Origin: Bifidobacterium breve
Lineage (GTDB): Bacteria; Myxococcota_A; UBA796; SXON01
Direction of reading: 5' to 3'
DNA: 64,000 nucleotides
Assembly: GCA_943328795.2 (NCBI GenBank)
Contig: CALQBK020000002.1
Location: 2,513 to 66,512, forward strand
Shown: positions 1 through 64,000 of the stretch, one piece after another
Layout: the number at the start of each line of letters is the position of its first letter
Numbering within the stretch: position 1 is the first letter of the stretch
Made by a program: the position numbers and the translations under genes
The notes under the pieces: model-generated
The model's database searches: none
What the model was told of the DNA's origin: nothing
Seen by the model: the letters and a program-made list of their open reading frames with translations, nothing else

Positions 1-2
1 AG

Positions 3-293
3 GTGCTCTCGCAGCGCGCCGCGACGCGGCTTGGCGAGTACGAAGCCCAGCTGGCGAAGGTCCGCGCAGAGCTGACGGAGTACCGCGCCGGGCTGCGTGG
101 CGACGCGCACAAGGTGCACGCGCACTCGGTCGCGGAGGCCCGCCGCGAGGCGGACGTGCACCTGCAAGGCGCGCTCCACGGCGTACAGCGCGAGGCGAAC
201 CACGCCCGGCAGGCGATCGCGTCGATGTCGAAGGACTTGGCTGGCGACATCGTGAAGACGGTGCTCGGGCGCTCACCTGTGGCGGAGGCGTAA
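3..293 (+). CDS. F0F1 ATP synthase stalk subunit b' (b-type), 5' end outside window
   Basis: Charged Ala/Arg/Glu-rich helical C-terminus typical of b-type stalk subunits. TAA 291-293 abuts ATG 294 of a second b subunit, followed by delta-alpha-gamma-beta-epsilon. Confidence 0.75.
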   Translation: MLSQRAATRLGEYEAQLAKVRAELTEYRAGLRGDAHKVHAHSVAEARREADVHLQGALHGVQREANHARQAIASMSKDLAGDIVKTVLGRSPVAEA

Positions 294-878
294 ATGTTCG
301 GCATTTCCCCAGCATTCGCGAGCGAAGGCGGCGGCGAGCACATGTCCGCCGAGGAGCACGAGGCGGAGGAGTACGGCCCCCAGTACACGCAGATCGTGTA
401 CGGCGGCATCAACTTCGCCATCTTCGCGGTCTTGCTCTTCGTGATCGCGCGCAAGCCGATCGCAGCCGCTATCGCGGGTCGTTCGGCCAGCATCCGCAGC
501 GGGCTCGACGAGGCGGCGCGGCTCCAAGCGGAGGCGCAGGCGCGCTTCGACTCGGTCGAGGTGCGGCTCGCTGCGCTCGACAAGGAGATCGAGGAGATGC
601 GGGTTGACGCCCGCGAAGACGCCGAGCGCGAGGCCGAGACCTTGCGGGCGCGGGGCGCGGTCGAGGCCGTGCGGATCAAGGAGAGCGCCGAGCGTGCGAT
701 TCGTGAAGAGTCCGCGCGGGCGAAGAACGAGATCCGGCAGGAGGCTGTCGCCTTGGCCGTGCAGCTCGCGCGCGAGACCCTCACCCGGACCATCACCCGG
801 GAAGACCAGGAGCGCCTCGCCAAGGAGTTCCTCGCGGCGGTGGATGCCGACCGTGCCTCCAACCCCAAGGGTGCGTAG
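294..878 (+). CDS. atpF: F0F1 ATP synthase subunit b
   Basis: One N-terminal TM helix (GGINFAIFAVLLFVIA) then a long charged coiled-coil. Position between b' and delta. Confidence 0.85.
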   Translation: MFGISPAFASEGGGEHMSAEEHEAEEYGPQYTQIVYGGINFAIFAVLLFVIARKPIAAAIAGRSASIRSGLDEAARLQAEAQARFDSVEVRLAALDKEIEEMRVDAREDAEREAETLRARGAVEAVRIKESAERAIREESARAKNEIRQEAVALAVQLARETLTRTITREDQERLAKEFLAAVDADRASNPKGA

Positions 879-1430
879 ATGACTGAAGGATCCGTCGCTC
901 GTCGCTACGCAAAAGCGTTGTTGGAGATCGCACACGAGGCCCACGCGGTGGACCGCTTCGGCAACGACCTCGAGAAGTTCTGGACCGTCGCGCGGCTCGA
1001 GAACAACCTCCTGCTCGGTGCGCTGTCGAACCCGGTCTTCACCCAGCCCGAGCGTCGGCTGGTGCTCGAGCGCGTGCTGCCCGGGCTGAACCTGGACAGC
1101 ACGGTCGCGAACTTCCTGCGGCTGCTGCTCGACAAGCGCCGCATGGACGGCATCGAGGCCATCGTGCGCGAGTACCGCGCGTTCGCCGACACCGAAGCCA
1201 ACCGGGTACGGGCTATCGTCACCACCGCCACCGCGATCGACGCAGTTGCTCGTGTCCAGGTGCAGCGCGCCCTCGAGGTCGCGACGGGCAAGTCCGTCGT
1301 CCTCGAAGCGAAGGTCGACGGTGCGCTGATCGGCGGCATGGTCGCCCAGGTCGGGAGCCGCGTCTACGACGCGTCCATCCGGTCCCGCCTCGAACGTCTC
1401 ACCCTCTCCCTCTCCGATACCCGAGCCTGA
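879..1430 (+). CDS. atpH: F0F1 ATP synthase subunit delta (OSCP)
   Basis: 183 aa OSCP-like sequence (ARRYAKALLEIA..., C-terminal GGMVAQVGSRVYDASIRSRLERL). TAG/ATG abutting atpF. Confidence 0.88.
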   Translation: MTEGSVARRYAKALLEIAHEAHAVDRFGNDLEKFWTVARLENNLLLGALSNPVFTQPERRLVLERVLPGLNLDSTVANFLRLLLDKRRMDGIEAIVREYRAFADTEANRVRAIVTTATAIDAVARVQVQRALEVATGKSVVLEAKVDGALIGGMVAQVGSRVYDASIRSRLERLTLSLSDTRA

Positions 1431-1478
1431 TCCCAGGCCGCGAACAGCGGCCAAACCCACTGGTCAAAGGACACTGAA

Positions 1479-3008
<1,530 letters not shown>

Positions 3009-3031
3009 GTCGGTAGAACCAGGAGGATTCG

Positions 3032-3931
3032 ATGGCTACGCTTCGCGACATTCGTACACGCATCACGTCGGTGAAGAGCACAAAGCAAATCACCAACGCG
3101 ATGAAGATGGTCTCCGCCGCCAAGCTCCGGCGCGCGACGGACGCTGCCGTGTCCGCGCGGCCGTGGCAGGAGACCCTGACCGCGACGCTTCAGCGCATCG
3201 CCGGCGGTGCGGCTGGCGGTGAGGTGCAGCACCCGCTCCTCGAGCCACGTGGCGCCGTCAAGAACGTGCTGCTCGTCGTCGTGACGACGGATCGCGGCCT
3301 GTGCGGCGGGTTCAACGGCACGCTGCTGCGGCAGACCGACGTGTGGTTGAAGACTCAGCAGGGCACGCTCGTGCAGGCGGGGCAAGATGGCTCCGCGGCG
3401 CGCCGGGTTCGGGTTCGCACCTTCGGCAAGAAGGCGCGCGAGTTCTTCAAGAGCCGGCCTGTCGTCGTGGACGAATCCACGATTGACGCGACGTCCGCGA
3501 AGTTCCAGGAGATCGTCCAGGCCCTCTCGGACGAGATGGTGCGCGGGTTCATCGCCGGCGAGTACGACGAGTGCGTCATCGCCTACAACGCGTTCAAGAA
3601 CACGCTCACGCAGACCCCCACGTTCACGCGGGTGCTCCCGCTGTCGATCGAGGCGGGCGCCACCACGGGCCCGAGCGTCGACTACGTGTACGAGCCGAAG
3701 GGCGCCGCGATCCTCGAGACGCTGCTCCCGCTCTACCTCCGCACGCTGCTTCTGCAGGCGTTCCTGGAGACCGGCGCCGGCGAGCACGCGGCCCGGATGA
3801 CCGCGATGGACAACGCCACGCGCAACGCGACCGACCTCATCAAGTCGCTCACCCTCGACTACAACCGCGGTCGCCAAGCGGCGATCACCAAAGAGCTCAT
3901 CGAGATCGTCTCCGGCGCTGAAGCGCTCTGA
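3032..3931 (+). CDS. atpG: F0F1 ATP synthase subunit gamma
   Basis: N-terminus MATLRDIRTRITSVKSTKQITNAMKMVSAAKLRRA and C-terminus ARMTAMDNATRNA...ITKELIEIVSGAEAL are gamma hallmarks. Confidence 0.96.
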   Translation: MATLRDIRTRITSVKSTKQITNAMKMVSAAKLRRATDAAVSARPWQETLTATLQRIAGGAAGGEVQHPLLEPRGAVKNVLLVVVTTDRGLCGGFNGTLLRQTDVWLKTQQGTLVQAGQDGSAARRVRVRTFGKKAREFFKSRPVVVDESTIDATSAKFQEIVQALSDEMVRGFIAGEYDECVIAYNAFKNTLTQTPTFTRVLPLSIEAGATTGPSVDYVYEPKGAAILETLLPLYLRTLLLQAFLETGAGEHAARMTAMDNATRNATDLIKSLTLDYNRGRQAAITKELIEIVSGAEAL

Positions 3932-5404
<1,473 letters not shown>

Positions 5405-5406
5405 TC

Positions 5407-5679
5407 ATGGCGCTCAACGTCCGCATCGTCACGCCCCGGAAGATCGTGTTCGAGGGCGTGGCTGAAGGGGTGCAGGCCCCCGGTGAGCTCGGCGAGTTCG
5501 GCGTGCTCGCGGGCCACATCCCGCTGGTGACGACGCTGAAGCCGGGGACGGTCGTGATCCACGGCAGCCCGCGCCGGACCTTCAAGGTCGGGACGGGGTT
5601 CGCCGAGGCGGGGCCCGACCGGGTCACGCTGCTCGTCGAGACCTGCGAAGAGATCGAGAGCGCGGCGCTGGCGCACTGA
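5407..5679 (+). CDS. atpC: F0F1 ATP synthase subunit epsilon, short form (beta-sandwich domain only)
   Basis: [47 protein letters not shown] matches the epsilon N-terminal domain. Starts 2 nt after the atpD stop. Only 90 aa. Confidence 0.85.
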
Positions 5680-5805
5680 TACCGTCGGATCTCGATTCGG
5701 CTCGTTCCTCGGACGCGCCCGACGCGCCTGGCTTCGTTGGGCCTTCCTCGTCTGCCTCGGCAGGCTTTGTCGGCTCCGCCTTGCCAGCCACGTCGGATCG
5801 GGGCC

Positions 5806-6795
5806 CTATTTTGCCTCGTACGCCTCGTCGGCGTACCGGTACCCACCGTTGTCGCGCTTCGCCCGGTACATCGCGGCGTCCGCGACGCGGAGGAGGTCAT
5901 CGTCTGCCCCGCCATCCTCTGGGTGGAGCGCGATGCCGATGCTCACGCCGATGCTCGCGGGGGTGCCGTTCAGGTCGAAGGGCGAATTCAATGCTTCTAC
6001 CAGCTTTTCCGCGACGCGAGTGACCTGGTGGAGGTGCTGGAAGCACTCGACGACCACGGCGAACTCGTCTCCGCCAACCCGGGCTACAGTGTCCGTCTTG
6101 CGCAGGCAGCCGCTCCAACGCTCACTCACCAGCCGGAGCAGCAGGTCGCCCGCAGCGTGCCCCAGGCCGTCGTTGACTTGCTTGAACCGGTCGAGGTCGA
6201 GGAACATCACCGCGACGCGCCGGGTCTCCCGGCTGGAGCGCGCGAGGGCCTGGTGCAGGCGGTCACGGAACAGGTGGCGGTTGGGCAGCCCCGTCAGGCT
6301 GTCGTGCTGTGCGAGGTACGCCAGCTGCTCCCGATCGCTGATGTCCTGGACGGCGAGCAAGGTGCGCCCCGACTTCTGCTTCCCGCCTCCCGCGCGCTGG
6401 CGGACGCCCAACCAGCGGATCCCGCCGTCTGTCCGGACGATGCGGAACTCCTGGGAGGCGGGGCCCTCGCCGACGAGGGCGGCGGCACGACGCGCCAGGT
6501 ACAGCGCGCGATCGTCCGGGTGCACCATCTCTGCAAACGCGGGGTACCCGTCGGGCGGGATCTCGCCGAGCAGCGGAGTCGGGTCTGCGTTCCAAACGAG
6601 CGTGTCGGACTCGACGTCCCAATCCACCGACTGCAGCCCGGCGACCTCGTGGACCATCCGCAGCCGCTCGCGCTGCGCGAGGAGCTCGCCTTCGACCCGC
6701 TTTCGGTCGCTGATGTCTTGGATGACGGCCACGAGCCGCTCGGGGGTGCCCTCAGCGGAGCGGTACACCTTCGCCCGGGCGGCGGCCCACACCAC
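5806..6795 (-). CDS. PAS-GGDEF diguanylate cyclase (N-terminus begins inside a PAS fold)
   Basis: GGDEF motif ([13 protein letters not shown]), [21 protein letters not shown]. One full PAS plus a PAS tail ([17 protein letters not shown]) at the N-terminus. GTG start at 6795; in-frame TAG at 6838-6840. Confidence 0.9.
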
Positions 6796-6955
6796 CTCGC
6801 GGCACGCTGGGTTGGGGTGCTTTCCATGGCCTGGACTCTACCATGCGTTTTTTCGTTCTCAAGCGCCCTGGACGATCTCCGACGGAATTTCGACAGCTTC
6901 GGAGGCTCGCTGCCGGGGTCGGCCCCGGTTACCGCCGCCGGGCCCCGGAGAGGTC

Positions 6956-8353
6956 ATGTCCGCTAGTCGCATCGCCGAAATTCTCGCTGGTGGAGTCGCC
7001 GTGGGCGCCGCCGTGGTTGTCCAAGGGTGGGTCCGTACCCGCCGCGACAGCAAGGCGGGTTTGAGCTTCATCCAGGTGTCCGACGGGTCCTGCTTTGCCG
7101 CCCTGCAAGTCATCGCAGAGGCGGGACTGTCCAACTACGAAGCCGAGATCAAGCGGCTGACCACCGGCTGCTCGGTGGAGGTCCACGGGGTGCTGGTCGC
7201 CAGTCCGGCCGTCGGCCAGGCGGTCGAGCTGAAGGCGTCTTCGGTACGAGTCGTCGGCTGGGTGGACGACCCCGAGACCTACCCGATGCAACAGAAGCAG
7301 CACACGATGGAGTACTTGCGGGAGCAGGGGCACATGCGCCCGCGCACAAACGTGATCGGGGCCGTCACCCGGGTGCGCAACACGCTCGCGTTCGCGGTGC
7401 ACCGGTTCTTTCAACAGCGTGGGTTCTCGTGGATCCACACGCCGATCATCACCGGCAGCGACGCCGAGGGGGCGGGGCAGATGTTCCGGATCTCCACGTT
7501 GGACGCCGCCAACCTGCCGCTCACGTCGACGGGTGCCGTGGACTATACGCAAGACTTCTTCGGGAAGCCCGCCCACCTGACGGTCTCAGGGCAGCTGAAC
7601 GTCGAGGCCTACTGCCTCGCGATGAGCAAGGTCTACACGTTTGGCCCGACGTTCCGGGCCGAGAACAGCCAAACCCGCCGCCACTTGGCCGAGTTCTGGA
7701 TGATCGAGCCCGAAGTCGCGTTCAACGACCTCTCCGCGAACGCGGACTTGGCCGGGGACTTCCTGCAATTCATCTTCCGCGCGGTGCTCGACGAGCGGCA
7801 AGACGACTTGGCGTTCTTCGCCCAACGCGTTGACAAGACCTGCATCGACCGGCTCACGCGCTTCGTGGAAGCGAGCTTTGAACGGATGGACTACACCGAG
7901 GCCGTCGCGCGGCTGCTGAAGTCCACCGCCCGGTTCGAGTTCCCCGTGGCGTGGGGCATCGACCTGCAGAGCGAGCACGAGCGCTGGCTCTGCGAGCAAG
8001 TTGGCCGGCCCATCGTCGTGATGAACTACCCGAAGGACATCAAGGCCTTCTACATGCGCCAAAACGAGGACGGCCGCACGGTCGCGGCGATGGACGTGCT
8101 CGCGCCCGGGGTCGGGGAGATCATCGGGGGCAGCCAGCGCGAGGAGCGCCTCGACGTGCTGGACGCCCGGATCGTCGCGATGGGCCTGGACCCCGCCGAC
8201 TACTGGTGGTACCGCGACCTTCGCCGGTACGGCACCGTCCCGCACGCGGGCTTCGGCCTCGGGTTCGAGCGCGCGGTCATGTACGCCACCGGCGTGGAGA
8301 ACATCCGCGACGTGATCCCGTACCCGCGCGCGGCGGGGCAGCTCGAGTTCTGA
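6956..8353 (+). CDS. asnS: Asparagine--tRNA ligase
   Basis: Class II aaRS blocks [21 protein letters not shown] and GGSQREER...[17 protein letters not shown] at 6956 is in frame with the long track ORF 5849-8353, whose 5' 1.1 kb is antisense to the GGDEF gene. Confidence 0.95.
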
Positions 8354-8377
8354 GCTCGCGGGACCGCGGCGAAGCGA

Positions 8378-8425
8378 GCGCCCAAATCGCGCGCTGCGGC
8401 TGCGCCTCGCGCACACTTTGGGCGC
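8378..8425. repeat. 48-bp palindromic intergenic element, copy 1 (also a hairpin between convergent genes)
   Basis: GCGCCCAAAtcgcgcgctgcggctgcgcctcgcgcacacTTTGGGCGC. The reverse complement recurs at 32413-32459 with 3 mismatches. Outer 9-bp arms pair. Confidence 0.75.
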
Positions 8426-8435
8426 CCTCCCACGG

Positions 8436-8705
8436 TCAGTGGAAGAGCCGGCCCCACTCTTGGCGCAACAGGTCGGCCTGGTCCGGCCGGAGCTCGCTCT
8501 CGTGCTCGAAAAGCCACTCGGCGAGCCTGCGCCGGAGCTCGTCGTAGCCGACCTCGGCGTCCACCCGGCGCGCGCGGACGAGCTCGGTGGTGATTGCGTC
8601 GATCGCCCGGGCGTCGATGTGCTGGAGGTCGCGCAGCAGCGCGAGGAGGTCCGCAGCGCGGGGCTCGAACAAGAGGTGCTGGGCGGGGTTCGGGCGGGGG
8701 TTCAC
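8436..8705 (-). CDS. Hypothetical small protein (89 aa) translationally coupled to dprA
   Basis: GTG start overlaps the dprA TGA as GTGA (8702-8705). GC3-rich codon usage. No recognisable family. Confidence 0.4.
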   Translation of the reverse strand: MNPRPNPAQHLLFEPRAADLLALLRDLQHIDARAIDAITTELVRARRVDAEVGYDELRRRLAEWLFEHESELRPDQADLLRQEWGRLFH

Positions 8706-9715
8706 GGGGGGCCTCGGGGGACGTACCGGTTTCCGGGTAACCGACCGACCCGCCCGGTCAACCCGAGGGCGCCGAGCCGCGCCATCACCTCGGCGTGCGA
8801 GAGCCCGGTTCGGGACGCGAGCTCCTCGGGTGTCGCGCCCCCGCCGAGCGCGGCCAGGACTGGGTCCGCTGGCCCCCGAGACGGCCCAGGAGGTGGGCCC
8901 GCGAGCCCGGCTGCGGCCAACACGGTCTCCGGGCCGCGCACCATCGTCGCGCCGTCTTCGATCATGTCCAAGCAGCCGGCGCTGGCCGGCGCGTCGAGGG
9001 GGCCGGGAACGGCGAGCACGATGCGCCCGCACTGGAGCGCGTGGTTCGCGGTGTTGCGCGCGCCGCTCCGGTGCGAGGCTTCTACGACAACGGTGGCCCG
9101 CGCAAGCGCGGCGACGATGCGGTTTCGGATCGGGAAGGTCCACGTATCGGCCGTGAGCCCGCGGGGGAATTCGCTGATCACGAGCCCCCCGTCCGCTAGA
9201 ACGCGCTCGCGGAGCTGCCGCTGCCAGCCGGGCATCGGGGTATCGAGCCCTTGCCCGAGGACCGCGATCGTGGCCCCCTCGGCCCCGAGGTGGGCGCTGC
9301 GGTCGATGCCCCGCGCCAAGCCGCTCACGACGACCGCCCCTGAGCGCGTGACGGCGCTGGCGATTCGGGCGGCTTGCTCGACCCCGTACGCAGTGCAGGC
9401 GCGAGCGCCGACGACCGCGACGGCGGGCTTGTGGAGCAGCTCCGCCCGACCTTCGACGCCCAGCGCCACGGGGGCGAACGGGACCCCGCACAGCGCGCTG
9501 GGCCAGTCGGCCATGCCGGGGGTGACCAGCCGCCCGCCGGGGTCGACGTGGGGGCGGGTCAGCAGCGGCAGCAAGTCGAACGGTAAGCCCGCCCGCAGCC
9601 AAGCCGCGGCGTCGGCGCAGGACGCCGCCTCGGCACCCCCGAGCCGAGCGACGATGTCCCACAGGTCCACCCGCGCGGCGACCTGGGACAGGCCCGTCCA
9701 AGGCAGCCCGCTCAT
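8702..9715 (-). CDS. dprA: DNA processing protein DprA (Smf)
   Basis: DprA Rossmann core VAVVGARACTAYG...VVSGLARGIDRSAH...FPIRNRIVAAL plus a C-terminal winged-helix-like tail. ATG at 9715 chosen (MSGLPW...). Confidence 0.9.
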   Translation of the reverse strand: MSGLPWTGLSQVAARVDLWDIVARLGGAEAASCADAAAWLRAGLPFDLLPLLTRPHVDPGGRLVTPGMADWPSALCGVPFAPVALGVEGRAELLHKPAVAVVGARACTAYGVEQAARIASAVTRSGAVVVSGLARGIDRSAHLGAEGATIAVLGQGLDTPMPGWQRQLRERVLADGGLVISEFPRGLTADTWTFPIRNRIVAALARATVVVEASHRSGARNTANHALQCGRIVLAVPGPLDAPASAGCLDMIEDGATMVRGPETVLAAAGLAGPPPGPSRGPADPVLAALGGGATPEELASRTGLSHAEVMARLGALGLTGRVGRLPGNRYVPRGPP

Positions 9716-9813
9716 GGGTCGATCCCCGCCGAATCGTGACCTGGCGTTGCGCCCGTCCGCGGTGTGCGACGGATACACTCCGGGCCCCTACCCCCGTTCT
9801 CCTTGGAGCTTCT

Positions 9814-10560
9814 ATGCCTACTCGTCGTGACATCCTCGCTGGCGCCCCCGTACTGGGCGTCGCCGCCCTCGGCATCGCCGCCTTTGGCTCTTCCCGCGCC
9901 CACGCCGGCGACACCAAGGCCGCCGACACCAAGTCCACCGCGTCGGCTGCGCCGGCCACCGGCCCGTTCACCCTCGCGGCGCTCCCGTTCAACGACACCG
10001 AGCTCGCCCCGTTCATCTCGCAGAACACGCTCTCGTTCCACTACGGAAAGCACCACGCCAAGTACGTGAGCAAGCTCAACGAGCTGTACGTTGGCAACGA
10101 GGCCCTGGGCACCACCACCGAGGCGATCGCGAAGGCGACCTACGGGGACAAGGACCACGTCCCGCTCTACAACAACGCCGCCCAGGCGTGGAATCACACG
10201 TTCTTCTGGAACAGCCTGCGGAAGGGGGGCGGGGGCGTCCCGATGTCCGGCAAGCTCTCGGATGCGATGAAGACCGCGTTCGTGGACGCCGACGGGTTCA
10301 AGAAGGCGCTCCGCGAGGCCGCTACCGGGCAGTTCGGCAGCGGCTGGGCCTGGCTCGTCTCGAACGGAGGCAAGCTCTCGTGCGTGAAGACCGCGAACGC
10401 GGACTCGCCGTTGTGGACCGGCGCGGGCACCCCGCTGCTCTGCATCGACGTCTGGGAGCACTCGTACTACCTCGACTACCAGGACAAGCGGTTCGACTAC
10501 GTGAACGCGTTCCTGGACCACCTGGCGAACTGGGAGTTTGCCGAGAAGAACTACGGCTGA
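9814..10560 (+). CDS. sodB: Fe-type superoxide dismutase with twin-arginine signal peptide
   Basis: FHYGKHH, AAQAWNHTFFW, DVWEHSYYLDYQ metal-ligand blocks. N-terminus MPTRRDILAGAPVLGVAALGIAAFGSSRAHA. GGAG 6 nt upstream of ATG 9814. Confidence 0.93.
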   Translation: MPTRRDILAGAPVLGVAALGIAAFGSSRAHAGDTKAADTKSTASAAPATGPFTLAALPFNDTELAPFISQNTLSFHYGKHHAKYVSKLNELYVGNEALGTTTEAIAKATYGDKDHVPLYNNAAQAWNHTFFWNSLRKGGGGVPMSGKLSDAMKTAFVDADGFKKALREAATGQFGSGWAWLVSNGGKLSCVKTANADSPLWTGAGTPLLCIDVWEHSYYLDYQDKRFDYVNAFLDHLANWEFAEKNYG

Positions 10561-10574
10561 TCGCGTCGCGGGGC

Positions 10575-11240
10575 TCATCCTTCCGCGACCTGTGGCGTCC
10601 GGATGCGCGCCGCGTCCAGGTAGCGGACGCCCGGGATTCGCGGGACGACCTGGCGCTGCTTCTGGGCTTCGTCGAGGCGTTTTGTGTCGGCGAGCACCTG
10701 CACGAGCGACGCGGCCTGGTCGAACCACTGCGTCGGTTCGTCCGGCGTAGGGGCCCAGCGTTCGCGCGGGGTGTCGAGCGTCCACGCGTCGTCTGGCGGG
10801 GCAACGGGGCTCGGCGCCCGCGGGCGGGAGACCGTCGCGGGGATAGCCACGGGGATGGAGCGGCGGTCCCAGCCGAGGTGCTCGGCGAGCTCGCCGGCGA
10901 GCCACGGGCCGCGCCAGTCGAGCGGGAGGCCGAGCGCCTCGAGCCACACCCGCTCGCGGAGCACCAAGGTGAGCAGCACGGCTCCTCCGGCGCCTGCGCC
11001 GACGAACGCGGACAGCGGCGCCAGCACGGCGAGCGTGGGCGCGTTGGCCAGCGCCGCGACGATCACCACCGCGACGCCGAACGCGCAGCCGAGCAGCCAG
11101 CACGCCGCTGCGACGGCGACTGGGGCCGCCAACATCCGGACGACGCGGGGGCGAAGGCGCGCGGCGACCAGCTGCGCGTCGGGGTCGGCCCCGGGGAGCG
11201 TAGGCGCGACGACGAACCAAAGGAGGAGTGCGAGGGTCAT
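10575..11240 (-). CDS. Hypothetical membrane protein
   Basis: Several hydrophobic helices (MTLALLLWFVVAP..., AVAAACWLLGCAFGVAVVIVAAL). Start ATG 11240 chosen over the Arg-rich upstream extension. Confidence 0.5.
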   Translation of the reverse strand: MTLALLLWFVVAPTLPGADPDAQLVAARLRPRVVRMLAAPVAVAAACWLLGCAFGVAVVIVAALANAPTLAVLAPLSAFVGAGAGGAVLLTLVLRERVWLEALGLPLDWRGPWLAGELAEHLGWDRRSIPVAIPATVSRPRAPSPVAPPDDAWTLDTPRERWAPTPDEPTQWFDQAASLVQVLADTKRLDEAQKQRQVVPRIPGVRYLDAARIRTPQVAEG

Positions 11241-12718
11241 GGAGTGCTCCGAGAGGTGGGATAGGGGAGGCGGCTCCCCGAGGCGACGTGTCCGACGAGT
11301 CTGAGTCCGCAATCCGCACCCCGATCGTCAACGCAGTGCTGGAGGCGCAGTCCGCCCACGGTCGACTCCGGCCGCTGCTGCCGCTCCTCGCCGGGCGATC
11401 GGCGGCCGAGCTGCTCGACGCGGTGCGGCGCGACGCCGAGGGCACTGGCCCGCTGCTGGCCGGGGCGACGACTGCGGCGCAGCGACTGCGCCAGCTGCAC
11501 GCTGCCGAGCTGGGGCTCTCCGCGCAGGACGTGGAGCTGCGGAGCCTGTACCCCTCGTTGGATCGCGGGATCTACGCGTGTTCGCACTCGATGGGGATGC
11601 CGTCCGTCGTCGGCCCCGCGGCGGTGGTGCACCAGCTCGCCGAGCTCGCGCAGTCCGGCATCGGCGTGTGGGACGACGGCACGTGGGTTGACGTGATGGA
11701 CCAGTTCCGGGCGCGGGTGGCGGAGCTCGTCGGTGGCGACCTGGACGCGGGGGACGTGGCCTGGTTCCCGAACGTGTCCGAGGCCCTCTGCGCCGTGCTC
11801 GAGGGCGTCCCGGCGGGCAAGCTGGTGTACACCGCCGGCCACTTCACGACTGGGCACTACGTACACCACCAGTGGGCCCAAAATACGGGCGGTGAGCTCG
11901 TCGAGATCCCCGTGGACGACGACGGTAGTGTGCCGACGGAGCGCATCCTCGCCGCGATCACGCCCGACGTGCGCGTGCTGTCGATCTCCCACGCGCTGTT
12001 CGAGTCGGGCTGGCTGCAAGACCTCCGCGCGCTGGCCGCTGGCCTGCGCGAGCGGGCGCCCGGCGCGATGCTGTTGCTCGATGCGTACCAGACCGCGGGG
12101 ACGGTCCCGATCGACGCCCGGGCGCTCGGCGACCACGTGTTGGTCACCGCCGGCGGCCACAAGCAGCTCCGCAGCGCCACCGGTGCGGCGTTCCTGTACG
12201 TGCCTCGCCGCTGGCTCCAGGGCAGCGGCGCGCTGACCCCACGCCGGGCGGGGTGGTGGGGCCATGCCGCCGCGTTCTCGTTCGAGAAGGGGGCCGTGCG
12301 CCGTGCGGAGGACGCGAGCCGGTTCCGCACAGGTACGCCTACGCTGCTCGGCATGGCGATGCTGCTCGGCGAGCTGGCCGCGGCGTCGAGCGTCACCGGA
12401 GGGCAGCTCGGCCCGGCGATCGTGCGCGCTAGGCGGGTGACCCAGGGGTTGGTGGAGGCGGCCCTCGCGGCGTGTGCTCGCAACGGCCTCGCCGTGCGGG
12501 GCGGGTGGGGCGCCGGCCAGCGCGCCGCCTTTGTATGTGTCGAGGTTCGCGAGGGGGCTGCGTTGGCGCAGGCGCTCGCCGACGAGGGGAAGCACGTCGA
12601 CTTCCGGCCGCGCGTCGGCGGCGCCCGGGACGGCTGGCTGCGCGTGAGCGGCAACCCCGCGGGCTTCGCTTACGAGATCGATGCCGTCATCGACGCCATC
12701 GCTCGCCTTCGACGCTAG
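11228..12718 (+). CDS. Aminotransferase class V-fold PLP-dependent enzyme (start uncertain, possibly GTG 11288)
   Basis: Class V pattern: ...SISHALFESGWLQD...LLLDAYQTAGTVPID...VTAGGHKQL (Lys = likely PLP lysine). Confidence 0.8.
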   Translation: MRGSWSAPRGGIGEAAPRGDVSDESESAIRTPIVNAVLEAQSAHGRLRPLLPLLAGRSAAELLDAVRRDAEGTGPLLAGATTAAQRLRQLHAAELGLSAQDVELRSLYPSLDRGIYACSHSMGMPSVVGPAAVVHQLAELAQSGIGVWDDGTWVDVMDQFRARVAELVGGDLDAGDVAWFPNVSEALCAVLEGVPAGKLVYTAGHFTTGHYVHHQWAQNTGGELVEIPVDDDGSVPTERILAAITPDVRVLSISHALFESGWLQDLRALAAGLRERAPGAMLLLDAYQTAGTVPIDARALGDHVLVTAGGHKQLRSATGAAFLYVPRRWLQGSGALTPRRAGWWGHAAAFSFEKGAVRRAEDASRFRTGTPTLLGMAMLLGELAAASSVTGGQLGPAIVRARRVTQGLVEAALAACARNGLAVRGGWGAGQRAAFVCVEVREGAALAQALADEGKHVDFRPRVGGARDGWLRVSGNPAGFAYEIDAVIDAIARLRR

Positions 12719-12756
12719 CCGCGCCGCGCCCGGGCGCTGCGCCAGCCCCGGCGGGC

Positions 12757-13182
12757 TCATCGTCCCCCCATCGGGAACGTGCGCTCGCGGAGCCGACCGT
12801 CGGCGTCCTTCACCTCCACGCAGATGGCTTGCCGCCGCTCGTCCCACCAGATCTCGGTGGGCTCGGCGTCCCCGAGGTCGAACCGGTGCGCGACCTCGGC
12901 GTCACCGTCCTCGCTCACTGTCCACCAGCACGCCACCGCTTGCCCGCTCGTCAGCACGTTGGCGGCGCCGTCGGGCGTGATCACGGCGTCCGGCCGCTCC
13001 ACCGGCTCGGGGCACACTGCGGCACGGGCGAGGCACACGACAAACGTGAGCAAGACGGCCATCGCGGCGCTGGTGGTGAAGCTGGCGAGAAACACGGACA
13101 CCTCGGGCTCCCGGGTCCAGTGCACGCCCCGTGCCCGGCGTCCGTCGGAGCGCCTTCTGCGCATGTCCCTGATTTTTCTCAC
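12757..13182 (-). CDS. Hypothetical small exported protein
   Basis: Hydrophobic signal-like segment VSVFLASFTTSAAMAVLLTFVVCLARA. GC3 bias. Start uncertain. Confidence 0.4.
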   Translation of the reverse strand: MRKIRDMRRRRSDGRRARGVHWTREPEVSVFLASFTTSAAMAVLLTFVVCLARAAVCPEPVERPDAVITPDGAANVLTSGQAVACWWTVSEDGDAEVAHRFDLGDAEPTEIWWDERRQAICVEVKDADGRLRERTFPMGGR

Positions 13183-13211
13183 AGCGGCTGGGTCGACGGC
13201 GGGGCTGACAG

Positions 13212-14807
13212 TTGTCGGTCATCCGTCGGTGTCGGACATCCGTCACCCCCCGGTCGTCAAGCCCCGCCACCGACGGAATATGCGAGCGCGTGCCGCTCCT
13301 CACCTTGGTCGCCCTCGTCTCCGAAGCCCACGCAAGCTGCATCGTGTCCGAGACCCGGGGCGAAGGCGGGGTCGAATACGACGTAGAGGTAGACGGTAGC
13401 TGCCCATCGGTCTCGATCATCGCCGACCGCCCGGCCACCCTCTCGGTGTCGGCGTCCGACAAGGACGGATTCCGGATCCGGGTCCCGAAGGCGCAGGTCG
13501 TCGAGCACCCGTGGTCGGTGCCCGCGGTCGGGTGGCGGGTGACGACCCCGGTGCTCGGCCCAGGCTCGCACCTCGTGCTCCGGCTCGGGTGGACGGGCTC
13601 CACGTCCGGCGACCCACACGTGGACGTGATCCTCGACGGCTCGGCGCCCACGTTGGCGCGCGGCGGCACCGCTGCGATGGCGTGGATCTATGAGCCCGGC
13701 CCTCGGCACCCCGAGTGGGGCTTCACCGATCCTCGTTTCGGTCGCATGGTGCGGGACACCGAGTGGACCTTCGGCCCCGACGGGGAGGCCGGTTGGCTCG
13801 ACGGCTTTCCCGAGGGCGGGAGCGCGTGGTGGCCGGGCGGCCCGGGGAAGGTGAAGACCCACTCGGTGGAGGCCCCGGCGCGGGCGCTCGGCGAAGTGCT
13901 CGTCCCGCCGGGCAGCCTGTCGCTGACGATCCCGGGCGGGCGGGTCCGGACGGCTGGGCTCGAAGCGACGGTCGCGGGGGACGTGGTCTCGGTGCCGAGC
14001 CCAGCCGGCGGGATTTTTCGGTGGAGCGTGGAGTCGCTCGGGGGCGTGGACATCGTAGGCGACGACGTTCGCTTCGTGCAAGGGACGGACAACCGGTTCC
14101 GGGCGGCCAGCCTGCCGGAGCCCTCGGTGCCATTGAAGCTGCGCGGGAACCGGGACGTGGACATCACGCTGCAGACGCTGTGGGCAGCGGTGCGGGAGCC
14201 CGTGCGGGGGGAGCTTGGCGACGCGTCGCACCCCCGACCGTTGAACCGGGCGTGGCGCTCCGGCTGGTTGACGGACGGGGAGCGCGCGCTGGTGCTGCTG
14301 CGCTTCCTCGGTCAGGAGCGCGTCGCGTCCCGCTGGGTCTTCACCGGGGTCTCGGCAGACCCCGCCACCTTGACCGGGTTCGACCACCTGCTCGTCGCTG
14401 CGTCCCTGCCCGGGTCGAACCAGGTGCTCTGGCTCGACCCCGCGTGCGTCAGCTGCGCCCTCGGGGAGATCGACCCGTCGTACTCTGGAAAGCCTGCGGT
14501 CGGCGGCGCGGACCACGCGCCCGTGTTGCCCGGCGCGCTCGGGCTGACGTCTACGCTCGTGCCGGGATCGGAGCCGGACACCTTCGTTGCGGAGACCACC
14601 GTCGCTGCGTCTGGCGCAGGTGCGCGGTTCGTGCGCATGTCCGTGGCGTCCGCGCCGGACCGCAGCGCGGCGCTCGCCCGCCTGTTTGGCGTCCCCGCGC
14701 CGCTCGAGGTCAAGGTGGAGGGCTGGGATGCCGACATCCACGTCGTGTTCACCAGTGCTCGCCCCCCCCGGCCGGTGGAGCTGCCGACGTTCGCGGCCGC
14801 GCGCTGA
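13212..14807 (+). CDS. Hypothetical secreted protein; possible transglutaminase-like core without the catalytic Cys
   Basis: Long GC3-biased ORF. Signal-like VPLLTLVALVSEAHASC. The segment RSGWLTDGERALVLLRFLGQERVASRWVF...FDHLLVAA...WLDPAC loosely follows the transglutaminase-core spacing (weak, by eye). Start uncertain. Confidence 0.55.
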   Translation: MSVIRRCRTSVTPRSSSPATDGICERVPLLTLVALVSEAHASCIVSETRGEGGVEYDVEVDGSCPSVSIIADRPATLSVSASDKDGFRIRVPKAQVVEHPWSVPAVGWRVTTPVLGPGSHLVLRLGWTGSTSGDPHVDVILDGSAPTLARGGTAAMAWIYEPGPRHPEWGFTDPRFGRMVRDTEWTFGPDGEAGWLDGFPEGGSAWWPGGPGKVKTHSVEAPARALGEVLVPPGSLSLTIPGGRVRTAGLEATVAGDVVSVPSPAGGIFRWSVESLGGVDIVGDDVRFVQGTDNRFRAASLPEPSVPLKLRGNRDVDITLQTLWAAVREPVRGELGDASHPRPLNRAWRSGWLTDGERALVLLRFLGQERVASRWVFTGVSADPATLTGFDHLLVAASLPGSNQVLWLDPACVSCALGEIDPSYSGKPAVGGADHAPVLPGALGLTSTLVPGSEPDTFVAETTVAASGAGARFVRMSVASAPDRSAALARLFGVPAPLEVKVEGWDADIHVVFTSARPPRPVELPTFAAAR

Positions 14808-14856
14808 CGCCCACCAGGGCGCCTGGCACCGGATAAGCCCGGCGCTCGGAGGTCTC

Positions 14857-15735
14857 GTGGCGTTGCTCAAGGATCACGTTGTGTTGGCAACGCCCCCCGC
14901 GGCTCCCGCGACTCGCCGGGCCTGGCCCATCGGCAAGAAGTACGACGGCGGCTTCCGATTCGCCGAGCCCGCCCACGCGTTGGCCTACGCCGCCGCGACG
15001 AACGACAGCTCGCCGGCCTACCACGGGGCGACGCCGATCTGCCCGCCGATGTTCCACGTCCGGCTGATGCACAGCTTGATCTTCCAGATCGCGACAGATC
15101 CCGAGCTCGGCCTCGACCTGCTGCGGCTCGTCCACGGGGAGCATGACGCTCAGTTCCACCGGCCGATCCGGCCCTGGGACCTCGTCCACACGCGCGGAGA
15201 GCTGCTCAGCGTCGAGGAGAAGTCGTCGGGGCTGGTGGTCACCTCCGCGCTCTACGCGTTCGTGGACGGTGAGCTCGCGGTGTCGTGCCGCACGGTCTAC
15301 TTCATCCGGGGCGAGGCCAAGAAGGCCGAGTCCGTCGCCCCCGCACGACCCGCTACGCCCCCGGCCGCCCCGCCGCCGCCGGATGTCTCCTGCGCGGTGC
15401 ACGTGAGCTCCGACCAGTCGTTGAAGTACGCCGCGGCCTCGCTCGACGACAACCCGATCCACACCGACCCCGCTACGGCCACGGCCGCCGGCCTCCCCGC
15501 GATCATCGTGCAGGGGCTCTGCACGATGGCGCTGAGCGCGGCGGCGTTGACGCGCGCGCTCGCGGACAACGACGCGACCCAGGTCCGCCGCGTCGCGGTG
15601 CGCTTCGCTCGGCCCGTGCTCAACGGGCAAGCGCTCGTCGTCCACGGTTGGAACGCCGAGCACGGGTGCACGTTTACGACGGTCAACGAGGCGGGGCAGG
15701 CGGTGCTCTCGCAGGCCCACTTCGAGCTCGCGTAG
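14857..15735 (+). CDS. MaoC-like double hot-dog (R)-specific enoyl-CoA hydratase/dehydratase
   Basis: C-terminal hot-dog motif LDDNPIHTDPATATAAGLPAIIVQGLCTMA. GTG 14857 preceded by GGAGG. The track ORF 5' part overlaps the previous gene. Confidence 0.85.
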   Translation: MALLKDHVVLATPPAAPATRRAWPIGKKYDGGFRFAEPAHALAYAAATNDSSPAYHGATPICPPMFHVRLMHSLIFQIATDPELGLDLLRLVHGEHDAQFHRPIRPWDLVHTRGELLSVEEKSSGLVVTSALYAFVDGELAVSCRTVYFIRGEAKKAESVAPARPATPPAAPPPPDVSCAVHVSSDQSLKYAAASLDDNPIHTDPATATAAGLPAIIVQGLCTMALSAAALTRALADNDATQVRRVAVRFARPVLNGQALVVHGWNAEHGCTFTTVNEAGQAVLSQAHFELA

Positions 15736-16812
15736 GTGCCGACTGTCGACGCCCTCCGCGCACGCTTCTTCGAGGCCACGGGCTCTGCGTTCCCGCGCAC
15801 CGCCCAGCTGATCGCCCACCCGCGGCTGTACCAGGCCATGCTCGACATGGAGGCCGTCGGGGACGGCGTGCCAGCGCGCGTCGGGCCCTTCCGGCGCACC
15901 CAGCTGCTGGCGTGGGACCGGGACGCGTCCACGTGGGAGGCGTGGGACACGGTCTCGGGGCACCGGCTGCACATGGTGATCGGGCGCTGGACGCCCCCGC
16001 CGCGGGAAGCCGTGTTGCCCTGGACGCAGGTGGCGCCTACTGCGTGGGTGAGCCCGCCGCTCGAGCTCTCGCTCGCGGACCTGCTGCCCGATATCGGCGA
16101 GGACCCGTTGCTCTGCGCGCAGGTGCTCGTGGCCGCAGTGCGAGCGCTCCCGGACCCGTTCGGGGTGCTCGGCCCGAGCTGCATCGTGCGCTCCGGGGGG
16201 GCCTGGGTGGTGTCCGGGTACCCGGGCGGCGAGGAGGACGAGGGCGTCGCCGGGATCGGGCGCGTCGCGTCACTCTTTGGCCACCACGGGGAAGCGTTGG
16301 CCGAGCTCGAGGAGAGCCCGCAGCTCTCACCCGAGACGGTCGAGCAGCTGCTGCGGACCGAGCTCGCGGACCGGCTCGTGGCCCAGGTCCACCGCTTGCG
16401 GAGGCGTCCATTGCTCGAGGCCCGGCAGCGTCGCGTCGCGGGGGTTCGGCGGCTGGCGGATCGGCTCGCCCGGGCGGTTCGCCCGCCGGAGGGGCGCGGC
16501 TGCTTGTCGGCGGCGATCGACGGGTCGGTCGCCGTGCTCGAGGGCGACGGGGACGTGCTCCGCGGTGGCATCCGCGCAAGTGTCGGCGCGACGGCGGACC
16601 TGCCCGTGATCTGGCGGCGAGGGGAGCTGGATGGGCACGCGGTGCGACCGTTGCTCCGCCTGTGGTCGGGCCGGAGGCCTGCCGACGAGGAGCGTCGAAG
16701 CGCGGTGCAAGCCGAGCTCGCGGGGGACGACCGGTTCGTCGAGGCCGCGCTGGCGTTCCTGCGGCTCGGGGCCCACCTGCGCGTCGACCGGATGCTGCTC
16801 GCCCGGCTCTGA
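15736..16812 (+). CDS. Hypothetical protein
   Basis: GTG start directly after the MaoC TAG (15733-15735). GC3 bias. No family recognised. Confidence 0.55.
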   Translation: MPTVDALRARFFEATGSAFPRTAQLIAHPRLYQAMLDMEAVGDGVPARVGPFRRTQLLAWDRDASTWEAWDTVSGHRLHMVIGRWTPPPREAVLPWTQVAPTAWVSPPLELSLADLLPDIGEDPLLCAQVLVAAVRALPDPFGVLGPSCIVRSGGAWVVSGYPGGEEDEGVAGIGRVASLFGHHGEALAELEESPQLSPETVEQLLRTELADRLVAQVHRLRRRPLLEARQRRVAGVRRLADRLARAVRPPEGRGCLSAAIDGSVAVLEGDGDVLRGGIRASVGATADLPVIWRRGELDGHAVRPLLRLWSGRRPADEERRSAVQAELAGDDRFVEAALAFLRLGAHLRVDRMLLARL

Positions 16813-16820
16813 CGGGCTAG

Positions 16821-17861
16821 CTAGTGCTGCTTCCCGAGCCAGGTCTTGTACTTCAACCCGTCCAGCGCGTGCTCGGCCACGATGGGGTCCGGATCGTGGC
16901 CCAGCGCGTCGAGCCGCGCCTCGATGCTCGTCGACGGGACTGAGCGGTAGCGCCGGAGCGCGGTGTAGCGGACGCGTGGGCGCGGGTCGTCGAGCCACCG
17001 CGTGAACACCGCCCCGGCTTCGGGTCCGGGCTCGAGGTTGAAGTAGACCGACTCTACGAGCGCGATGACAACGTCCTCCTCGTCGGTCTCCCCGACGAAG
17101 CGCGAGGCGTCCGCGAACGTGCGGACGTGCGGTAGCTCAGCCTCGCCCGGGAAGTCTGGGAAAACCGCGTAGAGGCCGACCCGGTCGCCCGGCGGCAGGG
17201 CCGGGCCGGAGAGCACCGCGTCGTGCGCCCAGGCGTCGCTGGCGGCGTCGAAGCCGCCGGCGAGCCGCACCGCCTCGATGGCCCACGCCGTGCGGGCGGG
17301 GGGCCCGTCCGCGCCCTCGGCGTGCTTCGCGAGCGCAGGGTCGCACTGCCCGGTGCCGACGTAGCGATTGAACCACGCGCGCGCGCGCAGCACGTCCGCA
17401 GCGTCGTCGCCGAGGGCGCCCGGGAGCCGGCTCCGCGCCAGGTCCGCCAGCTGGGCCGGGGTCCGGGTGTCGTCCGGCGGCAAACCCCACCCCGCGTGGG
17501 TCAGGCAAAAGCGCCCAAAGCGCCCCGCCGCCGAGCACTGGGAGAGCGCGTCGTCCGTGTGCCCCGCACGGCCAAGCTGCTCGCCGGCGCGAAAATGGCA
17601 CTCGTCCTGCCACTTCCCGCGCGGCACACCCGCGCACGCGGCTGCGACCGTAGCGAGGTCACCGGCGGCCGCCGCTTGCGCGGCCGCCTCGACGCGACAC
17701 CCCACTGCGAGCTCGGCGTACGGCTCCCGTTCGCACGCGGTGAGCACCTCCACGGGGGTGCCCGTCGGCAGCGCGGAGAGGCGCGGGGCCGAGGGCGGCG
17801 CACCACACGCGAGCGCCGCCAGCACGGCAGCCCACGCGGGTACCGCTGCGGGGCGCGTCAC
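16821..17861 (-). CDS. Hypothetical lipoprotein with Cys-repeat N-domain and HEAT-like C-terminus
   Basis: Lipobox AVLAALAC. Repeats GKWQDECHFRAGE and FGRFCLTHAGWG resemble those in 33207-34184. C-terminal DDPRPRVRYTALRR...DPDPIVAEHALDGL is HEAT-like. GTG 17861 avoids overlap with the upstream gene. Confidence 0.6.
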   Translation of the reverse strand: MTRPAAVPAWAAVLAALACGAPPSAPRLSALPTGTPVEVLTACEREPYAELAVGCRVEAAAQAAAAGDLATVAAACAGVPRGKWQDECHFRAGEQLGRAGHTDDALSQCSAAGRFGRFCLTHAGWGLPPDDTRTPAQLADLARSRLPGALGDDAADVLRARAWFNRYVGTGQCDPALAKHAEGADGPPARTAWAIEAVRLAGGFDAASDAWAHDAVLSGPALPPGDRVGLYAVFPDFPGEAELPHVRTFADASRFVGETDEEDVVIALVESVYFNLEPGPEAGAVFTRWLDDPRPRVRYTALRRYRSVPSTSIEARLDALGHDPDPIVAEHALDGLKYKTWLGKQH

Positions 17862-17871
17862 GGAGGCGCGG

Positions 17872-19008
17872 CTACCGCGGGAGCGGGGGCGGGGGCGGCG
17901 GGCCGAAGGCCGACGCGATCTCGGGGACCGCCTTCGGGTCCATCCAGCCCGCGAGCCCATCGCGCCAGACGAGGTGCCGGCCAGTGGGGTTCGCCATCAC
18001 GCGCTGGACGATGTCGCCGACGCCGAGCTGGGACGTGGAGCCGTCCGGGCCGTTGTAGTGGAAGATCGCTACGGGCGGAGGGAGCGGGGGCGGTGCCCCG
18101 AGCCCGACCTGCGGGTTGAACGCGCCTTGCTGCGCGGTGGCGCGGCCGAGCTGTTGGCCCATCACCCCGCCCATCGCCAGGCCCAGGCCGGCGTCCATGA
18201 AGGCGCCGCCGCCGCCGGGGCGCTTCGCGGCATCCTCGAGCGCGTTCGCTGCCTGGAACTGCGTAAACGCGCCCATGTCGCCGACGACGCCCATCGAGGT
18301 GCGCTTGTCCATCATCTTCTCGACCTCGGGCGGGACGGAGATGTTCTCCACCACGAAGTCCGTGAGCGTGATCCCGTAGTTCTCCTGGAACCAGCCGTTG
18401 AGGCGCTGGCGCAGCGCGTCGCCAAGGTCCATGTACTGGCCCATCAGGTCGAGCAGCGGGATCTTCGCTTCGCCGATGGTGTCAGCCAGCGCGCTGACCA
18501 GCTTGCGCTTGAGCTGGCCGTTGATCTCGTCGGTCGTCAGCCAGCCGTTGGTGCCGACGATCTCGCGCAGGAACACGGCGGGGTCGCTGATCCGGTACGC
18601 GAACACGCCGAACGCGCGGATGCGGACCATGCCGAAGTCCTTGTCGCGCATGATGATGGGGTTCGCGGTGCCCCACTTCTGGTCGGTGTACTGGCGGGTG
18701 GAGACGAAGTACACGTCGCCCTTGTAGGGGTAGTTCAGCGCGTACTTGATGGACTCGAAGAAGCTGGCGATGGCCTTTGTGTTGCTCGACAGCGTGTACG
18801 TGCCCGGGCCGAAGACCTCGGAGAGCCGCCCCTCGGCGATGAACACCGCAGCCTGGCCCTCGCGGACGACAAGCTTGGCGCCGTCCTGGATGGCCTGCTG
18901 GAACATCGGAAACCGGTAGACCAGGGTGTCCCGCGAGTCGTCCATCCACTGGATGACATCGAGGAATTGCGCCTTCGCGTGCTGAGTGAGCGTGTCCCAA
19001 AGACCCAT
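17872..19008 (-). CDS. SPFH-domain (YdjI/virion-core-like) protein with C-terminal GYF_2 domain
   Basis: MGLWDTLTQHAKAQFLDVIQW...KLVVREGQAAVF...FGMVRIRAFGVFAYRI is the YdjI-type SPFH pattern. Pro-rich linker then VAIFHYNGPDGSTSQLGVGDIVQRV...VWRDGLAGWMDPKAVPEI (GYF_2-like). GGAGG upstream of ATG 19008. Confidence 0.85.
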   Translation of the reverse strand: MGLWDTLTQHAKAQFLDVIQWMDDSRDTLVYRFPMFQQAIQDGAKLVVREGQAAVFIAEGRLSEVFGPGTYTLSSNTKAIASFFESIKYALNYPYKGDVYFVSTRQYTDQKWGTANPIIMRDKDFGMVRIRAFGVFAYRISDPAVFLREIVGTNGWLTTDEINGQLKRKLVSALADTIGEAKIPLLDLMGQYMDLGDALRQRLNGWFQENYGITLTDFVVENISVPPEVEKMMDKRTSMGVVGDMGAFTQFQAANALEDAAKRPGGGGAFMDAGLGLAMGGVMGQQLGRATAQQGAFNPQVGLGAPPPLPPPVAIFHYNGPDGSTSQLGVGDIVQRVMANPTGRHLVWRDGLAGWMDPKAVPEIASAFGPPPPPPLPR

Positions 19009-19111
19009 CGTGAACCTCCGCCGCGGGGGGTTGAGCCCGAGGACCGTGGCAATATGTACCCCGTCCGCGCATCGAAAAGTGGTTTTCGGGCCGACCTGGC
19101 CGGGACTCACG

Positions 19112-20482
19112 TCACCCGTTGTCCGCCTCGCACACCCGGTCTCGGCCGGCGGCCTTCGCCGCGTAGAGCGCGCGGTCGGCGGCGGCCACCACCCACTCCA
19201 TCGCTTGGCGGTCCCCGCTCGCGGCGGTCGCGGTGCCGATCGAGACGGTCACGCAGATCACCCGCTCGCCGTGGGTCACGGTGACCATCGAGACCTCGCT
19301 CCGCACCCGCTCCGCCGCCAGCCGCGCCATCTCCGTGGAGGTGTCGGGGAGCACGATCAGCAGCTCTTCCCCGCCCCAGCGCGCCACGACGTCCGACCGC
19401 CTCGCGGCGCGCTGGACAGCGTTCCCTATGGCGCGCAGCGTAGCGTCTCCCGCCGCGTGTCCGAACTCGTCGTTCACCTGCTTGAACCTATCTACGTCGA
19501 TGATCAGGACCGATGTCGGTCGCGCCCGTCGCAGGTCGAGCGCACGCACCTCGTCCAGGCGCTGCGCGCCGAACGCGCGGTTGTGCAGGCCGGTGAGCGA
19601 GTCCGTGGTCGCCCGCTCCCAGAGCGTGAGGTTCTCCAGCGCCTGGCCCACCTGCTGTCCGAAGATCCGGCACAGGGTGCTCAGCTCCCCCGACACCGCG
19701 CCGGCTTCAATCACGAGGCACCCGCGCTCCCCGTCGCGCGCCGCGATCGGGATCACCACGAACCGGCCCTCGCGGCTCGGCTCCTCGCCCGACAGGAACC
19801 CCCGCTCCACCGCCCTCCGCGCCTCGGCGTCGAGGTCGGTGACCCCGCCGGCCGCGGCGTACCGCCCGGTTCCAGCGCGGACCACGACGCCTTCGAGCGA
19901 CGGGTCGAACGCGTGGAGCACGCGATCGTGGGTCGCCACGAAGCGGTCCCCGGTCCCGAGCAGCGGGATCACCTCTTCGAGCACGGCTCGGTAGCCCTCC
20001 AACGGTTGCACCCGGGAGAGCCGCGGCGCGACGTCAACGATCCGCAGCAACGCCCGGCGTTGCTCGTCGAGGTGCACCAACCGCGCCCGGGTGCGCAGCG
20101 CGGCGTCCACGTGGGCTGTGAGCTCCGTGATCCGCTCGGCCACACCGTGGATCCCGAGCTGCGCGAGGCCCCAGCGATCGACGTCCCCGGGGCAGACGAG
20201 GACGACCTGGCAGTCTGGCTCGAGCGAGCGGCTGCGCCGCACCGCCTCGGCGGCGCGCGAGTGGGTGCCCACCACCACGAGCACGTCGGGGCGCATCCCG
20301 CCGACGATGTCCGCGGTAGCTGCCAAGGCCTTGTGCCCCGCCGTAGCGAGGTGCGCGGTAGCTGCCAAGGCCTTGTGCCCCGCCGTAGCGAGGTGCGCGG
20401 TGCAGTCGGCCACGAGCTGCTCCGGCTCGCCCAAGACGACCACCTTGTACACTCGCCGCCCTGCGCTGCTCACATGCGACAC
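19112..20482 (-). CDS. Pseudo-receiver / GAF-like / GGDEF diguanylate cyclase (GGEEL variant); start uncertain (GTG 20482 or ATG 20542)
   Basis: DSLTGLHNR, RFKQVNDEFGHAAGD, RWGGEELLIVLP, ALYAAKAAGRDR. The N-terminal CheY-like segment lacks the acidic pocket. Confidence 0.88.
   Translation of the reverse strand: MSHVSSAGRRVYKVVVLGEPEQLVADCTAHLATAGHKALAATAHLATAGHKALAATADIVGGMRPDVLVVVGTHSRAAEAVRRSRSLEPDCQVVLVCPGDVDRWGLAQLGIHGVAERITELTAHVDAALRTRARLVHLDEQRRALLRIVDVAPRLSRVQPLEGYRAVLEEVIPLLGTGDRFVATHDRVLHAFDPSLEGVVVRAGTGRYAAAGGVTDLDAEARRAVERGFLSGEEPSREGRFVVIPIAARDGERGCLVIEAGAVSGELSTLCRIFGQQVGQALENLTLWERATTDSLTGLHNRAFGAQRLDEVRALDLRRARPTSVLIIDVDRFKQVNDEFGHAAGDATLRAIGNAVQRAARRSDVVARWGGEELLIVLPDTSTEMARLAAERVRSEVSMVTVTHGERVICVTVSIGTATAASGDRQAMEWVVAAADRALYAAKAAGRDRVCEADNG
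20313..20396. repeat. Perfect 42-bp tandem duplication (2 copies), in frame within the GGDEF gene
   Basis: gcggtagctgccaaggccttgtgccccgccgtagcgaggtgc occurs at 20313-20354 and again at 20355-20396. Encodes TAHLATAGHKALAA twice. Confidence 0.97.
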
Positions 20483-20586
20483 GCCGCACCCCGTCCGCTG
20501 CCCATATCGTGTCCCCGGCGACTTCGCCGCCGCTCGCTGCATTCGGCGCCATTCGCACGTAGCGGGCGCGAAGCGCGCCGGATACA

Positions 20587-20604
20587 TGAATGAGGATTCA
20601 TTCA
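20587..20604. promoter_or_regulatory. Candidate operator: TGAATGA-GGAT-TCATTCA palindrome overlapping the fadN ribosome-binding region
   Basis: Perfect 7-bp inverted repeat with a 4-nt spacer, 10 nt upstream of ATG 20614, in an unusually AT-rich stretch. Confidence 0.45.
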
Positions 20605-20613
20605 GGAGTGATC

Positions 20614-23019
20614 ATGGCCCTTCGTAGCATCCGCAAAGTCGCCGTCCTCGGGGCCGGCGTGATGGGGCAGGGCATCGCCGCCCACCTCGCCAATGCCGGC
20701 TTTGACAGCCTGTTGTTCGACATCCCGCCGAAGGGCTACGTCGCCGGGTCTGGCGACCCTCGCGCCGTCGCTAAGGCAGGCGTCGCAAACATCACGAAGC
20801 TCCGCCCCGCCGCGCTCTTCCGCGCCTCGGACACCGCACGCATCGCCCCGTGTGAGTACGAGGCCGACGCCTCGCGGCTCGCCGAGTGCGACCTCGTGAT
20901 CGAGGCCGTCGCCGAGATCCTCACGATCAAGCAAAAGGTGTTCGGCTGGGTCGAGAAGAACCGCAAGCCGGGCGCGGTCGTCGCGTCGAACACCTCCGGG
21001 ATCCCGATCGCGGCGCTGACCGCCGGCTGGTCCGCGGAGATGAAGGCGGACTTCTTGGTCATGCACTTCTTCAACCCGGTCCGCTACATGCGCCTCCTCG
21101 AGCTCGTGGCCGGGCCGGAGACGTCGAGCGACGTGCTGGCGACCATCCACGATTTTGGCGAGCGTTGCCTCGGCAAGGGCGTCGTGTACGGCAAGGACAC
21201 GCCCGCGTTCATCGCGAACCGCGTCGGCACCTTCGGCATGGTGAGCATCTTCAAGCACATGGTCGCTGGCGGCTTCACGGTCGAGCAGGTGGACGCGATC
21301 TGGGGCAAGCCCATGGGGCGCCCCGGCTCAGCGGTGTTCCGCACGGCGGACCTCGTGGGCCTGGACACGCTCGCGCACGTCATCCACGGCGTGCACGACG
21401 GCTGCCCGGGTGACGAGCGGCGCGACGACTTCGTGGTGCCGGCCTTTGTGCAGAAGCTGATCGACGCTGGCTCGCTCGGTGAGAAGTCCGGGATCGGGTT
21501 CTACAAGAAGGTCAAGAACGACGCGGGCAAGAGCGAGATCTTGGCGCTGAACGCCGAGACCGGCGAGTACGTGCCGCAGGGCAAGGTCCGCTTCGACAGC
21601 CTCGGCGCCGCGCGCAAGGCCGAGGGCACGCTCGAGAGCGCCAAGATCATCCTGAACCACTCGGACGCCGCCGGCCAGTTCGCGTGGAAGGTCACGGCGG
21701 ACGTGCTGATCTACGCCGCGAACCGCGTGGGCGAGATCGCCGACGACGTCGTGAACATCGACAACGCGATGAAGTGGGGCTTCGGCTGGGACCATGGTCC
21801 GTTCGAGAGCTGGGACTCGCTCGGCGTCCCGGAGACCGTCGCGCGGCTCGAGGCGGAGGGCCACGTGGTCCCTGCTTGGGTCAAGACGATGCTGGCGTCT
21901 GGCCGCACGAAGTTCTACGATCGCCCGAAGGAGGGCGCGAACGCCGGCCAACGCACGTTCTGGAACGGCGCGATCAGCCGGGTCCCGCAGAGCGACGGGC
22001 AGCTCAAGCTGGACGACCTGCGCGCGAACGGCCGCGAGGTCGAGTCCAACGTCTCGGCGTCGCTCTTCGACCTCGGCGACGGCGTGCTCTGCCTCGAGTT
22101 CCACTCGAAGATGAACGCGCTGGATGACATGATCTTCCCGCTGTACGGCAAGGCGTTGGACATGCTCGATGCGGGCAAGTACGACGCGCTGGTCGTCGGC
22201 AACCAGGGTCACGTGGGCTCGCCCCAGGCGTTCTGCGCCGGCGCCAACCTGCTGATGATCTTGATGGGCGCGATGCAGCAGGACTGGGCCTCGATCGGGA
22301 ACGCGATCTCGGGCATGCAGGGCTTGCTGATGCGCGCGAAGTTCAGCGACAAGCCCGTCGTGACCGCACCGTGGGGCCTCACGCTCGGCGGCGGCGTCGA
22401 GGTGACGATGCACTCGGCGGCGACCCAGGCGGCGGGCGAGCTGTACTGCGGCCTGGTCGAGGTTGGCGTCGGCCTCATCCCCGGCGGTGGCGGCTGCAAG
22501 GAGCTGCTCGCTCGGTACATGGGCGACATCCCCGCGGGCGTCGCGTACGACCCGAACCCGTTCGTGCAGAAGGCGTTCGAGCACATCGGCATGGCCAAGG
22601 TCGCGACGAGCTGCGAGGAGGCCCGCGACGCTGGGTTCTTGCGCGCCTCCGACCGCGTCACGCTCGACCCCGATCGCCTGATCGGGGACGCGAAGAAGGT
22701 CGCGCTCGGCCTCGTCGCCGGCGGCTACAAGGCGCCCCGGCCCAAGACCTTCCGGCTGCCCGGGGCCTCCGGCCGCGCGGCGATCGAGGCGTTCCTCAAC
22801 CAGATGCGCGCCGGCGGCTATGCGACGCCGCACGACGTCACGGTCGGGAAGAAGCTCGCGTACGTGATGACGGGCGGCAACTGTCCGGCCGGTGCGGTGC
22901 GCACTGAGCAAGACATCTTGGACCTCGAGAAGGAGGTCTTCCTCCAGCTCTGCGGGGACCCCAACACGCTGGCCCGTATCCAGCACATGCTCGAGAAGGG
23001 CAAGCCCCTCCGGAACTAG
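20614..23019 (+). CDS. fadN: 3-hydroxyacyl-CoA dehydrogenase / enoyl-CoA hydratase fusion (dehydrogenase N-terminal, FadN-type)
   Basis: NAD fold KVAVLGAGVMGQGIA at the N-terminus, crotonase-fold C-terminal half (AFCAGANL...). AGGAG upstream of ATG 20614. Followed by a thiolase. Confidence 0.93.
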   Translation: MALRSIRKVAVLGAGVMGQGIAAHLANAGFDSLLFDIPPKGYVAGSGDPRAVAKAGVANITKLRPAALFRASDTARIAPCEYEADASRLAECDLVIEAVAEILTIKQKVFGWVEKNRKPGAVVASNTSGIPIAALTAGWSAEMKADFLVMHFFNPVRYMRLLELVAGPETSSDVLATIHDFGERCLGKGVVYGKDTPAFIANRVGTFGMVSIFKHMVAGGFTVEQVDAIWGKPMGRPGSAVFRTADLVGLDTLAHVIHGVHDGCPGDERRDDFVVPAFVQKLIDAGSLGEKSGIGFYKKVKNDAGKSEILALNAETGEYVPQGKVRFDSLGAARKAEGTLESAKIILNHSDAAGQFAWKVTADVLIYAANRVGEIADDVVNIDNAMKWGFGWDHGPFESWDSLGVPETVARLEAEGHVVPAWVKTMLASGRTKFYDRPKEGANAGQRTFWNGAISRVPQSDGQLKLDDLRANGREVESNVSASLFDLGDGVLCLEFHSKMNALDDMIFPLYGKALDMLDAGKYDALVVGNQGHVGSPQAFCAGANLLMILMGAMQQDWASIGNAISGMQGLLMRAKFSDKPVVTAPWGLTLGGGVEVTMHSAATQAAGELYCGLVEVGVGLIPGGGGCKELLARYMGDIPAGVAYDPNPFVQKAFEHIGMAKVATSCEEARDAGFLRASDRVTLDPDRLIGDAKKVALGLVAGGYKAPRPKTFRLPGASGRAAIEAFLNQMRAGGYATPHDVTVGKKLAYVMTGGNCPAGAVRTEQDILDLEKEVFLQLCGDPNTLARIQHMLEKGKPLRN

Positions 23020-23073
23020 CGGCTGCTCGCCCGCACCTCAACCCCCCTTTTCTTGTGATCCCAGGAGTTTCCC

Positions 23074-24237
23074 ATGCGTGAAGTCGTCATCTGCGCAGCC
23101 GTTCGCTCGGCCGTCGGCAAAAGCGGTCGCGGCAGCCTCAAGGATACCCGTCCCGACGACATCCTCGGGCAGGTCATGAAGGGCGCGCTCGCCCGTGTCC
23201 CGAACCTCGACCCCGCCGCGATCGACGACGTGATCATCGGCACCGCGACGCCCGAGGCCGAGCAAGGCATGAACGTCGCTCGCATCGCGAGCATGATCGC
23301 GGGTCTCCCGGACACCGTCCCCGGCGTGACCATCAACCGCTTCTGCTCGTCCGGGTTGCAGTCGCTCGCGCAGGGCGCGGCGGCGATCGCGGCGGGCTGG
23401 CAAGACATCGCGCTCACGGGCGGCGTCGAGAGCATGAGCGTGCTCCCGATGGGCGGGCAGAAGTTGAGCCCGAACCCGGGGTTGGTCGAGCGTCGGCCCG
23501 AGGCGTACACGCCGATGGGCATCACCGCCGAGCTCGTCGCCGCGAAGTACAACGTCTCCCGCGTCGACCAGGACGCGTTCGCCGTCCGCTCGCACCAGAA
23601 GGCCATCGCCGCGATCCAGGGCGGCCGGTTCGTCGACGAGATCATCCCGGTCGAGACGCAAGTCGCGATCGACGGCGCGTGGAAGCCGATCACGTTCGTT
23701 GGGGACGAGGGCCCGCGCGCCGACACCTCGGCCGAGGGCTTGGCCAAGCTCAAGCCGGCGTTCAAGGTCGACGGTTCGGTCACGGCGGGCAACTCGTCGC
23801 AGACGAGCGACGGCGCGGGTGTGACGATCATCGCGGCGCGCGAGGTCGCTGAGCGGCTCGGGCTGCCGATCATCGGCATCCTGCGCAGCTACCAGGTCGC
23901 GGGCGTGCCGCCGGAGATCATGGGCATCGGCCCGATCGCCGCGATCCCCAAGGCGTTGGCGAAGGCCGGGCTGAAGAAGGAAGACATCGGCCTCATCGAG
24001 CTCAACGAGGCGTTCGCGGCGCAGTCGCTGGCGTGCGTGCGCGAGCTTGACCTGGACCCGGAGATCATCAACGTCAACGGCGGGGCCATCGCGCTCGGCC
24101 ACCCGCTGGGCTGCACGGGCGCCAAGCTGGTCGCGACGCTGCTGCACGAGATGCCGAGGCGGAACGCCCGCTATGGGCTCGTGAGCATGTGCATCGGTGG
24201 GGGGATGGGGGCCGCAGCGGTCATCGACCGCGCGTAG
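23074..24237 (+). CDS. fadA: Acetyl-CoA C-acyltransferase (thiolase)
   Basis: Thiolase blocks INRFCSSGLQS (active Cys), NEAFAAQ, NVNGGAIALGHPLGCTGA, CIGGGMG. Confidence 0.96.
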   Translation: MREVVICAAVRSAVGKSGRGSLKDTRPDDILGQVMKGALARVPNLDPAAIDDVIIGTATPEAEQGMNVARIASMIAGLPDTVPGVTINRFCSSGLQSLAQGAAAIAAGWQDIALTGGVESMSVLPMGGQKLSPNPGLVERRPEAYTPMGITAELVAAKYNVSRVDQDAFAVRSHQKAIAAIQGGRFVDEIIPVETQVAIDGAWKPITFVGDEGPRADTSAEGLAKLKPAFKVDGSVTAGNSSQTSDGAGVTIIAAREVAERLGLPIIGILRSYQVAGVPPEIMGIGPIAAIPKALAKAGLKKEDIGLIELNEAFAAQSLACVRELDLDPEIINVNGGAIALGHPLGCTGAKLVATLLHEMPRRNARYGLVSMCIGGGMGAAAVIDRA

Positions 24238-24304
24238 CGCGGCTCGATGACCGCAAGGCCGCGGAGCCAAGCGCGGCTCGAACGCGGCGGCGTTAGCTAC
24301 GCTC

Positions 24305-25009
24305 GTGTCCTCCGTTGGCGATGAGCCCACTCATGAGTCCGCCGTCGAAGACCCGGCGCCGCGCAGCGGCGTGCATCTCGCCATCGACCTGTACACGTCC
24401 TTTCCGACGTTGGTCGGCGCGAAGACCACCCTCGAGGTGCCGGGGCGCATCCGGTTCAGCCTCTCGGGGGGAGTGCTTCCCGCGGTCTACTTGTCGGCGA
24501 TCGACGACTACGGCGTGCGGGAGGGCTGGTACGACCGCGAGACGGCAGACCTGATCGAGGCCGTGCTTCACAACTCCCTGCTCGTGTCCGCGCACGTCGG
24601 CTGGCGGCCCTTCTCGAAGGCCGGGCTGCAGCTCGAGGGCGGGTACGGGTTCATCGGGCTCGGCGGCGGGCTCACCGGCGCCCAGGTGCTCGGCGAGGCC
24701 AGCGGCTACGACATGTCCTGGCTGCCGGACACCGGGCTGAATTACGTGACCAGCGCTGGGCTGCACCGCGTGGAGGCCAGCGCCGGGTGGGAGTTTGTGA
24801 TTAAGACGCACGTGCACGTCCAGCTCGACCTGGGGTACTCGCGCACGATCGCCGCCAAGACAGCCGTAGACCCGGACTTCGAGGTGCCGTGGCTCTTGGA
24901 GGACACCGAGGCCCACATGGAGCGCCAGGCCGAGGAGGCGCTGCACGACAAGCTGGTCGCCTACATGCACTCGCCGATCCTCGCGATCGGCGCGGGCTGG
25001 CGGTTTTAG
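24305..25009 (+). CDS. Hypothetical beta-rich protein (OMP-like C-terminus, no signal peptide visible)
   Basis: Alternating-residue strands and terminal ...AIGAGWRF. GTG start. Absence of a signal peptide lowers confidence. Confidence 0.4.
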   Translation: MSSVGDEPTHESAVEDPAPRSGVHLAIDLYTSFPTLVGAKTTLEVPGRIRFSLSGGVLPAVYLSAIDDYGVREGWYDRETADLIEAVLHNSLLVSAHVGWRPFSKAGLQLEGGYGFIGLGGGLTGAQVLGEASGYDMSWLPDTGLNYVTSAGLHRVEASAGWEFVIKTHVHVQLDLGYSRTIAAKTAVDPDFEVPWLLEDTEAHMERQAEEALHDKLVAYMHSPILAIGAGWRF

Positions 25010-25102
25010 CGCCGAACGGGCGTACTCCCGGCTACCACCGCCCCACCCCCCCGTAGACCCGCCGCCTCGCACCCTGTACGTTGTGGCACCGTAAGGGCTG
25101 TC

Positions 25103-26362
25103 ATGTACTTCGGCCGCATCCCCCGCTTCAGCCCGAGCTTCTCGTTGAAGGACGCGATCACCTCCGCGCGGCTGATCGCCCGTCCCCCCGCAGACGCCCC
25201 GCGCGTGCACGAATTCGAGCAGGAGTTCGCAAAATTCATCGGGGTCAAGCACGCGATCATGACCCCGAGCGCGCGGTACGCGTTCTACCTGATCCTGCAG
25301 GCGTACGGCATCGGCGCTGGCGACGAGGTCGTGATCCCGGGGCTCACCTACTTCGCGATCCCGTCGATCGCGGTCACGGCGGGCGTCACGCCGGTGTTCG
25401 CGGACGTCGGCCTGCGCACGCACGTGTTGGACCCAGCGGCGTTCGAGGCTGCGATCACCTCGAAGACGCGCGCGGTGGTCCCGACCCACCTGTACGGCAC
25501 GCCCTGCGATCTCGACGCCATCGGCGCGATCGCGAAGCGCCACGGGATCAAGGTCATCGAAGACTGCGCGCAGTCGACCGGCGCCCGGTACAAGGGACGG
25601 CGCGTGGGCTCGTTTGGGGACGCCGCGTACTACACGTTCGGCCTCACGAAGAACATGACGACGCTCACCGGCGCGATGGTGACGACCAGCGACGACCAAG
25701 TCGCCGAGCGGATCCGCGCTGAGATCGACAGCGGCGCGCCGGCCGCGTTGTCGCGCGCGCGCAAGGAAGCCGTCACGGGCCTCGCGATGAAGGTCGCGAC
25801 GCACCCGTTCGTGTACCCGCTCACGCTCCACCCGGTGATCGTGCTCGGCAACCGCTTCGGCGACGACCCGATCCACGAGCGCTTCGGCGAGCCGGAGGTG
25901 CTGTACGCCGAGCTGCCCAAGAGCTTCCGTCAGAACCGCCCGCGGGCCGTCCAAGCGGCGGTCGGCCTGCAGCAGTTGGCGCGGGTCGATGGGCTGAACG
26001 CCGCCCGGGCCCGGAACGGCCGGTTCTTGGACGAGCACCTCGCGCACGTCCCGAACCTGCTGGTGCCTGCGTACCCCGAGGGCGCCGAGCCCATCTACAT
26101 GAGCTTCGTGGTCCACCACGAGCGGCGGGACGACTTGAGCGCGGCGCTGCGGGCGCGCGGGGTCGACACCACCACCGGGTACATGAACGACTGCTCCGAT
26201 CACCCGCTGTTCCCGCAGTTCCGCCGGCCGTGCGCGAACGCCGCGGAGATCAAGCGCACGCAGCTGCACATCCCTGTGCACCCCAGCCTCGACGAACGTG
26301 ACCTGGCGCACATGGTCGAGGCCGTGCGGTCGGCGTGCCTGGCGCTTGGGAGAGCCGCGTGA
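25103..26362 (+). CDS. DegT/DnrJ/EryC1/StrS-family PLP-dependent aminotransferase
   Basis: FEQEFAKFIG, DEVVIPGLTYFA, HLYGTPCDLDAI..., IEDCAQS, FGLTKNMTT (PLP Lys). Confidence 0.9.
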   Translation: MYFGRIPRFSPSFSLKDAITSARLIARPPADAPRVHEFEQEFAKFIGVKHAIMTPSARYAFYLILQAYGIGAGDEVVIPGLTYFAIPSIAVTAGVTPVFADVGLRTHVLDPAAFEAAITSKTRAVVPTHLYGTPCDLDAIGAIAKRHGIKVIEDCAQSTGARYKGRRVGSFGDAAYYTFGLTKNMTTLTGAMVTTSDDQVAERIRAEIDSGAPAALSRARKEAVTGLAMKVATHPFVYPLTLHPVIVLGNRFGDDPIHERFGEPEVLYAELPKSFRQNRPRAVQAAVGLQQLARVDGLNAARARNGRFLDEHLAHVPNLLVPAYPEGAEPIYMSFVVHHERRDDLSAALRARGVDTTTGYMNDCSDHPLFPQFRRPCANAAEIKRTQLHIPVHPSLDERDLAHMVEAVRSACLALGRAA

Positions 26363-27417
26363 CCACCTCCGGGCGCGCCACCCCGCGCGGGCCCTACTTC
26401 CGCGGCGCGATCGGCGCGTTGCGGTACCGGCTCACCGGTCACCGGATGCCGTTGGCGCTGACAGCGCGCGTCACGTGGCGATGCGACGCGTTGTGCGCCG
26501 GGTGCGGGATGCCGAACGTCGCGAAGCCCGAGCTCACCACGGCGGAGTGGGTGAGCGTACTGGACGAGGCCGCGGCGCTCGGCTGCGTGCGCGTTTGCTT
26601 CACGGGCGGCGAGCCGCTGCTCCGGGACGACATCGGCGACCTCGTCGATCGCTGCGCCTCGCTCGGCATCGCGAGCACGCTCGAGACCAACGGCGGCCGG
26701 CTGCCCCAGCGCGCGCGGTTCTTGCGGTCGCTCGGGCAGGTGCTCGTCCCCGTGGAGGCGGGCGCCGATGCCCATGACGGGGTGCACGAGCCCGGCAGCC
26801 ACGCAGCGGCGCTCGCGGGCCTGCGCGCCGCCCACGACGCTGGGATCCCCGTCAGCACGGTGACGACCCTGTGTACGAAGAACAGGCGGGTGGCCGATCT
26901 CGAGGCGGTGCTGGACGTCGCCGAGTCGCTCGGCGGTACGGCGCTGTTCCAGCTGTTGCACGCCGAGGCGCCGTTGGCGTCGCGCGGAGCGCGCCGGATG
27001 CGGCTCGAGCCGGACGAACTGAAGAAGATCCTCGGCTGGCTCGCCGCTGCCCAGCGGAGCGGGCGGTCGGTCGGCATGTCCGCCCGCACCCTGCGGTACC
27101 TCCAGACCTGGCCGGACCTGCGCGAGATCGTCAGCTCCGCGCCACACGAGGACGTGCACTGCAGCGCGGGCAACCTGCACTGCGTCGTCGATGCCGATGG
27201 CGGCGTGTTGCCCTGCGTGCTCCGGCCGACCGCCGGGGCGCCGAGCGTGCGGGACGGTGGGTTCGCCGCCGCGTTCGGCGCGCTGCTCGACCAGCCCTGC
27301 CGCGCGTGTGCGGTCGCTCCGCTGGTGGAGTACAACTACCTCTTCAACTTGGACCGGGGGGCGGTGCGTGAGCGCCTCGCCCGGGTCCGCACCCCCATCT
27401 CCCGGAGCGCAGCGTGA
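26359..27417 (+). CDS. Radical SAM protein with SPASM/twitch-like C-terminal Cys cluster
   Basis: CX3CX2C = CDALCAGC, GGEPLL. C-terminal C-SAGNLHC...LPC...CRAC. GTG start overlaps the DegT stop (GTGA 26359-26362). Confidence 0.85.
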   Translation: MTTSGRATPRGPYFRGAIGALRYRLTGHRMPLALTARVTWRCDALCAGCGMPNVAKPELTTAEWVSVLDEAAALGCVRVCFTGGEPLLRDDIGDLVDRCASLGIASTLETNGGRLPQRARFLRSLGQVLVPVEAGADAHDGVHEPGSHAAALAGLRAAHDAGIPVSTVTTLCTKNRRVADLEAVLDVAESLGGTALFQLLHAEAPLASRGARRMRLEPDELKKILGWLAAAQRSGRSVGMSARTLRYLQTWPDLREIVSSAPHEDVHCSAGNLHCVVDADGGVLPCVLRPTAGAPSVRDGGFAAAFGALLDQPCRACAVAPLVEYNYLFNLDRGAVRERLARVRTPISRSAA

Positions 27418-28592
27418 AGCTCGGTACCTCGCAGACCGTGCGCATCGCGCGCGCTTTCGTCACCCGTCGCGTGCCCGTTTACGCGCACTTCGGGATCACC
27501 CACCGGTGCAACCTGACGTGCAAGATGTGCGGCATCTGGCGCTACGGCAACCGCAAGGAGGAGCTGGACCTCGGCGAGATCGACCAGATGGCCAAGCGCA
27601 TGGCGCGGCTCGGCGTCGTACAGCTCTCGATTGGCGGGGGAGAGCCGTTCTCGTGTGAGTACCTCGAGGACGCTGCGGGGCTGTTCGTCAAGGCCGGGCT
27701 GAACGTGCGGGTGCTGACCAACGGCGTCGGCGTACCGCCCGAGCGCATCGAGAAGTGTGTCAAGAACGGCGTCCGCAACTTCTCGATCTCGCTCGACTCG
27801 CTCTACCGCGAGCGGTTCGACTACATCTGCGAGAAAGAGGGCAGCTGGGACGACGCGGTCGGGTCGATGGCGCTGATCTCCCGGCTCCTGGCCGAGACGA
27901 AGGGCGGCGAGCACGGCTTGCCGAGCATCAACTGCGTGGTCTCGAACCTGAACCTGGAGGAGCTGCCCGACATCGTGCGGTTCGCGAAGGCGATCGGCTT
28001 CCACGTCAGCTTCTTGCCGGTCGAGCTCTTGGCGGACCCGAAGGACGGCGTGCGCAACTGGGAGGCGCGGTTCGTCCGCTACCGGCCCGAGATGGCCGTG
28101 GACACCAACGCCGAGAACGTGAACACCCGCATCGACGCCGCTTACGACACGCTCGTGCGGATGAAGCGCGAGGGCTGGCCGATCCTGAACAGCACGCCGT
28201 ACCTGGAGGCGAGCCGGAACTACCTGAAGACCGGGCGGTTCCCGGCCGAGGGGTGCGACGCCGGGCGGCTGTACTTCAGCGTCGCGCCGAACGGCCAGTT
28301 CACGATCTGCCACCGCACTGAGCAGCAACACCTGCACTTCCTGGACCCGAAGTTCGAGGAGTACTGGAACAGCGAGCTGTACGAGCGCCGCCGGCAGATG
28401 GAGGCCGGCAGCTGCGAGGGGTGCATGCGCGCCTGCTGGATCGACACCAGCTACATGTTCCGCACGATGGAGGGCTTCTTCGAGACGGTCAAGATGGCCG
28501 GACTGCCCCGTCGGCGGGTTGGCGTCAGCTGGCCGGAGGCGCGGGCCTGGGCGCGGTCGGACGCTTCGCCGCAGTACGCGATCGCGAAGTAG
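27414..28592 (+). CDS. Radical SAM protein with SPASM-like C-terminal Cys cluster (second, non-identical)
   Basis: CX3CX2C = CNLTCKMC, GGGEPF. C-terminal GCDAG...FTIC...SCEGCMRAC. GTG start overlaps the preceding stop (GTGA 27414-27417). Confidence 0.9.
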   Translation: MKLGTSQTVRIARAFVTRRVPVYAHFGITHRCNLTCKMCGIWRYGNRKEELDLGEIDQMAKRMARLGVVQLSIGGGEPFSCEYLEDAAGLFVKAGLNVRVLTNGVGVPPERIEKCVKNGVRNFSISLDSLYRERFDYICEKEGSWDDAVGSMALISRLLAETKGGEHGLPSINCVVSNLNLEELPDIVRFAKAIGFHVSFLPVELLADPKDGVRNWEARFVRYRPEMAVDTNAENVNTRIDAAYDTLVRMKREGWPILNSTPYLEASRNYLKTGRFPAEGCDAGRLYFSVAPNGQFTICHRTEQQHLHFLDPKFEEYWNSELYERRRQMEAGSCEGCMRACWIDTSYMFRTMEGFFETVKMAGLPRRRVGVSWPEARAWARSDASPQYAIAK

Positions 28593-28600
28593 GGTGGCGC

Positions 28601-28996
28601 ATGCTGCTAGTGCTGGCGACGCTTGCCAGGGCGACTGAGCCGACGCCGCTGCCCCGGACGCGGACGGCCCTCGTATTGATCAACACCGGGGCCATCGCCA
28701 CCGCCGCGGGCGCGGTGACACTCGGCGTTGGCGCGTGGTTGTTCACCAGCCCGTTTGCGCAGGATGGCGAGGGCTGCATCCCGCCGCGGCTTCAGGGGCA
28801 AAGTGCGTGCGGCCCCTACACGCTCTGGACGGGCCTGGCGCTCGGCACTGCCGGCGTCGCTGCGATGACGCTGTCGTTCCCGTTGGTGGAGGTCGGCCTC
28901 CGGCTCCCGCGGGAGCACTCCCAGGGCGGGGAGGAGACCGGCTCCATCTACGTAGAGGCTGGAGCGAACGGCCTGCGCCTCCATGGCACCTTCTGA
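28601..28996 (+). CDS. Hypothetical small membrane protein
   Basis: ATG 9 nt after the radical SAM stop. Two to three hydrophobic helices (ALVLINTGAIATAAGAVTLGVGAWLF; LWTGLALGTAGVAAMTLSF). Confidence 0.45.
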   Translation: MLLVLATLARATEPTPLPRTRTALVLINTGAIATAAGAVTLGVGAWLFTSPFAQDGEGCIPPRLQGQSACGPYTLWTGLALGTAGVAAMTLSFPLVEVGLRLPREHSQGGEETGSIYVEAGANGLRLHGTF

Positions 28997-29005
28997 ACCT
29001 GGCCG

Positions 29006-29785
29006 CTAGCGCCGCGCCACCAGCGCGACCCGCGCCTGCCGGACCGGCTTGACCACGATCTCGTCGATGTTGACATGCGCGGGGCGGGACACCGCGAAGT
29101 GCACCAAGTCGGCGATGTCGGCCGCCACGAGGGGGTCGATCCCGGCGTACGGCTTCTTCGCCTTCTCAACGTCGCCATCGAAGCGCACGACGCTGAACTC
29201 GGTCTCGACGAGCCCCGCGTTGATCTCGGTGATCCGGATGGGCTCGCCGTGGAGCTCGAGCCGCAGCGTCTGCGAGATCGCCCGCACGGCGTGCTTGGAC
29301 GCGGCGTACCCGCCGCCTCCAACGTAGGTCTCGAACCCGGCGATGCTGCCGATGTTGACGATGTGCGCGTGGCCCTCGACGTCGCCGCGGGGGGTGGCCC
29401 GGGGGACCCCGCACGCGCGACGCAGGGCCGGGAGCAGGGCCTGGGTGACGCGGTAGAGCCCGAACACGTTGGTCTCGAACATCTCCCGCCAGTGCGCCTC
29501 GGGCGCGTCCTCGATCTTCCCGAGGCCGCGGGAGAGCCCCGCGTTGTTGACCAGCACGTGCAAGGGGCGGCCCCCGACGTGGGCGGCCAGCGCGCTCACG
29601 CTGGCGGGGTCCGTCACATCCAACGCCACGGCCTCGACGCGGCCCGGCGCCAGGTCGGCGGCCAGCGCCTGGACGCGCTCCAGCCGACGCGCGCCTGCGA
29701 CCACGGTGTACCCGAGCTCCACGAGCCTCCGCACGGACTCGGCGCCGATCCCGCTCGACGCCCCGGTGACGACCGCGAGCTCCAT
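29006..29785 (-). CDS. Short-chain dehydrogenase/reductase (SDR)
   Basis: TGASSGIG, NNAG, Y-x3-K (YAASKHAV). ATG shares one base with the upstream TGA (TGATG at 29783-29787). Confidence 0.92.
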   Translation of the reverse strand: MELAVVTGASSGIGAESVRRLVELGYTVVAGARRLERVQALAADLAPGRVEAVALDVTDPASVSALAAHVGGRPLHVLVNNAGLSRGLGKIEDAPEAHWREMFETNVFGLYRVTQALLPALRRACGVPRATPRGDVEGHAHIVNIGSIAGFETYVGGGGYAASKHAVRAISQTLRLELHGEPIRITEINAGLVETEFSVVRFDGDVEKAKKPYAGIDPLVAADIADLVHFAVSRPAHVNIDEIVVKPVRQARVALVARR

Positions 29786-30633
29786 CACCCGCTCCTCGCT
29801 GCCTGCTGACGGACCCGCTCGAACAACAGCACGCCCGCCGTCACGCTCACGTTCAGGCTCTCGAGGCCGCCCGCGAGGGGCACCCCGACGATGTGATCGC
29901 ACCGCTTGCGCACGGGGTCGGTCAGGCCCTTGTCCTCGCCGCCGAGCACGAACGCGACGCACCCCGAGAGCGGGAGATCCCACGGCGCCGCGCCGTCCAT
30001 GTCCGCCCCGACGATCAAGAACCCGGCCCGGTGGAGCTGCGCGAGCGCGGAGCTGATCCCCTCGCGTACGACGGGCACCGCCTCCGCCCCGCCCATGCTC
30101 ACGCGGTGGACCACCGGCGTGATGCCCTTCCCGCGTTGGACCGGGATGATCACGGCGTCCACCCCGGCGCCGAGCGAAGACCGCAGGATCGCCCCCAGGT
30201 TGTGCTCGTACTGCACCTCGTCCACCAGCACGAAGCACGCGTCCCGGCCCCCGCGAATCGCCGTCTCGATCGCCTCCGAGACGGTCATCTCGGGGAACGG
30301 CTCAGCCTCGGCGATCACGCCGTTGTGCACGCCCGTCACGCTCATCCGGTCGAGCATCTGCCGGTCGACGCGTAGCACGCGCGCGCCGCCGAGCTCGATG
30401 ATCTGCCGCACCTTGTCGCCGGGATCGGCCCCGACCTTCGCGGCAGCGTCAAGCCAGATCTTTAGGACCTTCCTCCGCTTTCGGACCAGCGCCTCGAGGA
30501 CGACGTTCCGTCCTTCCAGGCGGTCCCCCGAGGGCTCAGGTGCGTTGCGCGCTCCGCCTTCGGGGCGACCACGCCCAGCGGGGGGGCGGTCGGCGGGGGC
30601 AGGCCGAGGGGGTGGGCGTCGACGATCGTGCAC
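29785..30633 (-). CDS. TrmH/SpoU-family RNA 2'-O-methyltransferase (RlmB-like)
   Basis: SpoU blocks NLGAILRS, FVLGGEDKGL, IPLAGGLESLNVSVTAGVLLFE. Pro/Arg-rich N-terminal tail; start uncertain. Confidence 0.85.
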   Translation of the reverse strand: MHDRRRPPPRPAPADRPPAGRGRPEGGARNAPEPSGDRLEGRNVVLEALVRKRRKVLKIWLDAAAKVGADPGDKVRQIIELGGARVLRVDRQMLDRMSVTGVHNGVIAEAEPFPEMTVSEAIETAIRGGRDACFVLVDEVQYEHNLGAILRSSLGAGVDAVIIPVQRGKGITPVVHRVSMGGAEAVPVVREGISSALAQLHRAGFLIVGADMDGAAPWDLPLSGCVAFVLGGEDKGLTDPVRKRCDHIVGVPLAGGLESLNVSVTAGVLLFERVRQQAARSG

Positions 30634-30669
30634 GGTAGGCGCCTAACCCACGGTGTCGTTCAAGCGGCT

Positions 30670-31662
30670 TCACACCTGGCGCGACGCGGACCGCTTGACG
30701 AGGTCGCGCAGGCTCAGGCCCTCCTTCAGGACGTAGTACGTGCCGATCGAGATGGTGAACGCGAACTGCCCCAGGTGCAGCAGGAGCGCGAACGTGCGCG
30801 CTTTGTCGCCGTCGGCGTGCAGCACGGTCAGCGCGGCGACGCACATCGCCTCGAACCCGCCGAAGAACCCTGGGGTCGGGATCGCCGCCAAGCCCGTGAG
30901 CGTGAGCGTCCACGTGAACACGACCGCGCCGAGGTCGCTCGGCAACCCCGGGAAGCTCGCCATGCTGGCCCACACCGCGATGAGCGTGAACACCCACACG
31001 AGCAAGCTAAGGCCGAGCACCCGGGCCATGTTCAAGGGGTTCACCATCAGCCGTCGCGCGCCCTCGACGAACCGCCGCACCATGAGCCCGGCGGGCAGCT
31101 TGTCGGTGTAGACGAGCGCGCGGTCGCCCGCGAGGGTCAGCGCCAGGAGCAGCGTGACGCCACCCCCTACGCTGATGCCGAACAGGCGCTGGCCAGCGGC
31201 CATGACGTCGGTCTCCGGCGTGGGCAACCACGGCGTCGGCACCATGATCCCGGCGGGCGGCAGCTCGACCATGAAGCCGACGCTGAGGAGGAACCCGAGC
31301 AGGACCAGGATGTCCGCCAGCCGCTCCATGAAGATCGCGGCGACGCCCTCCCCAAACGGGACGCCCTCGTCGGTCAAGAGCGTCGGCCGCACCAGCTCGC
31401 CCATCCGAAACGGGATGACGGTGATCGCGAGGTAGCCGATGCCGGTGATGCTCATCAGCCGCCAGAAGGGGACGGGGCGCCCGAGCAGGATGCGGGTGCG
31501 CCAGCAGCGGATCGCCTGGGTCATCCAATAGCAGCTCCACGCGAGCACGAAGCTGCGCCAGTCGAACGCCGCCAAGCTCTGCGCGGCGTCCTGGACGTCC
31601 ATGCCCCAGAGCACCGCGAGCAAGCCAGCAGCGGTCAACACGAGGACGATTGCGAGCTTCAC
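30670..31662 (-). CDS. UPF0104 / lysylphosphatidylglycerol-synthase-TM-region (flippase-like) membrane protein
   Basis: About 8 TM helices with the family pattern ...RWRTRILLG...ITGIGYLAITVIPFRMGELVRP... GTG start overlaps the upstream stop (GTGA 31659-31662). Confidence 0.78.
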   Translation of the reverse strand: MKLAIVLVLTAAGLLAVLWGMDVQDAAQSLAAFDWRSFVLAWSCYWMTQAIRCWRTRILLGRPVPFWRLMSITGIGYLAITVIPFRMGELVRPTLLTDEGVPFGEGVAAIFMERLADILVLLGFLLSVGFMVELPPAGIMVPTPWLPTPETDVMAAGQRLFGISVGGGVTLLLALTLAGDRALVYTDKLPAGLMVRRFVEGARRLMVNPLNMARVLGLSLLVWVFTLIAVWASMASFPGLPSDLGAVVFTWTLTLTGLAAIPTPGFFGGFEAMCVAALTVLHADGDKARTFALLLHLGQFAFTISIGTYYVLKEGLSLRDLVKRSASRQV

Positions 31663-32402
31663 GTGGGGGGCCTCAAAAGTTGCAAGCCCAGCAGGTCGTT
31701 CCGCAGGTCTTTCGCGTCGACGAGGCCGTACTCGGGAGGGGGTGTCGCTTGCGACACGTCAGAGCGAAACAGCAGGTCCCAGACGGGCAGGGCGTTGGCG
31801 TAGTTGCCGTCGCAGAGCTCGGCGTCGCGCACGTGGTGCCAGCTGTGGAACAGCGGGTTGTTGAACACGTAGCGGAGCCACGCGGGTCGTGGGCACCAGC
31901 GCGTGTTGCTGTGTTCGAGCGCGTCTGCGACGATGCCGGGGGTGAAGGCGACCGGGATCACCCACGAGGCCCAGCTCGACGTGTCGAGCAGCACGCCAAA
32001 GACGAGGATGGGGAGCGCCGAGAGCTGGAGAAAGTCCACGACGTGCATCCGGAACCCGGCGGTGCTGTCCAGCGTGCGGAGCGAGTGGTGGACGCGGTGA
32101 AAGGTCCACAAGAACGGGACGCGGTGGTGCGCACGGTGCAGCCAGTACCGCAAGAAGTCGATGAGCACGAACGCGAACAGGGCCTGCGCGGCGCCGCTGG
32201 GCAGCCAAGACGTCGAGAGCCAGCCCGCGCGTGCTTCGAGCACGCCGGTGAGCCCGATGCCGAGCTTGAGCAGGTACAAGCTGCCGCCGGTCACGACGTT
32301 CACAACGGAGTCCCGGTCGAGCAGCGGCCGCGGATCTCGGGGCCACGCCGCTGCGAGGACCAGCCCGAGGGCGAGGGCGACGACCTGGACGGCGATCAGC
32401 AC
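31659..32402 (-). CDS. Fatty acid hydroxylase / sterol desaturase-family membrane di-iron enzyme
   Basis: His boxes HRAHHRV, HRVHHS, SWHHV. GTG 32402 chosen because the track ORF 5' end runs through the palindromic repeat. Confidence 0.8.
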   Translation of the reverse strand: MLIAVQVVALALGLVLAAAWPRDPRPLLDRDSVVNVVTGGSLYLLKLGIGLTGVLEARAGWLSTSWLPSGAAQALFAFVLIDFLRYWLHRAHHRVPFLWTFHRVHHSLRTLDSTAGFRMHVVDFLQLSALPILVFGVLLDTSSWASWVIPVAFTPGIVADALEHSNTRWCPRPAWLRYVFNNPLFHSWHHVRDAELCDGNYANALPVWDLLFRSDVSQATPPPEYGLVDAKDLRNDLLGLQLLRPPT

Positions 32403-32412
32403 GGCTCGTCTT

Positions 32413-32459
32413 AGCCCAAAGTGTGCACGAGGCGCAGCCGCAGCGCGCAATTTGGGCGC
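32413..32459. repeat. Palindromic intergenic element, copy 2 (inverted relative to copy 1)
   Basis: aGCCCAAAgtgtgcacgaggcgcagccgcagcgcgcaaTTTGGGCGC is the reverse complement of 8378-8425 with 3 mismatches. Here it lies between divergent gene starts. Confidence 0.75.
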
Positions 32460-32536
32460 TCTCGTGCAACCGCGCCGTGGCAAAAACCGGGGCCCGGTGC
32501 CTTGGGGCGTCCTCCGCTGAGGCTATGTGAGGTCTC

Positions 32537-33199
32537 GTGCAAGGACTGATCGTCATCGAAGGGCTGATCGGGGTCGGGAAGACCACGCTCTGCCGCATCC
32601 TCGAGCGGGAGTGGGGGGCACGCTTGGTGCTGGAGCCGGCGGAGGACAACCCGTTCTTGGCCGAGTTCTACGCAGACCCCCAGCGGTTCGCGTTCCCGGC
32701 GCAGATGTTCTACCTGGCCAACCGCTACGCGCAGCAGCTCCAGGCGCGGCAGACCTCGCTGTTCCACCCGCTCACCGTCTGCGACTACTTGATGGCGAAG
32801 GACGGGATCTTCGCGGAGATGACGCTCGCGGGGCACGAGCTCACGCTCTACCAGCGGTTCGCCGGGCTGTTGGACGAGGAGCCGCTGCGGCCGGACTTCG
32901 TGGTGTTCCTGGACTCGGAGACCGAGGTCATCCGCAGCCGGATCGCGCGTCGGGGCATCCCCGCGGAGCAGGTGATCCCGGCGGCCTACCTGGACGACCT
33001 GCGCGCGCGCTACCACCGTCTCTGGGACCGGTGGACGCTCTGCCCGGTGCACGTCCTCCGCACCGATCACGTCGACTACGTGGAGCAGCCCGAGGCCCGG
33101 GCACAGGTGCTCGAGCAGATCGCCGGGTGGCTGGAAGGCAAGCCGGGCCCGGACGCCGCGGACCCGCGGCAGCCGCACCTCTTCAGGCCTCAGCCCTAG
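32537..33199 (+). CDS. Deoxynucleoside kinase family protein
   Basis: P-loop IVIEGLIGVGKTTL, EPAEDNPFL, FPAQMFYLANR, DYLMAKDGIFA, R-rich lid (IRSRIARRG). Confidence 0.88.
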   Translation: MQGLIVIEGLIGVGKTTLCRILEREWGARLVLEPAEDNPFLAEFYADPQRFAFPAQMFYLANRYAQQLQARQTSLFHPLTVCDYLMAKDGIFAEMTLAGHELTLYQRFAGLLDEEPLRPDFVVFLDSETEVIRSRIARRGIPAEQVIPAAYLDDLRARYHRLWDRWTLCPVHVLRTDHVDYVEQPEARAQVLEQIAGWLEGKPGPDAADPRQPHLFRPQP

Positions 33200-33206
33200 A
33201 CGCGCC

Positions 33207-34184
33207 CTACCGCGTCACGAACTCGAGGCAGCGGGCGCGGACGGTGGTGGTCCCGATCGCCTCGCAGAGCGCCAACGCCCGCGTGGGGTCTACCCGCTTC
33301 TGCTCGTGCGCTACGCCTTGCCGGCAGTAGTCCGCCCACGGACCGAAGCCGGCGCACGCTGCGAGGGTCCCGTCGGGGTCCCGCTCGGACCCACCCCAGC
33401 CGAGCCCGTGGTAGCACGTGCCCCGCCAGGACGCGGTGGCGCGCTCACAGGCAGCGGCGGCTTCCCCGACGTCTCGCCGCGCCAAGTACTTCGCGATCCC
33501 GTGCCAGCAGGTCTTCCGCGTGAGGTCGTCGTCCGCGTGCTCCGCCTCGCCCCGGGTGCAGAAGGCCACGCCGGCGTCTACGTCCACCAGGCTCACCTCG
33601 CCGACCACGTCGTGCCGGCAGAAGCGCTCGAAGGCCTCGGCGTGCTCACATCGACCCAGCGCGTAGTCGCTGTCCGTCTCGGCCCACGCCAGCCCGACCC
33701 CGAACCAGCACTGCCCGCGCCACTTCCTGTCCACGACCCCGGTGCAGATGCGCTCGGCCCCGGCGCGATCGGCCAGCGTGGTCGCCTCTGCTACATCGTC
33801 CACGCACTCGAGCTTTAGCTCCGGCTCGACGACCTGGTCGCACACCCCGAGCGCCCCTTGGGGATCCACGGCGGACTGTTGGCGGGCGAGCGCTTGCCAA
33901 CACACGTCTCGAACGCCCGTGGCCATGGCCGTGCAGGCCTCGAACGTGAGCCGCTCGTCGCCCTCGCCGTCCCCGCCCTCGGCGGCGGGGGCCTTGAGCC
34001 CGGCGGGCTTGGGGGGGATCGCCATCGCCTCGCTCGGGGGTGCCGCCACCGGCGTAGCGGCGACGCTCACGAGGCCGTGCGCGAGCGCCACCTGGAGGGC
34101 GAGCAGGACCGCGAACACGCAGCACACGAGCGCGGTGAACGGGAGGCTACGCACGCGGGGCGCCGATGCCGACGCTCGGCACAC
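33207..34184 (-). CDS. Hypothetical secreted Cys-repeat protein (start may be GTG 34154)
   Basis: Signal peptide LPFTALVCCVFAVLLALQVALA. At least 6 repeats of the type KWRGQCWFGVGLAW / RKTCWHGIAKY / SWRGTCYHGLGWG / WADYCRQGVAH. Confidence 0.6.
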   Translation of the reverse strand: MCRASASAPRVRSLPFTALVCCVFAVLLALQVALAHGLVSVAATPVAAPPSEAMAIPPKPAGLKAPAAEGGDGEGDERLTFEACTAMATGVRDVCWQALARQQSAVDPQGALGVCDQVVEPELKLECVDDVAEATTLADRAGAERICTGVVDRKWRGQCWFGVGLAWAETDSDYALGRCEHAEAFERFCRHDVVGEVSLVDVDAGVAFCTRGEAEHADDDLTRKTCWHGIAKYLARRDVGEAAAACERATASWRGTCYHGLGWGGSERDPDGTLAACAGFGPWADYCRQGVAHEQKRVDPTRALALCEAIGTTTVRARCLEFVTR

Positions 34185-34189
34185 CTCGC
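34164..34189 (+). repeat. 26-bp direct repeat, copy A
   Basis: CGATGCCGACGCTCGGCACACCTCGC is identical to 37503-37528. Confidence 0.9.
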
Positions 34190-34196
34190 TGCCTGG

Positions 34197-34403
34197 TCAA
34201 TCGACGTAGCCGAGATCCTGCATCCACCGCTCGTACTCCTCCTTCGGGATGTCGTTCATCGCGCGGTCGGCGAGGGCCTGCTCGTGCTGTCGTTGCCAGT
34301 ACACGCCTGCCCCAGCGGCTACGCCCGCGAGCACGAGCGCGAAGAACAGGCGACGACGGGCTTGCGGAGTGAGCTTCACGCAGGCAACATAGCCCGGACG
34401 CAT
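34197..34403 (-). CDS. Hypothetical small single-pass membrane protein (start uncertain)
   Basis: RRRLFFALVLAGVAAGAGVYW TM helix. The track start 34463 would overlap the divergent peptidase start, so ATG 34403 is preferred. Confidence 0.35.
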   Translation of the reverse strand: MRPGYVACVKLTPQARRRLFFALVLAGVAAGAGVYWQRQHEQALADRAMNDIPKEEYERWMQDLGYVD

Positions 34404-34461
34404 ACGCGGAGCCGGCGCGTTAGCGTGCTGCGCTTTCCCTCTTCGACCGATCGGAGTCCTC

Positions 34462-37400
34462 ATGAAGTCTCGTCATCTCCTCGCAATGTTCGGCCTCGGC
34501 CTCATCGGAATCCCCCTGGTCGCGATGGCAGACGTAGTGCCGAAGGCGCCGATGACCCTGGTGCTGAAGGGCTCTGACCCGGCGCTCGAGGACTACAACT
34601 TCCCCTCCGGCCTGCGCGTCGTGTTCCAAGAGGACCACACCCAGCCGGTCGTGTCGATCACGGCGGTAAACGACCGCGGATCCACGTCCGATCCCGCCGG
34701 GAAAGAGGGCATCGCGCACGTCGTCGAGCACCTGTGGTTCCGGTCTCACCAGTCGGACACCGAGGGCAAGCCGCTCCCGAAGATCTGGGACTTGCTCGAA
34801 GAGATGGGCGGCGTCATCAACGCGTTCACGGCGGATGACCTGACTTGCTACATGACTGTCGCGCCGGCCGAGCAGCTCCCGACGCTGATGGCGTTCGAGG
34901 GCATGCGCCAGCGCGGGGCGGTCACGGGGGTCGCGGCGGACGTGCTCACGGTCGAGCGCGAGGTCATCCGCAACGAGCTCCGGTTCCGGTACGAGAACGA
35001 CACCGGCGCGGTGTTCGGACAGGTGTTCACCCGCCTTTTCCCGCAGTCCCACCCCTACGGCCGCGCCGCCTACGCCGGCATCGGCAACAACGATTCGCTC
35101 AACGCCATCAGCATCGAAGACGTGCAGGCGTTCGTCAAAGAGAACTACGGCCCCGACAAGACCACGATCTTCGTCGTCGGCGACTTCAACCTCAAGGACT
35201 CCTCGAAGTACCTGAACGCCCTCGGCGCCGACCTGCTGGTCGACCCGAAGAACCCGAAGGCCGAGCTCGTCTTGAGCCCGACGCCCAACAAGCACTCGAA
35301 GGGGAAGCTCGTCGAGCCCCCCGCGCCCGTCGCTCCGATCGAAGTGAAGGGCGGGCTCCAGAAGATCGAGGTCGTCCACGGCCCGGTCAAGAAGAAGCTC
35401 GTGGTGCTCGCGTGGTCCACCCCCGGCGGGCGCGTGCTCGAGAACGACATCCTGCAGAACTTGGTGGCCAACGGGCTCCAGAACGCGATCTACCAGGAGA
35501 TCAACCCCGACTGGCAGTACGGCCGGGACAAGGATCAGAAGGCGGTCGAGTGCGGCCCGAACCCCCAGAGTGAGGGCGGCGCGGTGTTTTGCTTCATCGA
35601 GATCGCGGCGAGCGACGACGGGAAGTCGACCATCAATTCGGCGCTGGACGGGCTCTACCACCAGTGGGAACAGAGCGAGAACGAGGAGTTCCGCAAGCTG
35701 TACGAAGAATACTTCAAGCGCGGGATGCAGCAGTACCAGGCCGGGCTGCTCCAGGGCATCGACCTGATTGCGTCGCTCGGCTCGCAGCGCGTCACCGAGG
35801 CGGCGCAGTACGCCCACTACACGGGTTCGCTGCAGTACTTCTCCGACCACCTCGACGCCATCAACGGAATGTCCAGCGAGAAGGTCCGCACCTTCGCCGA
35901 GAAGTACATCACTCGGCAGCGGGCGATCGCCGTGGTCATGGCGCCGTACGAGGAGGGGGACGTCACGACCGATAGCTCCGACGCGGTGTACGCCGGGGAG
36001 CAGCGCGCCGACCGCGCCACGAGCTTGCTCGACGAGAAGATGCTCACCCCCGAGCTGCTCACGAAGACCCTCGTCATCCCGAACACCGAGAAGCTCCAGG
36101 AGACCACGCTCAAGAACGGGATGAAGCTCGTCATCCTCCCGTACAACAGCAACGGGCTCCTCGTGCAGGAGCGGCTGGTGTTCAACGGGGGCAAGAACCT
36201 CGGCATGCAGGCGAACTTCGCGGGGGCGAACACCAACAACACCTCGTACGCCGCGGTGGACGACCTCCGCGTCGCGTCGTTCGACGACTGGACCATCGAG
36301 GACACGAACACCGAGTTCACCAGCTCGGGCTCGGCCGGCAACGCCGCCGACCAGATCTACGTGCTCCGTACGCGGCTCGACGGGATGCTGCCCGACACCG
36401 ACGGCCGCATCGACTGGGTGAAGGCGCGGAAGCGCGACATCCTGGACGCGATGACCGAGGAGCAGTACTGGGCGGACAAGAAGCAGGAGGAGCTGATCTA
36501 CGGCGATCACTTCCTCGGCCGGTCCCTTGACCACGGGTCGTACGACGCGATGAACAGCTGGGGGGCCTCGCAGGTCGAGCAGTTCTGGAGCGCCGTCCTG
36601 CAGCCCAGCAATGCCACCCTGCTCGTGGTCGGCAACGTCGACGCGGCCGAGGTCAAGAAGGCCGCCGAGACCTACCTCGAGAGCTGGAAGGGGTGGCACC
36701 CGGGTAAGGCTGGCGATCTCAAGGCGACCAACCTGCTCGCCCCCCCGAACGCGCCGCCGGCCCGGACGGTGATCGTCGTCGACCGGCCGTCCGCGTCCCA
36801 GACGCAGGTCACGTACAGCTGCCAGCTCGAGCCGGTGAAGTCGGTGTCGGACCGGGCGGCGAGCCGCGTGCTGGCCGGCGTGCTCTCGCAGAAGATCTGG
36901 AACGACCTTCGTGAGAACACCGGCGCGTCCTACGGCGCGTATGCGTACGCCCAGGACTTCCAGGGTGGCACCAACGTCCTCGGGATGTCGAGCTTGGTGC
37001 AGAACAGCTTCGCGGCGATCGCCGTGAAGAACATGCTCGAGCTCCCGGAGCAGGCGCTCGGCCCGGACAAGCCCGGCGCGCCCGCGATCGACGTCTACCA
37101 GACGACGCTGGTGAAGTACGGCGAGGCCCAGCAGTACGCGAGCGGGCAGCAGTCCTCCGAGCAGATGGCGAACCGCCTGTTCGGCGTCGTCGCGCGAGGC
37201 GACACCTTCGACTACTACAAGCGCTACCGCGACGCGTTCGTCGGCGTGACCCCGAGCCAGATGAAGGCCCAGCTGCCGCGCTGTGTCGGCCACGAGGTGG
37301 TCACCGCTACCGGCCCGGCCACCGCGATCAAGCCGCTGTTCGACAAGGAAGGCATCGCCGTCACCGTGCTCGACGCCCACCAGGCGAAGCTTGACTACGC

Positions 37401-37485
37401 GGCCAAGTTCGAGCTGAAGGACATCCTCAAGGCCGAGGAGAAGCGGAAGGCCGACGAGGCCAAGAAGGCCGCGGGCGGGAAGTAG
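34462..37485 (+). CDS. M16 (pitrilysin/insulinase) family zinc metallopeptidase, about 1000 aa, secreted
   Basis: Signal peptide MKSRHLLAMFGLGLIGIPLVAMA. Inverted zinc motif HVVEHLWF (HxxEH). Repeated M16 halves. GGAG upstream. Confidence 0.92.
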   Translation: MKSRHLLAMFGLGLIGIPLVAMADVVPKAPMTLVLKGSDPALEDYNFPSGLRVVFQEDHTQPVVSITAVNDRGSTSDPAGKEGIAHVVEHLWFRSHQSDTEGKPLPKIWDLLEEMGGVINAFTADDLTCYMTVAPAEQLPTLMAFEGMRQRGAVTGVAADVLTVEREVIRNELRFRYENDTGAVFGQVFTRLFPQSHPYGRAAYAGIGNNDSLNAISIEDVQAFVKENYGPDKTTIFVVGDFNLKDSSKYLNALGADLLVDPKNPKAELVLSPTPNKHSKGKLVEPPAPVAPIEVKGGLQKIEVVHGPVKKKLVVLAWSTPGGRVLENDILQNLVANGLQNAIYQEINPDWQYGRDKDQKAVECGPNPQSEGGAVFCFIEIAASDDGKSTINSALDGLYHQWEQSENEEFRKLYEEYFKRGMQQYQAGLLQGIDLIASLGSQRVTEAAQYAHYTGSLQYFSDHLDAINGMSSEKVRTFAEKYITRQRAIAVVMAPYEEGDVTTDSSDAVYAGEQRADRATSLLDEKMLTPELLTKTLVIPNTEKLQETTLKNGMKLVILPYNSNGLLVQERLVFNGGKNLGMQANFAGANTNNTSYAAVDDLRVASFDDWTIEDTNTEFTSSGSAGNAADQIYVLRTRLDGMLPDTDGRIDWVKARKRDILDAMTEEQYWADKKQEELIYGDHFLGRSLDHGSYDAMNSWGASQVEQFWSAVLQPSNATLLVVGNVDAAEVKKAAETYLESWKGWHPGKAGDLKATNLLAPPNAPPARTVIVVDRPSASQTQVTYSCQLEPVKSVSDRAASRVLAGVLSQKIWNDLRENTGASYGAYAYAQDFQGGTNVLGMSSLVQNSFAAIAVKNMLELPEQALGPDKPGAPAIDVYQTTLVKYGEAQQYASGQQSSEQMANRLFGVVARGDTFDYYKRYRDAFVGVTPSQMKAQLPRCVGHEVVTATGPATAIKPLFDKEGIAVTVLDAHQAKLDYAAKFELKDILKAEEKRKADEAKKAAGGK

Positions 37486-37502
37486 CCGGCGCGCGAGGCC
37501 GA

Positions 37503-37534
37503 CGATGCCGACGCTCGGCACACCTCGCGTCGGC
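37503..37534 (+). repeat. 26-bp direct repeat copy B, embedded in a hairpin between convergent genes
   Basis: 37503-37528 is identical to 34164-34189. GCCGACGC(37507-37514)/GCGTCGGC(37527-37534) form an 8-bp stem 22 nt after the M16 stop. No U-tract. Confidence 0.85.
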
Positions 37535-37627
37535 ACCGGCCGTTGCTTTGCGCCGTTCCAAGGCACGGGCTTTCGCGACGACGGATGAACGGCGAGCCAC
37601 CCCCGGGTGGCTCGCTCCGTTTTGGGA

Positions 37628-38227
37628 CTAGCCCGGAGGGCGGGTCTGCTTGAACGAGTCCCGGGTCGCCCAGCGCGCCTGCGCGTCCAGCAGCGCCGGG
37701 TGCTGGACGGGCCAGGCGGCGCGGAGCTCGAACCAGTCGAGCGTGGTGACCAGGGCGATGGTGTCCAGCGAGAGCTCGGCTCCGACGCGGGCCGACTCCA
37801 CCTGCGTGATCACCCACGCCATCGCGGCGTCGATGCGCGCGCGTTGCTTTTGAAGGTAGGGCACGGACAGGTCGACCGCGTCGCGCTTCATGTAGAACAA
37901 CGCGATGCCGGCGTCGAGCGCGGCGTCGATCGCCGCGACGCGGAGGCGAGCCTCCTCGCCGGGGATGGAGAGCGAGCCTTCCCCGTTGGCGAGCGTCCCG
38001 CCGGTGCGGTGGAGGAGCGCGTGGTGGATGATCGCCGACTCCCAGAGCACCGTGCCGTCGTCGAGGCGCACGGTTGGGATCTTCCACGTGGGGGAGGCGG
38101 CCACGAGCTCGTCCTGGACGCCCGGGTCGTTGGTGTTCCGGAGCTCGAACGGCACACCGAGCTCGAGGGCGAGGATCCGCGTGCGGCGGACGTACGGGGA
38201 CGTTGGCGTCCCCCAGAGCGTGACCAT
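37628..38227 (-). CDS. Glutathione S-transferase family protein
   Basis: Thioredoxin-like N-domain SPYVRRTRILALELGVPFE...KIPTVRLDDGTVLWESAIIHHAL plus a helical C-domain. Starts 7 nt after the upstream gene's stop. Confidence 0.85.
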   Translation of the reverse strand: MVTLWGTPTSPYVRRTRILALELGVPFELRNTNDPGVQDELVAASPTWKIPTVRLDDGTVLWESAIIHHALLHRTGGTLANGEGSLSIPGEEARLRVAAIDAALDAGIALFYMKRDAVDLSVPYLQKQRARIDAAMAWVITQVESARVGAELSLDTIALVTTLDWFELRAAWPVQHPALLDAQARWATRDSFKQTRPPG

Positions 38228-38234
38228 CGCGCGC

Positions 38235-39452
38235 CTAGCCCGGCCGAGGGGTGATGCTCGGCGCGCCGGGCGGGCGGATGGGTTTTGAGCCCGGGGCGCC
38301 GGGCGGGCCCTTGGGCGGCTTGTCGCCGCCCGGGGGCTTCGTCAGCGCGGGCGGCGGCTTCGAAGGCTTGGCCTTCTCAGGCGGCACGCGGCCCTCGATG
38401 ATGTCGTCGACATCGGACGTGGCGTCCTCCGACGGGCCCTTCGAGAGCTTGACGAGCCCGCGCACGAACTCGCCTCGCGCATACCAATCGTCGCCGTCAC
38501 GCAGCACGTGGATGGTCTGCTCAGGCTTGCCCTCGGCGCGCAGCGTCAGGTCGAACGCGGCGACCAGGGTGGCCGGCTCCGCGCCCTCCTGCACGTAGGC
38601 GGTGGACTTGAGCTTCAGCGCGCTGTCGACCCAGTTTGCGAACGTGACGTCCTTGTCCGTAGTGGCAGGTGCCTCCGCAACGGGGTCAACGGGTGCGGCC
38701 GGGTCAGCCGGCGCGGCCTCCGGCACGGCGGGCGCACCGCCCCCGTCCCGGGACCAGTAGGCAGCGGCCTTGTCGCTGGTGTTCTTGTGCGTCCACGACA
38801 CCGTGCTCGCGCCTTGACCGAGCGAGGCCCCAACGATCTCCTCGGGCTTAAGGTCGGTGAGCGAGCGCTCGGGGAGCCGCGTCGCCGCGAACTTGAGCGA
38901 CTTGAACACCTCGTCGTCCACCACGTAGATGTGGCCCGACGCGGCGTCCTTGACGTAGCGATCCTTGGTGCCGTAGGTCTCGCCGCCGAGCGCGAGCGTA
39001 CGCTCGGTGCCGTCCAGCGTGACCGCCAACGTGGTGTCCGGCGCCGTGAGGCCGAACGCCTCCATCTTGTCGGCGGGCACGTCATCCAGCGAGCGCACCG
39101 CCATCAGCGGGGCCAGCCCGTCCACGAGCTTGTCCGCGGCGCTGCCCGCCTTGAACTTCGTGACCTTCTTCTCGGAGGTCTCGGTGAACTCACCGGGCTT
39201 GTCCGGGTTCGGGGTCTTCTTCTTCTTGTTCTCGGTGACCGTCACCCACCCGTAGGAGCCGAGGCCGTCGCTGCGGACCTCGTACTCGACCGTGAGGTCG
39301 GGGGACTGGTACACGGCCTTCTGCAGGTCGGTCTTCTTCCCCTCGAACAGGACGGTGCCGACACGGGGCTTCTCTTCACCCTCCGTGTAGTGCATCCAGG
39401 ACAGGCTCATCGTGATGAGCAGGATCCCACCAAACAGCGCAACGGATCTCAT
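38235..39452 (-). CDS. DUF4340-like protein (operon 1) with Pro/Lys-rich tail
   Basis: N-terminal TM anchor, repeated beta-rich modules (FGLTAPDTTLAVTLDGTERTLALGGET...YVVDDEVF) like its paralog at 56608-58161. ATGA overlap with the upstream gene. Confidence 0.72.
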   Translation of the reverse strand: MRSVALFGGILLITMSLSWMHYTEGEEKPRVGTVLFEGKKTDLQKAVYQSPDLTVEYEVRSDGLGSYGWVTVTENKKKKTPNPDKPGEFTETSEKKVTKFKAGSAADKLVDGLAPLMAVRSLDDVPADKMEAFGLTAPDTTLAVTLDGTERTLALGGETYGTKDRYVKDAASGHIYVVDDEVFKSLKFAATRLPERSLTDLKPEEIVGASLGQGASTVSWTHKNTSDKAAAYWSRDGGGAPAVPEAAPADPAAPVDPVAEAPATTDKDVTFANWVDSALKLKSTAYVQEGAEPATLVAAFDLTLRAEGKPEQTIHVLRDGDDWYARGEFVRGLVKLSKGPSEDATSDVDDIIEGRVPPEKAKPSKPPPALTKPPGGDKPPKGPPGAPGSKPIRPPGAPSITPRPG

Positions 39453-41290
39453 GACTGGTTCCCCTTGGAGCGGCGAGCCCGGACGCGCAGCATGCCGCCG
39501 AGAAGGACGAGCGCGGGCACCCCGAGGCTGGTCCCGTAGAACCACATGGCCTCGCCCTCCTTCGTGTGTTGGATCTTGATGTCCTCCTCGGTCTCGGTCT
39601 CCCCGGTGAGCGCAGGGTCCTGCGTCAGCCAGCCGACGGTGGACACGAGGTACACCGCGTTCGCCTGGTTCCGCAGGATGGCGTTGGACATCCACGTAGC
39701 GTCGCCCACGGTCGCGGCGCGCCACTCTTTCCCGCCGTCAGCGGGGCCGCTCGCGACGCTCGCGATCTCCCAGCCGCCGCGCTTCTCGCCGGCCATCGCT
39801 ACGGTGCCGTCGGCCGCGGGCTTCGGGTCCTTGTCGAACTCGAAGTTGCCGTTGGTGTCGGCCCACCACTCGGGCATGCCCTTCAGGATGTTGGTGACCT
39901 TGCCCGGGTGGTCTTGCAGCTCGGCGATGCTCCCGACCCCCGGCGCGATGAACGTGGCCTGCGCGGCGTTCTTCGACAGCGTGGTGACGGACTCGTGCGA
40001 GCTGTACTTGTTGCTGCCGACGAATGCGCGGTCGCCCGGCCCGCCGGTCACCTTCAAGTAGGACTTGTCGGAGAGCAGCGGCAAGTCCCCGAAGCCGACG
40101 CCGGCCAGCGCCGCCACGGCGGGGTCGCTGATGTCGTCCGGCCCGGACGCGGGCTCCATGCTGATGAACAGCGCGCCGCCGCGGTCGCGGTAGTCTTGGA
40201 GCGCCTTGATCTCCTCGGGGAGGAACAGGCGCTTCGGGCCGACGATGAACACCATCGCGGCGTCGTCCGGAACGGCCTGGGCGAGCCCGGAGCCTGCGCC
40301 GAGCTCCTTCACCTTCAGGTTCAGGCCCTCGAGGAGGGTCTTCGCCATCGCGATGTTCCCGAAGTCATTCGCGGCGTTCTTCCAGTACAGCTCCTCGTGG
40401 CCGACGGTGAAGTACACCGTGCGCTTGTCGCGCGCGATCTTCAAAAGGGCGGTCTGCACCTTGCTGTCGAGCTTGCGCAGGTCCTTCCGGGCCTTGTCGA
40501 TGTCGTCGTCGAGCTTGATGGACTCGGTCTGCTCGTCGTCGCCGGTGCCCTTCACGAGCACGATGGTGCCGTTGTCCTTGACCTTCCAGGCCTTGGCCTG
40601 TTCGGGGTCCATCGTCTGGTCCATGACCTCGATCGACAGGTTCGCGCCGGCCAAGTCGTCGAAGTACGGGCGGACCTCGCGGAGGACCTCGCTCGTGGGC
40701 GGGAAGAACAAGACGACCCGAAGCGGCTCGGCGAGGCTGTCCACCGCGGCGCGCGTAGAGGTCCCGACCGCGGTGGTCTTGAAGAAGCCGAAGTCCCAGC
40801 GCTTGTTGTTCTCGGTGGCCAGGTAGTTGATCGGGAAGAGCATCGCGAGGCCGAGGGCGACCGCGAGGCCGCCTTCCAGGGCGTTCCGCAGGCGGCCGGG
40901 GTGGACGCTGTGGGGGCTCGCGGAGAGCGTCGAGTCAATCGCGAAGGCCGGCAGGGCGCCGACCAGCCAAACGAGCGGCACGAGCGCCTGGAGGCCCACC
41001 TGGACGTGCCCGGCGGTCTCGAGCGAGAGCCCGAGCATCCCGACCGAGTCCTTGAGGGACGCGACGTACACGACCCCGGAGGACATCGACACGACGAAGA
41101 AGCCGACCGCGAGCCGTGTCGCCGACGGGTGGCGTCCCCAGCTGGAGGCGCGCGACAGGATCGCGGCTGCGGCCAACGCGAGCCCGAGCAGGATCAGCGG
41201 CCACCGGACGGCGTCGTTGCCGGAGAACATGCGCTCGGCGCAAAAGACCGAGAGGCTACCGACTAGGTAGAGGATGCTGGGGGTGCTCAT
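39449..41290 (-). CDS. GldG-like ABC transporter auxiliary protein (ABC_transp_aux) with extra N-terminal multi-TM region
   Basis: VVLFFPPTSEV..., TVYFTVGHEE..., AMVFIVGPK..., C-terminal TM anchor. ATG 41290 overlaps the permease stop (ATGA). Confidence 0.8.
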   Translation of the reverse strand: MSTPSILYLVGSLSVFCAERMFSGNDAVRWPLILLGLALAAAAILSRASSWGRHPSATRLAVGFFVVSMSSGVVYVASLKDSVGMLGLSLETAGHVQVGLQALVPLVWLVGALPAFAIDSTLSASPHSVHPGRLRNALEGGLAVALGLAMLFPINYLATENNKRWDFGFFKTTAVGTSTRAAVDSLAEPLRVVLFFPPTSEVLREVRPYFDDLAGANLSIEVMDQTMDPEQAKAWKVKDNGTIVLVKGTGDDEQTESIKLDDDIDKARKDLRKLDSKVQTALLKIARDKRTVYFTVGHEELYWKNAANDFGNIAMAKTLLEGLNLKVKELGAGSGLAQAVPDDAAMVFIVGPKRLFLPEEIKALQDYRDRGGALFISMEPASGPDDISDPAVAALAGVGFGDLPLLSDKSYLKVTGGPGDRAFVGSNKYSSHESVTTLSKNAAQATFIAPGVGSIAELQDHPGKVTNILKGMPEWWADTNGNFEFDKDPKPAADGTVAMAGEKRGGWEIASVASGPADGGKEWRAATVGDATWMSNAILRNQANAVYLVSTVGWLTQDPALTGETETEEDIKIQHTKEGEAMWFYGTSLGVPALVLLGGMLRVRARRSKGNQS

Positions 41291-42012
41291 TCCCACCTCC
41301 GTGCGATCAAGGAGCGCGTAGCGAGCAGCAGGAACGCGAAGCTGACCGAGGCGAAGAACACGACGCCCTCGGTGTTGATCCTTCCTTCCTGGAAGGGCTG
41401 GAACTGCTTGTCGAAGAATGCCATGTACGCGAACAACCCCTTGAACGGCGGGTCAAGGACCCGCGAGAGCATCCAGCAGAGCACGAAGAACAGGGTGCCC
41501 GCCGCGCCGATGATCAGCGCCACGAGCTGGTTCCGGCTGATGGACGAAGCCCACGTGCCGATGGCGATCCCGGTGGCGCCCAGCAGCGTGACCCCGAGGT
41601 ACCCGACGGCGATCTGCTCGGGGCTGACCTTGCCGTTCACGAAGATCATCGCGGGCATGTAGGCGGTCAGCACCAGGAAGAGGGCGAGGAACATCAGGCC
41701 CGAGAGGTACTTGCCGAGCACCGACTGGAGCTCGGAGAGCGGCGAGGACTCGAGCAGCACGATGGTGCCGGTCTGCCGCTCCTCCGCGAACAGCCGCATG
41801 GTGATCGCGACGCCCGCGAACAGCACGATGCCGCCGGTCAAGAAGAAGAAGTCCGTGAGGACCTCCGCCGACAACCGCGCTGTCGACGACAGCGCGAACG
41901 CGTTGAACAGCACCCCGTCCACCAGCAGCGCCAGCGACAGGATCAGCCAACCCCACATGGTGTTGATGAACGCCGAGAAGTCGCGGCGCGCGATCAGCCA
42001 GATACCGCTCAC
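41287..42012 (-). CDS. ABC-2 type transporter permease (GldF-like)
   Basis: Six hydrophobic helices, FAEERQTGTIVLLESSP motif. GTG overlaps the ATPase stop (GTGA 42009-42012). Confidence 0.85.
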   Translation of the reverse strand: MSGIWLIARRDFSAFINTMWGWLILSLALLVDGVLFNAFALSSTARLSAEVLTDFFFLTGGIVLFAGVAITMRLFAEERQTGTIVLLESSPLSELQSVLGKYLSGLMFLALFLVLTAYMPAMIFVNGKVSPEQIAVGYLGVTLLGATGIAIGTWASSISRNQLVALIIGAAGTLFFVLCWMLSRVLDPPFKGLFAYMAFFDKQFQPFQEGRINTEGVVFFASVSFAFLLLATRSLIARRWE

Positions 42013-42950
42013 TGTGCACTCTCCTTCGTGAGTCCGAGGAAGATCTGCTCGAGCTCCCCTTCGTCTTCCACCAATCGACGAACCCCTACGCCCGCCTGGG
42101 TCAGCGCCACGACCAGCGCTTCCCGGCCGTCCCCCGAGGTGCTCGCCCCGAGCGTGACGTGCGCGCGAGTGAGCCCACCGGCCTCTTCCCGCGTGTCCGA
42201 AGCGACGACGCCGGCGATCGCAAACGCCCTCGCGATGGCGTCCGCGCTGCCGCGCAGCAACGCCGTGACCCGCCCGCCCCCGCCCGCCCGGGCGGCCAGC
42301 TCCGCCTCGGTCCCGGCGGCGACGATCTTGCCGCCGTTGAGGACGATCAGGCGGTCGCAGGTCTCGGAGATCTCCGAGAGGATGTGCGAGCTGATGATGA
42401 CGGTAGCGTCCTTGGCGAGGTTTCGGATGACCTGCCGCATCTCGACGATCTGCTTCGGGTCGAGCCCGGAGATGGGCTCGTCGAGGATGACGACGCTCGG
42501 CTTGTGGATGATCGCCTGGGCGATGCCGCAGCGCTTGCGGTAGCCGTGGGACAGTTCGCCGATCACCTGGTGCTGCCGGGCCGTCAGCTGCGCCGTGGCC
42601 AGCACCGCGTCGAGCCGTGCGTTCACCGCGCTCGCGGCCATGCCCTTGAGCTGGCCGCAGTAGCCGACGAACTCGCGGACGGTCATCTCTTTGTAGAGCG
42701 GCGGGTCCTCGGGCAGGTACCCGATGCGGGCCCGGAACTGGGCGCCGGCGTTCACGAGGTCGGCGCCGTCGATCGTGACCGTCCCGCCCGTGGGCACCAG
42801 CAGGCCGGCGAGCACCTTCATCGTCGTGGACTTGCCTGCGCCATTGAGGCCCAGCAGGCCTACGCACTCGTTCTGCTGAATCGTGAACGAGAGCCCCTCG
42901 ACTGCGCGGCGGTCGCCGTACCAGTGCGAGAGGCCTTCAACCGTGATCAT
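42009..42950 (-). CDS. ABC transporter ATP-binding protein (GldA-like)
   Basis: Walker A GLNGAGKST, signature LSHGYRKR, Walker B VVILDEP. About 90-aa C-terminal extension. Confidence 0.94.
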   Translation of the reverse strand: MITVEGLSHWYGDRRAVEGLSFTIQQNECVGLLGLNGAGKSTTMKVLAGLLVPTGGTVTIDGADLVNAGAQFRARIGYLPEDPPLYKEMTVREFVGYCGQLKGMAASAVNARLDAVLATAQLTARQHQVIGELSHGYRKRCGIAQAIIHKPSVVILDEPISGLDPKQIVEMRQVIRNLAKDATVIISSHILSEISETCDRLIVLNGGKIVAAGTEAELAARAGGGGRVTALLRGSADAIARAFAIAGVVASDTREEAGGLTRAHVTLGASTSGDGREALVVALTQAGVGVRRLVEDEGELEQIFLGLTKESAQ

Positions 42951-43087
42951 GGGGATTCCGGGTACAGGGGAAGAATGCGGACAAGCGGTGAGCTGAGTGA
43001 GCCCCGGGGCTGTCGCGGGCTGGCCAATTAGTCGAACCACCGGGAGCCGCAAGGGCTGGCCCTGTCATGACGTGTTTAATCTCGCGC

Positions 43088-44101
43088 CTAGGCGCTCGCC
43101 TGCACCCACGCGCGGAGCATGCCGACGCCGCTCCGGACGTGCGGTGCCGGGTCCCGAGGGTTGTACCATCGAAAGTATGCGTGGAGGTCTGCCGGGCTCT
43201 GCAGCCCCGACCGCGTGGTCTCGACCAGGAACGCCGGGATGCCGAACTCGCCGTACACGTGGTCGATCTCCATGCCCTGGCCGCGGAAGAAGAAGCCCCA
43301 GCGCGAGAGTTGCCTCGGCCGATACGCGTGGGGGCCCATCCCCGCCTGCATGGCCTCGCCGATGGCCTGCAAGCGAGGCCAGTCCGCGGCGCGCTCCCAC
43401 CGCCCGGCCCACGGGTAGTAGATGAACCCCCCGAAGCTGTGCAGCGAGACGAACCCCGAGAACGGGATGTCCCCGGCGGCCGAGTGGGCGCGCAGCAGCG
43501 CGTCGATCGCGCGGGTCTCGGGCTGGGACAGCGGGGCAGGCGACGTCGCGTACCGCGAGGGGAGCAGGTACCGCCAGGCAGCGTGGCTGTCCCGGTTCAC
43601 CGCCCAGTCGCGGTTCAGGTCGACGTGGTCGTGGTTGCCGCGCCGGTAGACGTTGCGGCCGGCCAGCAAGTCCGCCTCGACCTTGCGGCGCCCGTCGACG
43701 TTCACGACGGGGACCACGACCACCTCTACGCCGGGCTCAGGGCGCGCTGCGTAGTCCAGCAGGAACGCGAGGGCGTCCTCCGTCGGGATCCACTCCAGCG
43801 CGTGGATGTTGGCGATCAACAAGAGGCGGCGGGTGACCGGCGACGCCGGGTCGTGCACCGCGTAGCCGCGGATCGGTGCCCCCTCCAGGGTGCAGCCGAC
43901 CACGAACGGGTGGACGACGCCGGGCGAGCGGGTGACCACCGCGTCGATCGCTGCGTACACCTCGGCGGCGAAGTGGTACGCGGGCTCGGGGTGCGGGGTG
44001 ACCGGGCGCTCTACCGGGGACGCCGCGCAGGCCGAGTCCGCGGGAGGGGCGGGCGCGGGGCTGGCCCGGGCCAACGCGACCCCGAGCAGCCACGCGATCA
44101 A
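43088..44101 (-). CDS. M14 family zinc carboxypeptidase, secreted
   Basis: HALEW (HxxE), NVDGRR, DLNRDW, SLHSFG. TTG start overlaps the upstream stop (TTGA 44098-44101). Confidence 0.86.
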   Translation of the reverse strand: MIAWLLGVALARASPAPAPPADSACAASPVERPVTPHPEPAYHFAAEVYAAIDAVVTRSPGVVHPFVVGCTLEGAPIRGYAVHDPASPVTRRLLLIANIHALEWIPTEDALAFLLDYAARPEPGVEVVVVPVVNVDGRRKVEADLLAGRNVYRRGNHDHVDLNRDWAVNRDSHAAWRYLLPSRYATSPAPLSQPETRAIDALLRAHSAAGDIPFSGFVSLHSFGGFIYYPWAGRWERAADWPRLQAIGEAMQAGMGPHAYRPRQLSRWGFFFRGQGMEIDHVYGEFGIPAFLVETTRSGLQSPADLHAYFRWYNPRDPAPHVRSGVGMLRAWVQASA

Positions 44102-44718
44102 CGACGAAATTCCAGCGTGAGCGCGGCCTCCGGGGCCACGATGACGCTGACCTGGTACCCCGTCTCGAGCGTCGACTGCGCGCGGTGCACCGCGATCGCC
44201 CCGCGCACGCCGAGGGTGACGCTCGCGGGCTCCCCGAGTCGGTAGCCGGCCCCGAGGCCGAGTCGCCCACCAACCCCCCCGATGCGGGCGCGGAGCTCGC
44301 CCGACGCCTCGTCGGCGCTGGCCTGATCCTCCTCAGTGTACGCCTCGGACGTGTCGTTGGCGCTCGGCAAGATGCCGTAGAGCCCGACGTCCCCGTACAT
44401 GTCCACCTTGCCCGGGCCAGCCGTCGCGCCGGGCAAGTAGCGGCGGTAGTCAACCCCGAGCCGCGTCGCGCCGAGGCCCTCGGCGGAAGGCGTGTCCGAC
44501 CACGTAGCGGTCGAGAAGCGCACCATCGCGAAGTCCACCAGGATGGCGTCGTGCTTGTCGTACCAGCCCGCGTACACGGTGAGCGGCGGGCGCAGGATGC
44601 CGTCGTACTCCCCGGCGAGCGTGCCGGAGAGCTGGTCGGCGTCCGACCACGCCAACGCGCCGACGCCCGTCGGGATGAACGCCCCGCCGAGCATCACGTG
44701 CCAGAGCGCGGGCGACAC
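44098..44718 (-). CDS. Hypothetical beta-rich (barrel-like) protein
   Basis: Alternating hydrophobic strands, Gly/Tyr-rich, ends ...ALTLEFRR. GTG start immediately after the upstream TAG. Confidence 0.5.
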   Translation of the reverse strand: MSPALWHVMLGGAFIPTGVGALAWSDADQLSGTLAGEYDGILRPPLTVYAGWYDKHDAILVDFAMVRFSTATWSDTPSAEGLGATRLGVDYRRYLPGATAGPGKVDMYGDVGLYGILPSANDTSEAYTEEDQASADEASGELRARIGGVGGRLGLGAGYRLGEPASVTLGVRGAIAVHRAQSTLETGYQVSVIVAPEAALTLEFRR

Positions 44719-46125
44719 CTACCCGCCGAGCCGCTGGACGCCCGCCATCGGGACAGCGAGCCCCGGCTTGAGCGCGAGGGCCTTCTTGTACGCGGTCATC
44801 GCCATGTCGACCTGGTGGATCGCCTCGTACGCCTGGCCGAGCTCGGTCCACGCCCCGTAGTGCTGCGGGAGCAGCGTCGTGGCGTTCCGGAGCGCGCGGA
44901 TCGCGATGTCGGGGCGGTCGAGCGCGACCGCGGACTCGCCGAGCCCAAGCCACGCGTAGCCATTGCAGGAGTCCATCGACAGGGCCGCCCGGTACTTCTG
45001 GATGGCGCTCGCGGCGTCCTTCCCAAGCCGGAGGTCGTCCCCGGCCATCACCTGCTTGCGTGCTTCACCGCGCAGGACCTCGATCGGCGCCTCGCAGTCG
45101 TCAGGCGGGTCGCGCGGGAGGCCCTGCGTGAGCTGGGCGACAGCATCGAGCTTCGGGGCGCTGGAGGTGGGCGGCGGGGTGTTGTACGCCGACGGCGCGA
45201 CCGGGACAGGCGCGGGGTCGGGGGTGTAGGTCGACGTGGCGCTCGGCGACCACGACTGGGTCGGCGCGGGAGCGGGGAGCACGGGCCCGACGACGCCCCC
45301 GACGATGCCGGGCGTGACGGGGTCTGCCGAAGGGGTGTTGAGCGAAGCGTCCGACTCGCCGCGTAGCTCCGCGAGGATCTCGTCATCGTCGAGATCGTCG
45401 AACAGGATGCCGGTGCTCTTCGGCTTGGGCTTGGGCGCCGGCGGGGCCGGGGCCGCGACGGGCGCGGCGTAGGTCGACGCGGGCGCGGCGTAGGTCGACG
45501 TGGGCGCGGGGTAGGACGAAGCAGGGGCGGCGTAGGACGACGCGGGCGCGGCGTAGGATGACGCGGGGGCGGCGTACGCCGGGGGCGTTGCCGTCGGGGC
45601 TTGCGCGCCGGCGACCTGCACGTTCAGCGAGCGACCGGCGACGACGACGGTGACCGTACCGGCTGGGGTTGGGGCGGCGGCGACGGGGGTCGGTGCAGTG
45701 GGCGACCCGCCCTTGGGGGCCGGGGCCGCGCGGAAGGCCGCGGCCGCAGGCGGCTGGCCCGTCGCGCAGACCGACACGTGACCGGCCTCGTCGTCGAAGC
45801 AGAGCCCGGACGGCAGCTGGCAGCTCTGCGCGAAGCAGGACCACTGCGCGGAGGAGGACTTCGCTACATCGCCGCCGCTCGGGACCGACGAGAAGAGGGT
45901 GGTGCGCCCGTCGTCGAAGAACCCGCGCCCGTCACAGGACACCACGTGAAGCCCCGACGCTCGCCAGCCCGCTCCCTCCTTGGAGACCCGGGTGGCCTCG
46001 CCGACCACGTACAGCTCCGTAGAGCACCCGGAGAGCCCGGCGTCGCGGCAGCAGCTACTGCACGTGTCGGCGTTCGAGCCGGCGAACGCGGCGGACGAGA
46101 GGAGCAGCAGCGGGAGCAACGTCAT
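44719..46125 (-). CDS. Secreted protein: Cys-rich N-domain, Pro/Ala/Tyr heptad repeats, C-terminal TPR
   Basis: Signal MTLLPLLLLSSAAFA; 13 Cys in the first about 120 aa; YAAPASS x5-6; KPKPK; TPR-like AIQKYRAALSMDSCNGYAWLGLGE...AYKKALALKP. Confidence 0.72.
   Translation of the reverse strand: MTLLPLLLLSSAAFAGSNADTCSSCCRDAGLSGCSTELYVVGEATRVSKEGAGWRASGLHVVSCDGRGFFDDGRTTLFSSVPSGGDVAKSSSAQWSCFAQSCQLPSGLCFDDEAGHVSVCATGQPPAAAAFRAAPAPKGGSPTAPTPVAAAPTPAGTVTVVVAGRSLNVQVAGAQAPTATPPAYAAPASSYAAPASSYAAPASSYPAPTSTYAAPASTYAAPVAAPAPPAPKPKPKSTGILFDDLDDDEILAELRGESDASLNTPSADPVTPGIVGGVVGPVLPAPAPTQSWSPSATSTYTPDPAPVPVAPSAYNTPPPTSSAPKLDAVAQLTQGLPRDPPDDCEAPIEVLRGEARKQVMAGDDLRLGKDAASAIQKYRAALSMDSCNGYAWLGLGESAVALDRPDIAIRALRNATTLLPQHYGAWTELGQAYEAIHQVDMAMTAYKKALALKPGLAVPMAGVQRLGG
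45461..45586. repeat. 21-bp tandem repeat, about 6 units, coding (YAAPASS heptads)
   Basis: ggcgcggcgtaggtcgacgcg and close variants tile 45461-45586 head to tail. Confidence 0.9.
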
Positions 46126-46134
46126 TCTCTTTTG

Positions 46135-47328
46135 CTACTCCAACACGGGATCGCAGGTTGCTGGTCCGTCCGACGAGCGCCACGAGCCGGTGAGCACGGT
46201 CACGACACCCCCCGCGGGGCAGGTGATCTCGACGACCGGGCAGTGGTTGCCGCTGCCGCAGCCGTCGTCATCGCTGCCGAGGGCCTGGTACGAGTAGCAG
46301 GGGTTGTCCGCGCCGTCGCAGACCCGCATGACGGGGTCGCCCTCGCAGGTGTCCGTACAGCCGCCGCTGCAATCGGCCTGGACCGGGTCTCCCGGCGTGC
46401 AGGTGTAGTTTCCGACGAAGGTCCACCCGCAGTCCCGGGTCTCGCTCGAGTCGTTGCCCGAGCACGCGTCGGTGACCGCCGGCATGTCCTCGGCGTCGAC
46501 CACGGTGTAGGTCGCGTCGGCCGTGTTGTTCGAGTAGTCCAGCTCGGGGATGATCGACTGGAAGTTGACGGCCGCGTGCACGTCGTAAGTGCCTGCGGGC
46601 ACGTCCGTGATGTCGATCCACTGGCAATCCAGGTAGCCGCTGTAGGTGTCGGCCCACCCTTGGGAGATGCCCTGCTTGTCGCAGTTGTAGCGGGCGCGGG
46701 GGCGCGCGTCGTCGGTCCAGGGCTCGAAGTCCTCGAGGCAGAACGCCTGCTTGTGACCCTCGGCGACCTGGTTCGAGTCGGCGTCCAGCAGGGTGTACTG
46801 TGCGTAGCCGTCGAAGTGGTAGTGCTGGTGGCACTCCGAGTAGTGGAAGAGCGGGTTGCCGGTCGGGTCACCGAATTTCAGGTCGGACGTGCCGTAGTTC
46901 GGCGTCGTCAGGTCAAATCGCAACAGCCGGCGCCACCCGGGCTGCAGCACGCACCCCTCGACGATCGTGCAGTCGTCCTCCTCGAAGTACTTCCACTCCT
47001 CGACGAGCCCGTCCTGGAGCCGCTCCTGGTCGGCCGCCAGGTCGGGGAGCGGGCACGTGTCGTCCACGGTCGTGGTGCAAACGGGGGTCGCGGTGTCCTC
47101 GCAGCACTCGGTGCAGCACGCCGTCCCGGTGGGGCACAGGTCGGCGGCGGGGTCACACGCGTCGCCCTCGGAGAGCGCGGGGGACTCGGAGTCATCGCCA
47201 CCGTTGCCTCCATTTCCGCCGTTTCCACCTTCGCTGTCATCCACCGTTGGCGTAGTGGTGCGGCAAGCGAACAGGGACACGAGGCCAAGGGCGAGGAGCA
47301 TGAAACGACCTGGAAGGGGCGTCAGCAT
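46135..47328 (-). CDS. Lysyl oxidase (LOX) family copper amine oxidase, lipoprotein
   Basis: RRLLRFDLTTPNYGTSD, SECHQHYH (Cu His), AEGHKQAFCLED, QGISQGWADTYSGYLDCQWIDITDVPAGTY, PELDYSNN. These are colinear with the human LOX catalytic domain as I remember it. Lipobox LVSLFAC; GGNGGNGGNGG linker. Confidence 0.92.
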   Translation of the reverse strand: MLTPLPGRFMLLALGLVSLFACRTTTPTVDDSEGGNGGNGGNGGDDSESPALSEGDACDPAADLCPTGTACCTECCEDTATPVCTTTVDDTCPLPDLAADQERLQDGLVEEWKYFEEDDCTIVEGCVLQPGWRRLLRFDLTTPNYGTSDLKFGDPTGNPLFHYSECHQHYHFDGYAQYTLLDADSNQVAEGHKQAFCLEDFEPWTDDARPRARYNCDKQGISQGWADTYSGYLDCQWIDITDVPAGTYDVHAAVNFQSIIPELDYSNNTADATYTVVDAEDMPAVTDACSGNDSSETRDCGWTFVGNYTCTPGDPVQADCSGGCTDTCEGDPVMRVCDGADNPCYSYQALGSDDDGCGSGNHCPVVEITCPAGGVVTVLTGSWRSSDGPATCDPVLE

Positions 47329-47376
47329 AGCCCACGGCCGGCCGCGAGGGCGTCAAGAAGCCCTGGACCCCTCGGC

Positions 47377-49665
47377 TCAGTAGACGACGATGCGGTAGCG
47401 GCGCTCGATGGGGCCCGCGATGGTCACGTCCAGCCCACCGACGCTCGCGGTCCCGTTGGTCGTGTCCACGGACGTCTCGGCCACCGAGGCGGTGCCGGAA
47501 ACCGTGTAGGTCGTGCCGTCTGCCTCGACGAAGTGGGACGAGAGGCCTTGCCCTGACCCGAAGATGTAGACCGTGCGGCCAGTGTCCACCTCGTCCCGGG
47601 TGACGAGCCCCGAGAGCGGGCCGTCTACCAGTGTGTCCGCGGGGTCGGTGTACATCGGCACGATCGCGCCCACGGGGGCGAAGACCGCGATGCTGTCGAG
47701 CGGGACCGAGAACTCGCCGCTGGTCGCGGGGGCGCCCGTCCAAAAGTCGAACCACGCGGTCTCGGTGGGCAGGTCGACCTGTCGGGAGAGCGCGCCCTCG
47801 GCTAGCACCGGCGCGACCAGCAGGTCCCCGAGGAGCCACGCGTCCATCCGGCCCCAGCTCTCCGCGGGGTAGGTCAGGAAAGGGGCGCGGACGACCGGCG
47901 TGCCCTCGGACTGGGCGAGCACGGCGAGGCCCTGGAGGTAGGGCGCGAGCCGCCCGTGCACTTGGGACCAGCGCGCGTAGAACGCGAGGGTCTCGTCGTC
48001 GCTGTCGAACTGCCAGTCGTCCTCGGCGAAGGCCCCGTGGTGGGTCCGCATGATGGGGGTCATCGCGCCGAGCGTACACCAACGCCACCAGAGCTCCTTG
48101 GTGGACGGGTCGTTGCCGATCGACTGGTACCCGCCGATGTCGTGCGTGAAGAGCGGCACGCCGGCGATGCCCGCGCCGATGCCCATGGGGAGCACCGAGG
48201 GGAGGCCGTCGTCGGCGTCGAAGCTGGTGCGCTGGTCCCCGGCCCAGGCGACGGGGGAGCGCGTCGGCGAACCCGTCCAGCCCGAGCGGGTGAACATCAC
48301 CCCGGCGGCCTGCCCGGCTACGTCACCGTTCAGCACGCTCGCGTTGGTGTCCTGCCACCACAGCGGGTACGCGTTGTGGTCGTCCATCGCGTCGCCGTCG
48401 GCCAACACGGCGTCGGTCGGCAGCCACTCCGCGTAGTCGGCCATCCACCCGGTGAAGCCGATGTCGACCGCGGCCTGCATCTTGGAGGCCGCCCAGTCCC
48501 GCGCGTCCTGCCGCGTGAGGTCGAGCACGCTCGTCGGCTCGAAGGTCATGCCCGTGAACGTGTACGGCGTGCCGTCTTCGTGCTTGATCACGAGATCGCT
48601 GGCTTCGTCCCAGGAGGGGTTGCCCTCCACCAGGAACGGCTGGAAGTACGCGAACCACTGGAACCCGTTCGCCGCGAGCTCCGCCGCGATGCCGCTCGGG
48701 TCCGGGTAGAGCGTCTCGTCGACCTCCCAGTTCGGCAGCAGGTGGTAGCCGTACGCGGAGTCCTCGCCGCCCTTCCAGTCCTCGGTCCAGATCACGCCGC
48801 TCAGCGCGCCGCTCTCGCGAAGCTCGCTGGCGACGGTGCGGACGCGCTCGGCGCCGCCTACGGCGTCGTTCCAAGGCGCGTACGCCCACGCCGGGGGCAG
48901 CACGGGTGTCCCCGACCGCAACGCGTGCGCCTGGACCGCCTCGAGCGGGGAGTCGACGTCGTAAAACAGGATCTCGGTCACGCCGTCCCACGTCGTCGCG
49001 GACCACGTGTCCGACGTGCAGAGGTCCACCTCTACGCGGGCCTGGGTCACGAGCTCGACGCCCAGCGGGTCCGGCCGAATGAAGAACGGGTCCGGGTAGC
49101 TCGACGCGTGGCGCGTGCCGGTCAGGAACCAGTCGTCGCCCTGCGTCTCGGTGTCTGACTTGCCGATCCCCGGCTCGCTGACCCACAAGGGGAAGGCCTG
49201 CCCGACGTGGTCGACGTCTTGCGCGTGCTCGCCAAACCCGGCGAAGTGGTCGTCCCCGGTGCAGGGGACCGAGAAGCGCGTGCGGTTGACGTCGCCGTCG
49301 GCGGACGCTACGCCGATCGCGAGGATCCCCGTGCTCAGCTGCGCCACGGACACCTGGCCGAGCGCGTTGCCGTCGGCGTCGTCCAGCTCCCAGGTCAGCG
49401 CGGGGTCGCGCCCGCTCGGGTGCCCGTGTGGCGCGACTGCCGTCCACTCCACGGTCTCGTCGTCAAAGCGGTAGCTCCCGGTCTGAAACTCCACGCTGGC
49501 CGAGCCGGTGCCGAGCTCCAATGCGAGCCCGGAGACCAGCGCAGTGCCGTCGTCGCGGAGGACGTCGAAGCCGGCCTCGGTCGGGACGACCTGCCAGGCG
49601 CCGATGGTCCGGTCGGGGGAGCAGCCCGTGAGCAGGGTGATCGCGGCGAAGAGCGTTGGGGGCAT
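47377..49665 (-). CDS. Glycoside hydrolase family 31 (alpha-glucosidase/xylosidase-like) lipoprotein
   Basis: GVIWTEDWKGG, FTGWMADYAEW (nucleophile region), AWAGDQ, THDIGGY, IMRTHHG. Lipobox ITLLTGC. GGGGAG upstream of ATG 49665. Confidence 0.92.
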   Translation of the reverse strand: MPPTLFAAITLLTGCSPDRTIGAWQVVPTEAGFDVLRDDGTALVSGLALELGTGSASVEFQTGSYRFDDETVEWTAVAPHGHPSGRDPALTWELDDADGNALGQVSVAQLSTGILAIGVASADGDVNRTRFSVPCTGDDHFAGFGEHAQDVDHVGQAFPLWVSEPGIGKSDTETQGDDWFLTGTRHASSYPDPFFIRPDPLGVELVTQARVEVDLCTSDTWSATTWDGVTEILFYDVDSPLEAVQAHALRSGTPVLPPAWAYAPWNDAVGGAERVRTVASELRESGALSGVIWTEDWKGGEDSAYGYHLLPNWEVDETLYPDPSGIAAELAANGFQWFAYFQPFLVEGNPSWDEASDLVIKHEDGTPYTFTGMTFEPTSVLDLTRQDARDWAASKMQAAVDIGFTGWMADYAEWLPTDAVLADGDAMDDHNAYPLWWQDTNASVLNGDVAGQAAGVMFTRSGWTGSPTRSPVAWAGDQRTSFDADDGLPSVLPMGIGAGIAGVPLFTHDIGGYQSIGNDPSTKELWWRWCTLGAMTPIMRTHHGAFAEDDWQFDSDDETLAFYARWSQVHGRLAPYLQGLAVLAQSEGTPVVRAPFLTYPAESWGRMDAWLLGDLLVAPVLAEGALSRQVDLPTETAWFDFWTGAPATSGEFSVPLDSIAVFAPVGAIVPMYTDPADTLVDGPLSGLVTRDEVDTGRTVYIFGSGQGLSSHFVEADGTTYTVSGTASVAETSVDTTNGTASVGGLDVTIAGPIERRYRIVVY

Positions 49666-49730
49666 CTCCCCGGGGTATCCCCCGACGCGACCGCATGCGG
49701 TCGGCCGCTGGTGGCGATAGCTTGTGCGGC

Positions 49731-50189
49731 ATGCCCGAGCCCAAGTCGATCGCGTCCGAAGCCGATGTCCGCGCCGTGTTGGCGGCGAACGACGCATTTT
49801 ACAGGGCGTTCGTCGCGGGGGACACGCTCCGGATGGACCTCGTGTGGTCCGGCCACGATGGCGACACGTGCATCCACCCGGGTGCGGAGGCCATCATCGG
49901 GCCCATCAACGTGCAGAACTCGTGGCGGCGGATGTTCGGCTCCGGGGAGCGCCTGTCGATCCGTGTGTCCGAGCTGCGCGTCGATATCTACGGCACCACC
50001 GCGAAGGTGCACCTGGTCGAGAACGTCAGCCGGGGCGCCGGGGCGCCGCTCGTCGCCCGGGTCGCGTGCACCAACTTGTTCCTCCGCACCGAAGACGGCT
50101 GGCGCATGACGCTCCACCACGGGGCGTTGATCTCGGACGACCACGAGCCGGAGCTCGAGCCCGACCCGGACACCAGCGACTTCAACTGA
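49731..50189 (+). CDS. SnoaL/NTF2-like (DUF4440-type) protein
   Basis: EADVRAVLAANDAFYRAFVAGD...CIHPG...W...TNLFLRTEDGWRMTLHH matches the NTF2-like fold pattern. Confidence 0.7.
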   Translation: MPEPKSIASEADVRAVLAANDAFYRAFVAGDTLRMDLVWSGHDGDTCIHPGAEAIIGPINVQNSWRRMFGSGERLSIRVSELRVDIYGTTAKVHLVENVSRGAGAPLVARVACTNLFLRTEDGWRMTLHHGALISDDHEPELEPDPDTSDFN

Positions 50190-50214
50190 CGGCTCGGTCT
50201 GCTACATTGGCGGG

Positions 50215-51534
50215 ATGTTGACCCTACTCGCCCTCTCTGCTTTCGCGGCCGACCCTGAGCCCGCGGCCGCCGCTGTCCCCGCCCCCCAAGCCGTCGCGCC
50301 CGAGAGCGCGGAGGTCGACGCGCCTGCGCTCGCCGAGGAGGGCGACGGGAACGGCGCCGTCCCCGAGGCTGGCGGCGGCCGAGGCCGTGGCAACCACGGC
50401 GGGCGGCAGGGCCACGGCGGGCCCCCGGAAGAGGCGAAGTTCCGGCTCGGGGGCGTCTTCCAGACGAACTTCGTCGCCGAGCACCTGGAGCGGAACGGGG
50501 ACCCCGCGTACGCGGCGAACCCCCCGCGCCCGACGTTCACGGTCGCCCACTTTCGGCCCAACGCCGAGCTCGACGCTACGCCTTGGCTCGACGTGCGCGC
50601 TGGCGTCGAATTCGCCGCGATCCCCGACAGCCCGCCCGTGGACCCAGAGATGCTGGGTGACGCGCTCGCCGTCTCCGGCACCGACGAGACCATCCTCGAC
50701 CCGTCGCTCGACGAGCTCTTCGTTCGCTTGCACGTCGGCCGCAACGTGCGCCAGAACGTCAAGATGGGCGTCATGCACACCTCCTTCGGCCTGCGCGACG
50801 ACTACGACCGCTACGACCACTTCTTCCTCGGCGGGCAGCTCGCGTACATGGAGCCCGAGCGGCGGTTCGGCGTCTCTCCCGGCATCGACATCGGCGTTGG
50901 GTACCGGCTGGCGTGGAAGGACCTCGGCGCGCTCGACCTGCAGCTGATCAACGGATCGGGCGTGAGCAAGCTGGACTCCACCGCGGCGAAGGACGTCGTG
51001 GCGCGGCTCTCGGTCACCCCCTTGCGCGTGTTCGACCTGCGCGGTTCGATCATGCACGCGGGGGACGCGACCGACGGCCACACGCACGGCGCCGTGTCGC
51101 TCGAGGTCAACACCGAGCGCTTCGCGCCCGCGTTCAACCCCCGTGTGGTCGGCGAGGCGCTCCTGTCGCGCGTCGTCGAGGGCGGCGCGGTGACCGACCG
51201 GTTCGGCTGGTTCGTCGCCGCCGCGACCGATGTCCCGCTGCACACGTCCGTCACGGACCACCTGTCGGTGATCGGCAGCTACAGCTCCTTTGACCCCGAC
51301 TTCATCGTCGGTGGCCCCGACACCGAGGCGAGCTTCGACCAGCAGTGGTTCCTGGACGCCGGCGCCAACGTGTACTGGAACACCGAGGGCAAGAAGCAGG
51401 GCGCGCGGCACGAGGTGCGCGAAGGCGAAGGCGTGGTCGCGTTCACGGGGATCACCTACGAGATGCTCACGCCCCAGAACGCGGAGCTGCCGGTCTCGCA
51501 CAGCGTGACTGTGCAGTGTGGGATCTCGAAGTAG
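50215..51534 (+). CDS. Porin-like outer membrane beta-barrel protein
   Basis: Signal MLTLLALSAFAA. Acidic/Gly linker, then long alternating beta-strand pattern resembling phosphate-selective porin O/P-type proteins. Confidence 0.6.
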   Translation: MLTLLALSAFAADPEPAAAAVPAPQAVAPESAEVDAPALAEEGDGNGAVPEAGGGRGRGNHGGRQGHGGPPEEAKFRLGGVFQTNFVAEHLERNGDPAYAANPPRPTFTVAHFRPNAELDATPWLDVRAGVEFAAIPDSPPVDPEMLGDALAVSGTDETILDPSLDELFVRLHVGRNVRQNVKMGVMHTSFGLRDDYDRYDHFFLGGQLAYMEPERRFGVSPGIDIGVGYRLAWKDLGALDLQLINGSGVSKLDSTAAKDVVARLSVTPLRVFDLRGSIMHAGDATDGHTHGAVSLEVNTERFAPAFNPRVVGEALLSRVVEGGAVTDRFGWFVAAATDVPLHTSVTDHLSVIGSYSSFDPDFIVGGPDTEASFDQQWFLDAGANVYWNTEGKKQGARHEVREGEGVVAFTGITYEMLTPQNAELPVSHSVTVQCGISK

Positions 51535-51536
51535 GG

Positions 51537-52112
51537 GTGATCTTCCTCCTGGCGTGCCACGCCCCGCGCCCCGTGGTGCTGGAGCCTGACGGCGCCGCGC
51601 TGCTCGAGGCCGCCGAGGCCGAGGCCGCTCGCTTGGTGCCCGACGCCGCCCGGGGCGGTCCGCCGCTCGTGCAATTTGCGAGCCCGTTGCCTCCGTTTTC
51701 GGGGGTCAGCCGGTCCACGGCTCGCTACGTCGGGGAGGCCGCGTGCGCCCCTTGCCACGCGTCGGCCGCTGCGACCTGGGACGCCAGCGCACACGCCTCG
51801 GCCTGGGCCGCGCTGGAGGGGGCGTCCGCGGGCCAGCGCGCGGACTGCGTCGGCTGCCACGCGACCGGGTACCGGCAGCCCGGCGGGTTTCGCGACCCGG
51901 CGGCATCGTCCCTCGCCCTCGGGCAAGTGGGCTGCGAGGCGTGCCACGGGCCGGGATCCGACCACGTCGCGGCGTGCGCGGACGATAGGGACGCCGACGG
52001 ATACGGGGAACTACCAAGTTCAGACGCGGCTTGTGTGGGATGTCACAGCTGGGAGCGGTCGCCGGACTTTCGCTGGGCGGCGGCGTGGCCGATCATCGCA
52101 CACGGTCTATAA
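51537..52112 (+). CDS. Tetraheme c-type cytochrome (cytochrome c554-like); start uncertain
   Basis: Four CXXCH: CAPCH, CVGCH, CEACH, CVGCH. YVGEAACAPCHASAAATWDASAHASAW is the c554-like opening. GTG 51537 lies 2 nt after the porin stop but leaves only a 7-aa VIFLLAC leader. Confidence 0.82.
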   Translation: MIFLLACHAPRPVVLEPDGAALLEAAEAEAARLVPDAARGGPPLVQFASPLPPFSGVSRSTARYVGEAACAPCHASAAATWDASAHASAWAALEGASAGQRADCVGCHATGYRQPGGFRDPAASSLALGQVGCEACHGPGSDHVAACADDRDADGYGELPSSDAACVGCHSWERSPDFRWAAAWPIIAHGL

Positions 52113-52122
52113 GAGTATCTGA

Positions 52123-52160
52123 GTTGTAAAAACGTTCGGGACCCATATACAACACAGTTG
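52123..52160. promoter_or_regulatory. Candidate operator/promoter region upstream of the metal-uptake genes
   Basis: Most AT-rich intergenic stretch in the window. GTTGTA(52123-52128)...TACAAC(52148-52153) inverted repeat and CAACacaGTTG (52150-52160) palindrome. Confidence 0.25.
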
Positions 52161-52182
52161 CAGTACGTGGTATGCGTGCCGA

Positions 52183-53283
52183 ATGCACACCATCCTGGTC
52201 TCGCTCCTCGCCTTCCAAGCTCCCGCGTTGGCCGAGGACGGCGCGGGCCAAAGCTTCTTGTCCGCGATGAACCCGGGGATCTCCGCGAACGGGCTGTTCC
52301 TCGCGGGGGCTGAGCTCGACGACGGGGAGCTCGCTGCCCCGTCGTGGACCGGCGAGTCGGCGGACTTGCCCGGGAAAGGGGAGACCTTCGGCACGGGGCT
52401 CTCGGTGCAGGAGATGGAGGTGCAGCTGACCTCTGCGGTCGACCCGTACTTCAAGGCCAACATGGTGCTCGCTATCCCCGGGACCGAGGGGCTGGAGGTC
52501 GAGGAGGGGTTCGTCACGGTGACGGCCGTGCCCCGCTTGCTCGTGAACATCGGCAAGATCAAGGAGCCGTTCGGCCGGGAGAACGTGACCCACACGCACG
52601 CGTTGCTCACGATCGACAGGGCGCTGGTGTCGCAGCGGGTGTTCGGCGAGGAGGGGCTCAACGACGTCGGGGTGAACGCGCAGCTGCTGCTCCCGCTGCC
52701 GTGGTACTCGCAGCTCACGCTGGGGGTGGACGCCGGCCAGAACGAAGGCGTGCTCGGATCGGGTGACGCCGGGGGCTTCGGGTACCTCGCGCACTGGAAG
52801 AACCTGGTGGACCTGGGTGACAACTACAGCGTCGAAGTCGGCGCGTCGGGGCTCTCGGGGCTCGACGACATCGGCGGCCAGAGCGTCGTTGGCGGCGTCG
52901 ACGTGACGGTGAAGGGCCACGGCTCCGCGCGTCACCAGTGGAACCGGCTCGTGTGGCAGAACGAATTCATCTTCGCGGACAAGGGGCGGGCGCCTTCGGC
53001 GAGCAAGCCAGGCCAGCAGATCGGCGGCCTGTACTCGACGCTCGAATACTCCTTCACGAAGCGGTTTTGGCTCGGCGGGCGGTTCGACATGGTCGGCCTG
53101 CCGAAGCCGGTGGACGGCGGGCAGACGTTTGGCGCGACGGCAATCGCCGTGCTCGCCCCCACCGAGTTCTCGTGCTTCCGCCTCCAGGCCCAGCGCCAGT
53201 TTCTGCCGGGCGGTCACACGGCCGACTCGCTCACCGGCCAACTCAGCTTCGTCATCGGGGTCCACCCCGCGCACTCTTACTGA
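52183..53283 (+). CDS. Outer membrane beta-barrel protein linked to the metal ABC transporter
   Basis: Signal MHTILVSLLAFQAPALA. Beta-strand periodicity; C-terminal aromatic (...HPAHSY). Immediately upstream of the ZnuA-like gene. Confidence 0.6.
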   Translation: MHTILVSLLAFQAPALAEDGAGQSFLSAMNPGISANGLFLAGAELDDGELAAPSWTGESADLPGKGETFGTGLSVQEMEVQLTSAVDPYFKANMVLAIPGTEGLEVEEGFVTVTAVPRLLVNIGKIKEPFGRENVTHTHALLTIDRALVSQRVFGEEGLNDVGVNAQLLLPLPWYSQLTLGVDAGQNEGVLGSGDAGGFGYLAHWKNLVDLGDNYSVEVGASGLSGLDDIGGQSVVGGVDVTVKGHGSARHQWNRLVWQNEFIFADKGRAPSASKPGQQIGGLYSTLEYSFTKRFWLGGRFDMVGLPKPVDGGQTFGATAIAVLAPTEFSCFRLQAQRQFLPGGHTADSLTGQLSFVIGVHPAHSY

Positions 53284-53293
53284 TCGAGGTCCC

Positions 53294-54208
53294 ATGTTCT
53301 CTACTCCCCGTGCTTCTACCGCTCTTCCGCTGCTCCTCGGGGCGGTGTTCAGCTCCCCCGCGCTCGCAGCCGTCAACGTCGTCACCACCACGCAAGACCT
53401 GGCGTCGCTCACCGAGGCGGTGGGCGGGGCGAACGTGAAGGTCGCCTACATCGCCCGTGGGGATCTCGACCCCCACTTCGTCGACGCGAAGCCGTCCTAC
53501 ATGCTGAAGCTCTCCAGCGCGAACCTGGTGATCGCCGTTGGCATGGAGCTGGAGATCGGCTGGCTGCCATCGCTCCTCTCCGGCTCGGGCAACCCCCGCG
53601 TGCAGTCCGGCACGTCCGGCTACCTCGAGGCCTCCGCCGCGATCACCCCGATCGAGGTCCCGACGGGCTCGATTGACCGGTCCCGCGGCGACCTCCACCC
53701 CCAGGGGAACCCGCACTATTGGCTCGACCCTGAGAACGGGCGCAAGGTCGCGCGGCTCATCGAGCAGCGGCTGGAGCTCGTCGACCCCGGAAACGCCGCC
53801 AGCTACAAGGCCAACCTGGCGTCGTTCGAGAGCTCGCTGACCACGAAGGAGGCGAGCTGGAGCGCGTCGATGGCGAGCCTCAAGGGCTCGAACGTGATCG
53901 GCTACCACTCGACGTTCGACTACTTCGCCAAGGCCTACGGGATGAACGTCGTCGGGTTCGTGGAGCCACGGCCGGGCATCCCACCTACGCCGCAGCACAC
54001 GCTCGAGCTCATCCAGCTGGGCAAGACCTCCGCGGTCAAGCACATCTTGGTCGAGACCTTCCACAGCGGCGCGGACGCCGCGCCGATCGCCAGCGGCGCC
54101 GGCGCGAAGGTCGACACGCTCCCCAGCAGCGTAGGCGGCGCCACCGGCGTCGACTCGTACCTGGGCCTCTTCGACACCATCGTCCGCATCCTCACGACCG
54201 GAGCGTAG
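53294..54208 (+). CDS. Metal (Zn/Mn) ABC transporter substrate-binding protein, ZnuA/TroA family
   Basis: Signal peptide, VVTTTQDLASL, DLHPQGNPHYWLDPEN, YHSTFDYFAKAYGM. Confidence 0.9.
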   Translation: MFSTPRASTALPLLLGAVFSSPALAAVNVVTTTQDLASLTEAVGGANVKVAYIARGDLDPHFVDAKPSYMLKLSSANLVIAVGMELEIGWLPSLLSGSGNPRVQSGTSGYLEASAAITPIEVPTGSIDRSRGDLHPQGNPHYWLDPENGRKVARLIEQRLELVDPGNAASYKANLASFESSLTTKEASWSASMASLKGSNVIGYHSTFDYFAKAYGMNVVGFVEPRPGIPPTPQHTLELIQLGKTSAVKHILVETFHSGADAAPIASGAGAKVDTLPSSVGGATGVDSYLGLFDTIVRILTTGA

Positions 54209-54211
54209 GCC

Positions 54212-55066
54212 ATGTACGACATCGCCATGTTCTTCTTGCCCGCGTTCGTCGCGTGCCTGGTGCTGCTCGGCATCCACGTGTACCTTGGGATCCACGTCAT
54301 CACGCGCGGGGTCATCTTCGTGGACCTCGCGCTGGCCCAGATCGCGGCGCTGGGCGCGATGTGCGGGCTGTTCGTTGGCGCTGAGCCGGGGAGCACCGAG
54401 AGCTACTTCGTCTCGCTCGGGTTCACCTTCGTCGGCGCGATCCTGTTCACGCTCGCGCGTTCGCAGGCGAAGCGAGTGCCCGTGGAGGCCTTCATCGGCA
54501 TCGTCTACGCGGTCGCGAGCGCGGTCGCGATCATCGTGGCGAACAAGGGCCCGCACGGCGCCGACGAGATCCAGCAGATCATGGTCGGGAGCTTGCTCGT
54601 GGTCACCCCCGAGCGCATCGCCGTGACCGCCGGGGTGTACGTCGTGATCGCAGCCATCCACTACGCCTTCCGCGAGAAGTTCCTGCGGCTCTCGTTCGAT
54701 CCCGAGGGCGCCGAGCGGTCGGGGATGTCGATCGCGTGGTGGGATCTCGCGTTCTACGCCACCTTCGGCGTCGTGATCTCGCTGTCGGTGACCATCGGCG
54801 GCGTCCTCCTGGTGTTCACCTTCCTGGTCGTTCCCACGGTCATCGTCGCGCTGTTCACCCAGGGCGTCGGCCGGCGGCTGCTGGCCGGCTGGGGCGTCGG
54901 GCTGGTCGGTAGCGTGCTTGGCCTCGCCGCCTCGTACGAGTTCGATGCGCCGACGGGCGCGGCGGTGGTCGCGACGTTCGGCTCACTGCTCGCGGTGGCG
55001 CTCGTCGCGCGCGTGCTCATCCCGGGCGAGATCCAGACCGACTTGAGCTCGGGCAGCCACCACTGA
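54212..55066 (+). CDS. Metal ABC transporter permease, ZnuB/TroC family
   Basis: 8-9 TM helices with the ABC-3 family pattern (GVIFVDLALAQIAALG..., VFTFLVVPTVIVAL). Confidence 0.9.
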   Translation: MYDIAMFFLPAFVACLVLLGIHVYLGIHVITRGVIFVDLALAQIAALGAMCGLFVGAEPGSTESYFVSLGFTFVGAILFTLARSQAKRVPVEAFIGIVYAVASAVAIIVANKGPHGADEIQQIMVGSLLVVTPERIAVTAGVYVVIAAIHYAFREKFLRLSFDPEGAERSGMSIAWWDLAFYATFGVVISLSVTIGGVLLVFTFLVVPTVIVALFTQGVGRRLLAGWGVGLVGSVLGLAASYEFDAPTGAAVVATFGSLLAVALVARVLIPGEIQTDLSSGSHH

Positions 55067-55087
55067 ACCGGGGGGCCAGCGCCGGCG

Positions 55088-56611
55088 CTACTTGGCCGCC
55101 GCCGCGTGAGAGATCCGCGGGAGGTAGGCCAAGAAGTCGAACCGGCCGTCGTCCTGGGTCGCGTCGTGGCAGCCCGTGCACGTCGCTGCGGTAGGCGTCG
55201 CCATCGGCGTAGCCGGGTTCACGACGTGCTCCTTCCCGGGCCCGTGGCAGCTCTCACAGCCGACGTTGGAGAGTGACCCGACCTCGCCCGGCGCGTGGGG
55301 GCCGAGCACCTCGCCGCTCCAGGGCACCGCGCCGGTCGCGTGGCAGGCGAAGCACGCCTGGTCGAGCTGGCGCTTCTTGCCGACGAGGGACGCCCAGGCG
55401 CGCGCGTGGGCCGTGCCTTGCCACTGGGTCGCCTGGCTGGCGTGGCACGCTGAGCAGGCCTTGCTCCCGACGTAGGGCCCGAGCACGGGCGCTGTCGGCG
55501 AGGAGGACACTAGCGCGTTGATCCGCTCCTTCGCGGCGTCCACCATCGCCTGGACGGCCGAGTCGTCCTTCACCGCGGTGTCGAGCGTGACCAGCGTGTT
55601 GTGTGCGGTGTGCGCGCGCTGGCTCACCGCGGTCGCCGCTTGCAGCTGTGCCTCGGCCCCCGCCGCCTCCTTCGCGTAGAACTCCGCCCGGCGCAGCGCG
55701 ACGTCCTTGTCCCGCTCGCCGTTCGCCTTCTCGGCGTCCGCCTTCGCTTGCTTGACCTTCTCGTTGTAGCGGTCGCGCTGCTCGGCGAGCCGCCCCAGCG
55801 TGCTGTCCTCCCGCCACGCAGTCGCCCCCGGGGTGAGCGTAAAGCTCAACACGCCGACGTCGCGCCCGCGGGTCCCTGGGCCAAGCTGGAGCCCGCCACC
55901 CGGGGCAGGGTCCGGGCTCGCCAGCGGCTGCAGGGTGCCGCCCACCACCAGGTCGATCCCCGGCACCGCCTTGAGCAGGCCGTCGCTCGGCTCGTCAGCC
56001 AGCGCGTCCAGGAGCACGATGACGTCGACGGGCGCCGCCCGGAGCCGCGCCACGCCGTCGCGGATGGCCGCCTGTGGATCCGTCGCGGTGCAGCCGGGGA
56101 ACAGCGCGCGGTCGTTCACCGCGCCGAGCACGCCAACGTGGAGGCCGGACTTTTCGATCACGAGGTCTTTCGCCGGGAAGCCGCCGCCACAGTCCAAGTT
56201 GCTCGCGACGTACGGGAGCCGGTGCTCCTCGGCGAGCGCGCGCACGAAGTCCACGCCCAGCGCCACGTCCCCCTCTGCGAGCAGCATGGCGTCGATGCCC
56301 GATGCGTCCACCGCGGCGGCCATCAGTCGTGCCTTCTCTTGCTGCTGGGGCTTCTCCTGCGACGTCAGCCGCGAGCTCTTCCAGTAGAGGTTGCCGCCGT
56401 CGACGACGAACACGGGGCTATCGCCCGCCGTGGTGCGGGCCTCGTGGATCGTCGTTGCGCGTCGGGGCAGACCGCCCGTGGGGTGCTTGGGTCACCCACA
56501 GGGTTCGATTTCACCGTCCCAGTGTGCGGTGTAGATCAACGTCGCCGTCGAGGCGGGAGCGGCGGGGTGGCACGCGGCGAGGCCGAGGAGGAGGAGGCCG
56601 GTGGGGATCAT
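55088..56611 (-). CDS. Lipoprotein with degenerate 5'-nucleotidase-like domain fused to a tetraheme c554-like domain. Contains one in-frame TGA (56492-56494): candidate selenocysteine, or a nonsense-disrupted gene.
   Basis: Same frame from ATG 56611 (ATGA overlap with the upstream stop) to TAG 55088. N-terminus MIPTGLLLLGLAAC (lipobox) ...LIYTAHWDGEIEPCG-TGA-PKHPTGGLPRRA...VFVVDGGNLYW. C-terminal CSACH, CFACH, CESCH, CTGCH. Confidence 0.7.
56463..56494 (-). other. SECIS-like stem-loop immediately 3' of the in-frame UGA
   Basis: UGA CCC AAG CAC CCC ACG GGC GGU CUG CCC CGA. C17GGGC21 pairs with G27CCC(C)G32. The apex GGUCU, within the heptamer GGUCUGC at nt 22-28, is the same heptamer and spacing as recalled for E. 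coli fdhF. Confidence 0.5.
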
Positions 56612-58161
56612 GGCTGACTCGGGGGCGACGGGGGCTGGGGGAGGGTCGGAGGCGCGCCGGGGCGGCGCTCCTCTTCGATGCGGTTGGTGCGCTCGTCCTT
56701 CTCGTCGTCGCCCGTGGCCTTGCGGCGATGCTCACGCACCAGGTCTTTCACGACCTCGAGCGCGCCGGAGTCGACCAGGTACACCTCGTCGTGGTCCAGC
56801 ACCCGCGCGTAGTACCGGGGGCGGTCCGGCTGGTCGTGCACGGTGCGCGGCGGACCCGGATCCCCGAGCAGCAGGGTCCGATCGACGCCGTCCAAGTCCT
56901 GCATCCGCACCCGCACGAGCGGGTGGTCGAAGCCGTACTTCGCGTCGTCAGCGGAGGCGGAGACGAACTCGTCGGCTTCTATGCCTGCTGTTCTCTGGGC
57001 GACGCGCTTTGGCGTGGACCCCGCGACCGGCACGCCGTCCTCCCACTGCCAGCTGTCCGCGGCCATCCGGACGGTCACGGTGCCGTTCAACGTGGCGTCT
57101 TCGCCCGTCGCCCCGTCGAGCGTCGCGACGATCTGCGAGACCCGGTTCGGGTCCATCCGGCCAAACCGCATGAGCCGGTAGGTCGAGGGCTCGCGCGCGT
57201 AGTCCTCGAGCAGCCCGTTTCGCGCGGTGTACACGCTCGGCTCCTCGGCGAGCCGCACGTAGGCGAGGTCGTAGTCGCCGTCCTTCTCGGGCGCGGGCCC
57301 GCCGACGAGCAGCGTCATCGGCTCGCGGCCGGAGAACGTGAGCTCGACGGTGAGCAGTGGAGCGTCAAGCCCGAACGTGTGCAGGTCCGCAGGCGTCGGG
57401 GTGTCCGTCACGAACTGCACGGCCTTGAGCGCAGACACGCGCCCCATCAGGCTGCGAACGCTGTCGTCGCTGGCCGCGAAGCGCTCGGGCTGCAGCAGGT
57501 CCCACGCGTGCTCCCCGGTGCGCTGGAAGCGCAAGTGCATCCCGCTTTGCGCCTTCACGTCGAGGGCATCGACGTCTTTCGAGTCGAAGCTCGCGAAGCG
57601 GCGCTCGCGGAACTCCGACAGCGAGAGTGAGTAGTAGTCCACCGCGGACTTCTTCACGGTGAAGATCACGTCCCCGGGTGTCGGGTGGATGTAGAAGCTG
57701 ACGCCGGAGGGGTTGGGGTCGCCCGCCTCGAACGTGTGCACCGACCCGTCGCGGAACGTGAGCGTCACGCGGATGGCGCTGTTCCCAAGGCCGTAGAGCG
57801 CGGCGTCGCCGGTGCTGTCGACCACGGTGGCCCGGCTGACCAGGTCGTGCAGCTGGTGCTTCACGCGGTTGACCATCGATCGGCTGGCCGGTAGGCTCTG
57901 CCCGTTGGCGCCCTCGGAGCCGTCGATCCACCACCCATCGGGCTTCTCGACGAGCGTGATCGCGCCGTCGGGCCGCTCGACGTTCACCTTGACCAGGTCG
58001 TTCTTCTCGAACGCGAACAGCGCGACGCCCTCGTCGTGCTTCTTGCCTTTTGCTGTGCCGGGCGTGACCGGGGCCGGCCGCGTCGCGAACCACGTGCCGG
58101 CTACCGCCGCGAAGACGACCAGGGCGACGAGCGCCCCCCGGAATTGGCGCAGGTACTGCAT
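56608..58161 (-). CDS. DUF4340-like protein (operon 2)
   Basis: N-terminal TM anchor (LVALVVFAAVAGTWF), repeated modules (YGLGNSAIRVTLTFRDGSVHTFEAGDPNP...; FGLDAPLLTVELTFSGREPMTLLVGG). One-base overlap TGATG with the upstream gene. Confidence 0.75.
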   Translation of the reverse strand: MQYLRQFRGALVALVVFAAVAGTWFATRPAPVTPGTAKGKKHDEGVALFAFEKNDLVKVNVERPDGAITLVEKPDGWWIDGSEGANGQSLPASRSMVNRVKHQLHDLVSRATVVDSTGDAALYGLGNSAIRVTLTFRDGSVHTFEAGDPNPSGVSFYIHPTPGDVIFTVKKSAVDYYSLSLSEFRERRFASFDSKDVDALDVKAQSGMHLRFQRTGEHAWDLLQPERFAASDDSVRSLMGRVSALKAVQFVTDTPTPADLHTFGLDAPLLTVELTFSGREPMTLLVGGPAPEKDGDYDLAYVRLAEEPSVYTARNGLLEDYAREPSTYRLMRFGRMDPNRVSQIVATLDGATGEDATLNGTVTVRMAADSWQWEDGVPVAGSTPKRVAQRTAGIEADEFVSASADDAKYGFDHPLVRVRMQDLDGVDRTLLLGDPGPPRTVHDQPDRPRYYARVLDHDEVYLVDSGALEVVKDLVREHRRKATGDDEKDERTNRIEEERRPGAPPTLPQPPSPPSQP

Positions 58162-59618
58162 CAACGGCCCCTCCGGTTCAGCCACACGCCGAGCGCGGCG
58201 AGCCCTACGAGCGACGGCGAGAGGCCGATGCTCAGCCACTGGATCCACGTCCGGTCTTCGTCCGTCAGCGCGAGGCGACGGACCTTGCTCGGGCGCCCGA
58301 CCACCGACATCCGGGCGTCGTCCCCGACCAGCCAGCGCACCGCGTTGATGGCGAAGCTCTGGTTGCCCGGGCCCTCGGCCATCACCGCGTTGCTCAACAG
58401 GTCGGCGTCGCCGAGCACGACCACGCGGCCGGCCTTCTTCTTCACGAGCGAGCTGTCGGACGAGACGTCCAGGGCGAGCGCCATCGCGACCGGGCCCGGG
58501 CCGTCGATGTCGGCCTGGTGGATGGCCTGCCCGTTCTCGGAGGCGCCGCCGCGCTCAATCCAGCCGTTGCGCCCTGTCTCCAAGAGCGTCGAGCTCCGGA
58601 CGCCGGGGATCGCCGGCACGCTGGCTTGGACCGGGGCGGCCCGGCTGACCACCGTGATGAGGTCGTCCGTCAGCAGGTCCTGGGTGATCGCGTGGCTCCG
58701 GTAGCGTGGGATCGGGCGATCCGGGTACGGGTAGAGCAGCTTCTCGTCGAGCACGTAGCCGCTCGGGACGACAACCCCGAAGCGGCCAAGCAGGTCGGGC
58801 ACTTCCCCGTCGGGCTCGACGGCGACCAGCAGCGCGCCGCCTGTCGAGAACCACGCCAGCAGCAGGTCCTCCTCGAGCGCGGGGATCGCGACGGTCGGCC
58901 GGACGACGAGCACCGCTGCGGCGTCGGGCGGCACGCGGGGCGCCTCGCCCGCCTCGTGGTCGCGGGCCAGGTCGAGCGCCTTGAGCTGGTAGTGCTCCTG
59001 GTCGAGCCCGGCGGCGAGGTCGGCCAGGCCCCCAGGGTCCTGGCTGTCGGGGCTCATCTCCCCGTGGCCGACCAGCGCGTACACCGTCTTTCGGGTGTCG
59101 GACGCCAGCTGGGAGAACCCTCGGCTGAGCGCGGCCTCCCCGAGGAACTCGATGTGCTTGTCTGCCCCCTTCCCGGCGCGGCGGAACAGCTCCCGGTCGG
59201 AGAGATCGACGCGTCGCTGCCCCCGTTGGATGACGACCGTGCTGTACTCGGTGACGCCAAGCGACTCGGCGGTGAGCCTGTCCTTGTCGAAGTCCACAAA
59301 ACGGGTGGTGACGCTGGCCGAGTTGTAGTCGAGCTCCTCGAGCAAGTCCGACAGCGCCTGGTCCTTGTACCGCGAGTCGTCTTTGCCCCGCTGCGCCGTG
59401 AACCCGGTGATCGTGACGGCTTCGCCGTCGGAGTCCAATAGCCGGAGCTTGTTCCGCGTGTCCGGCAACAGCGTGCTGCCCTGGTCCGACGAGAGGTCCA
59501 GGCGGACGCGGTACGTGTCGGCGAACAACCACCCCACGACCAGCGTGGCGACCACGAGGACGGTGACGAGCGTCGCGTTCGAGCCGAACGCGAGGCGGCG
59601 CTGCATCGCGCGGTTCAT
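58161..59618 (-). CDS. GldG-like ABC transporter auxiliary protein (operon 2); alternative ATG at 59624
   Basis: N- and C-terminal TM anchors, TITGFTAQ..., TVYALVGHGE..., AVLVVRPT..., VVVLGDADLLSN. ATG 59618 overlaps the permease stop (ATGA). Confidence 0.8.
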   Translation of the reverse strand: MNRAMQRRLAFGSNATLVTVLVVATLVVGWLFADTYRVRLDLSSDQGSTLLPDTRNKLRLLDSDGEAVTITGFTAQRGKDDSRYKDQALSDLLEELDYNSASVTTRFVDFDKDRLTAESLGVTEYSTVVIQRGQRRVDLSDRELFRRAGKGADKHIEFLGEAALSRGFSQLASDTRKTVYALVGHGEMSPDSQDPGGLADLAAGLDQEHYQLKALDLARDHEAGEAPRVPPDAAAVLVVRPTVAIPALEEDLLLAWFSTGGALLVAVEPDGEVPDLLGRFGVVVPSGYVLDEKLLYPYPDRPIPRYRSHAITQDLLTDDLITVVSRAAPVQASVPAIPGVRSSTLLETGRNGWIERGGASENGQAIHQADIDGPGPVAMALALDVSSDSSLVKKKAGRVVVLGDADLLSNAVMAEGPGNQSFAINAVRWLVGDDARMSVVGRPSKVRRLALTDEDRTWIQWLSIGLSPSLVGLAALGVWLNRRGR

Positions 59619-60334
59619 CGCCATCGACGGGACTCCAACGAACGGAACGTGAGGAACAGGAAGATGAAGGTGAACACCACGAAGTACAGGACGTCCGCCG
59701 AGTCGAGCACGCCTCGCTCGAACGACTCCAGGTGGCGGAGGACGCCGAACCGCTGCACCGCCGCGGCCCAGTCTGCCGGCAGCAGCGCCTCGGCTTGGTG
59801 GACGAGCCAGAACGGGAGCAGGATCATGATCCCGAGGAGCCCGGCGGCCACTTGGTCGTCCGTGAGCGACGAGGCGAACAGCCCGGCGGCGGAGAAGCCG
59901 CACGCGACCGCGACGAGGCCGAGGTAGCTGCACGCGATGACACCCCAGTCGGGGTCCCCGTAGTACCCGAGGATCACCGGGAACACGCCCGTGCCGGCGA
60001 GCATCAGGAGGCACAGCGTGAGCGAGGCCAGCCACTTTCCGACGACGATCGAGGACAGCGGCACCGGCGCGGTGAGCAAGAGCTCCAGCGTGCCTTGCCG
60101 GCGCTCCTCCGCGAAGTGACGCATCGTCAGCATCGGCAGCACGAAGAGCTGCGTGACCGCGAGGTTTGCCAGCAGCACTCGCAGCGAAGCTTCGCCGGTG
60201 AGGGAGATGCCGAGGTAGAAGAACAGCCCGGACAACACCAAGAAAGTGCCGAGGAACACGTAGGCCAGCGGGCTGACGGCGTACGACCGCAGCTCTTTCT
60301 TCCAGATGGTCCAAGCGCCGCGCAACCCCGTCAT
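59615..60334 (-). CDS. ABC-2 type transporter permease (operon 2)
   Basis: Six TM helices, FAEERRQGTLELLLTAP motif. ATGA overlap with the ATPase stop (60331-60334). Confidence 0.86.
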   Translation of the reverse strand: MTGLRGAWTIWKKELRSYAVSPLAYVFLGTFLVLSGLFFYLGISLTGEASLRVLLANLAVTQLFVLPMLTMRHFAEERRQGTLELLLTAPVPLSSIVVGKWLASLTLCLLMLAGTGVFPVILGYYGDPDWGVIACSYLGLVAVACGFSAAGLFASSLTDDQVAAGLLGIMILLPFWLVHQAEALLPADWAAAVQRFGVLRHLESFERGVLDSADVLYFVVFTFIFLFLTFRSLESRRWR

Positions 60335-61275
60335 CCGGCCTTCCCCTGGGTCACGCCCTCTTCTCCGACGATGTCGATGAACGCCTCTTCGAGCGTCGCC
60401 AGCCGGGCCTCGACGGCGCGGACGTGGCCCCCCGCGGCCACCACCCGGTCCACGAGCCCCTGGCGCACGTCGTCCCGGCTCATCACCCGGAACGCGGGCC
60501 AGCCCGAGTCCACGCTCGCGAGCGGCTCCACTTGGTCCACGCCCGGCGTGGTCGCGAGCTGCCGGGCGTCGATGCCCTGGGCCTCGATGAACGTCCAACT
60601 CCCGCGCTTCGCCCGGCGTTTCAGCTCGGCGAGGGTGCCTGACGCGAGCACCCGGCCGCGACCGATGACGATCGCGCGCGGGCACAGCGCCTCGACTTCC
60701 TGCAGCACGTGCGTGGACAAGATCACGGTGTGCGACGTCGCCAAGTCCTGGATCAGCGCGCGGATGCCGACCATCTGCGTCGGGTCGAGCCCGCTCGTCG
60801 GCTCGTCGAGGATCAGCACGGGCGGGTCGTGCAGCAGCGCCTGCGCCAGCCCCACGCGCTGCCGGTACCCCTTCGACAACGAGCCCAGGATGCGCGCTTC
60901 CCAGCCGCCGAGGCCCACGCGCTCCATCACCGCGCCCGTCTGCGAGCGGCACGCTCTCCCGGTCAGCCCGCGGAGCTCCCCGACGAACGCCAGGTACTCC
61001 CCGACGGACAGCTCCGGGTAGAGCGGCGGGGACTCCGGCAGGTACCCAACCCGGCGCTTGACCTCCATCGGGCTCTCGAACACGTCGAAGCCCGCGACCT
61101 TGACCTCCCCGGCGTTGGCCGGCAGAAAGCCGGTCAGGATGCGCATCGTGGTCGTCTTTCCGGCGCCGTTCGGCCCGAGGAAGCCCACGATCTCCCCCTT
61201 GCCGACCGAGAACGAGACGTCCGTGAGGGCAACGGTGGGTCCGAAGGACTTGGAGATACCGATCGCTTCGACCAT
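60331..61275 (-). CDS. ABC transporter ATP-binding protein (operon 2)
   Basis: Walker A GPNGAGKTT, signature LSKGYRQR, Walker B VLILDEP. ATG 61275 preceded by a purine-rich GGGAAGAAGG. Confidence 0.94.
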   Translation of the reverse strand: MVEAIGISKSFGPTVALTDVSFSVGKGEIVGFLGPNGAGKTTTMRILTGFLPANAGEVKVAGFDVFESPMEVKRRVGYLPESPPLYPELSVGEYLAFVGELRGLTGRACRSQTGAVMERVGLGGWEARILGSLSKGYRQRVGLAQALLHDPPVLILDEPTSGLDPTQMVGIRALIQDLATSHTVILSTHVLQEVEALCPRAIVIGRGRVLASGTLAELKRRAKRGSWTFIEAQGIDARQLATTPGVDQVEPLASVDSGWPAFRVMSRDDVRQGLVDRVVAAGGHVRAVEARLATLEEAFIDIVGEEGVTQGKAG

Positions 61276-61349
61276 GCGCCTTCTTCCCATCCTTCTCGCC
61301 GGAGCAGGCCGGGTGGGCGTCCTATCGTGCCCGGCGTTATCGAGCGACG

Positions 61350-61859
61350 GTGTGGCTGTCCTTACTTGTCCTGGCCCTGGGCGCCCCGGCGCACGCTGAG
61401 CCCGTAGATCGCCTGCTGTACGTGGTGGGGGACCGAATCGTCACCGCCGGGGACCTCGCGTTCGAGCTCGACGTAGACGCCCACGACGCGTCCCCGATCG
61501 TCGCGTTGGACGCCCCCGACTACCCGCGGGAGCAGCGAGTGCTGGACCTGACCGTGATCCGGGCGCTGGCGGGCGACACGTTGATCTACCGCCCGAGCGC
61601 CGAGGAGGTGGAGGGCCGGTGGGAGGCGGTCCGCGCGACCTGGGCGCGGGCGGAGGACTTCGAGGCGTTCCTGGCGCGCTGGGGCATGGACGGTGACGAT
61701 CTGCGGGGCTTCCTGTACAGCCGCATGGTCGTCGAACGCTACATCCGGCGCGTCGCCGGGAGCGTAGATGTCCCTGTCGAGAGCCCGGAATTCGCGGTGG
61801 AATACCAGCGGTGGATCACCGAAATACGGAGCAAGGTCTCCTTTCGGCGGGCGCCTTGA
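61350..61859 (+). CDS. Hypothetical periplasmic protein (SurA N-terminal-domain-like)
   Basis: Signal VWLSLLVLALGAPAHA. Helical chaperone-like sequence. GTG start. Confidence 0.5.
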   Translation: MWLSLLVLALGAPAHAEPVDRLLYVVGDRIVTAGDLAFELDVDAHDASPIVALDAPDYPREQRVLDLTVIRALAGDTLIYRPSAEEVEGRWEAVRATWARAEDFEAFLARWGMDGDDLRGFLYSRMVVERYIRRVAGSVDVPVESPEFAVEYQRWITEIRSKVSFRRAP

Positions 61860-62278
61860 TCCGGCTGCGCGAGGCGACCCTGGGCGACCTCGCGTGGCTC
61901 GTGGAGGCGCAGCACGCGTGCTTCGGCCCCGAGGCGTGGACCCCGGGCATGGTGCGGGAGGAGTTCGACCGTCCGGGGGGTGTGCAGTGGGTGGCCGAGG
62001 ACGACGCCGGCCTCGCGGGGTTCGCGTTTGGGTGGCTCGTCGTCGGCGAGCTGCACGTGCTGCACGTCGGGACGTTGCCCAGTCGGCGCCGGGGGGGCGT
62101 CGGCCGCGCGCTCCTCGGTGCGCTCCTGGCAACGCCCGGCGTCGACGTCTGCTGGCTTGAGGTCCGCGCAGACAACGACGCTGCGATCGGCCTCTACGCG
62201 GCGGAGGGGTTCGCCACCCTCGCTACGCGCAAGCGCTACTACAGTGACGGCTGCGACGCCGTGGTGATGCGCCGGTAG
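61856..62278 (+). CDS. rimI: GNAT N-acetyltransferase, RimI-like
   Basis: GELHVLHVGTLPSRRRGGVGRALL (acetyl-CoA Q/RxxGxG/A), EVRADNDAAIGLYAAEGF, RKRYY. TTG start overlaps the preceding TGA (TTGA). Confidence 0.78.
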   Translation: MIRLREATLGDLAWLVEAQHACFGPEAWTPGMVREEFDRPGGVQWVAEDDAGLAGFAFGWLVVGELHVLHVGTLPSRRRGGVGRALLGALLATPGVDVCWLEVRADNDAAIGLYAAEGFATLATRKRYYSDGCDAVVMRR

Positions 62279-62290
62279 TTACATCCTGGG

Positions 62291-63331
62291 CTAGGGATGG
62301 GCCTTCCGGTAGGTGGCGATCCCGGCGACGATCTGGGCGTACAGCGCCTTCTCGCCGGCGCTCGCGCGCGACATGTAGGCATCGCGCGCGGCCTTCGCCG
62401 GCGCGTCGAAAGTAGCCAGCTCGGCCGCCGTCGGCGTGTAGACAGTGATGTGCATCGCGGCCAGGTTCTCCAGCAAGAACGGCTGCATCGCGCGGATCTC
62501 CTTCCGCATCCGCTGCATCAGGCCCGTGCGCGGGCTCAAGACCTGCGCCTGCAGATCGGCCGGCAAGCTGTCGTAGAACGCCTTGTTGAAGACGATCGCC
62601 GCCGGCTGGTAGATGTGGTTCGTGAGCGTGAAGTACTTGGTCGCGCTCGTCCACTGCGCGGCGGTCGCGTAGAGCACCGTGTTGTCGTACCCGTCCACGA
62701 CGCCGGTCTGGAGCGAGGTGAGCACCTCGGTCGTCGGGATGGGCACGGGGGACGCGCCGAATTGCTTGTACATCTCCAGGTGCACGGCGCTCTCCTGGGA
62801 GCGGATCTTGTGCCCCTTGAGGTCGGCCGGGGAGTGGATGCTGCCGTACCGCGTGCCGAACGAGCGGTAGCCGTTCTCGCTCCAGAACCCGAGCACGAGA
62901 CCGCGGTCCTTGAAGGCCTTCTCGACCGTCGCCAGGATCACGTTGTCCAGCACGTAGTCGGCCTCGTCGGCGGTCTTGAACAAGAACGGCAGCTCGAGCA
63001 CGTTCAGCTCGGGCACGATGCTCGCCAGGGCCCCGGTGGACGCCCCGACGCCCTGGATCTGCCCGCGTTGGCAGGCTTGCACCGTCTCGTTCTCGTCCCC
63101 GAGGATGCCGCCCAGGAAGGGGCGCACCGCCACGCGGCCGCCGCTCGACGCCTCGAGCGACTTCTTGAACTCGGTCACGCCGCTCGCCCAGGGGGTGCCC
63201 TCGGGCGCGACCGACGCGATCTTCAGCGTGTACTGCGGGTCCGCCGACGCGCTGGGCACACCGAGCGCCACCAGGGCAGCGAGTCCGATGGCCAGCTGTG
63301 CGGAGGTGCGAAGGAAGGAACGACGGTTCAC
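62291..63331 (-). CDS. TRAP transporter substrate-binding protein (DctP family) with Tat-type signal
   Basis: VNRRSFLRTSAQLAIGLAALVALGVPSASA. DctP blocks LKIASVAPEGTPW, FLGGILGDENE, LELPFLF. GGAG upstream of GTG 63331. No DctQ/M gene adjacent. Confidence 0.88.
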   Translation of the reverse strand: MNRRSFLRTSAQLAIGLAALVALGVPSASADPQYTLKIASVAPEGTPWASGVTEFKKSLEASSGGRVAVRPFLGGILGDENETVQACQRGQIQGVGASTGALASIVPELNVLELPFLFKTADEADYVLDNVILATVEKAFKDRGLVLGFWSENGYRSFGTRYGSIHSPADLKGHKIRSQESAVHLEMYKQFGASPVPIPTTEVLTSLQTGVVDGYDNTVLYATAAQWTSATKYFTLTNHIYQPAAIVFNKAFYDSLPADLQAQVLSPRTGLMQRMRKEIRAMQPFLLENLAAMHITVYTPTAAELATFDAPAKAARDAYMSRASAGEKALYAQIVAGIATYRKAHP

Positions 63332-63505
63332 GGGAGCTCCAGGTAGGCGGCTCCTACTGCGCCGTGGAAAACCTGACCACACCCCCTTGACGGTGACGGG
63401 GTGACGGCTGTCCGACGGGGTGTCGGACGCCCGTCGGTCAGGCGTGGAACTCCCGGCGTTTGTCCGTCGTGGAGGTCGGGCACGGGGCGTGCTGGGGGCC
63501 GCGGC

Positions 63506-64000
63506 ATGTTGCCCCTGCTGCTCGCTTGCGCCTCCTCCCTACCGGGAGCCGCCCCATCAACCCCCCTCGTGTACCAGCTCGACGTCGCCAGCTTCCAGGA
63601 CAGCGACGGGGACGGGATCGGAGACGTCCAGGGGGTGCGGTGGCACCTCCAGCACATCCGGAGCCTGGGCGCGCGCACCGTGCAGCTGCTCCCGCTGGAG
63701 CCCGGCGCGGACGCCGGCCGACTCGTCCCCTCGGGCACGGGGCTCGACCCCGCGCTCGGCACGCTGGACGACCTCGAACTGCTGGCGACGGACCTGCACG
63801 AAGCCGGGATGCGGCTCGAGGTGCAGGTGCCCTTGCTGGCCATCGGGCGGCAGCACGCGTGGTTCCGCGAGGCGCTGGAGGGGGCCGGCCGAGTGCAGCT
63901 CCGCGGGCACGGCGGGGACGGCTGGTATCCGACCGGCGAGGGGCGCTACTACTACGCAACGGGCGGGGTGATCGCGCCCGATCTCGACTGGGCCGACCCA
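63506..64000 (+). CDS. GH13 alpha-amylase family lipoprotein, 3' end outside window (not in the supplied ORF track)
   Basis: My translation from ATG 63506: MLPLLLACASS...LVYQLDVASFQDSDGDGIGDVQGVRWHLQHIRSLGARTVQLLPLE... This is the classic GH13 N-terminal block. The frame stays open to the window end. Confidence 0.8.
   Translation, partial: MLPLLLACASSLPGAAPSTPLVYQLDVASFQDSDGDGIGDVQGVRWHLQHIRSLGARTVQLLPLEPGADAGRLVPSGTGLDPALGTLDDLELLATDLHEAGMRLEVQVPLLAIGRQHAWFREALEGAGRVQLRGHGGDGWYPTGEGRYYYATGGVIAPDLDWADP

Follow-up and report, generated by a model that had tools for sequence, protein, structure and literature searches.

A conserved, uncharacterised aminotransferase and radical SAM enzyme module of a Myxococcota-type lineage

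What does an enzyme set act on when a PLP-dependent aminotransferase is translationally coupled to two radical SAM enzymes? Three such genes lie on the plus strand of the window, the 64,000-nucleotide stretch of DNA that we analysed. A sequence-only reading had taken them, together with a small membrane protein, for an uncharacterised modification cassette.

Three coupled genes and their enzyme families

The first gene encodes a DegT/DnrJ/EryC1-type PLP aminotransferase of 419 amino acids (25103–26362; Pfam PF01041, 266 bits). It is followed by genes for two non-identical radical SAM enzymes, rSAM1 with 352 amino acids (26359–27417; Radical_SAM, 70.6 bits) and the core enzyme rSAM2 with 392 amino acids (27414–28592; Radical_SAM, 74.1 bits). 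The ORFs and direct reading of the sequence confirmed two GTGA overlaps on the plus strand, one joining the DegT stop codon to the rSAM1 start codon (26359–26362) and the other the rSAM1 stop codon to the rSAM2 start codon (27414–27417). A Shine–Dalgarno-like GGGAGAG or GGAG lies upstream of each. The longest rSAM1 ORF begins at 26335, and we place the start at the GTG at 26359. GC3 of the three genes is 0.93–0.95, matching real genes nearby. Neighbours of the module in the window are a FadB-like protein, a thiolase, an unknown 234-amino-acid ORF, an SDR, SpoU, LPG_synthase_TM and FA_hydroxylase. As the earlier reading had stated, no nucleotidyltransferase, dehydratase, glycosyltransferase or cyclase gene was found within about 7 kb of the module in the window.

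The aminotransferase resembles enzymes that act on sugars. Profile matches in the PDB were perosamine synthase and a sugar transaminase (205–208 bits), and the alignment showed a conserved catalytic lysine (Lys183, in TFGLTKN) as well as a family-specific insertion of about 55 amino acids (residues ~209–263). The structure predicted by AF2 (pLDDT 85.7) reached a target TM-score of 0.85 to perosamine synthase, DesV, WbpE and ArnB in Foldseek. Its best NCBIfam match was ArnB, at 179 bits versus a cutoff of 631.

Both radical SAM enzymes carry the expected CX3CX2C motif, CDALCAGC in rSAM1 (C42/C46/C49) and CNLTCKMC in rSAM2 (C32/C36/C39), and both have conserved cysteines in their C-terminal parts. 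There are exactly four in rSAM1 (C268, C286, C314 and C317; alignment A5), with a twitch-like spacing of C-X17-C...C-X2-C. The five of rSAM2 (C281-X12-G-X4-C299...C334-X2-C337-X3-C341) repeat this spacing and add C-X3-C. On these patterns both enzymes are twitch-like, and each has a predicted site for a single auxiliary cluster. The earlier description of both as SPASM enzymes with auxiliary cysteines holds for the cysteines; a full SPASM domain was not detected, as rSAM2 scored 18.3 bits, below the Pfam cutoff of 21.5, and rSAM1 gave no match. DUF3463 also stayed below its cutoff for rSAM2 (16.9 versus 31.3 bits).

The best PDB match of rSAM1 was PqqE (54 bits), and all of its NCBIfam matches lay far under their cutoffs. 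For rSAM2, the top Foldseek matches of the predicted structure (AF2, pLDDT 93.3), with TM-scores of about 0.5–0.6, comprised the nucleotide- or sugar-handling radical SAM enzymes BlsE, viperin, DesII and MoaA, and the RiPP maturases SuiB, PqqE and SkfB; AbmM was a further structural neighbour of the former kind. For none of the three proteins did a curated NCBIfam model reach its cutoff. PDB sequence and Foldseek searches returned only remote matches (best by sequence BlsE, 40–46 bits; best TM-score about 0.6), and we found no paper on this cassette.

A two-gene core, an accessory gene and an orphan

The invariant core of the module is the DegT–rSAM2 pair. The two genes are adjacent in 92 of the 107 informative loci and at most 4 kb apart in 98, and the identities of their products co-vary (r = 0.87). 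DegT orthologues share 64–94% identity and those of rSAM2 57–94%, the latter with a mean column identity of 76%. By comparison, rSAM1 belongs to a small, fast-evolving family and is carried by only about a third of the loci (35/107); it is an accessory to the core, ancestral but dispensable. The trio is co-conserved outside the window genome, and its invariant part is the pair. This tight family is limited to one uncultured lineage, with rSAM2 borne by the genomes of about 115 species; the 80 genome matches listed are all MAGs, most of them with Myxococcota or Deltaproteobacteria labels. Distant lineages have the trio too, at 33–39% identity in locus L093 and 47% in L176. The view of an uncharacterised cassette stands: no curated NCBIfam model reaches its cutoff, and co-conservation in other genomes runs against the refutation that had been proposed.

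The 131-amino-acid ORF that had been counted as part of the cassette (28601–28996, plus strand) fared differently. It appears to be coding, judging by its GC3 of 0.86 in the correct frame and two hydrophobic segments in its hydropathy profile. The ORF sits inside a 413-nt spacer (28593–29005) that is specific to this window; relatives at 87–94% identity have 14–74 nt at the same place, and similarity to the closest of them ends at the rSAM2 stop codon and restarts at the SDR stop codon. Because tblastn also gave no match across more than 170 related loci, we consider the ORF a strain-specific orphan outside the conserved module. It has no Pfam, NCBIfam or PADLOC match.

Genomic contexts and known systems

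In most relatives the pair lies between def-fmt-rpe and an operon for an ABC-2 permease, a GldG-like protein, DUF4340 and an OMP, which follows directly downstream and in L003 overlaps the rSAM2 stop codon. Linkage to this operon has been lost in the sub-lineage of the window. Nucleotidyltransferase, dehydratase and cyclase genes were linked neither in the window nor in most relatives. Remote homologues of all three proteins (33–47% identity, with the same DegT insertion) share radical-SAM-rich clusters in other taxa (L093, L096, L156, L169 and L175; GC 36–68%). These clusters, themselves uncharacterised, contain many enzymes missing from the window: a Tes/TrsS-like radical SAM enzyme (Zn_ribbon_HMPTM), a UbiU-like U32 hydroxylase, a GNAT protein and four to seven B12-radical SAM enzymes with best matches to HpnJ, BchE and 'lipid biosynthesis B12-binding/radical SAM'. 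One of them also holds PLD and a PMT_2/ArnT-like GT-C protein. Fusions were found as well: a DegT::rSAM1-like protein encoded by one 757-amino-acid ORF (L096), and GT2-rSAM-rSAM proteins of the same domain order, one of which lies in a Wzm/Wzt glycan cluster.

The sequence-only reading had invoked the DesI/DesII and BtrS/BtrN pairs, which are reasonable analogies of logic; the module belongs to neither family. In the 2-deoxystreptamine pathway of butirosin, the DegT-family aminotransferase BtrS (BtrR) works with BtrN to oxidise and then transaminate; BtrN is a radical SAM enzyme with a twitch domain, in which four cysteines ligate an auxiliary [4Fe-4S] cluster (PMC9012708). The module shares the pairing of a DegT protein with a twitch-like radical SAM enzyme, and its C-X17-C...C-X2-C spacing resembles the twitch pattern. 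However, BtrN has no detectable sequence relationship to rSAM1 or rSAM2 (for rSAM2, no PDB match at E <= 0.01), is 49th among the Foldseek matches of rSAM2 (TM 0.38/0.58) and is 100–140 amino acids shorter than either. The module has two different radical SAM enzymes, lacks 2-DOI synthase and other aminoglycoside genes, and is set in the core genome of Myxococcota MAGs, not in an antibiotic cluster.

BlsE, the cytosylglucuronate decarboxylase of blasticidin S biosynthesis, is the best PDB match of rSAM2 by sequence and structure (40.6 bits; TM 0.60/0.70) and likewise modifies a small molecule, a sugar nucleoside, within the same MoaA/PqqE-like branch. Yet identity is only 18%, its NCBIfam model (TIGR04466) gives rSAM1 48.8 bits where the cutoff is 400 and does not appear among the 25 families listed for rSAM2, BlsE has no aminotransferase partner, and the module has no nucleoside-antibiotic genes. 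Pairs of an NAD-dependent oxidoreductase and a DegT enzyme (WbpB/WbpE, GnnA/GnnB, KdnB/KdnA and GenD2/GenS2) likewise take two steps to turn a sugar hydroxyl into an amine, and WbpE and ArnB are among the structures nearest to the DegT protein here. No NAD-dependent partner is linked in the module, where the oxidoreductase role would fall to a radical SAM enzyme; a classical GFO_IDH_MocA and DegT pair does occur near an rSAM2 homologue in L177.

Candidate chemistry and substrate

By analogy we tentatively favour, at somewhat below an even chance, a module that installs an amino group by radical SAM dehydrogenation followed by PLP-dependent transamination, its substrate being a sugar-like or lipid-linked component of the envelope. 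A 5'-deoxyadenosyl radical formed by rSAM2 would abstract hydrogen from a carbinol carbon of the sugar-like substrate, and a fully cysteine-ligated auxiliary [4Fe-4S] cluster would accept the second electron to yield a ketone. The DegT enzyme would then transaminate the ketone, for a net change of C-OH to C-NH2 that follows BtrN/BtrS logic. In lineages that keep it, rSAM1, with a four-cysteine twitch site like that of BtrN, may oxidise the substrate a second time, or epimerise it, at a different position. In favour of this model are the translational coupling, the DegT fold and catalytic lysine, the twitch-like cysteine patterns, the linkage of the pair, the recurrence of the trio in distant lineages, the fusions, the ABC-2 operon downstream in most relatives and the nucleotide- or sugar-handling radical SAM enzymes among the structural neighbours of rSAM2. 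Several observations count against this model: in the window, as in most relatives, no substrate-forming gene accompanies the module, rSAM2 is as distant from BtrN as described above, RiPP maturases are among its top structural matches, its fifth conserved cysteine has no role in the scheme, no function is known for the DegT insertion, which in the window protein is no more than moderately hydrophobic, and the ABC-2 operon is not linked in the sub-lineage of the window.

The substrate might instead be a membrane lipid of the ether, membrane-spanning or polyprenyl-derived kind, or the head group of such a lipid; amination would then occur on a hydroxylated lipid carbon, and the pair would be a reduced remnant of the larger radical-SAM-rich clusters. 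The partners of the remote homologues in those clusters, the insertion, which is clearly hydrophobic in their DegT proteins, and the FadB, thiolase, FA_hydroxylase and LPG_synthase_TM genes in the window all point that way. We nevertheless consider this fairly unlikely: the Tes, HpnJ and lipid-radical SAM matches are all far under curated cutoffs, the tight Myxococcota family usually lacks the cluster partners, the DegT fold is that of an ordinary NDP-sugar aminotransferase, the insertion of the window protein is hydrophobic only to a moderate degree, and the lipid genes of the window are on the other strand or are conserved in close relatives only. A deoxygenation of the DesI/DesII type, known from TDP-desosamine, in which the DegT enzyme aminates a keto-sugar and radical deamination then gives a deoxy-keto sugar, would remove a hydroxyl rather than add an amine. 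In the module the aminotransferase gene comes first with radical SAM genes behind it, and in DesI/DesII a DegT-family aminotransferase likewise adjoins a radical SAM enzyme, the two acting on one sugar carbon; DesI scores comparatively well among the NCBIfam models for the DegT protein, and DesII structures rank 11th among the Foldseek matches of rSAM2. The DesI score is 149 bits against a cutoff of 650, DesII superposes poorly (TM 0.41–0.54, rmsd 12–14 Å), and no 4,6-dehydratase, NDP-transferase or other TDP-sugar gene that could supply a 4-keto-6-deoxy sugar is linked. Both radical SAM enzymes keep an auxiliary site of four or five cysteines, whereas DesII is not known to have an auxiliary cluster, and we judge this route quite unlikely.

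The very high sequence conservation (mean column identity 76%), the position beside def-fmt-rpe in most genomes and partial NCBIfam or Foldseek matches to MoaA, NirJ2, AhbD and viperin would suit a housekeeping role in making a cofactor or a nucleotide-derived metabolite: a nucleotide or tetrapyrrole would undergo chemistry of the MoaA, NirJ, AhbD or viperin kind, and the aminotransferase would convert an intermediate. None of those matches extends beyond the radical SAM core and all are far under cutoff, no further cofactor-pathway genes are linked, and a distribution limited to one uncultured lineage, with about 115 species, would be unusual for a general cofactor; such a role is improbable. 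Cross-linking or other modification of a ribosomal peptide by one or both twitch/SPASM-like enzymes, as by PqqE, SkfB and SuiB, seems very improbable. These maturases are among the best sequence and structure matches, and many of the partial NCBIfam matches are to peptide maturases, but all their models fall far under cutoff. Since the CX3CX2C motif begins at residue 32 in rSAM2 and 42 in rSAM1, an N-terminal RRE/PqqD-like domain would not fit; neither a PqqD-like gene nor a conserved short ORF adjoins the module across more than 100 loci, the sole small ORF nearby being the orphan, and the one constant partner is an aminotransferase of the sugar type.

For the window locus, the earlier view that the substrate is not deducible largely holds; contexts in other genomes reduce the options to chemistry on envelope glycans, lipid-linked sugars or membrane lipids. 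Under the oxidation–transamination model, the likely substrate is a precursor of the cell envelope that is processed at the membrane; an NDP-sugar, a sugar linked to polyprenyl or lipid, and a polar lipid head group would all qualify. The reasons are that the pair heads the ABC-2/GldG-like/DUF4340/OMP operon in most relatives and that remote homologues are fused to GT2 or lie in Tes-like/B12-radical SAM clusters. The three genes make up a real, uncharacterised module of enzymes that is strongly conserved in a Myxococcota-type lineage, uncultured and mostly aquatic.

Three coupled genes and their neighbours

The window, with a GC content of about 70%, carries three forward-strand open reading frames (ORFs) that encode a PLP aminotransferase (DegT, 25103–26362) and two radical-SAM proteins (rSAM1, 26359–27417; rSAM2, 27414–28592). 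Their GC3 values of 0.93–0.95 match those of the flanking FadB-like and thiolase genes, and a purine-rich Shine-Dalgarno-like element stands 5' of each of the GTGA overlaps that join them. For rSAM1, the start at 26359 was preferred to an upstream GTG at 26335, in agreement with the N termini of orthologues. The sequence-only reading had placed the two overlaps at exactly the positions where we find them (26359–26362 and 27414–27417) and had reported the motifs CDALCAGC and CNLTCKMC, both of which are present. Taken together, the ORFs, their GC3, the overlaps with their Shine-Dalgarno-like elements, the motifs and the Pfam scores given below demonstrate that the core observation of three coupled ORFs is correct and is no chance product of high-GC sequence. 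Scanning 24200–29200 for promoter and terminator consensus sequences returned no sites.

The same reading had counted a 131-aa membrane protein as a member of the cassette, and this was not borne out. The ORF concerned (28601–28996, forward strand) is coding-like, with an in-frame GC3 of 0.86 and two hydrophobic segments. Nucleotide homology with the four closest loci stops at the rSAM2 stop codon (28592) and restarts at the stop codon of a convergent SDR gene (29006); in those loci the two genes are separated by only 14–74 nt, and tblastn over more than 170 related loci found no homologue of the ORF. We rejected the membrane protein as a partner because the ORF, which occupies a window-specific spacer, is a strain-specific orphan outside the cassette. 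Upstream, a 234-aa ORF (24305–25009, forward strand; GC3 0.92) ends 93 nt before DegT and has no match in Pfam, NCBIfam or PADLOC. Its only homologue, in the related locus L013 (66% identity), is 1.25 kb from DegT there, and the ORF is probably outside the module.

An aminotransferase and two twitch-type radical-SAM proteins

DegT scored 266 bits against DegT_DnrJ_EryC1 (PF01041; Pfam cutoff 19.8), and its AF2 model (pLDDT 85.7) shows the fold-type I architecture of an ordinary sugar aminotransferase, with Foldseek target TM-scores of 0.82–0.85 to GDP-perosamine synthase, DesV, WbpE and ArnB. ColD and E1, the dehydratase members of the family, have histidine at the position of the Schiff-base lysine. 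In DegT this lysine (Lys183, in TFGLTKN) is invariant among 16 orthologues and lines up with the region around the active-site lysine in perosamine synthase and in the transaminase 7b0d; because it is invariant, we assign the protein as an aminotransferase rather than a dehydratase of the ColD/E1 type. None of the named DegT equivalogs in NCBIfam (ArnB, PseC, DesI, WecE, RfbH and LegC) reached its curated cutoff, the best being ArnB at 179 bits (cutoff 631), with PseC at 162 (423) and DesI at 149 (650). The subfamily is tight, at 64–94% identity; about 55 aa (residues ~209–263) form a conserved insertion that is missing from all solved DegT structures. This insertion is common to the DegT proteins of the extended clusters described below and is more hydrophobic there; it is only moderately hydrophobic in the window protein, where a membrane anchor remains a hint.

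Both radical-SAM proteins match PF04055 (70.6 bits for rSAM1 and 74.1 for rSAM2; Pfam cutoff 29.5) and conserve the CX3CX2C motif, at C42/C46/C49 in rSAM1 and C32/C36/C39 in rSAM2. They had been labelled SPASM enzymes, a class for which we required a Pfam score above cutoff and seven conserved cysteines (CX9-15GX4C...CX2CX5CX3C...C) serving two auxiliary clusters. Against the SPASM model (PF13186), rSAM2 scored 18.3 with a cutoff of 21.5, and rSAM1 gave no match. Twitch domains are truncated SPASM domains with one auxiliary cluster, held at a site of three to four cysteines made of a CX9-15GX4C half-motif and a CX2C (PMC9012708). Throughout orthologues and distant homologues, rSAM1 keeps exactly four C-terminal cysteines (C268-X12-G-X4-C286...C314-X2-C317) and rSAM2 keeps five (C281-X12-G-X4-C299...C334-X2-C337-X3-C341). 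The auxiliary cysteines of the earlier label were thus found but its full SPASM domain was not, and both proteins show the truncated twitch arrangement, each with a predicted site for a single auxiliary cluster.

At the superfamily level, the assignments to DegT, radical SAM and the twitch type hold; membership of the named families BtrN, DesII, BlsE, HpnH, PqqE-type maturases, ArnB, PseC and DesI fails throughout. No NCBIfam model was passed by the trio proteins or their distant homologues, and searches of the trio, these homologues and their cluster partners with NCBIfam, Pfam and PADLOC found no curated, named family above cutoff. When rSAM1, rSAM2 and DegT were compared with solved structures (by PDB sequence and, for two proteins, by AF2 and Foldseek), only remote matches were obtained, to which no functional subgroup could be assigned. 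The rSAM2 model (pLDDT 93.3) was closest to BlsE (TM 0.60/0.70, 18% identity), with SuiB, PqqE, SkfB, viperins, DesII and MoaA ranking next. Orthology to BtrN, the 2-deoxy-scyllo-inosamine dehydrogenase, was rejected, with no PDB sequence match at E ≤ 0.01 for rSAM1 or rSAM2 and a Foldseek rank of 49 for rSAM2 (TM 0.38/0.58), as was the adenosylhopane synthase HpnH (DUF3463, 16.9 versus 31.3 for rSAM2; TIGR03470, 41.6 versus 225 for rSAM1).

Co-conservation, genomic setting and wider relatives

We searched 5.8 billion proteins with rSAM2 and considered the best 120 matches. These were 64–90% identical, with a mean column identity of 76%, and by this measure the family is unusually constrained. 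With one genome per species scanned, 115 genomes carried rSAM2; the 80 carriers listed are all metagenome-assembled genomes (MAGs) from lakes and seawater, labelled Myxococcota, Deltaproteobacteria or 'proteobacterium'. A few listed carriers have obviously wrong labels, such as Klebsiella, and several contigs that carry this Myxococcota-type pair (L017, L021, L022, L038, L039, L041 and others) are evidently mislabelled, with titles that name, for example, MAGs of 'Klebsiella pneumoniae', 'Enterobacterales' or 'Cognaticolwellia'.

Among 124 non-redundant loci, 107 had enough upstream DNA for linkage to be counted. DegT and rSAM2 were adjacent in 57 and flanked rSAM1 in 35; DegT lay 0.3–4 kb upstream in 6, and the remaining 9 had no DegT in the flank. 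The identities of DegT and rSAM2 to the window proteins were correlated (r = 0.87, 92 loci). Because of this linkage and covariation across loci, the possibility raised by the sequence-only reading, that the genes are not co-conserved outside this genome, can be set aside. Its conserved cassette is narrowed to the DegT–rSAM2 pair, with rSAM1 as an accessory gene. rSAM1 evolves much faster, at 38–50% identity where rSAM2 retains 70–76%. Intermediate members of the family lack rSAM1, which is present in the window's clade, in the most divergent members and in two outgroup loci, L093 and L176; this distribution suggests an ancestral trio from which rSAM1 was lost in one large sub-clade. Inserts between DegT and rSAM2 in L055, L063 and L079 (TSP3 repeats, a rhodanese and unknowns) were unrelated and uninformative.

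In most relatives the pair is divergent from def-fmt-rpe and is directly followed by genes for an ABC-2 permease, a GldG-like ABC_transp_aux protein, DUF4340 and a beta-barrel OMP (def in 66 of the 124 loci, fmt in 56, ABC-2 in 58, GldG-like in 51 and DUF4340 in 40); in L003 the permease start overlaps the rSAM2 stop. The ABC-2 linkage is broken in the window's sub-lineage (at least 87% identity), where a convergent block comes next instead, encoding in the window an SDR (29006–29809), a SpoU methylase (29800–30633), an MprF-like flippase-domain protein (LPG_synthase_TM, 30688–31662) and an FA_hydroxylase (31668–32402), all on the reverse strand. Synteny of this block with the trio was seen only in these closest relatives (the contig of P0001, L010 and L011). 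Two GldA/GldF/GldG-like ABC-2 systems lie 10–28 kb from the pair, also on the reverse strand: one at 39449–43052 (ABC_tran, 42009–43052; permease, ~41296–41994; a 615-aa ABC_transp_aux-like protein, 39449–41296) and one at 56608–61290 (ABC_tran, 60331–61290; a 717-aa permease and ABC_transp_aux ORF, 58161–60314; DUF4340, 56608–58248). Elsewhere in the window, the class II tRNA synthetase domain (Lys/Asp/Asn type) of an 834-aa ORF (5849–8353, forward strand) is confined to residues ~389–828, behind an N-terminal extension of ~385 aa with no Pfam match, and a bacterial lysyl oxidase homologue (PF01186, 131 bits; 46135–47328, reverse strand) adjoins genes for a TPR protein, an M14 carboxypeptidase and a GH31 glycosidase.

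Exhaustive HMMER searching returned 106 representative clusters at E < 1e-30, with identity falling in steps from 58% to 47% to ~40%. The DegT-rSAM-rSAM2-like order recurs in L176 (47% identity). In L093 an operon (1873–17101) encodes DegT, rSAM1-like and rSAM2-like proteins (34%, 33% and 39% identity) together with a Tes/TrsS-like radical-SAM protein (Zn_ribbon_HMPTM), a UbiU-like U32 protein and its partner, a GNAT, four B12-radical-SAM proteins and two SPASM radical-SAM proteins. Clusters of this type also occur in L096, L111, L113, L121, L123, L152/153, L156 and L169, on contigs of 36–68% GC, and a related type in L175 (27–20917) has seven B12-radical-SAM proteins, a Tes-like radical-SAM protein, an amine-oxidase-type flavoprotein, a PMT_2/ArnT-like GT-C, an NmrA-type reductase and a PLD. 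DegT and rSAM2-like homologues are present in all these radical-SAM-rich clusters, which may serve to tailor membrane lipids or glycolipids.

A single 757-aa ORF in L096 (6306–8579, forward strand) joins DegT, which has the insertion here too, with an rSAM1-like domain, a Rosetta-stone fusion that supports a functional link between the two. More remote homologues (24–30% identity) are tandem proteins with two radical-SAM domains, usually behind an N-terminal GT2; in several, including GT2 fusions of 1100–1500 aa (P0218, at L094 8001–11669; P0231, P0235, P0250 and others), the first domain best matches rSAM1-like proteins and the second rSAM2. The cluster around P0218 is a polysaccharide cluster of the Wzm/Wzt ABC-transporter type and also encodes a B12-radical-SAM protein. 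The strongest evidence for a substrate shared by all three proteins comes from these fusions and recurrences, which also suggest that this substrate is tied to the chemistry of glycans, lipid-linked sugars or membrane lipids.

Proposed chemistry and its alternatives

The module is real and conserved; its chemistry is a proposal. In our main, tentative model, rSAM2 would act as a radical-SAM dehydrogenase: it would remove a hydrogen at a carbinol carbon, and an electron would go to its cysteine-ligated auxiliary cluster, an electron-accepting role that has been proposed for the auxiliary clusters of BtrN, PqqE and SuiB (PMC9012708). DegT would transaminate the resulting ketone, and rSAM1, where kept, may perform a second oxidation or an epimerisation. 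What the data show are the domain families, the catalytic residues, the candidate cluster-binding cysteines, the gene coupling, the co-conservation and the fusions; both reaction and substrate are what we infer. BtrS/BtrN is the closest system and serves as a working analogy only, as family membership of BtrN fails.

A membrane-lipid substrate, which the radical-SAM-rich clusters would accommodate, differs from the main model chiefly in substrate rather than in chemistry, and we consider it possible but doubtful. Deoxygenation of the DesI/DesII type is unlikely: DesII, the TDP-4-amino-4,6-dideoxyglucose deaminase, appears among the structural matches, with TM-scores of 0.41–0.54 and an rmsd of 12–14 Å, and is absent from the sequence matches. 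Cofactor or nucleotide chemistry seems to us improbable. SuiB, PqqE and SkfB are among the structural matches of rSAM2, and RiPP maturation (PqqE, SkfB, SuiB or AlbA type) is nevertheless the least probable of these readings. With the radical-SAM motif starting as early as residue 32 or 42, there is no N-terminal RRE or PqqD-like domain, the related loci have neither a PqqD gene nor a conserved short peptide ORF, and maturase models score far below cutoff. For anti-phage viperins (pVip), PADLOC matches the radical-SAM core alone (29–56 bits over ~150 residues, not full length). Both the RiPP and the defence readings were rejected because their defining features are missing.

To our knowledge, partnerships of a DegT aminotransferase with a radical-SAM enzyme come from only a few antibiotic pathways, and full-text literature searching did not find a description of this cassette (background on bacterial lipid radical-SAM enzymes is given in PMC11868695). 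The general logic is already familiar to specialists; the partnership here draws on two unclassified radical-SAM families and on a DegT subfamily that is distinct. DegT and rSAM2 form a highly constrained pair that keeps its chromosomal place next to def-fmt-rpe throughout an uncultured lineage of Myxococcota, and its homologues recur, sometimes fused, in large radical-SAM clusters.

A broader and rather speculative reading is that DegT-rSAM1-rSAM2 forms the portable core of an unrecognised, widespread pathway that aminates or tailors lipid-linked sugars or membrane-spanning or ether lipids in uncultured bacteria. Tes-like C–C coupling enzymes, multiple B12-radical-SAM methylases and O2-independent UbiU-like hydroxylases would have been recruited to it in other phyla, and in aquatic Myxococcota only a pair would be left, supplying a GldG-type ABC-2 exporter. 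If true, the pathway would yield a new envelope lipid or glycolipid that contains nitrogen and could serve as a class of biomarkers. Solving the chemistry would assign a function to two unannotated radical-SAM families and one DegT subfamily, would probably uncover a new amino-sugar or amino-lipid of the envelope, and would provide an entry point to the Tes-like/B12-radical-SAM clusters, which are candidates for the synthesis of unusual bacterial membrane lipids.

Follow-up and report, generated by a model that had tools for sequence, protein, structure and literature searches.

The window, a stretch of 64,000 nucleotides from the MAG of an uncultured myxobacterium (4.79 Mb in 298 contigs, 86% complete), carries a gene resembling animal lysyl oxidase (LOX), the collagen-cross-linking enzyme. 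Does this gene encode an intact member of the family, and what do the segments on either side of its catalytic domain contribute? A first-pass annotation, made from the sequence alone, had described a bacterial LOX that retains all cofactor residues and adds a lipobox, a GGN linker, an N-terminal cysteine cluster and a tail with 12 cysteines. Our analysis indicates that the gene, the only LOX gene in the MAG, is complete and probably encodes a lipid-anchored relative of the animal enzyme. All four additions to the LOX domain are real but, apart from the GGN repeat itself, they are not peculiar to this gene.

The open reading frame was recovered exactly as annotated, on the minus strand and with 397 codons for amino acids (Table 1). 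Two in-frame ATG codons, Met1 and Met10, are possible starts. Public gene calls place the start at Met10 (388 aa, P0002), and the lipobox is kept with either start. Every string quoted in the annotation was found in the translation: LVSLFAC at residues 16-22, GGNGGNGGNGG at 34-44, ECHQHYH at 165-171, AEGHKQAFCLED at 189-200 and ADTYSGYLDCQWIDITDV at 226-243. The GC content of the gene region (0.69) is the same as that of its surroundings and gives no sign of recent horizontal transfer.

Table 1. Features of the LOX protein and of the neighbouring genes (positions in the window; res, residues)
Feature	Position	Strand	Remarks
LOX-family lipoprotein gene, whole	46135..47328	-	397 aa; alternative start Met10 (ATG 47299-47301) gives the 388-aa database form; 9-nt gap to next gene
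Signal peptide and lipobox, res 1-22	47263..47328	-	LALGLVSLFAC (res 12-22); Cys22 is the predicted lipidated residue
Disordered acidic/Gly-Asn tether, res 23-55	47164..47262	-	includes GGNGGNGGNGG at 47197-47229
N-terminal Cys knot, res 56-92	47053..47163	-	8 Cys; pLDDT about 95 in full-length model
Lysyl oxidase catalytic domain, res 93-276	46501..47052	-	PF01186 E = 5e-38; LOXL2 5ZE3 by sequence and fold (Foldseek E = 3e-15)
Cu-binding HxHxH, H167/H169/H171	46816..46830	-	aligns with LOXL2 H626/H628/H630
Predicted LTQ lysine K193	46750..46752	-	aligns with LOXL2 K653
Predicted LTQ tyrosine Y229	46642..46644	-	aligns with LOXL2 Y689
C-terminal 12-Cys beta-sandwich module, res 277-397	46138..46500	-	AF2 of tail alone
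GH31 glycosidase	47377-49797	-	Pfam; 48-nt gap to LOX
Secreted Cys-rich/Pro-Ala-repeat/TPR protein	44719-46125	-	Pfam; abuts next gene, no gap
206-aa protein	44098-44718	-	no Pfam match; 4-nt overlap with next gene
M14 carboxypeptidase	43088-44101	-	Pfam

Membership of the lysyl oxidase family was borne out by profile, by alignment and by fold. Residues 131-274 matched Pfam PF01186 (E = 5.1e-38; 131.2 bits against a cut-off of 20.4 bits), and a search of the whole genome recovered the same match. A phmmer search of PDB sequences returned human LOXL2 (5ZE3) as the only match (E = 1.5e-27, residues 83-270). At the level of sequence, this agreement with PF01186 and LOXL2 is far above chance. The annotation had recognised three catalytic blocks in the order of human LOX; in our alignment they correspond column for column with LOXL2, the comparison being with LOXL2 and the Pfam model. 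The structure was predicted using AF2 with an alignment of 78 sequences, giving a mean pLDDT of 89 and a pTM of 0.80, with disorder confined to residues 1-45. The top Foldseek match of this model in the PDB was again 5ZE3 (E = 3.4e-15).

In the LOXL2 structure the metal ligands are His626, His628, His630 and Tyr689, the precursors of the lysine tyrosylquinone (LTQ) cofactor are Lys653 and Tyr689, a Ca2+ site is formed by Asp549, Leu550, Glu722, Asp724, Asn727 and Asn728, and there are five disulfides (PMC5899467). We mapped these residues onto the window protein via the phmmer alignment with 5ZE3 and scored their conservation in an alignment of 78 homologues. The cofactor residues are retained, as the annotation had claimed, with the copper-binding histidine triad and the LTQ lysine and tyrosine all aligned to LOXL2 (Table 1). 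H167, H169 and H171 are histidines in 74 of the 78 homologues, and K193 and Y229 are invariant (78/78). The Ca2+ site aligns as well, its equivalents (D96, L97, E262, D264, N267 and N268) being either conserved or replaced conservatively. The position of the fourth histidine of animal LOX (H289 in human LOX) is occupied by Ser164, and serine is found there in bacterial LOX generally (Grau-Bové et al. 2015, PMC4448552). Four of the 78 full-length homologues have lost at least one copper-binding histidine (T/V, Q/S and L/R at these positions) while keeping the LTQ lysine and tyrosine; they may represent LOX-like members of the clade that lack catalytic activity.

The window protein shares with LOXL2, and with animal LOX/LOXL proteins, the beta-sandwich fold, the HxHxH motif, the LTQ lysine and tyrosine and the Ca2+ site. 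In the alignment, three of the five core disulfide positions of LOXL2 have counterparts, two of them with a shifted partner cysteine. The C579-C695 disulfide has direct equivalents in C120 and C235; C625 and C657 correspond to C166 and C197, whose probable partners have shifted (C126 and C216). All six of these cysteines are invariant. The C663-C685 disulfide is lost, with P203 and W225 in its place, and nothing corresponds to C732-C746. In its fine structure, the active site may therefore differ from that of LOXL2; the disulfide pairings and the metal-site geometry are read from the alignment. Unlike the animal proteins, the window protein lacks SRCR domains and a propeptide; its lipoprotein signal, N-terminal Cys knot and 12-Cys C-terminal module are in turn absent from them.

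LOX genes have been catalogued in five bacterial phyla and in archaea; most of their architectures are simple, and a signal peptide or transmembrane region is present in some and absent from others (Grau-Bové et al. 2015, PMC4448552). Our search for homologous proteins returned 1,456 relatives, the best of them 74-77% identical and many full-length. Scanning prokaryotic genomes, one for each species, identified at least 583 LOX loci, almost all from Myxococcota by record title, including the cultured Sorangium, Polyangiales, Sandaracinaceae, Nannocystaceae, Haliangiales, Kofleriaceae and Bradymonadia. Two loci, L011 (CAMBIK010000013.1) and L060 (CAMAWH010000004.1), come from MAGs titled 'Klebsiella pneumoniae' and carry Myxococcota-type LOX proteins that are 47-50% identical to the query; these organism labels look wrong. 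Among the best 80 loci, 48 have the 12-Cys tail, mostly with exactly 12 cysteines. As judged from the aligned homologues, the combination of lipobox, linker, knot and tail is standard in a large clade of Myxococcota LOX proteins. LOX is carried by 19 of 41 related genomes, with 17 among the 25 from the same family and 2 among the 16 from other parts of the order, which marks it as a patchy accessory gene; it was found in none of the 14 control genomes.

The closest known systems include myxobacterial LOX proteins such as that of Sorangium cellulosum (WP_012233967.1), whose Cys-rich C-terminal domain was mentioned in 2019 (PMC6452851), and P0074 of So ce233. These proteins share with the window protein both the LOX domain and the 12-Cys C-terminal domain behind it, at 39-46% identity over about 76% of the length. 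The window protein falls in a shorter subgroup from uncultured Myxococcota of freshwater type, in which the nearest MAG proteins are 74-77% identical. Members of this subgroup show a clear lipobox and an N-terminal knot of the CCTxCC type, whereas P0074 (Sorangium sp. So ce233) has a long and different N-terminus without the aligned lipobox cysteine. NCBI labels the Sorangium and other Myxococcota homologues as 'lysyl oxidase family protein', and our literature searches turned up no study on the function of any myxobacterial LOX.

A gene beside LOX could point to its substrate. The LOX gene is the second of five tightly packed minus-strand genes (43088-49797), lying between a GH31 glycosidase gene and three genes for a Cys/TPR protein, a 206-aa protein and an M14 carboxypeptidase (Table 1). 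A pattern scan of the region, which is weak evidence, returned neither promoter-like sites nor, on the minus strand, terminator-like ones. The nearest relative L002, a lake MAG with a 74% identical LOX, has the five genes in the same order, which is the case in none of the other 79 loci. A search of the 80 loci with the four neighbours using tblastn likewise matched L002 only, and a conserved operon partner was rejected. Furthermore, unbiased clustering of 2,235 flanking ORFs revealed no family-wide neighbour, sharing being limited to close relatives; the largest cluster, from 12 loci, resembles an Arg-rich ORF read out of frame. We therefore rejected a family-wide partner or substrate gene. 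A lineage-specific operon at 43088-49797 is plausible.

Within this cluster, the N-terminal cysteine domain of the Cys/TPR protein is conserved in L002 (51% identity) and its YAAPASS repeats are not. The repeats are encoded by a 21-bp coding tandem repeat at 45459-45576, within the minus-strand gene at 44719-46125, with 5.6 copies, 86% matches and YAAPASS-type heptads. For this lineage, the idea that the downstream Cys/PA-repeat/TPR protein is a dedicated LOX substrate is neither supported nor excluded by these data; a dedicated and conserved substrate gene is not supported.

As the substrate of the enzyme, we tentatively favour the peptidyl lysine of proteins from the envelope, the matrix or prey over small amines, because the LOX active site is surface-exposed and the enzyme comes with a tether and a binding-type module. 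The exposed active site of LOXL2 suits macromolecular substrates (PMC5899467). Neither collagen nor elastin is known as a substrate in the source organism. It is possible, if doubtful, that the same enzyme instead acts on small soluble amines such as polyamines, amino sugars, aminoglycoside- or polymyxin-type antibiotics or taurine, and so serves nitrogen scavenging, detoxification or the local release of H2O2 against competitors or prey. This alternative draws on the only prokaryotic LOX with measured activity, HTU-LOX of the archaeon Haloterrigena turkmenica, an active, BAPN-sensitive and Cu-dependent amine oxidase of relaxed specificity that accepts Lys-containing polymers and many amines, including taurine, glycine, aminoglycosides and polymyxin (Pestov et al. 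2019, PMC6452851). HTU-LOX resembles the window protein in having a prokaryotic LOX domain and an N-terminal hydrophobic signal, but it comes from an archaeon and lacks the Cys-rich tail. Two of our own results are also consistent with small amines: the family as a whole shares no substrate-like partner gene, and the patchy occurrence of LOX (19 of 41 relatives) is as expected of a niche trait. An active site that lies open at the surface, as in LOXL2, fits macromolecules better, however, and an oxidase of small molecules would need neither a binding-type module nor a membrane tether. Peptidyl lysine thus remains our preferred, tentative reading.

That tether depends on the N-terminus. The annotation had recognised a lipoprotein signal in LVSLFAC, and LALGLVSLFAC indeed fits a PROSITE PS51257-like core pattern. 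The lipobox cysteine is aligned in 71 of 78 homologues although the flanking sequence is unconserved, and the genome encodes both LspA (PF01252, 122.9 bits) and Lgt (PF01790, three matches of up to 166 bits). It is improbable that the protein is instead translated from Met10 with a Sec signal that is cut by signal peptidase I or kept as an uncleaved anchor, which would yield a soluble secreted or a helix-anchored enzyme. The cysteine follows L-F-A in the manner of a lipobox, with a large residue at -3 that is poor for signal peptidase I, and it stands out as a conserved residue amid unconserved sequence. The database gene call at Met10, which leaves no charged n-region, is in keeping with the non-lipoprotein alternative, but with the Met1 start Arg8 supplies the usual positive charge. 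The alternative also has on its side the very short N-termini before the cysteine in several homologues and the 7 of 78 homologues in which the aligned cysteine is absent.

The annotation had further argued that membrane tethering would localise oxidation to the cell surface. The lipobox supports the tether, but the surface location does not follow from it: in a diderm bacterium a lipoprotein may just as well face the periplasm, and the sequence favours neither side. The residue at +2 after the lipid cysteine is arginine, which allows no reliable prediction of sorting; arginine at +2 is not known as a sorting signal of Myxococcus lipoproteins.

The predicted tether that follows is disordered, with AF2 pLDDT below 50 over most of residues 1-43 and a rise only by about residue 50. 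The GGN/acidic linker of the annotation is therefore present and disordered. What is conserved is a low-complexity acidic linker: homologue linkers are acidic or rich in Gly, Ser, Thr or Pro and vary in length and composition, and the GGN repeat is unique to the window gene. Tandem Repeats Finder did not report it as a DNA tandem repeat. We regard the GGN repeat as incidental. The Cys-rich pre-domain was found as described, with eight cysteines, of which C65, C75, C84 and C92 are conserved in at least 75 of 78 homologues; this knot had no match in Pfam or NCBIfam.

The C-terminal extension has exactly the 12 cysteines that had been counted and, at 121 aa, is somewhat longer than the roughly 110 aa first given. 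When the tail was modelled alone, AF2 returned a seven-stranded beta-sandwich (pLDDT 93.2, pTM 0.88). Each of its 12 cysteines is at least 90% conserved in an alignment of 43 tails. None of these 43 tails matched Pfam, there was no match in NCBIfam, and a tail profile searched against PDB sequences gave only a chance match (best E = 0.76). Foldseek identified no significant match in the PDB (best 6v4b, E = 0.033, TM at most 0.5). The nearest shapes, all weak, are beta-sandwiches of binding or adhesin type, namely the N-terminal domain of DeCLIC (E = 0.03) and the collagen-binding domain of ColH (3jqw; TM 0.50, rmsd 3.2 Å over 100 columns, E = 0.07), followed by Epa/Flo adhesins and a carbohydrate-binding module. 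Assignment of the tail to the PPC/collagenase collagen-binding-domain superfamily was rejected, there being no significant sequence or fold match and only a resemblance in shape.

We searched the tail profile against 1.84 billion representative proteins and obtained 672 clusters (at 50% identity) with E ≤ 1e-3, 376 of them with E ≤ 1e-10. The module occurs at varied positions in the matched proteins and in one to three copies each. Half of the tail-bearing representatives of at least 300 aa (41 of 81) also have a LOX domain. The ADYC domain (PF20032), a domain without assigned function, is present in 12 of the 81, with the module N-terminal to it; these proteins (P0188, P0212 and ten other representatives) are 450-540 aa long and form a recurrent second architecture. 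A protein kinase domain is found in two of the 81, both Ser/Thr kinase proteins, and Kelch repeats, an M1 aminopeptidase and HYR, LTD or DUF4215 domains occur in single cases, while in about 20 Pfam recognises no further domain. P0146, the M1 peptidase, carries the module at its C-terminus and has a lipobox of its own. In the window's genome no gene other than LOX bears the tail.

Within the LOX family, the tail occurs twice in tandem in three of the best 80 loci. Tandem modules with 24 cysteines were seen at L012:6553-7638, L032:6568-7305 and L036:634-1350, and L078:5695-7020 has tandem tail modules with 55 cysteines over 442 aa. At L039:5495-5875 a copy of the module lies upstream of the LOX domain and not downstream.

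The variety of partner domains, positions and copy numbers indicates that the tail is a mobile extracytoplasmic module that prefers LOX and not a LOX-specific extension. Its most likely role would be that of a reusable non-catalytic unit that positions the enzyme by binding to a target or scaffold; because the fold matches are weak (best E = 0.03, TM at most 0.5), this binding role is a guess. It is very improbable that the protein is an inert LOX-like binding pseudo-enzyme, or the tail an autoinhibitory pro-domain removed for activity: homologues with a damaged His triad exist, and N-terminal truncation raises the activity of HTU-LOX, so that accessory segments can inhibit (PMC6452851), but the window protein keeps every catalytic, Cu and Ca residue, and a tail found on unrelated enzymes and in tandem copies fits a module better.

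We consider it likely that the product of this gene is a copper amine oxidase of the lysyl oxidase family, exported and anchored by lipid, with an architecture typical of Myxococcota. The precursor would be exported by the Sec system, and Lgt, LspA and Lnt would acylate Cys22 and cleave before it. The acidic disordered linker of about 30 residues would then tether a compact ectodomain to the membrane. This ectodomain would have three parts, the 8-Cys knot, the LOX beta-sandwich and the 12-Cys beta-sandwich, and has 26 cysteines after Cys22, enough for up to 13 disulfides, which would form in the oxidising periplasm or outside the cell. Cu2+ would be bound via H167, H169 and H171 and Ca2+ via D96, L97, E262, D264, N267 and N268, and K193 and Y229 would be joined as LTQ by Cu2+-dependent self-processing. 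The mature enzyme, placed at its target or scaffold by the C-terminal module, would convert primary amines, of which protein-bound lysine side chains are the most probable, to aldehydes with release of H2O2 and NH3.

Such enzymes and the Cys-rich tail are already known in myxobacteria, and this gene adds no new kind of enzyme; what is new here is the mobility of the tail, mentioned earlier for the Sorangium LOX, and its lack of a curated family. Bacterial LOX proteins have been catalogued since 2015. The Myxococcota LOX emerges as a conserved, three-domain, disulfide-rich and probable lipoprotein. An unlikely reading is that the tail is an undescribed Myxococcota-wide targeting domain that docks exported enzymes (LOX, M1 peptidase, ADYC proteins and sensor kinases) onto one component of the myxobacterial envelope or extracellular matrix, the lipid-anchored LOX cross-linking the lysines of that matrix. 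If true, a bacterial lineage noted for its multicellular behaviour would have an equivalent of the matrix cross-linking seen in animals. The PDB holds no bacterial LOX structure, and the window protein, a compact and confidently modelled LOX, may be a tractable model for LTQ biogenesis. The tail is a candidate targeting module, and its binding partner could reveal the target of bacterial LOX.

Follow-up and report, generated by a model that had tools for sequence, protein, structure and literature searches.

An in-frame UGA as the likely selenocysteine codon of an exported UshA-like tetraheme lipoprotein

Results

Gene model and operon context

We analyzed a 64-kb stretch of DNA (hereafter the window) and found on its minus strand a 508-codon frame that opens at ATG 56611, closes at the TAG at 55090-55088 and contains one internal stop, a TGA at 56494-56492 located directly after Cys-Gly. 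The features of this gene and of its upstream neighbors are as follows.

55088..56611, minus strand: complete gene of an UshA-like (seleno)protein, 507 residues plus TAG, with codon 40 as the predicted Sec (translation; NF041198)
56570..56611, minus strand: short signal peptide MIPTGLLLLGLAAC with the lipobox L-A-A-C (Cys14) (sequence)
56492..56500, minus strand: Cys38-Gly39-Sec40 (TGT GGG TGA), proposed redox-active C-G-U site (sequence; Cys/TGA column in homologues)
56463..56479, minus strand: SECIS-like hairpin, +16 to +32 from the U of the UGA (synonymous-site conservation; likeness to fdhF)
55487..56542, minus strand: N-terminal 5'-nucleotidase/UshA/SoxB-like domain with degenerate metal motifs, plus helical linker (profile against PDB)
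55091..55486, minus strand: C-terminal tetraheme cytochrome c554-like domain (Pfam PF13435 Cytochrome_C554, 4e-12)
55442-55456, 55340-55354, 55244-55258 and 55166-55180, minus strand: CXXCH motifs (sequence)
56608..56611, minus strand: ATGA start/stop overlap with the upstream DUF4340 gene (sequence)
56608..58248, minus strand: DUF4340 gene, directly upstream (Pfam PF14238, 1e-46)
58161..59624 (upper coordinate approximate), minus strand: ABC_transp_aux (GldG-like) gene (Pfam PF09822, 9e-16)
59615..60334 (upper coordinate approximate), minus strand: ABC-2 type permease gene (Pfam ABC2_membrane families)
60331..61290, minus strand: ABC transporter ATPase, the first gene of the operon (Pfam PF00005, 1e-31)

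The translation of 55088-56611 reads MIPTGLLLLGLAACHPAAPASTATLIYTAHWDGEIEPCG, the stop and then PKHPTGGLPRRATTIHEARTTAGDSPVFVVDGG onward. Around the TGA, EIEPCG stands before the codon and PKHPTGGLPRRAT after it, giving P-C-G-U followed by the GGLxRR motif. A preliminary description made from the DNA letters had proposed this frame with its single TGA, and our translation bore it out. The same description had noted that the annotation track starts the gene at GTG 56413; a mechanical ORF list reproduced exactly that model (55088..56413, 441 aa). Upstream of the lipobox, as far back as the previous stop, the frame offers no ATG, GTG or TTG other than ATG 56611, which does overlap the stop of the DUF4340 gene as ATGA, the DUF4340 ORF ending in PPSQP. 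The overlap suggests translational coupling of the two genes, and overlapping start/stop junctions were likewise present in two of the homologous loci considered below (L001 and L004). The track model is wrong: truncated at GTG 56413, it lacks both the signal peptide and the Cys-Gly-Sec of the putative active site.

The order of the neighboring genes (ABC ATPase, ABC-2, ABC_transp_aux and DUF4340) was the same in L001, L002 and L004 as in the window. In at least 28 of 49 Sec-type loci the gene was immediately preceded, on its own strand, by a DUF4340 homologue, an arrangement seen in 0 of 17 loci of a Cys-type subclade. From these arrangements, the UshA-like gene appears usually to be co-transcribed with the ABC-2/ABC_transp_aux/DUF4340 system. 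The true start of the DUF4340 gene in the window is probably near 58160.

Signal peptide and domains

The predicted N terminus, MIPTGLLLLG-LAAC, satisfies the lipobox pattern [LVI][ASTVI][GAS]C, and its n-region contains neither Lys nor Arg. Most Sec-type relatives also have such an N terminus: a strict regular expression recognized a signal peptide or lipobox in at least 53 of 87, and more are visible by eye. A profile that included the window sequence matched SoxB in the PDB at 3e-23, the best solved relative by this measure, and 5'-nucleotidases at about 1e-21. We confirmed the fold on P0031, a Cys-type family member whose AF2 model had a pLDDT of 91.3 and for which Foldseek returned 5'-NT/CD73/UshA/SoxB structures at about 1e-18; for the window protein itself the fold is indicated by profile alignment. 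The protein family shares with SoxB and the UshA/CD73 5'-nucleotidases the fold of the N-domain and, following strand 1, a GG(V/L)aRxAT motif, while the window protein differs from them by the predicted Cys-Gly-Sec after strand 1 and by the tetraheme domain fused at its C terminus.

The metal site is degenerate. Mapping by eye from HMM consensus alignments to SoxB and 5'-NT indicated that GNHE is replaced by AEGD, GH by DA, GGH by GGT and GGD by GGN, and that the DxH position reads H-W-D. Judged by the ligand motifs of catalytically active dimetal 5'-nucleotidases and SoxB (DxH, GD, GNH[E/D], GH and GHxH-type), the window protein falls outside that group. Because the canonical dimetal ligands are lost, it is not expected to have phosphoesterase activity.

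The C-terminal domain contains CSACH, CFACH, CESCH and CTGCH, in agreement with the four CXXCH sites described earlier, and across the family alignment none of the heme Cys or His residues varies. The profile matched cytochrome c554 of Nitrosomonas europaea (1bvb) at 6e-21, and the two have the tetraheme domain and the CXXCH pattern in common. In ammonia oxidation, cytochrome c554 carries electrons as a free protein, whereas the domain in the window is fused to a putative Sec catalytic-type domain and would be tethered as part of a lipoprotein.

Family membership

The window protein, with U40 entered as C, matched NCBIfam NF041198 (UshA_like_PCGU, 'UshA-like (seleno)protein'), a curated model named after the P-C-G-U motif, with 288.9 bits and an E-value of 6.8e-86 over profile positions 13-518 of 519. 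The curated cut-off is 275 bits, which the score exceeds by 14 bits with this U-to-C replacement. P0031 carries the NCBI name 'UshA-like (seleno)protein', and four of five diverse TGA genes also passed NF041198. Several marine members score 330-405 bits, so the window protein is peripheral, and it has lost more metal-ligand residues than some relatives. In its motif (P-C-G-U), its N-domain (UshA-like) and its C-terminal multiheme domain it agrees with the family, whose members have either Sec or Cys at one and the same column, and nothing essential sets it apart. The N-terminal region is also distantly related to NCBIfam NF049981, 'UshA-like (seleno)protein family 2' (46.7 bits); membership in that family was rejected, as the score is far under the cut-off of 140 and the motif there is CxxU rather than the CxU of the window protein.

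An UshA-like CxU selenoprotein family in COG0737 was predicted in 2008 (Zhang & Gladyshev, PMC2398784) and is covered by later reviews (PMC9312934 and PMC13188914). The preliminary description had presented the gene as a candidate selenoprotein; the Sec reading is supported by our analysis, but the novelty was overstated, since the family is already catalogued as a selenoprotein. What we report is thus a corrected gene model and not a discovery. The family is widespread in many marine and other metagenomes. Our literature search found no experimental work on it, and no function is reported in the literature for it or for DUF4340/ABC_transp_aux systems.

Conservation of the TGA column

The preliminary description had asked whether homologues carry Cys or TGA at the aligned column, and we found both. 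Full-length homologues have Cys there, and L001, L002 and L004 have TGA, the TGA-bearing relatives being of 83%, 46% and 41% identity. The EPCGC...GGLxRRA motif that the preliminary description had given for relatives is real, as in YIEPCGCTSNPLGGLPRMAT and TEPCGCKQRPLGGVSRRAK. The 29 closest database proteins were all N-terminally truncated; in their DNA, the same in-frame TGA was present with a 39-41 aa 'mini-gene' in front of it. We also scanned metagenomes with a degenerate DNA pattern that allowed TGH (TGA, TGC or TGT) at the critical codon, and the 120 matches comprised 97 with TGA, 12 with TGT and 11 with TGC. The TGA genes remain open for about 450 codons further. Recurrence of the column in 97 independent metagenome matches indicates that the TGA is not there by chance.

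The peptide is conserved before and after the TGA among relatives. Differences between the window and L001 by codon position were 3/1/13 before the TGA and 4/1/6 after it, a coding-like pattern on both sides. An ungapped codon comparison with L163 was out of register beyond codon 66, and that part was discarded. The 26 codons from the TGA to GTG 56413 are conserved in frame and hold the GGLxRRAT motif of the family.

A SECIS-like hairpin downstream of the UGA

The hairpin in the window has an upper stem of G18-C30, G19-C29, G20-C28 and C21-G27 closing the loop G22-G23-U24-C25-U26, with a constrained fold of -6.9 kcal/mol. We compared the codons after the UGA in 88 Sec-type genes and found GGC in 88/88, GGU in 84/88 and NCC in 87/88, although GGU makes up 16% of the Gly codons in the background of these genes. 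The resulting GGC-GGU-CUN-NCC is near-invariant at synonymous sites in Sec-type genes but not in Cys-type genes: mixed Gly codons occurred in the 63 Cys-type genes (23 + 40), one set of which was retrieved from a genome collection by a CGC-containing pattern, which can return Cys-type genes only. All four synonymous codons occur at the flanking Pro positions of the Sec-type genes. At codon +31, AGR was used in 75% of Sec-type genes against a background of 10% of Arg codons. The wobble positions nt 18 and nt 27 were concordant in 84 Sec-type sequences and discordant in 4, and the mean Sec-type stem was 5.23 bp, compared with 4.05 +/- 0.13 bp under synonymous recoding; these hairpin associations are uncorrected for phylogeny. 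Taken together, the data show that UGA-bearing genes alone are under an RNA-level constraint, which marks a candidate SECIS.

The signal is one of the family rather than of the single sequence. The window's own stem is just 4-5 bp and is unremarkable alone, as 42% of synonymous recodings equal it, and its lower stem is weak, with C17 and C31 mismatched. The region as a whole was uninformative (z = -0.09 for the fold of 91 nt around the TGA). No more than 77-79% of cells conform to any one fixed pairing register, pair counts are modest, and RNAalifold on the 88 sequences returned a meaningless 2-bp consensus, so that covariation can be argued only by allowing different sequences to pair in one of two registers. 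Rfam scans at gathering and permissive thresholds gave no match.

The E. coli fdhF SECIS lies directly 3' of its UGA within the coding sequence, as the window hairpin does, and the two share the heptamer GGUCUGC at +22 to +28, with G23-U24 in the apical loop. The window stem is shorter (4-5 bp) than that of fdhF, is GC-rich and is without an obvious bulged U, and its relatives use two pairing registers, one of which has nt 18 bulged.

Sec machinery and UGA usage

Searches by tblastn with E. coli queries detected no SelA, SelB or SelD homologues in the window or in 200 loci with short flanks. Within the window there was no tRNA of any kind, tRNA-Sec (selC) included, and Pfam scans found no Sec-decoding protein domain. 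Genome-wide reassignment of UGA was rejected because many well-identified genes of the window terminate in TGA. A GC3-based scan for in-frame TGA codons found no second selenoprotein gene in the window. Its four other matches were rejected: one falls at the ATP synthase delta/alpha boundary, two are antisense artefacts, and the one at 34197-34199 is accounted for by two adjacent genes in the same frame.

Discussion

Interpretation of the in-frame UGA

We consider 55088-56611 to be an intact exported-lipoprotein gene of the NF041198 family in which the UGA at 56494-56492 is translated as Sec under the direction of the hairpin, a reading to which we assign a probability of about 0.92 from comparative sequence evidence. 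The preliminary description had left two options for the TGA: either it encodes selenocysteine or it makes the gene a nonsense pseudogene. A recent TGC/TGT-to-TGA mutation, or a sequencing error, in a Cys-type gene would need one base change only, Cys-type homologues exist, and the 64-kb window offers no direct evidence of Sec machinery. Such an event does not account for a TGA that recurs at this column in 97/120 metagenome matches and in relatives as distant as about 41% identity, for a peptide that is conserved on both sides with coding-like substitutions, or for the invariant SECIS-like nucleotides, which are intact in the window. The conserved TGA column, the Sec-type hairpin, the Cys homologues and the NF041198 match together exclude the pseudogene for practical purposes, and the same four lines of evidence support the selenocysteine option.

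The split that gene callers everywhere produce, an ORF of 39-41 aa and another of about 440 aa, raises the question of whether two products are made, a 39-residue lipopeptide ending at the TGA and a cytochrome started independently at GTG 56413. Sites for c-type heme require export, yet the product started at the GTG would have four of them and no signal peptide. The codons between the TGA and the GTG are conserved in frame and include the GGLxRRAT motif, the Cys-type homologues are single fused proteins, and the NF041198 profile runs across the junction. Furthermore, the start of the 'second' ORF varies and is non-homologous among relatives. Hence we regard two separate products as very improbable. 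Only slightly more probable, and still highly unlikely, is that the UGA is read through as something other than Sec (e.g., by near-cognate Trp or Cys insertion) or is a silent relic left after loss of Sec decoding. The Sec machinery that was not seen in the window and the weak lower stem with its C17/C31 mismatch fit such a reading, but the column alternates with Cys only, the hairpin equals the SelB-binding fdhF SECIS loop in sequence and offset, RNA-level conservation is limited to UGA-bearing genes, and the family is curated as a selenoprotein. The in-frame TGA is thus almost certainly, as judged by comparison of relatives, a real selenocysteine codon of an exported four-heme lipoprotein.

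Proposed mechanism and function

For Sec insertion, a hairpin that starts about 15 nt past the UGA and holds G23-U24 in its loop would direct decoding; the codons that make up this hairpin are those encoding the conserved Gly-Gly-Leu motif. Sec export and lipidation would place the protein in the periplasm. There, the Cys38-Gly-Sec40 pair would adjoin the former phosphatase metal site and may cycle between the selenol/thiol and selenenylsulfide forms, with the c554-like tetraheme domain exchanging electrons with it. We infer that a degenerate 5'-nucleotidase/SoxB scaffold here bears a Cys/Sec redox site wired to hemes, and the protein may accordingly be pictured as a heme-wired chalcogen oxidoreductase on a dead phosphoesterase. 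SoxB is nearer to the protein in sequence than any other solved structure, which makes a sulfur or selenium species a plausible substrate by analogy.

The co-transcribed ABC-2/ABC_transp_aux/DUF4340 system is the probable partner of this protein. A more specific and tentative proposal, which we think less likely than not, is that the Sec/tetraheme lipoprotein is the redox-active terminal part of a dedicated periplasmic ABC-2/ABC_transp_aux/DUF4340 module. It would then be a selenenylsulfide enzyme, wired to hemes on a dead SoxB/5'-nucleotidase scaffold, and would reduce or oxidise whichever sulfur, selenium or other chalcogen compound the transporter deals with. If this were true, the linkage to DUF4340 (at least 28/49 versus 0/17) would be the first functional handle on both the selenoprotein family and the DUF4340/ABC_transp_aux systems.

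Knowledge of Sec decoding itself is unchanged by the present result. The family joins a degenerate phosphoesterase fold to a C-x-U site and to four hemes, three features that are rarely found together, and its conserved ABC-2/ABC_transp_aux/DUF4340 neighborhood is a usable lead to function. In public protein sets, essentially every Sec-type relative that we examined was split into a mini-ORF (39-41 aa) and a 'cytochrome' of about 440 aa, and because of these split gene models annotation-based surveys will overlook that these abundant proteins are exported and contain Sec.

The gene model and its in-frame UGA

Translation of the minus strand gave a 508-codon frame from ATG 56611 to TAG 55090-55088, with TGA 56494-56492, immediately 3' of the Cys38-Gly39 codons, as its sole internal stop. 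This was the frame proposed in the preliminary description, and its other points on the gene model were also borne out. The ORF list of the window holds just a 441-aa GTG-started piece (55088..56413) for this UshA-like gene, reproducing the truncated track model; the TGA of the upstream DUF4340 ORF overlaps ATG 56611 in an ATGA junction; and the four C-terminal CXXCH heme sites are present, in agreement with a Pfam Cytochrome_C554 match to the C-terminal part. The N-terminus reads MIPTGLLLLGLAAC with a lipobox at its end, and upstream of the lipobox the same frame had no start codon besides ATG 56611. When the window was compared with L001, its closest relative (83% identity), the differences by codon position were 3/1/13 before the TGA, 4/1/6 from the TGA to GTG 56413 and 20/19/86 in the remainder of the gene, indicating that both stretches left non-coding in the track evolve as coding in the 508-codon frame. 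We conclude that the GTG 56413 model very probably (about 0.92) needs correction to one gene with a Sec-encoding UGA.

Family membership and the UGA column

Read with Cys at the TGA, the window protein passed the curated NCBIfam equivalog NF041198 (UshA_like_PCGU, UshA-like (seleno)protein; cut-off 275 bits) with 288.9 bits, covering almost the entire profile. A search of 5.8 billion proteins showed the N-terminal 10-20% of the query to be missing from all 29 of its closest relatives. Full-length relatives were more distant; they carried ...EPCGC...GGLxR... at the homologous site, much as in the preliminary description (...EPCGC...GGLxRRA), and one is named 'UshA-like (seleno)protein' by NCBI. 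The DNA of three 'truncated' relatives (83%, 46% and 41% identity) contained a mini-ORF of 39-41 codons terminated by a TGA at the identical column, in the context GEIEPCG-TGA-P[KR]HPxGGLxRR and in frame with the cytochrome ORF. Scanning metagenomes with a degenerate pattern for DNA that encodes G-E-I-E-P-C-G-[TGA/TGC/TGT]-P, we obtained at least 120 matches; among the 120 listed, the critical codon was TGA in 97, TGT in 12 and TGC in 11. Nearly all of the listed TGA genes stay open for ~450 codons of clearly homologous sequence, and the TGY genes group apart as a subclade of their own. NF041198 was passed by four of five diverse TGA genes; the TGY representative was slightly under the cut-off (255 against 275). 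The Cys-type subclade (23 loci, among them L088, L091, L100, L107 and L113) has the motif GEVRGEIEPCGC-PTLP[YF]GGFxRR.

Cys and TGA thus both occur at this column in homologues, Cys in full-length relatives and TGA in the three relatives and metagenomes. The preliminary description had weighed selenocysteine against a one-base nonsense pseudogene. Recurrence of the TGA at the same column in relatives and metagenome genes rules out a sequencing error or an isolated nonsense mutation, and genome-wide reassignment of TGA is ruled out since this codon ends many well-identified window genes (ATP synthase subunits, DUF4340, ABC-3). The selenocysteine reading is supported by the family profile, the conserved TGA column and the recoding signal.

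Gene callers systematically split Sec-type members (database proteins P0001-P0029; loci L001-L005) into an ORF of 39-41 aa and an N-terminally truncated 'cytochrome' of ~440 aa with variable, non-homologous starts, so protein databases under-represent the true architecture of the family. The family itself is already known and uncharacterised. A 2008 Global Ocean Sampling analysis (PMC2398784) lists 'COG0737, UshA-like' with a CxU motif in its selenoprotein-family table, counting 76 Sec sequences from 20 samples and 92 homologues with Cys, and reviews of 2022 and 2026 (PMC9312934, PMC13188914) carry the entry 'UshA-like protein, NF041198, CxU', credited to the 2008 paper. The gain here is therefore a further member and a corrected gene model. 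Our literature search found no functional study of this selenoprotein family or of DUF4340.

A SECIS-like hairpin

We aligned, gap-free, the 42 nt from the UGA of 88 distinct Sec-type genes (offsets count from the U of UGA).

Codon usage 3' of the UGA
Gly codon at +19: GGC in 88/88 Sec-type; all four Gly codons in Cys-type
Gly codon at +22: GGU in 84/88 Sec-type; GGU in 2/23 and 5/40 Cys-type
Codon at +28: NCC in 87/88 Sec-type; varied in Cys-type
Pro codons on either side: each of the four synonyms occurs in the 88 Sec-type

Elsewhere in the same Sec-type genes just 16% of Gly codons are GGU, and AGR accounts for 75% of Arg codons at +31 but only 10% in the rest of these genes. The conserved bases fold as a hairpin, each sequence in one of two registers: A, with G18, G27, U/C28 and loop GGUCU, or B, with bulged C/U18, G28 and loop GGUCU[C/U]. 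Wobble positions 18 and 27 co-vary (84 sequences concordant, 4 discordant) and U17 associates with A31, both as associations without phylogenetic correction. Sec-type genes had a mean stem of 5.23 bp; synonymous recoding reduced it to 4.05 +/- 0.13 bp, and Cys-type genes had 3.7-4.0 bp. Among metagenome loci L086-L205, the registers appear as coordinated changes (CUG...CUG-[U/C]CC vs CU[C/U]...CU[C/U]-GCC; alignment A3), which ties the Leu wobble bases to Ser/Pro or Ala at codon +28.

The window's own stem has just 4-5 bp (G18-C30, G19-C29, G20-C28, C21-G27; -6.9 kcal/mol) and taken alone is no better than 42% of synonymous recodings; the fold of 91 nt around the TGA is unremarkable. No one register, applied throughout, fits more than 77-79% of cells, RNAalifold gave no consensus on the Sec-type alignment, and Rfam had no match. 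Given these results, the case for a SECIS rests on a conservation across the family that is seen in UGA-bearing genes alone, and the window matches it at every base. E. coli fdhF carries the heptamer GGUCUGC at +22..+28 from its UGA (codon 140), where it makes the SECIS apical loop with G23 and U24 as the SelB contacts. The window has the same heptamer at the same offset. Both a SECIS built from Gly-Gly-Leu codons and its two compensating registers are minor details that may be new. The minimum-energy fold of 56465-56505 (minus) pairs CUGUGGGUG (UGA included) with CACCCCACGGG at +10..+20, in competition with the SECIS-like hairpin; judged from its sequence, L001 would do likewise.

Within the 64-kb window we found neither a tRNA nor a SelA/SelB/SelD homologue; a Pfam scan of ~50 ORFs showed no domain of these proteins, and no further gene with an in-frame TGA turned up. 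The in-frame TGA 34197-34199 (minus) has coding-like flanks but was rejected as a Sec site: it terminates the gene of a small membrane protein, and the next ORF in that frame, Cys-rich and 329 aa long, has a signal peptide of its own and no Pfam match.

Fold and proposed mechanism

The AlphaFold model of P0031, a Cys-type member, was confident (pLDDT 91.3, pTM 0.89), and Foldseek with this model retrieved 5'-nucleotidases, CD73, UshA and SoxB (E ~1e-18). Profiles including the window sequence matched SoxB (3e-23), 5'-nucleotidases (~1e-21) and cytochrome c554 (6e-21). The GG[LV]xRRAT motif just 3' of C-G-U is common to SoxB/5'-nucleotidases and the window protein, whereas the metal-ligand motifs, mapped by eye from the HMM consensus, are altered: GNHE to AEGD, GH to DA, GGH to GGT and GGD to GGN. 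With moderate confidence, we propose that the protein is a lipoprotein of the periplasm whose Cys/Sec pair would stand in place of the phosphoesterase metal centre and be wired to the four hemes, making it a redox enzyme instead of a hydrolase. Because of the SoxB relationship, a sulfur or selenium species would be a reasonable first guess for the substrate.

Operon and neighbouring genes

By Pfam, the UshA-like gene is last in an operon of ABC ATPase, ABC-2 permease, ABC_transp_aux, DUF4340 and UshA-like genes, an order kept in the related loci L001, L002 and L004. Where the flank was long enough to tell, the gene immediately upstream was a DUF4340 homologue in at least 28 of 49 Sec-type loci and in 0 of 17 loci of the Cys-type subclade. 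The linkage to an ABC-2/ABC_transp_aux/DUF4340 operon is another minor detail that may be new. The window also holds a paralogous cluster (38235-43064, minus) and a plus-strand cluster (50215-55066) convergent on the selenoprotein gene.

Genes of the neighbouring clusters
42009-43064, minus: ABC ATPase of the paralogous cluster
39449-41452, minus: ABC_transp_aux of the paralogous cluster (weak Pfam match, under cut-off)
38235-39737, minus: DUF4340 of the paralogous cluster
37628-38341, minus: GST-like gene, in place of the UshA-like selenoprotein after the paralogous cluster
51345-52112, plus: cytochrome c554-like protein
53129-54208, plus: ZnuA
54212-55066, plus: ABC-3 permease

One genome thus carries two ABC/DUF4340 modules, one with the selenoprotein and one without. 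The plus-strand cluster begins with an unknown 439-aa ORF and has an unknown 366-aa ORF after the cytochrome; its genes are also present in L001, and close relatives thus retain a metal-uptake system and a second c554-type cytochrome beside the operon. Elsewhere in the window, ORF 46135-47352 (minus) has a strong Pfam match to lysyl oxidase (PF01186, 5e-38), a domain more familiar from animal proteins. A DegT/DnrJ-type aminotransferase and the two adjacent radical SAM genes that follow it (25010-28592, plus) resemble a small biosynthetic or modification cluster with no relation to the selenoprotein.

Follow-up and report, generated by a model that had tools for sequence, protein, structure and literature searches.

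A candidate bacterial SECIS hairpin following an in-frame UGA in the gene for a UshA-like lipoprotein with a cytochrome c554-like domain

The SECIS element of Moorella thermoacetica fdhA is a hairpin rich in G-C pairs; its loop is of the GGUCU type with a C-G closing pair, and its stem of about 9 bp has no bulged U. A complex of this element with the WH3-4 domains of SelB exists (PDB 1WSU; PMC4605307). In E. coli fdhF, the minimal element comprises 17 nt (nt 15-31, the U of the UGA being nt 1), and a bulged U17 is essential for recognition by E. coli SelB (PMC8659212). The fdhF sequence TGACACGGCCCATCGGTTGCAGGTCTGCACCAATCGGTCGGTAAT is 100% identical in 5,413 E. coli genomes; its TGA is codon 140 of the annotated selenocysteine-containing CDS (formate dehydrogenase H, Sec140). 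A first-pass annotation of the DNA studied here had quoted this sequence correctly, with GGUCUGC at nt 22-28. A general model of bacterial SECIS elements (bSECISearch, Zhang and Gladyshev 2005), as far as it is outlined in PMC13188914, has a loop of 3-9 nt with a G as its first or second base and G or U as the base after it, 4-16 bp in the upper stem, a UGA-to-loop distance of 16-37 nt and an energy of -7.5 kcal/mol or lower. UshA-like selenoproteins were catalogued in the 2008 GOS selenoproteome as 'COG0737, UshA-like, CxU' (PMC2398784), and the family is also found in the CxU selenoprotein listing of PMC13188914. It is represented in NCBIfam by the equivalog HMM NF041198, "UshA-like (seleno)protein", which has a curated cut-off of 275 bits.

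We analysed a stretch of 64 kb, here called the window, which carries a complete gene of this family on the minus strand (55088..56611). The gene has 507 codons including one UGA, with an ATG at 56611-56609, the predicted Sec codon as codon 40 and a stop codon at 55090-55088. Translated across the TGA, its product reaches 288.9 bits against NF041198 (residues 12-493), which is above the cut-off, and it also matches Pfam Cytochrome_C554. Judged from its sequence, the product belongs to the UshA-like (seleno)proteins and carries at its C-terminus a four-heme cytochrome c554-like domain (55091..55489, minus strand), whose four CxxCH motifs are supported by the Pfam match and by invariant C/H alignment columns. 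A lipoprotein-type signal peptide with a lipobox (MIPTGLLLLGLAAC) is encoded at 56570..56611 (minus strand), upstream of the UGA, and is the sole export signal for the heme-binding domain. Heme attachment to CxxCH motifs presumably needs export, and an ORF beginning 3' of the TGA could therefore not work alone, the signal peptide being located 5' of it. A UshA-type/5'-nucleotidase/SoxB fold was obtained for a Cys homolog (model P0039, pLDDT 86.6), with CD73, UshA and SoxB as best PDB matches (E = 1e-13 to 1e-11).

Compared to the NF041198 family, in which Sec and Cys forms coexist, the window protein shares the P-C-G-U motif (CxU) and scores above the cut-off, while its clade adds the c554-like four-heme domain, the lipoprotein signal and an ABC-transporter/DUF4340 operon, none of which bars membership. 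The operon has a conserved gene order (ABC ATPase, ABC-2 permease, ABC_transp_aux, DUF4340, selenoprotein), with loci L201-L215 being syntenic. The upstream DUF4340 gene (56608..58248, minus strand) ends with a TGA that overlaps the ATG of the selenoprotein gene (ATGA).

The in-frame TGA (56492..56494, minus strand) is predicted to be the selenocysteine codon of this curated selenoprotein family. It lies within the motif E-P-C-G-U-P-K, codons 36-40 forming the E-P-C-G-U that contains the CxU signature, and the EPCG-TGA of the window gene aligns with EPCGC (EPCGC...PLGG) in full-length homologs, so that the TGA is found opposite a Cys. More than 100 homologs, spread over several phyla, have a TGA at the identical position. 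Downstream of it, the PKHPTGGLPRRAT residues are conserved as protein and synonymous sites vary; the 26 codons from the TGA to a GTG at 56413 are also protein-conserved and form part of the same domain in the Cys homologs. Gene callers in public data report a 39-41 aa ORF and an ORF of about 440 aa in the source MAG and in every close relative. As TGA serves many window genes as an ordinary stop codon, a reassigned genetic code is ruled out as an explanation.

Read on the minus strand from 56494, the sequence is TGA CCC AAG CAC CCC ACG GGC GGT CTG CCC CGA CGC (U1 = 56494, G32 = 56463), exactly as transcribed in the first-pass annotation. G18-C21 (56477-56474) can pair with G27-C30 (56468-56465) in a core hairpin (56465..56477, minus strand) of four G-C pairs with a computed energy of -6.9 kcal/mol (ViennaRNA). 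The loop is G22 G23 U24 C25 U26 (56473-56469), since U26 is no pairing partner for C21. The Gly-Gly-Leu codons GGC GGU CUG (conserved GGL motif, 56469..56477, minus strand) make up the loop together with the 5' arm. These pairs and this loop had been part of the stem originally suggested and were retained; in ViennaRNA, its proposed extension by C17-G32 around a bulged C31 is less stable than the hairpin without it (-5.5 vs -6.9 kcal/mol). Below the 4 bp, C17 and C31 are mismatched or bulged in the window clade, a C17-G32 or C15-G32 pair being possible. Among relatives, C31 varies to A with no compensating change, which fits an unpaired base and leaves the lower stem of the window clade undefined.

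The seven bases G22 G23 U24 C25 U26 G27 C28 are the same as in E. coli fdhF and have the same distance from the UGA. In both elements, G23 and U24 are unpaired in the apical loop and GGU CUG encodes Gly-Leu; the consensus helix of the UshA-like elements starts at nt 15-16, close to the first nucleotide of the minimal fdhF element. The match to fdhF is only partly meaningful, as the conserved Gly-Leu forces GG.CU. and fdhF encodes Gly-Leu in-frame too. The informative loop position is U24, the third base of the rare codon GGU. The two elements differ in several respects. As already noted in the first-pass annotation, there is no bulged U17 (position 17 is C), and this bulge is absent across the whole UshA-like family. 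G27-C28 pair in a different register (C21-G27 here, C20-G27 in fdhF), which gives a loop of 5 nt, GGUCU with C21-G27 as its closing pair, compared to 4 nt in fdhF (GGUC, closed by A21-U26). The stem consists of four continuous pairs with no long lower helix in the window clade, and nt 1-45 fold with -8.1 kcal/mol (hairpin forced) versus -14.9 kcal/mol for fdhF. The Moorella fdhA element would be closer to the window element than fdhF, although its stem is longer.

With respect to the bSECISearch model in its PMC13188914 outline, a 5-nt loop, a 4-bp stem (the lower limit of the model), the bases G22 G23 U24 and a UGA-to-loop distance of 18 nt (nt 4-21) all lie within the given ranges, whereas the energy of the hairpin alone falls short of -7.5 kcal/mol, and the limit is passed, marginally, only if the hairpin is forced within nt 1-45. 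A search of Rfam gave no match to the element, neither at the gathering threshold nor with E up to 10; it would belong to the same functional class as the Rfam bacterial SECIS families, but no Rfam model covers it.

Folding of the single sequence does not single out this hairpin. For nt 10-42, ViennaRNA prefers other folds (-7.7 vs -6.9 kcal/mol for the hairpin), and for nt 1-45 the free MFE is a different fold (-9.2 kcal/mol). Short contexts give the hairpin a pair probability of 0.2-0.3, contexts of 70 nt or more one of <0.05, and in none of the seven contexts folded was it the dominant structure. A 61-nt region folds no better than its shuffles (z = +1.47), an outcome that the first-pass annotation had named in advance as speaking against a SECIS and which, for single-sequence folding, formally does so. 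We do not consider such folding decisive, because the ribosome and SelB alter the folding landscape and because the sequence is very G+C-rich. As single-sequence folding provides no support for the hairpin, this support has to come from the comparison of homologs.

One of the two types of hairpin described below was found in 101 of the 106 Sec (TGA) forms and in 9 of 35 Cys forms (Fisher p = 5e-16), the latter being distant relatives (≤38% identity) from a profile search of genome contigs with a generic heme motif as search pattern. In a fixed register, the median stem length is 6 bp for the Sec forms (n = 97) and 2 bp for the Cys forms (n = 35; Mann-Whitney p = 1e-6). In an alignment with a 5-nt loop (A2), 84% of the cells are paired and 10 cells have changed on both sides; in an alignment with a 6-nt loop (A3), these values are 90.7% and 28. 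For both alignments, 0 of 500 shuffles were as high in percent paired, in double-change cells or in covariation score. Two further measures did not exceed the shuffles: the number of pairs with a double change (3) was matched in 65/500 (A2) and 251/500 (A3), and the number of further pair types in 15/500 and 243/500, respectively. When the 3' arm was slid by at least one column, pairing fell to about 50% or less in both alignments. The stems of homologs have 6-7 bp (CUGGGC/GUCCAG and similar) without a bulge. In elements of the type found in the window, G22 and G23 occur in 76 of 76 cases and U24 in 64 of 76.

The first-pass annotation had suggested a covariance model as a check, and we trained such a model (R1) on 19 homologs from outside the window clade. 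It matches the window at 56459..56483 (minus strand; nt 12-36 after the U of the UGA) with 22.1 bits and an E-value of about 4e-4. This is the one significant match in 64 kb on both strands, the next best scoring 12.4 bits. All relatives in the clade score 21.7-25.3 bits, and among 34 Cys loci the homologous site was matched once (L048, 18 bits). The E-values are rough, as control DNA of 210 kb contained an unrelated match of 20.8 bits; this match, in locus L035, was rejected as a chance hit, its TGA being out of frame (GAT GAC). Beyond the 5-nt loop pentamer, the family model does not recognise fdhF.

Further information comes from codon choice. When the region was resampled synonymously, keeping the peptide and using the codon usage of the window, GGTCTGC at nt 22-28 was obtained in 0.9% of the cases, and a GGT combined with a stem of 4 bp or more in 0.7%. 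This agrees with the earlier statement that an identical apex at the identical distance is unlikely by chance. GGT makes up 2.4% of the Gly codons in the neighbouring genes of the window (70% G+C). GGU serves as the second Gly codon in 57 of 97 Sec forms and in 2 of 35 Cys forms (Fisher p = 1.8e-8), and ACG GGC GGT CTG is invariant among relatives of 60-83% protein identity, in which flanking synonymous sites differ. As the nucleotides are doubly used, for the hairpin and for Gly-Gly-Leu, the RNA requirement appears as the codon choice GGC GGU CUG, with compensatory flanking codons.

Of the possible explanations, we favour one where the hairpin is a bacterial SECIS and the in-frame UGA at 56494-56492 is decoded as selenocysteine in a periplasmic UshA-like lipoprotein (P-C-G-U), a reading to which we assign a probability of about 0.88. 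It holds because the TGA is the Sec codon of a curated family and because the hairpin is conserved, covarying and specific to TGA-containing homologs; in this, the proposal made in the first-pass annotation is borne out. From the better-studied systems we infer that SelB binds the element and that Sec is actually inserted in the host organism. By analogy with E. coli and Moorella, a ribosome positioned at the UGA would leave the mRNA from about nt 16 onwards outside its entry channel, and the exposed mRNA could fold into the short helix G18-C21/G27-C30 with the GGUCU loop on top. The C-terminal winged-helix domains of SelB, carrying GTP and Sec-tRNASec, would then bind the loop bases G23 and U24, and the ternary complex, tethered in this way some 20 nt 3' of the A site, would outcompete release factor 2. 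The ability of the host to insert Sec is an assumption, as the 64 kb contain no Sec machinery (selA, selB or selD, by Pfam on 39 of the ORFs of protein-coding appearance) and no tRNA-Sec (by a tRNA and tmRNA scan). The Pfam search likewise gave no formate dehydrogenase gene (fdh), whose SECIS the first-pass annotation had suggested for comparison.

It is also conceivable, if improbable, that the TGA encodes Sec but that the functional structure in the window clade is a different fold, the likeness to GGUCU being incidental. One candidate pairs G20-C25 with G32-C34 plus C36-C38 (GCGGUC[UGCCCC]GAC-G-CGC), another would be a longer-range helix. The former is the MFE of nt 10-42, has G as the second base of its loop, whose distance from the UGA (25 nt) still fits the SECIS model as outlined in PMC13188914, and would be in line with the low predicted probability of the consensus hairpin in long contexts. 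However, RNAalifold applied to 27 homologs yields exactly the 4-bp G18-C21/G27-C30 hairpin as the sole consensus structure within nt 1-60, and in relatives with longer stems (L001, L004, L130) the consensus hairpin is itself the free MFE, with -12 to -17 kcal/mol. Within the clade, ACG GGC GGT CTG CCC is invariant, whereas variation is seen at codons that the alternative requires (CGA/AGA/CGG and CGC/CGA), and the rare GGU is explained only if U24 is a recognised loop base.

We consider it very unlikely that the hairpin is a side effect of Gly-Gly-Leu-Pro-Arg-Arg being encoded in DNA of 70% G+C, with the TGA as a true stop codon in either a pseudogene or a pair of genes, the latter coding for a peptide of 39 aa and, from GTG 56413 onwards, a cytochrome protein of 441 aa. 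All public gene callers do split the gene at the TGA, synonymous resampling gives a stem of 4 bp or more that closes at nt 21 in 29% of the cases, and the single sequence folds no better than shuffled ones. It would have to be reconciled, however, with a TGA retained at the same codon across phyla and replaced by Cys elsewhere, with the protein-level conservation of the 26 codons ahead of the GTG, with four c-type heme sites for which the only signal peptide precedes the TGA, and with a GGU usage and a stem length that set the Sec forms sharply apart from the Cys forms. Downstream hairpins stimulate stop-codon read-through in other systems, and the hairpin might merely slow the ribosome while the UGA is read independently of a SECIS, by near-cognate Trp or Cys tRNAs or by a suppressor tRNA. 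Nothing specific favours such a process, which we regard as the least probable of all: the family is a curated Sec/Cys family, and the loop composition (invariant G22 and G23, mostly U24), together with the fixed distance, fits the determinants of SelB binding and not a generic roadblock.

Within the UshA-like family, the SECIS may come in two mutually exclusive designs laid over one conserved peptide, GG-L-A/S/P-R-R-A, a proposal for which we see about even odds. Type 1, found in the window, has its GGUCU or GGUCUN loop at nt 22-27, where the second Gly codon lies. In type 2, found in other members, a helix of 6-10 bp occupies nt 25-41, and its GGC/GGA triloop at nt 32-34 falls on the first Arg codon. 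Relative to type 1, the loop is thereby shifted downstream by exactly 10 nt, or about one helical turn.

The selenoprotein family of this gene is already catalogued, so that the identification of a SECIS is correct but fairly ordinary, and the known mechanism of Sec insertion is unchanged by it. For annotation, a split gene becomes a gene for a single exported lipoprotein that has four hemes and a C-G-U site, replacing a truncated ORF of about 440 aa that lacks both the signal peptide and the Sec redox motif. For a family that has no Rfam model, a well-supported SECIS alignment is added, which comprises more than 100 sequences, shows covariation and has Cys homologs as a control. The data also illustrate how an RNA signal limits codon choice within a protein motif, a GGU codon of 2.4% usage being held fixed in genomes of 70% G+C. 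If both hairpin designs are functional, the 4-bp version of the high-G+C clade would be near a natural minimal SECIS, and the family would provide a case of a SECIS relocating inside one gene, possibly along with a lineage-specific SelB geometry.

When the in-frame TGA at 56494–56492 is read through, the selenoprotein gene on the minus strand extends from an ATG at 56611 to a stop at 55088 (507 codons), with the TGA in the motif E-P-C-G-U at codons 36–40 (...GAA CCC TGT GGG TGA CCC AAG CAC CCC ACG GGC GGT CTG CCC CGA CGC...). The read-through translation starts with a lipoprotein-type signal (MIPTGLLLLGLAAC), has a degenerate 5'-nucleotidase-like region downstream of E-P-C-G-U and ends with four CxxCH heme motifs, its C-terminus matching Cytochrome_C554 (Pfam). 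With U written as C, it scores 288.9 bits against NCBIfam NF041198 (“UshA_like_PCGU, UshA-like (seleno)protein”; curated cut-off 275 bits) over residues 12–493, a match that therefore crosses the TGA. An AlphaFold prediction for a Cys homolog (pLDDT 86.6) matches CD73, UshA and SoxB (E about 1e-13) and, as a prediction, confirms an UshA-like fold. The metal-binding signatures of the 5'-nucleotidase/calcineurin-like fold appear to be replaced here (residues 24–75), with YTAHWDG for DxH and VDGGN for GD. The C-G-U motif lies in a loop between the first of these signatures and the conserved GGLxRRA, which begins a helix in the Cys-homolog model; the loop is modelled there with less confidence (pLDDT about 64). 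Instead of phosphoesterase activity, the C-G-U site may serve redox chemistry or chalcogen binding.

A single continuous product, as opposed to termination at the TGA, is favoured by the position of the sole export signal upstream of the UGA and of the c-type heme sites downstream of it, and by the 26 codons from the TGA to the first downstream start codon, which are conserved as protein. Many genes of the window end in TGA as an ordinary stop; the code has thus not been reassigned, which again favours one continuous product. In a protein search, full-length homologs (500–590 aa) carry EPCGC..PLGG, with Cys at the position of the window's TGA, and the closest homologs (45–83% identity) are all gene calls of ~440 aa that start past the TGA. 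A 39–41 aa ORF followed by the shortened ORF is found on the contigs of close relatives in 10 of 10 cases (in a separate list, the tiny ORF is called separately in 9 of 10). The close homologs in the searched collections (P0001–P0029, P0121) are all calls of ~420–460 aa starting past the TGA, mostly unnamed; in metagenome data the family is systematically mis-annotated.

Counting the U of the UGA as nt 1, the putative SECIS hairpin pairs G18–C21 (56477–56474) with the complementary G27–C30 (56468–56465, minus strand) around the loop G22 G23 U24 C25 U26, so that GGUCUGC occupies nt 22–28. The first-pass annotation had transcribed and numbered this stem-loop correctly, but its additional C17–G32 pair with C31 bulged worsens the energy from -6.9 to -5.5 kcal/mol. 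By folding of the window sequence alone, the hairpin is not above chance. The minimum-energy structure of nt 10–42 is a different one (-7.7 kcal/mol), the hairpin pairs with a probability of 0.2–0.3 in short contexts and <0.05 in long ones, and an Rfam search gave no match for it even at E = 10. Comparison with shuffled controls, which had been named as a possible refutation, went against the element in single-sequence folding: dinucleotide shuffles of the 61-nt region fold at least as well (z = +1.47). With the hairpin enforced, nt 1–45 reach -8.1 kcal/mol, only just past the limit of -7.5 set in a published model of bacterial SECIS elements. That model specifies a loop of 3–9 nt opening with G then G/U, a stem of ≥4 bp and a UGA distance of 16–37 nt (PMC13188914), and the window hairpin agrees with it in each of these respects.

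Judged by comparison of homologous sequences, the hairpin does stand above chance. Homologs with an in-frame TGA (Sec forms) were collected by a GTDB genome scan, from close relatives and by searching metagenomes for GARCCNTGYGGNTGA-N15-GGNGG, a pattern that constrains neither stem arm nor any third codon position; an HMM check confirmed 83 of the metagenome matches as family. The resulting 106 distinct Sec-form sequences were set against 35 distinct sequences of equal spacing with Cys at the same codon, a control that shares the protein constraints and has no SECIS requirement. GGU as second Gly codon (G22 G23 N24) occurs in 57/97 Sec forms vs 2/35 Cys forms (Fisher p = 1.8e-8); it makes up 2.4% of Gly codons in the window (69.9% G+C), and synonymous-codon resampling of PKHPTGGLPRRATTI places GGTCTGC at nt 22–28 in 0.9% of trials. 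Counted without interruption from its closing base at nt 21, the stem is longer in Sec forms (median 6 bp) than in Cys forms (median 2 bp; p = 1e-6), and its arms covary (CUGGGC/GUCCAG, UUGGGC/GUCCAA, CGGGGC/GUCCCG, CUUGGC/GCCAAG, UUGGGC/GCUCGA). In the alignment of 26 sequences with a 5-nt loop, 84% of cells are paired and 10 are changed on both sides; for the 40 sequences with a 6-nt loop the values are 90.7% and 28. None of 500 shuffles equalled the observed percent paired, double-change cells or covariation score in either alignment; the number of pairs with a double change (3; 65/500 and 251/500 for the 5-nt and 6-nt loops) and that of further pair types (15/500 and 243/500) were within the shuffle range. 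Sliding the 3' arm by at least one column lowers pairing to ~50% or less in both. Unguided RNAalifold on nt 1–60 of 27 sequences returned G18–C21/G27–C30 as the sole consensus structure, and among 76 elements of the window's design (type 1) G22, G23 and U26 are invariant, with U24 in 64 and C25 in 61.

A covariance-model search had also been suggested, and here the site was singled out. The family model R1, built on 19 homologs, none from the window's clade, has a single significant match on both strands of the 64 kb, at 56459–56483 (minus; 22.1 bits, E about 4e-4, the E-values to be taken loosely because of an unrelated 20.8-bit match in the Cys controls), the runner-up scoring 12.4 bits. The 20.8-bit match adjoins an out-of-frame TGA and is a chance one. 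All clade relatives score 21.7–25.3 bits, and on 34 Cys loci (210 kb) the homologous site was matched only once, at 18 bits. This Cys form (L048, 2239–2274, plus strand; GGLPRR), from a Planctomycetia MAG, has a hairpin at the SECIS position, which may be left over from a Sec codon replaced by Cys not long ago, or may be chance.

Within the window's own clade (60–83% protein identity), the codons ACG GGC GGT CTG CCC are invariant (GCC in L210), and synonymous sites just 5' of them vary (CCC/CCG, AAG/AAA/CGT, CCC/CCA/CCT). The stem is the weakest of the family, with four G-C pairs and then C17 facing C31, which is changed to A in two relatives without compensation, as fits an unpaired base. In L210, the Pro-to-Ala change (CCC to GCC) moves the register, so that 5 bp close a loop of 6 nt. 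The mismatch, the variation at C31 and this register shift leave the lower stem undefined in the clade.

The fdhF sequence given for comparison was accurate: 5,413 complete genomes of E. coli have the 45-mer TGACACGGCCCATCGGTTGCAGGTCTGCACCAATCGGTCGGTAAT inside fdhF at 100% identity, its TGA being codon 140 of a CDS annotated as selenocysteine-containing. As had been claimed, GGUCUGC occupies nt 22–28 in both genes, which thus have in common the loop bases G22 G23 U24 (C25 U26), the UGA distance and an in-frame Gly-Leu (GGU CUG). The argument that an identical apex is unlikely by chance stands for U24 and the spacing, which are informative, but not for G22, G23, C25 and U26, as these four of the seven shared bases are fixed by Gly-Leu, residues that are also conserved in Cys homologs. 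In fdhF, U26 pairs with A21 to give a GGUC tetraloop, whereas in the window U26 cannot pair with C21, leaving a GGUCU pentaloop, and G27 and C28 pair one register further along. Unlike fdhF, the window element has no extended lower helix, and the bulged U17, for which the first-pass annotation had likewise found no counterpart, is absent from it and from the entire family; on fdhF, the family model detected nothing beyond the loop pentamer. The window element would work like the fdhF SECIS but is, strictly speaking, not of fdhF type; it is typical of the wider class covered by the bacterial consensus.

About 30 Sec forms without GGU at the second Gly have another hairpin 10 nt further downstream, at nt 25–41 past the TGA (L008, L011, L022, L033, L082, L084, L089–L093, L102, L108, L111, L112, L115, L118, L122, L124, L140, L150, L154, L158, L160, L161, L165, L169, L172, L192, L200). 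This type-2 hairpin has a 6–10 bp stem and a GGC/GGA triloop at nt 32–34, over the first Arg codon. Its alignment has 95.9% of cells paired and 25 changed on both sides (0/500 shuffles as high), and at this position most Cys homologs chosen on an identical amino-acid criterion have 0–2 bp. From these alignments, type 2 is a predicted alternative SECIS design inside one protein family. A third variant, CCGGCGG-GUU-CCGCCGG, occurs at three loci (L085, L148, L149). One MAG contig (L072) carries a natural tandem pair of adjoining paralogs (3082 and 4580, plus strand), one with TGA (EDCG-U) and a type-1 hairpin, the next with Cys (EDCGC) and no such hairpin.

The gene is the last of a conserved minus-strand operon, preceded (56608–61290) by genes for an ABC ATPase, an ABC-2 permease, ABC_transp_aux (GldG-like) and DUF4340; the DUF4340 stop and the selenoprotein start share ATGA. 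The permease, ABC_transp_aux and DUF4340 genes lie upstream in ten relatives' contigs, and synteny (L201–L215) is kept in relatives as low as ~40% identity, which suggests that an uncharacterised ABC exporter and this exported Sec/heme lipoprotein are functionally linked. A stand-alone four-heme cytochrome c554-like ORF with a normal stop (51534–52112, plus strand; CAPCH, CVGCH, CEACH, CVGCH) is a homolog of the selenoprotein's C-terminal domain and has a 191-aa Cytochrome_C554 gene as its syntenic counterpart in the relative L201. The convergent cluster in which it lies also encodes ZnuA (53129–54208), an ABC-3 permease (54212–55066) and two unknown proteins.

SECIS hairpins sit where the mRNA enters the ribosome, a conserved loop G lying ~20 nt past the UGA (PMC4605307), and recognition by E. 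coli SelB depends chiefly on G23 and U24 (PMC8659212). By analogy with E. coli and Moorella, SelB with GTP and Sec-tRNASec would grip the apical loop with its C-terminal winged-helix domains and, bound to the hairpin, would hand Sec-tRNASec to the UGA in the A site. The loop bases counted above in 76 type-1 elements fit this SelB-binding model. We consider it very probable (about 0.88) that the hairpin is a functional SECIS. That this is a selenoprotein family is already known, as is the canonical type of its SECIS; the family was listed in the 2008 GOS selenoproteome as “COG0737, UshA-like, CxU”, with 76 Sec sequences (PMC2398784), and in a 2026 review as “UshA-like protein, NF041198, CxU” (PMC13188914). 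The present work adds an extensive set of homologs, compared against controls, for a SECIS without an Rfam model, and the putative second SECIS design seen besides.
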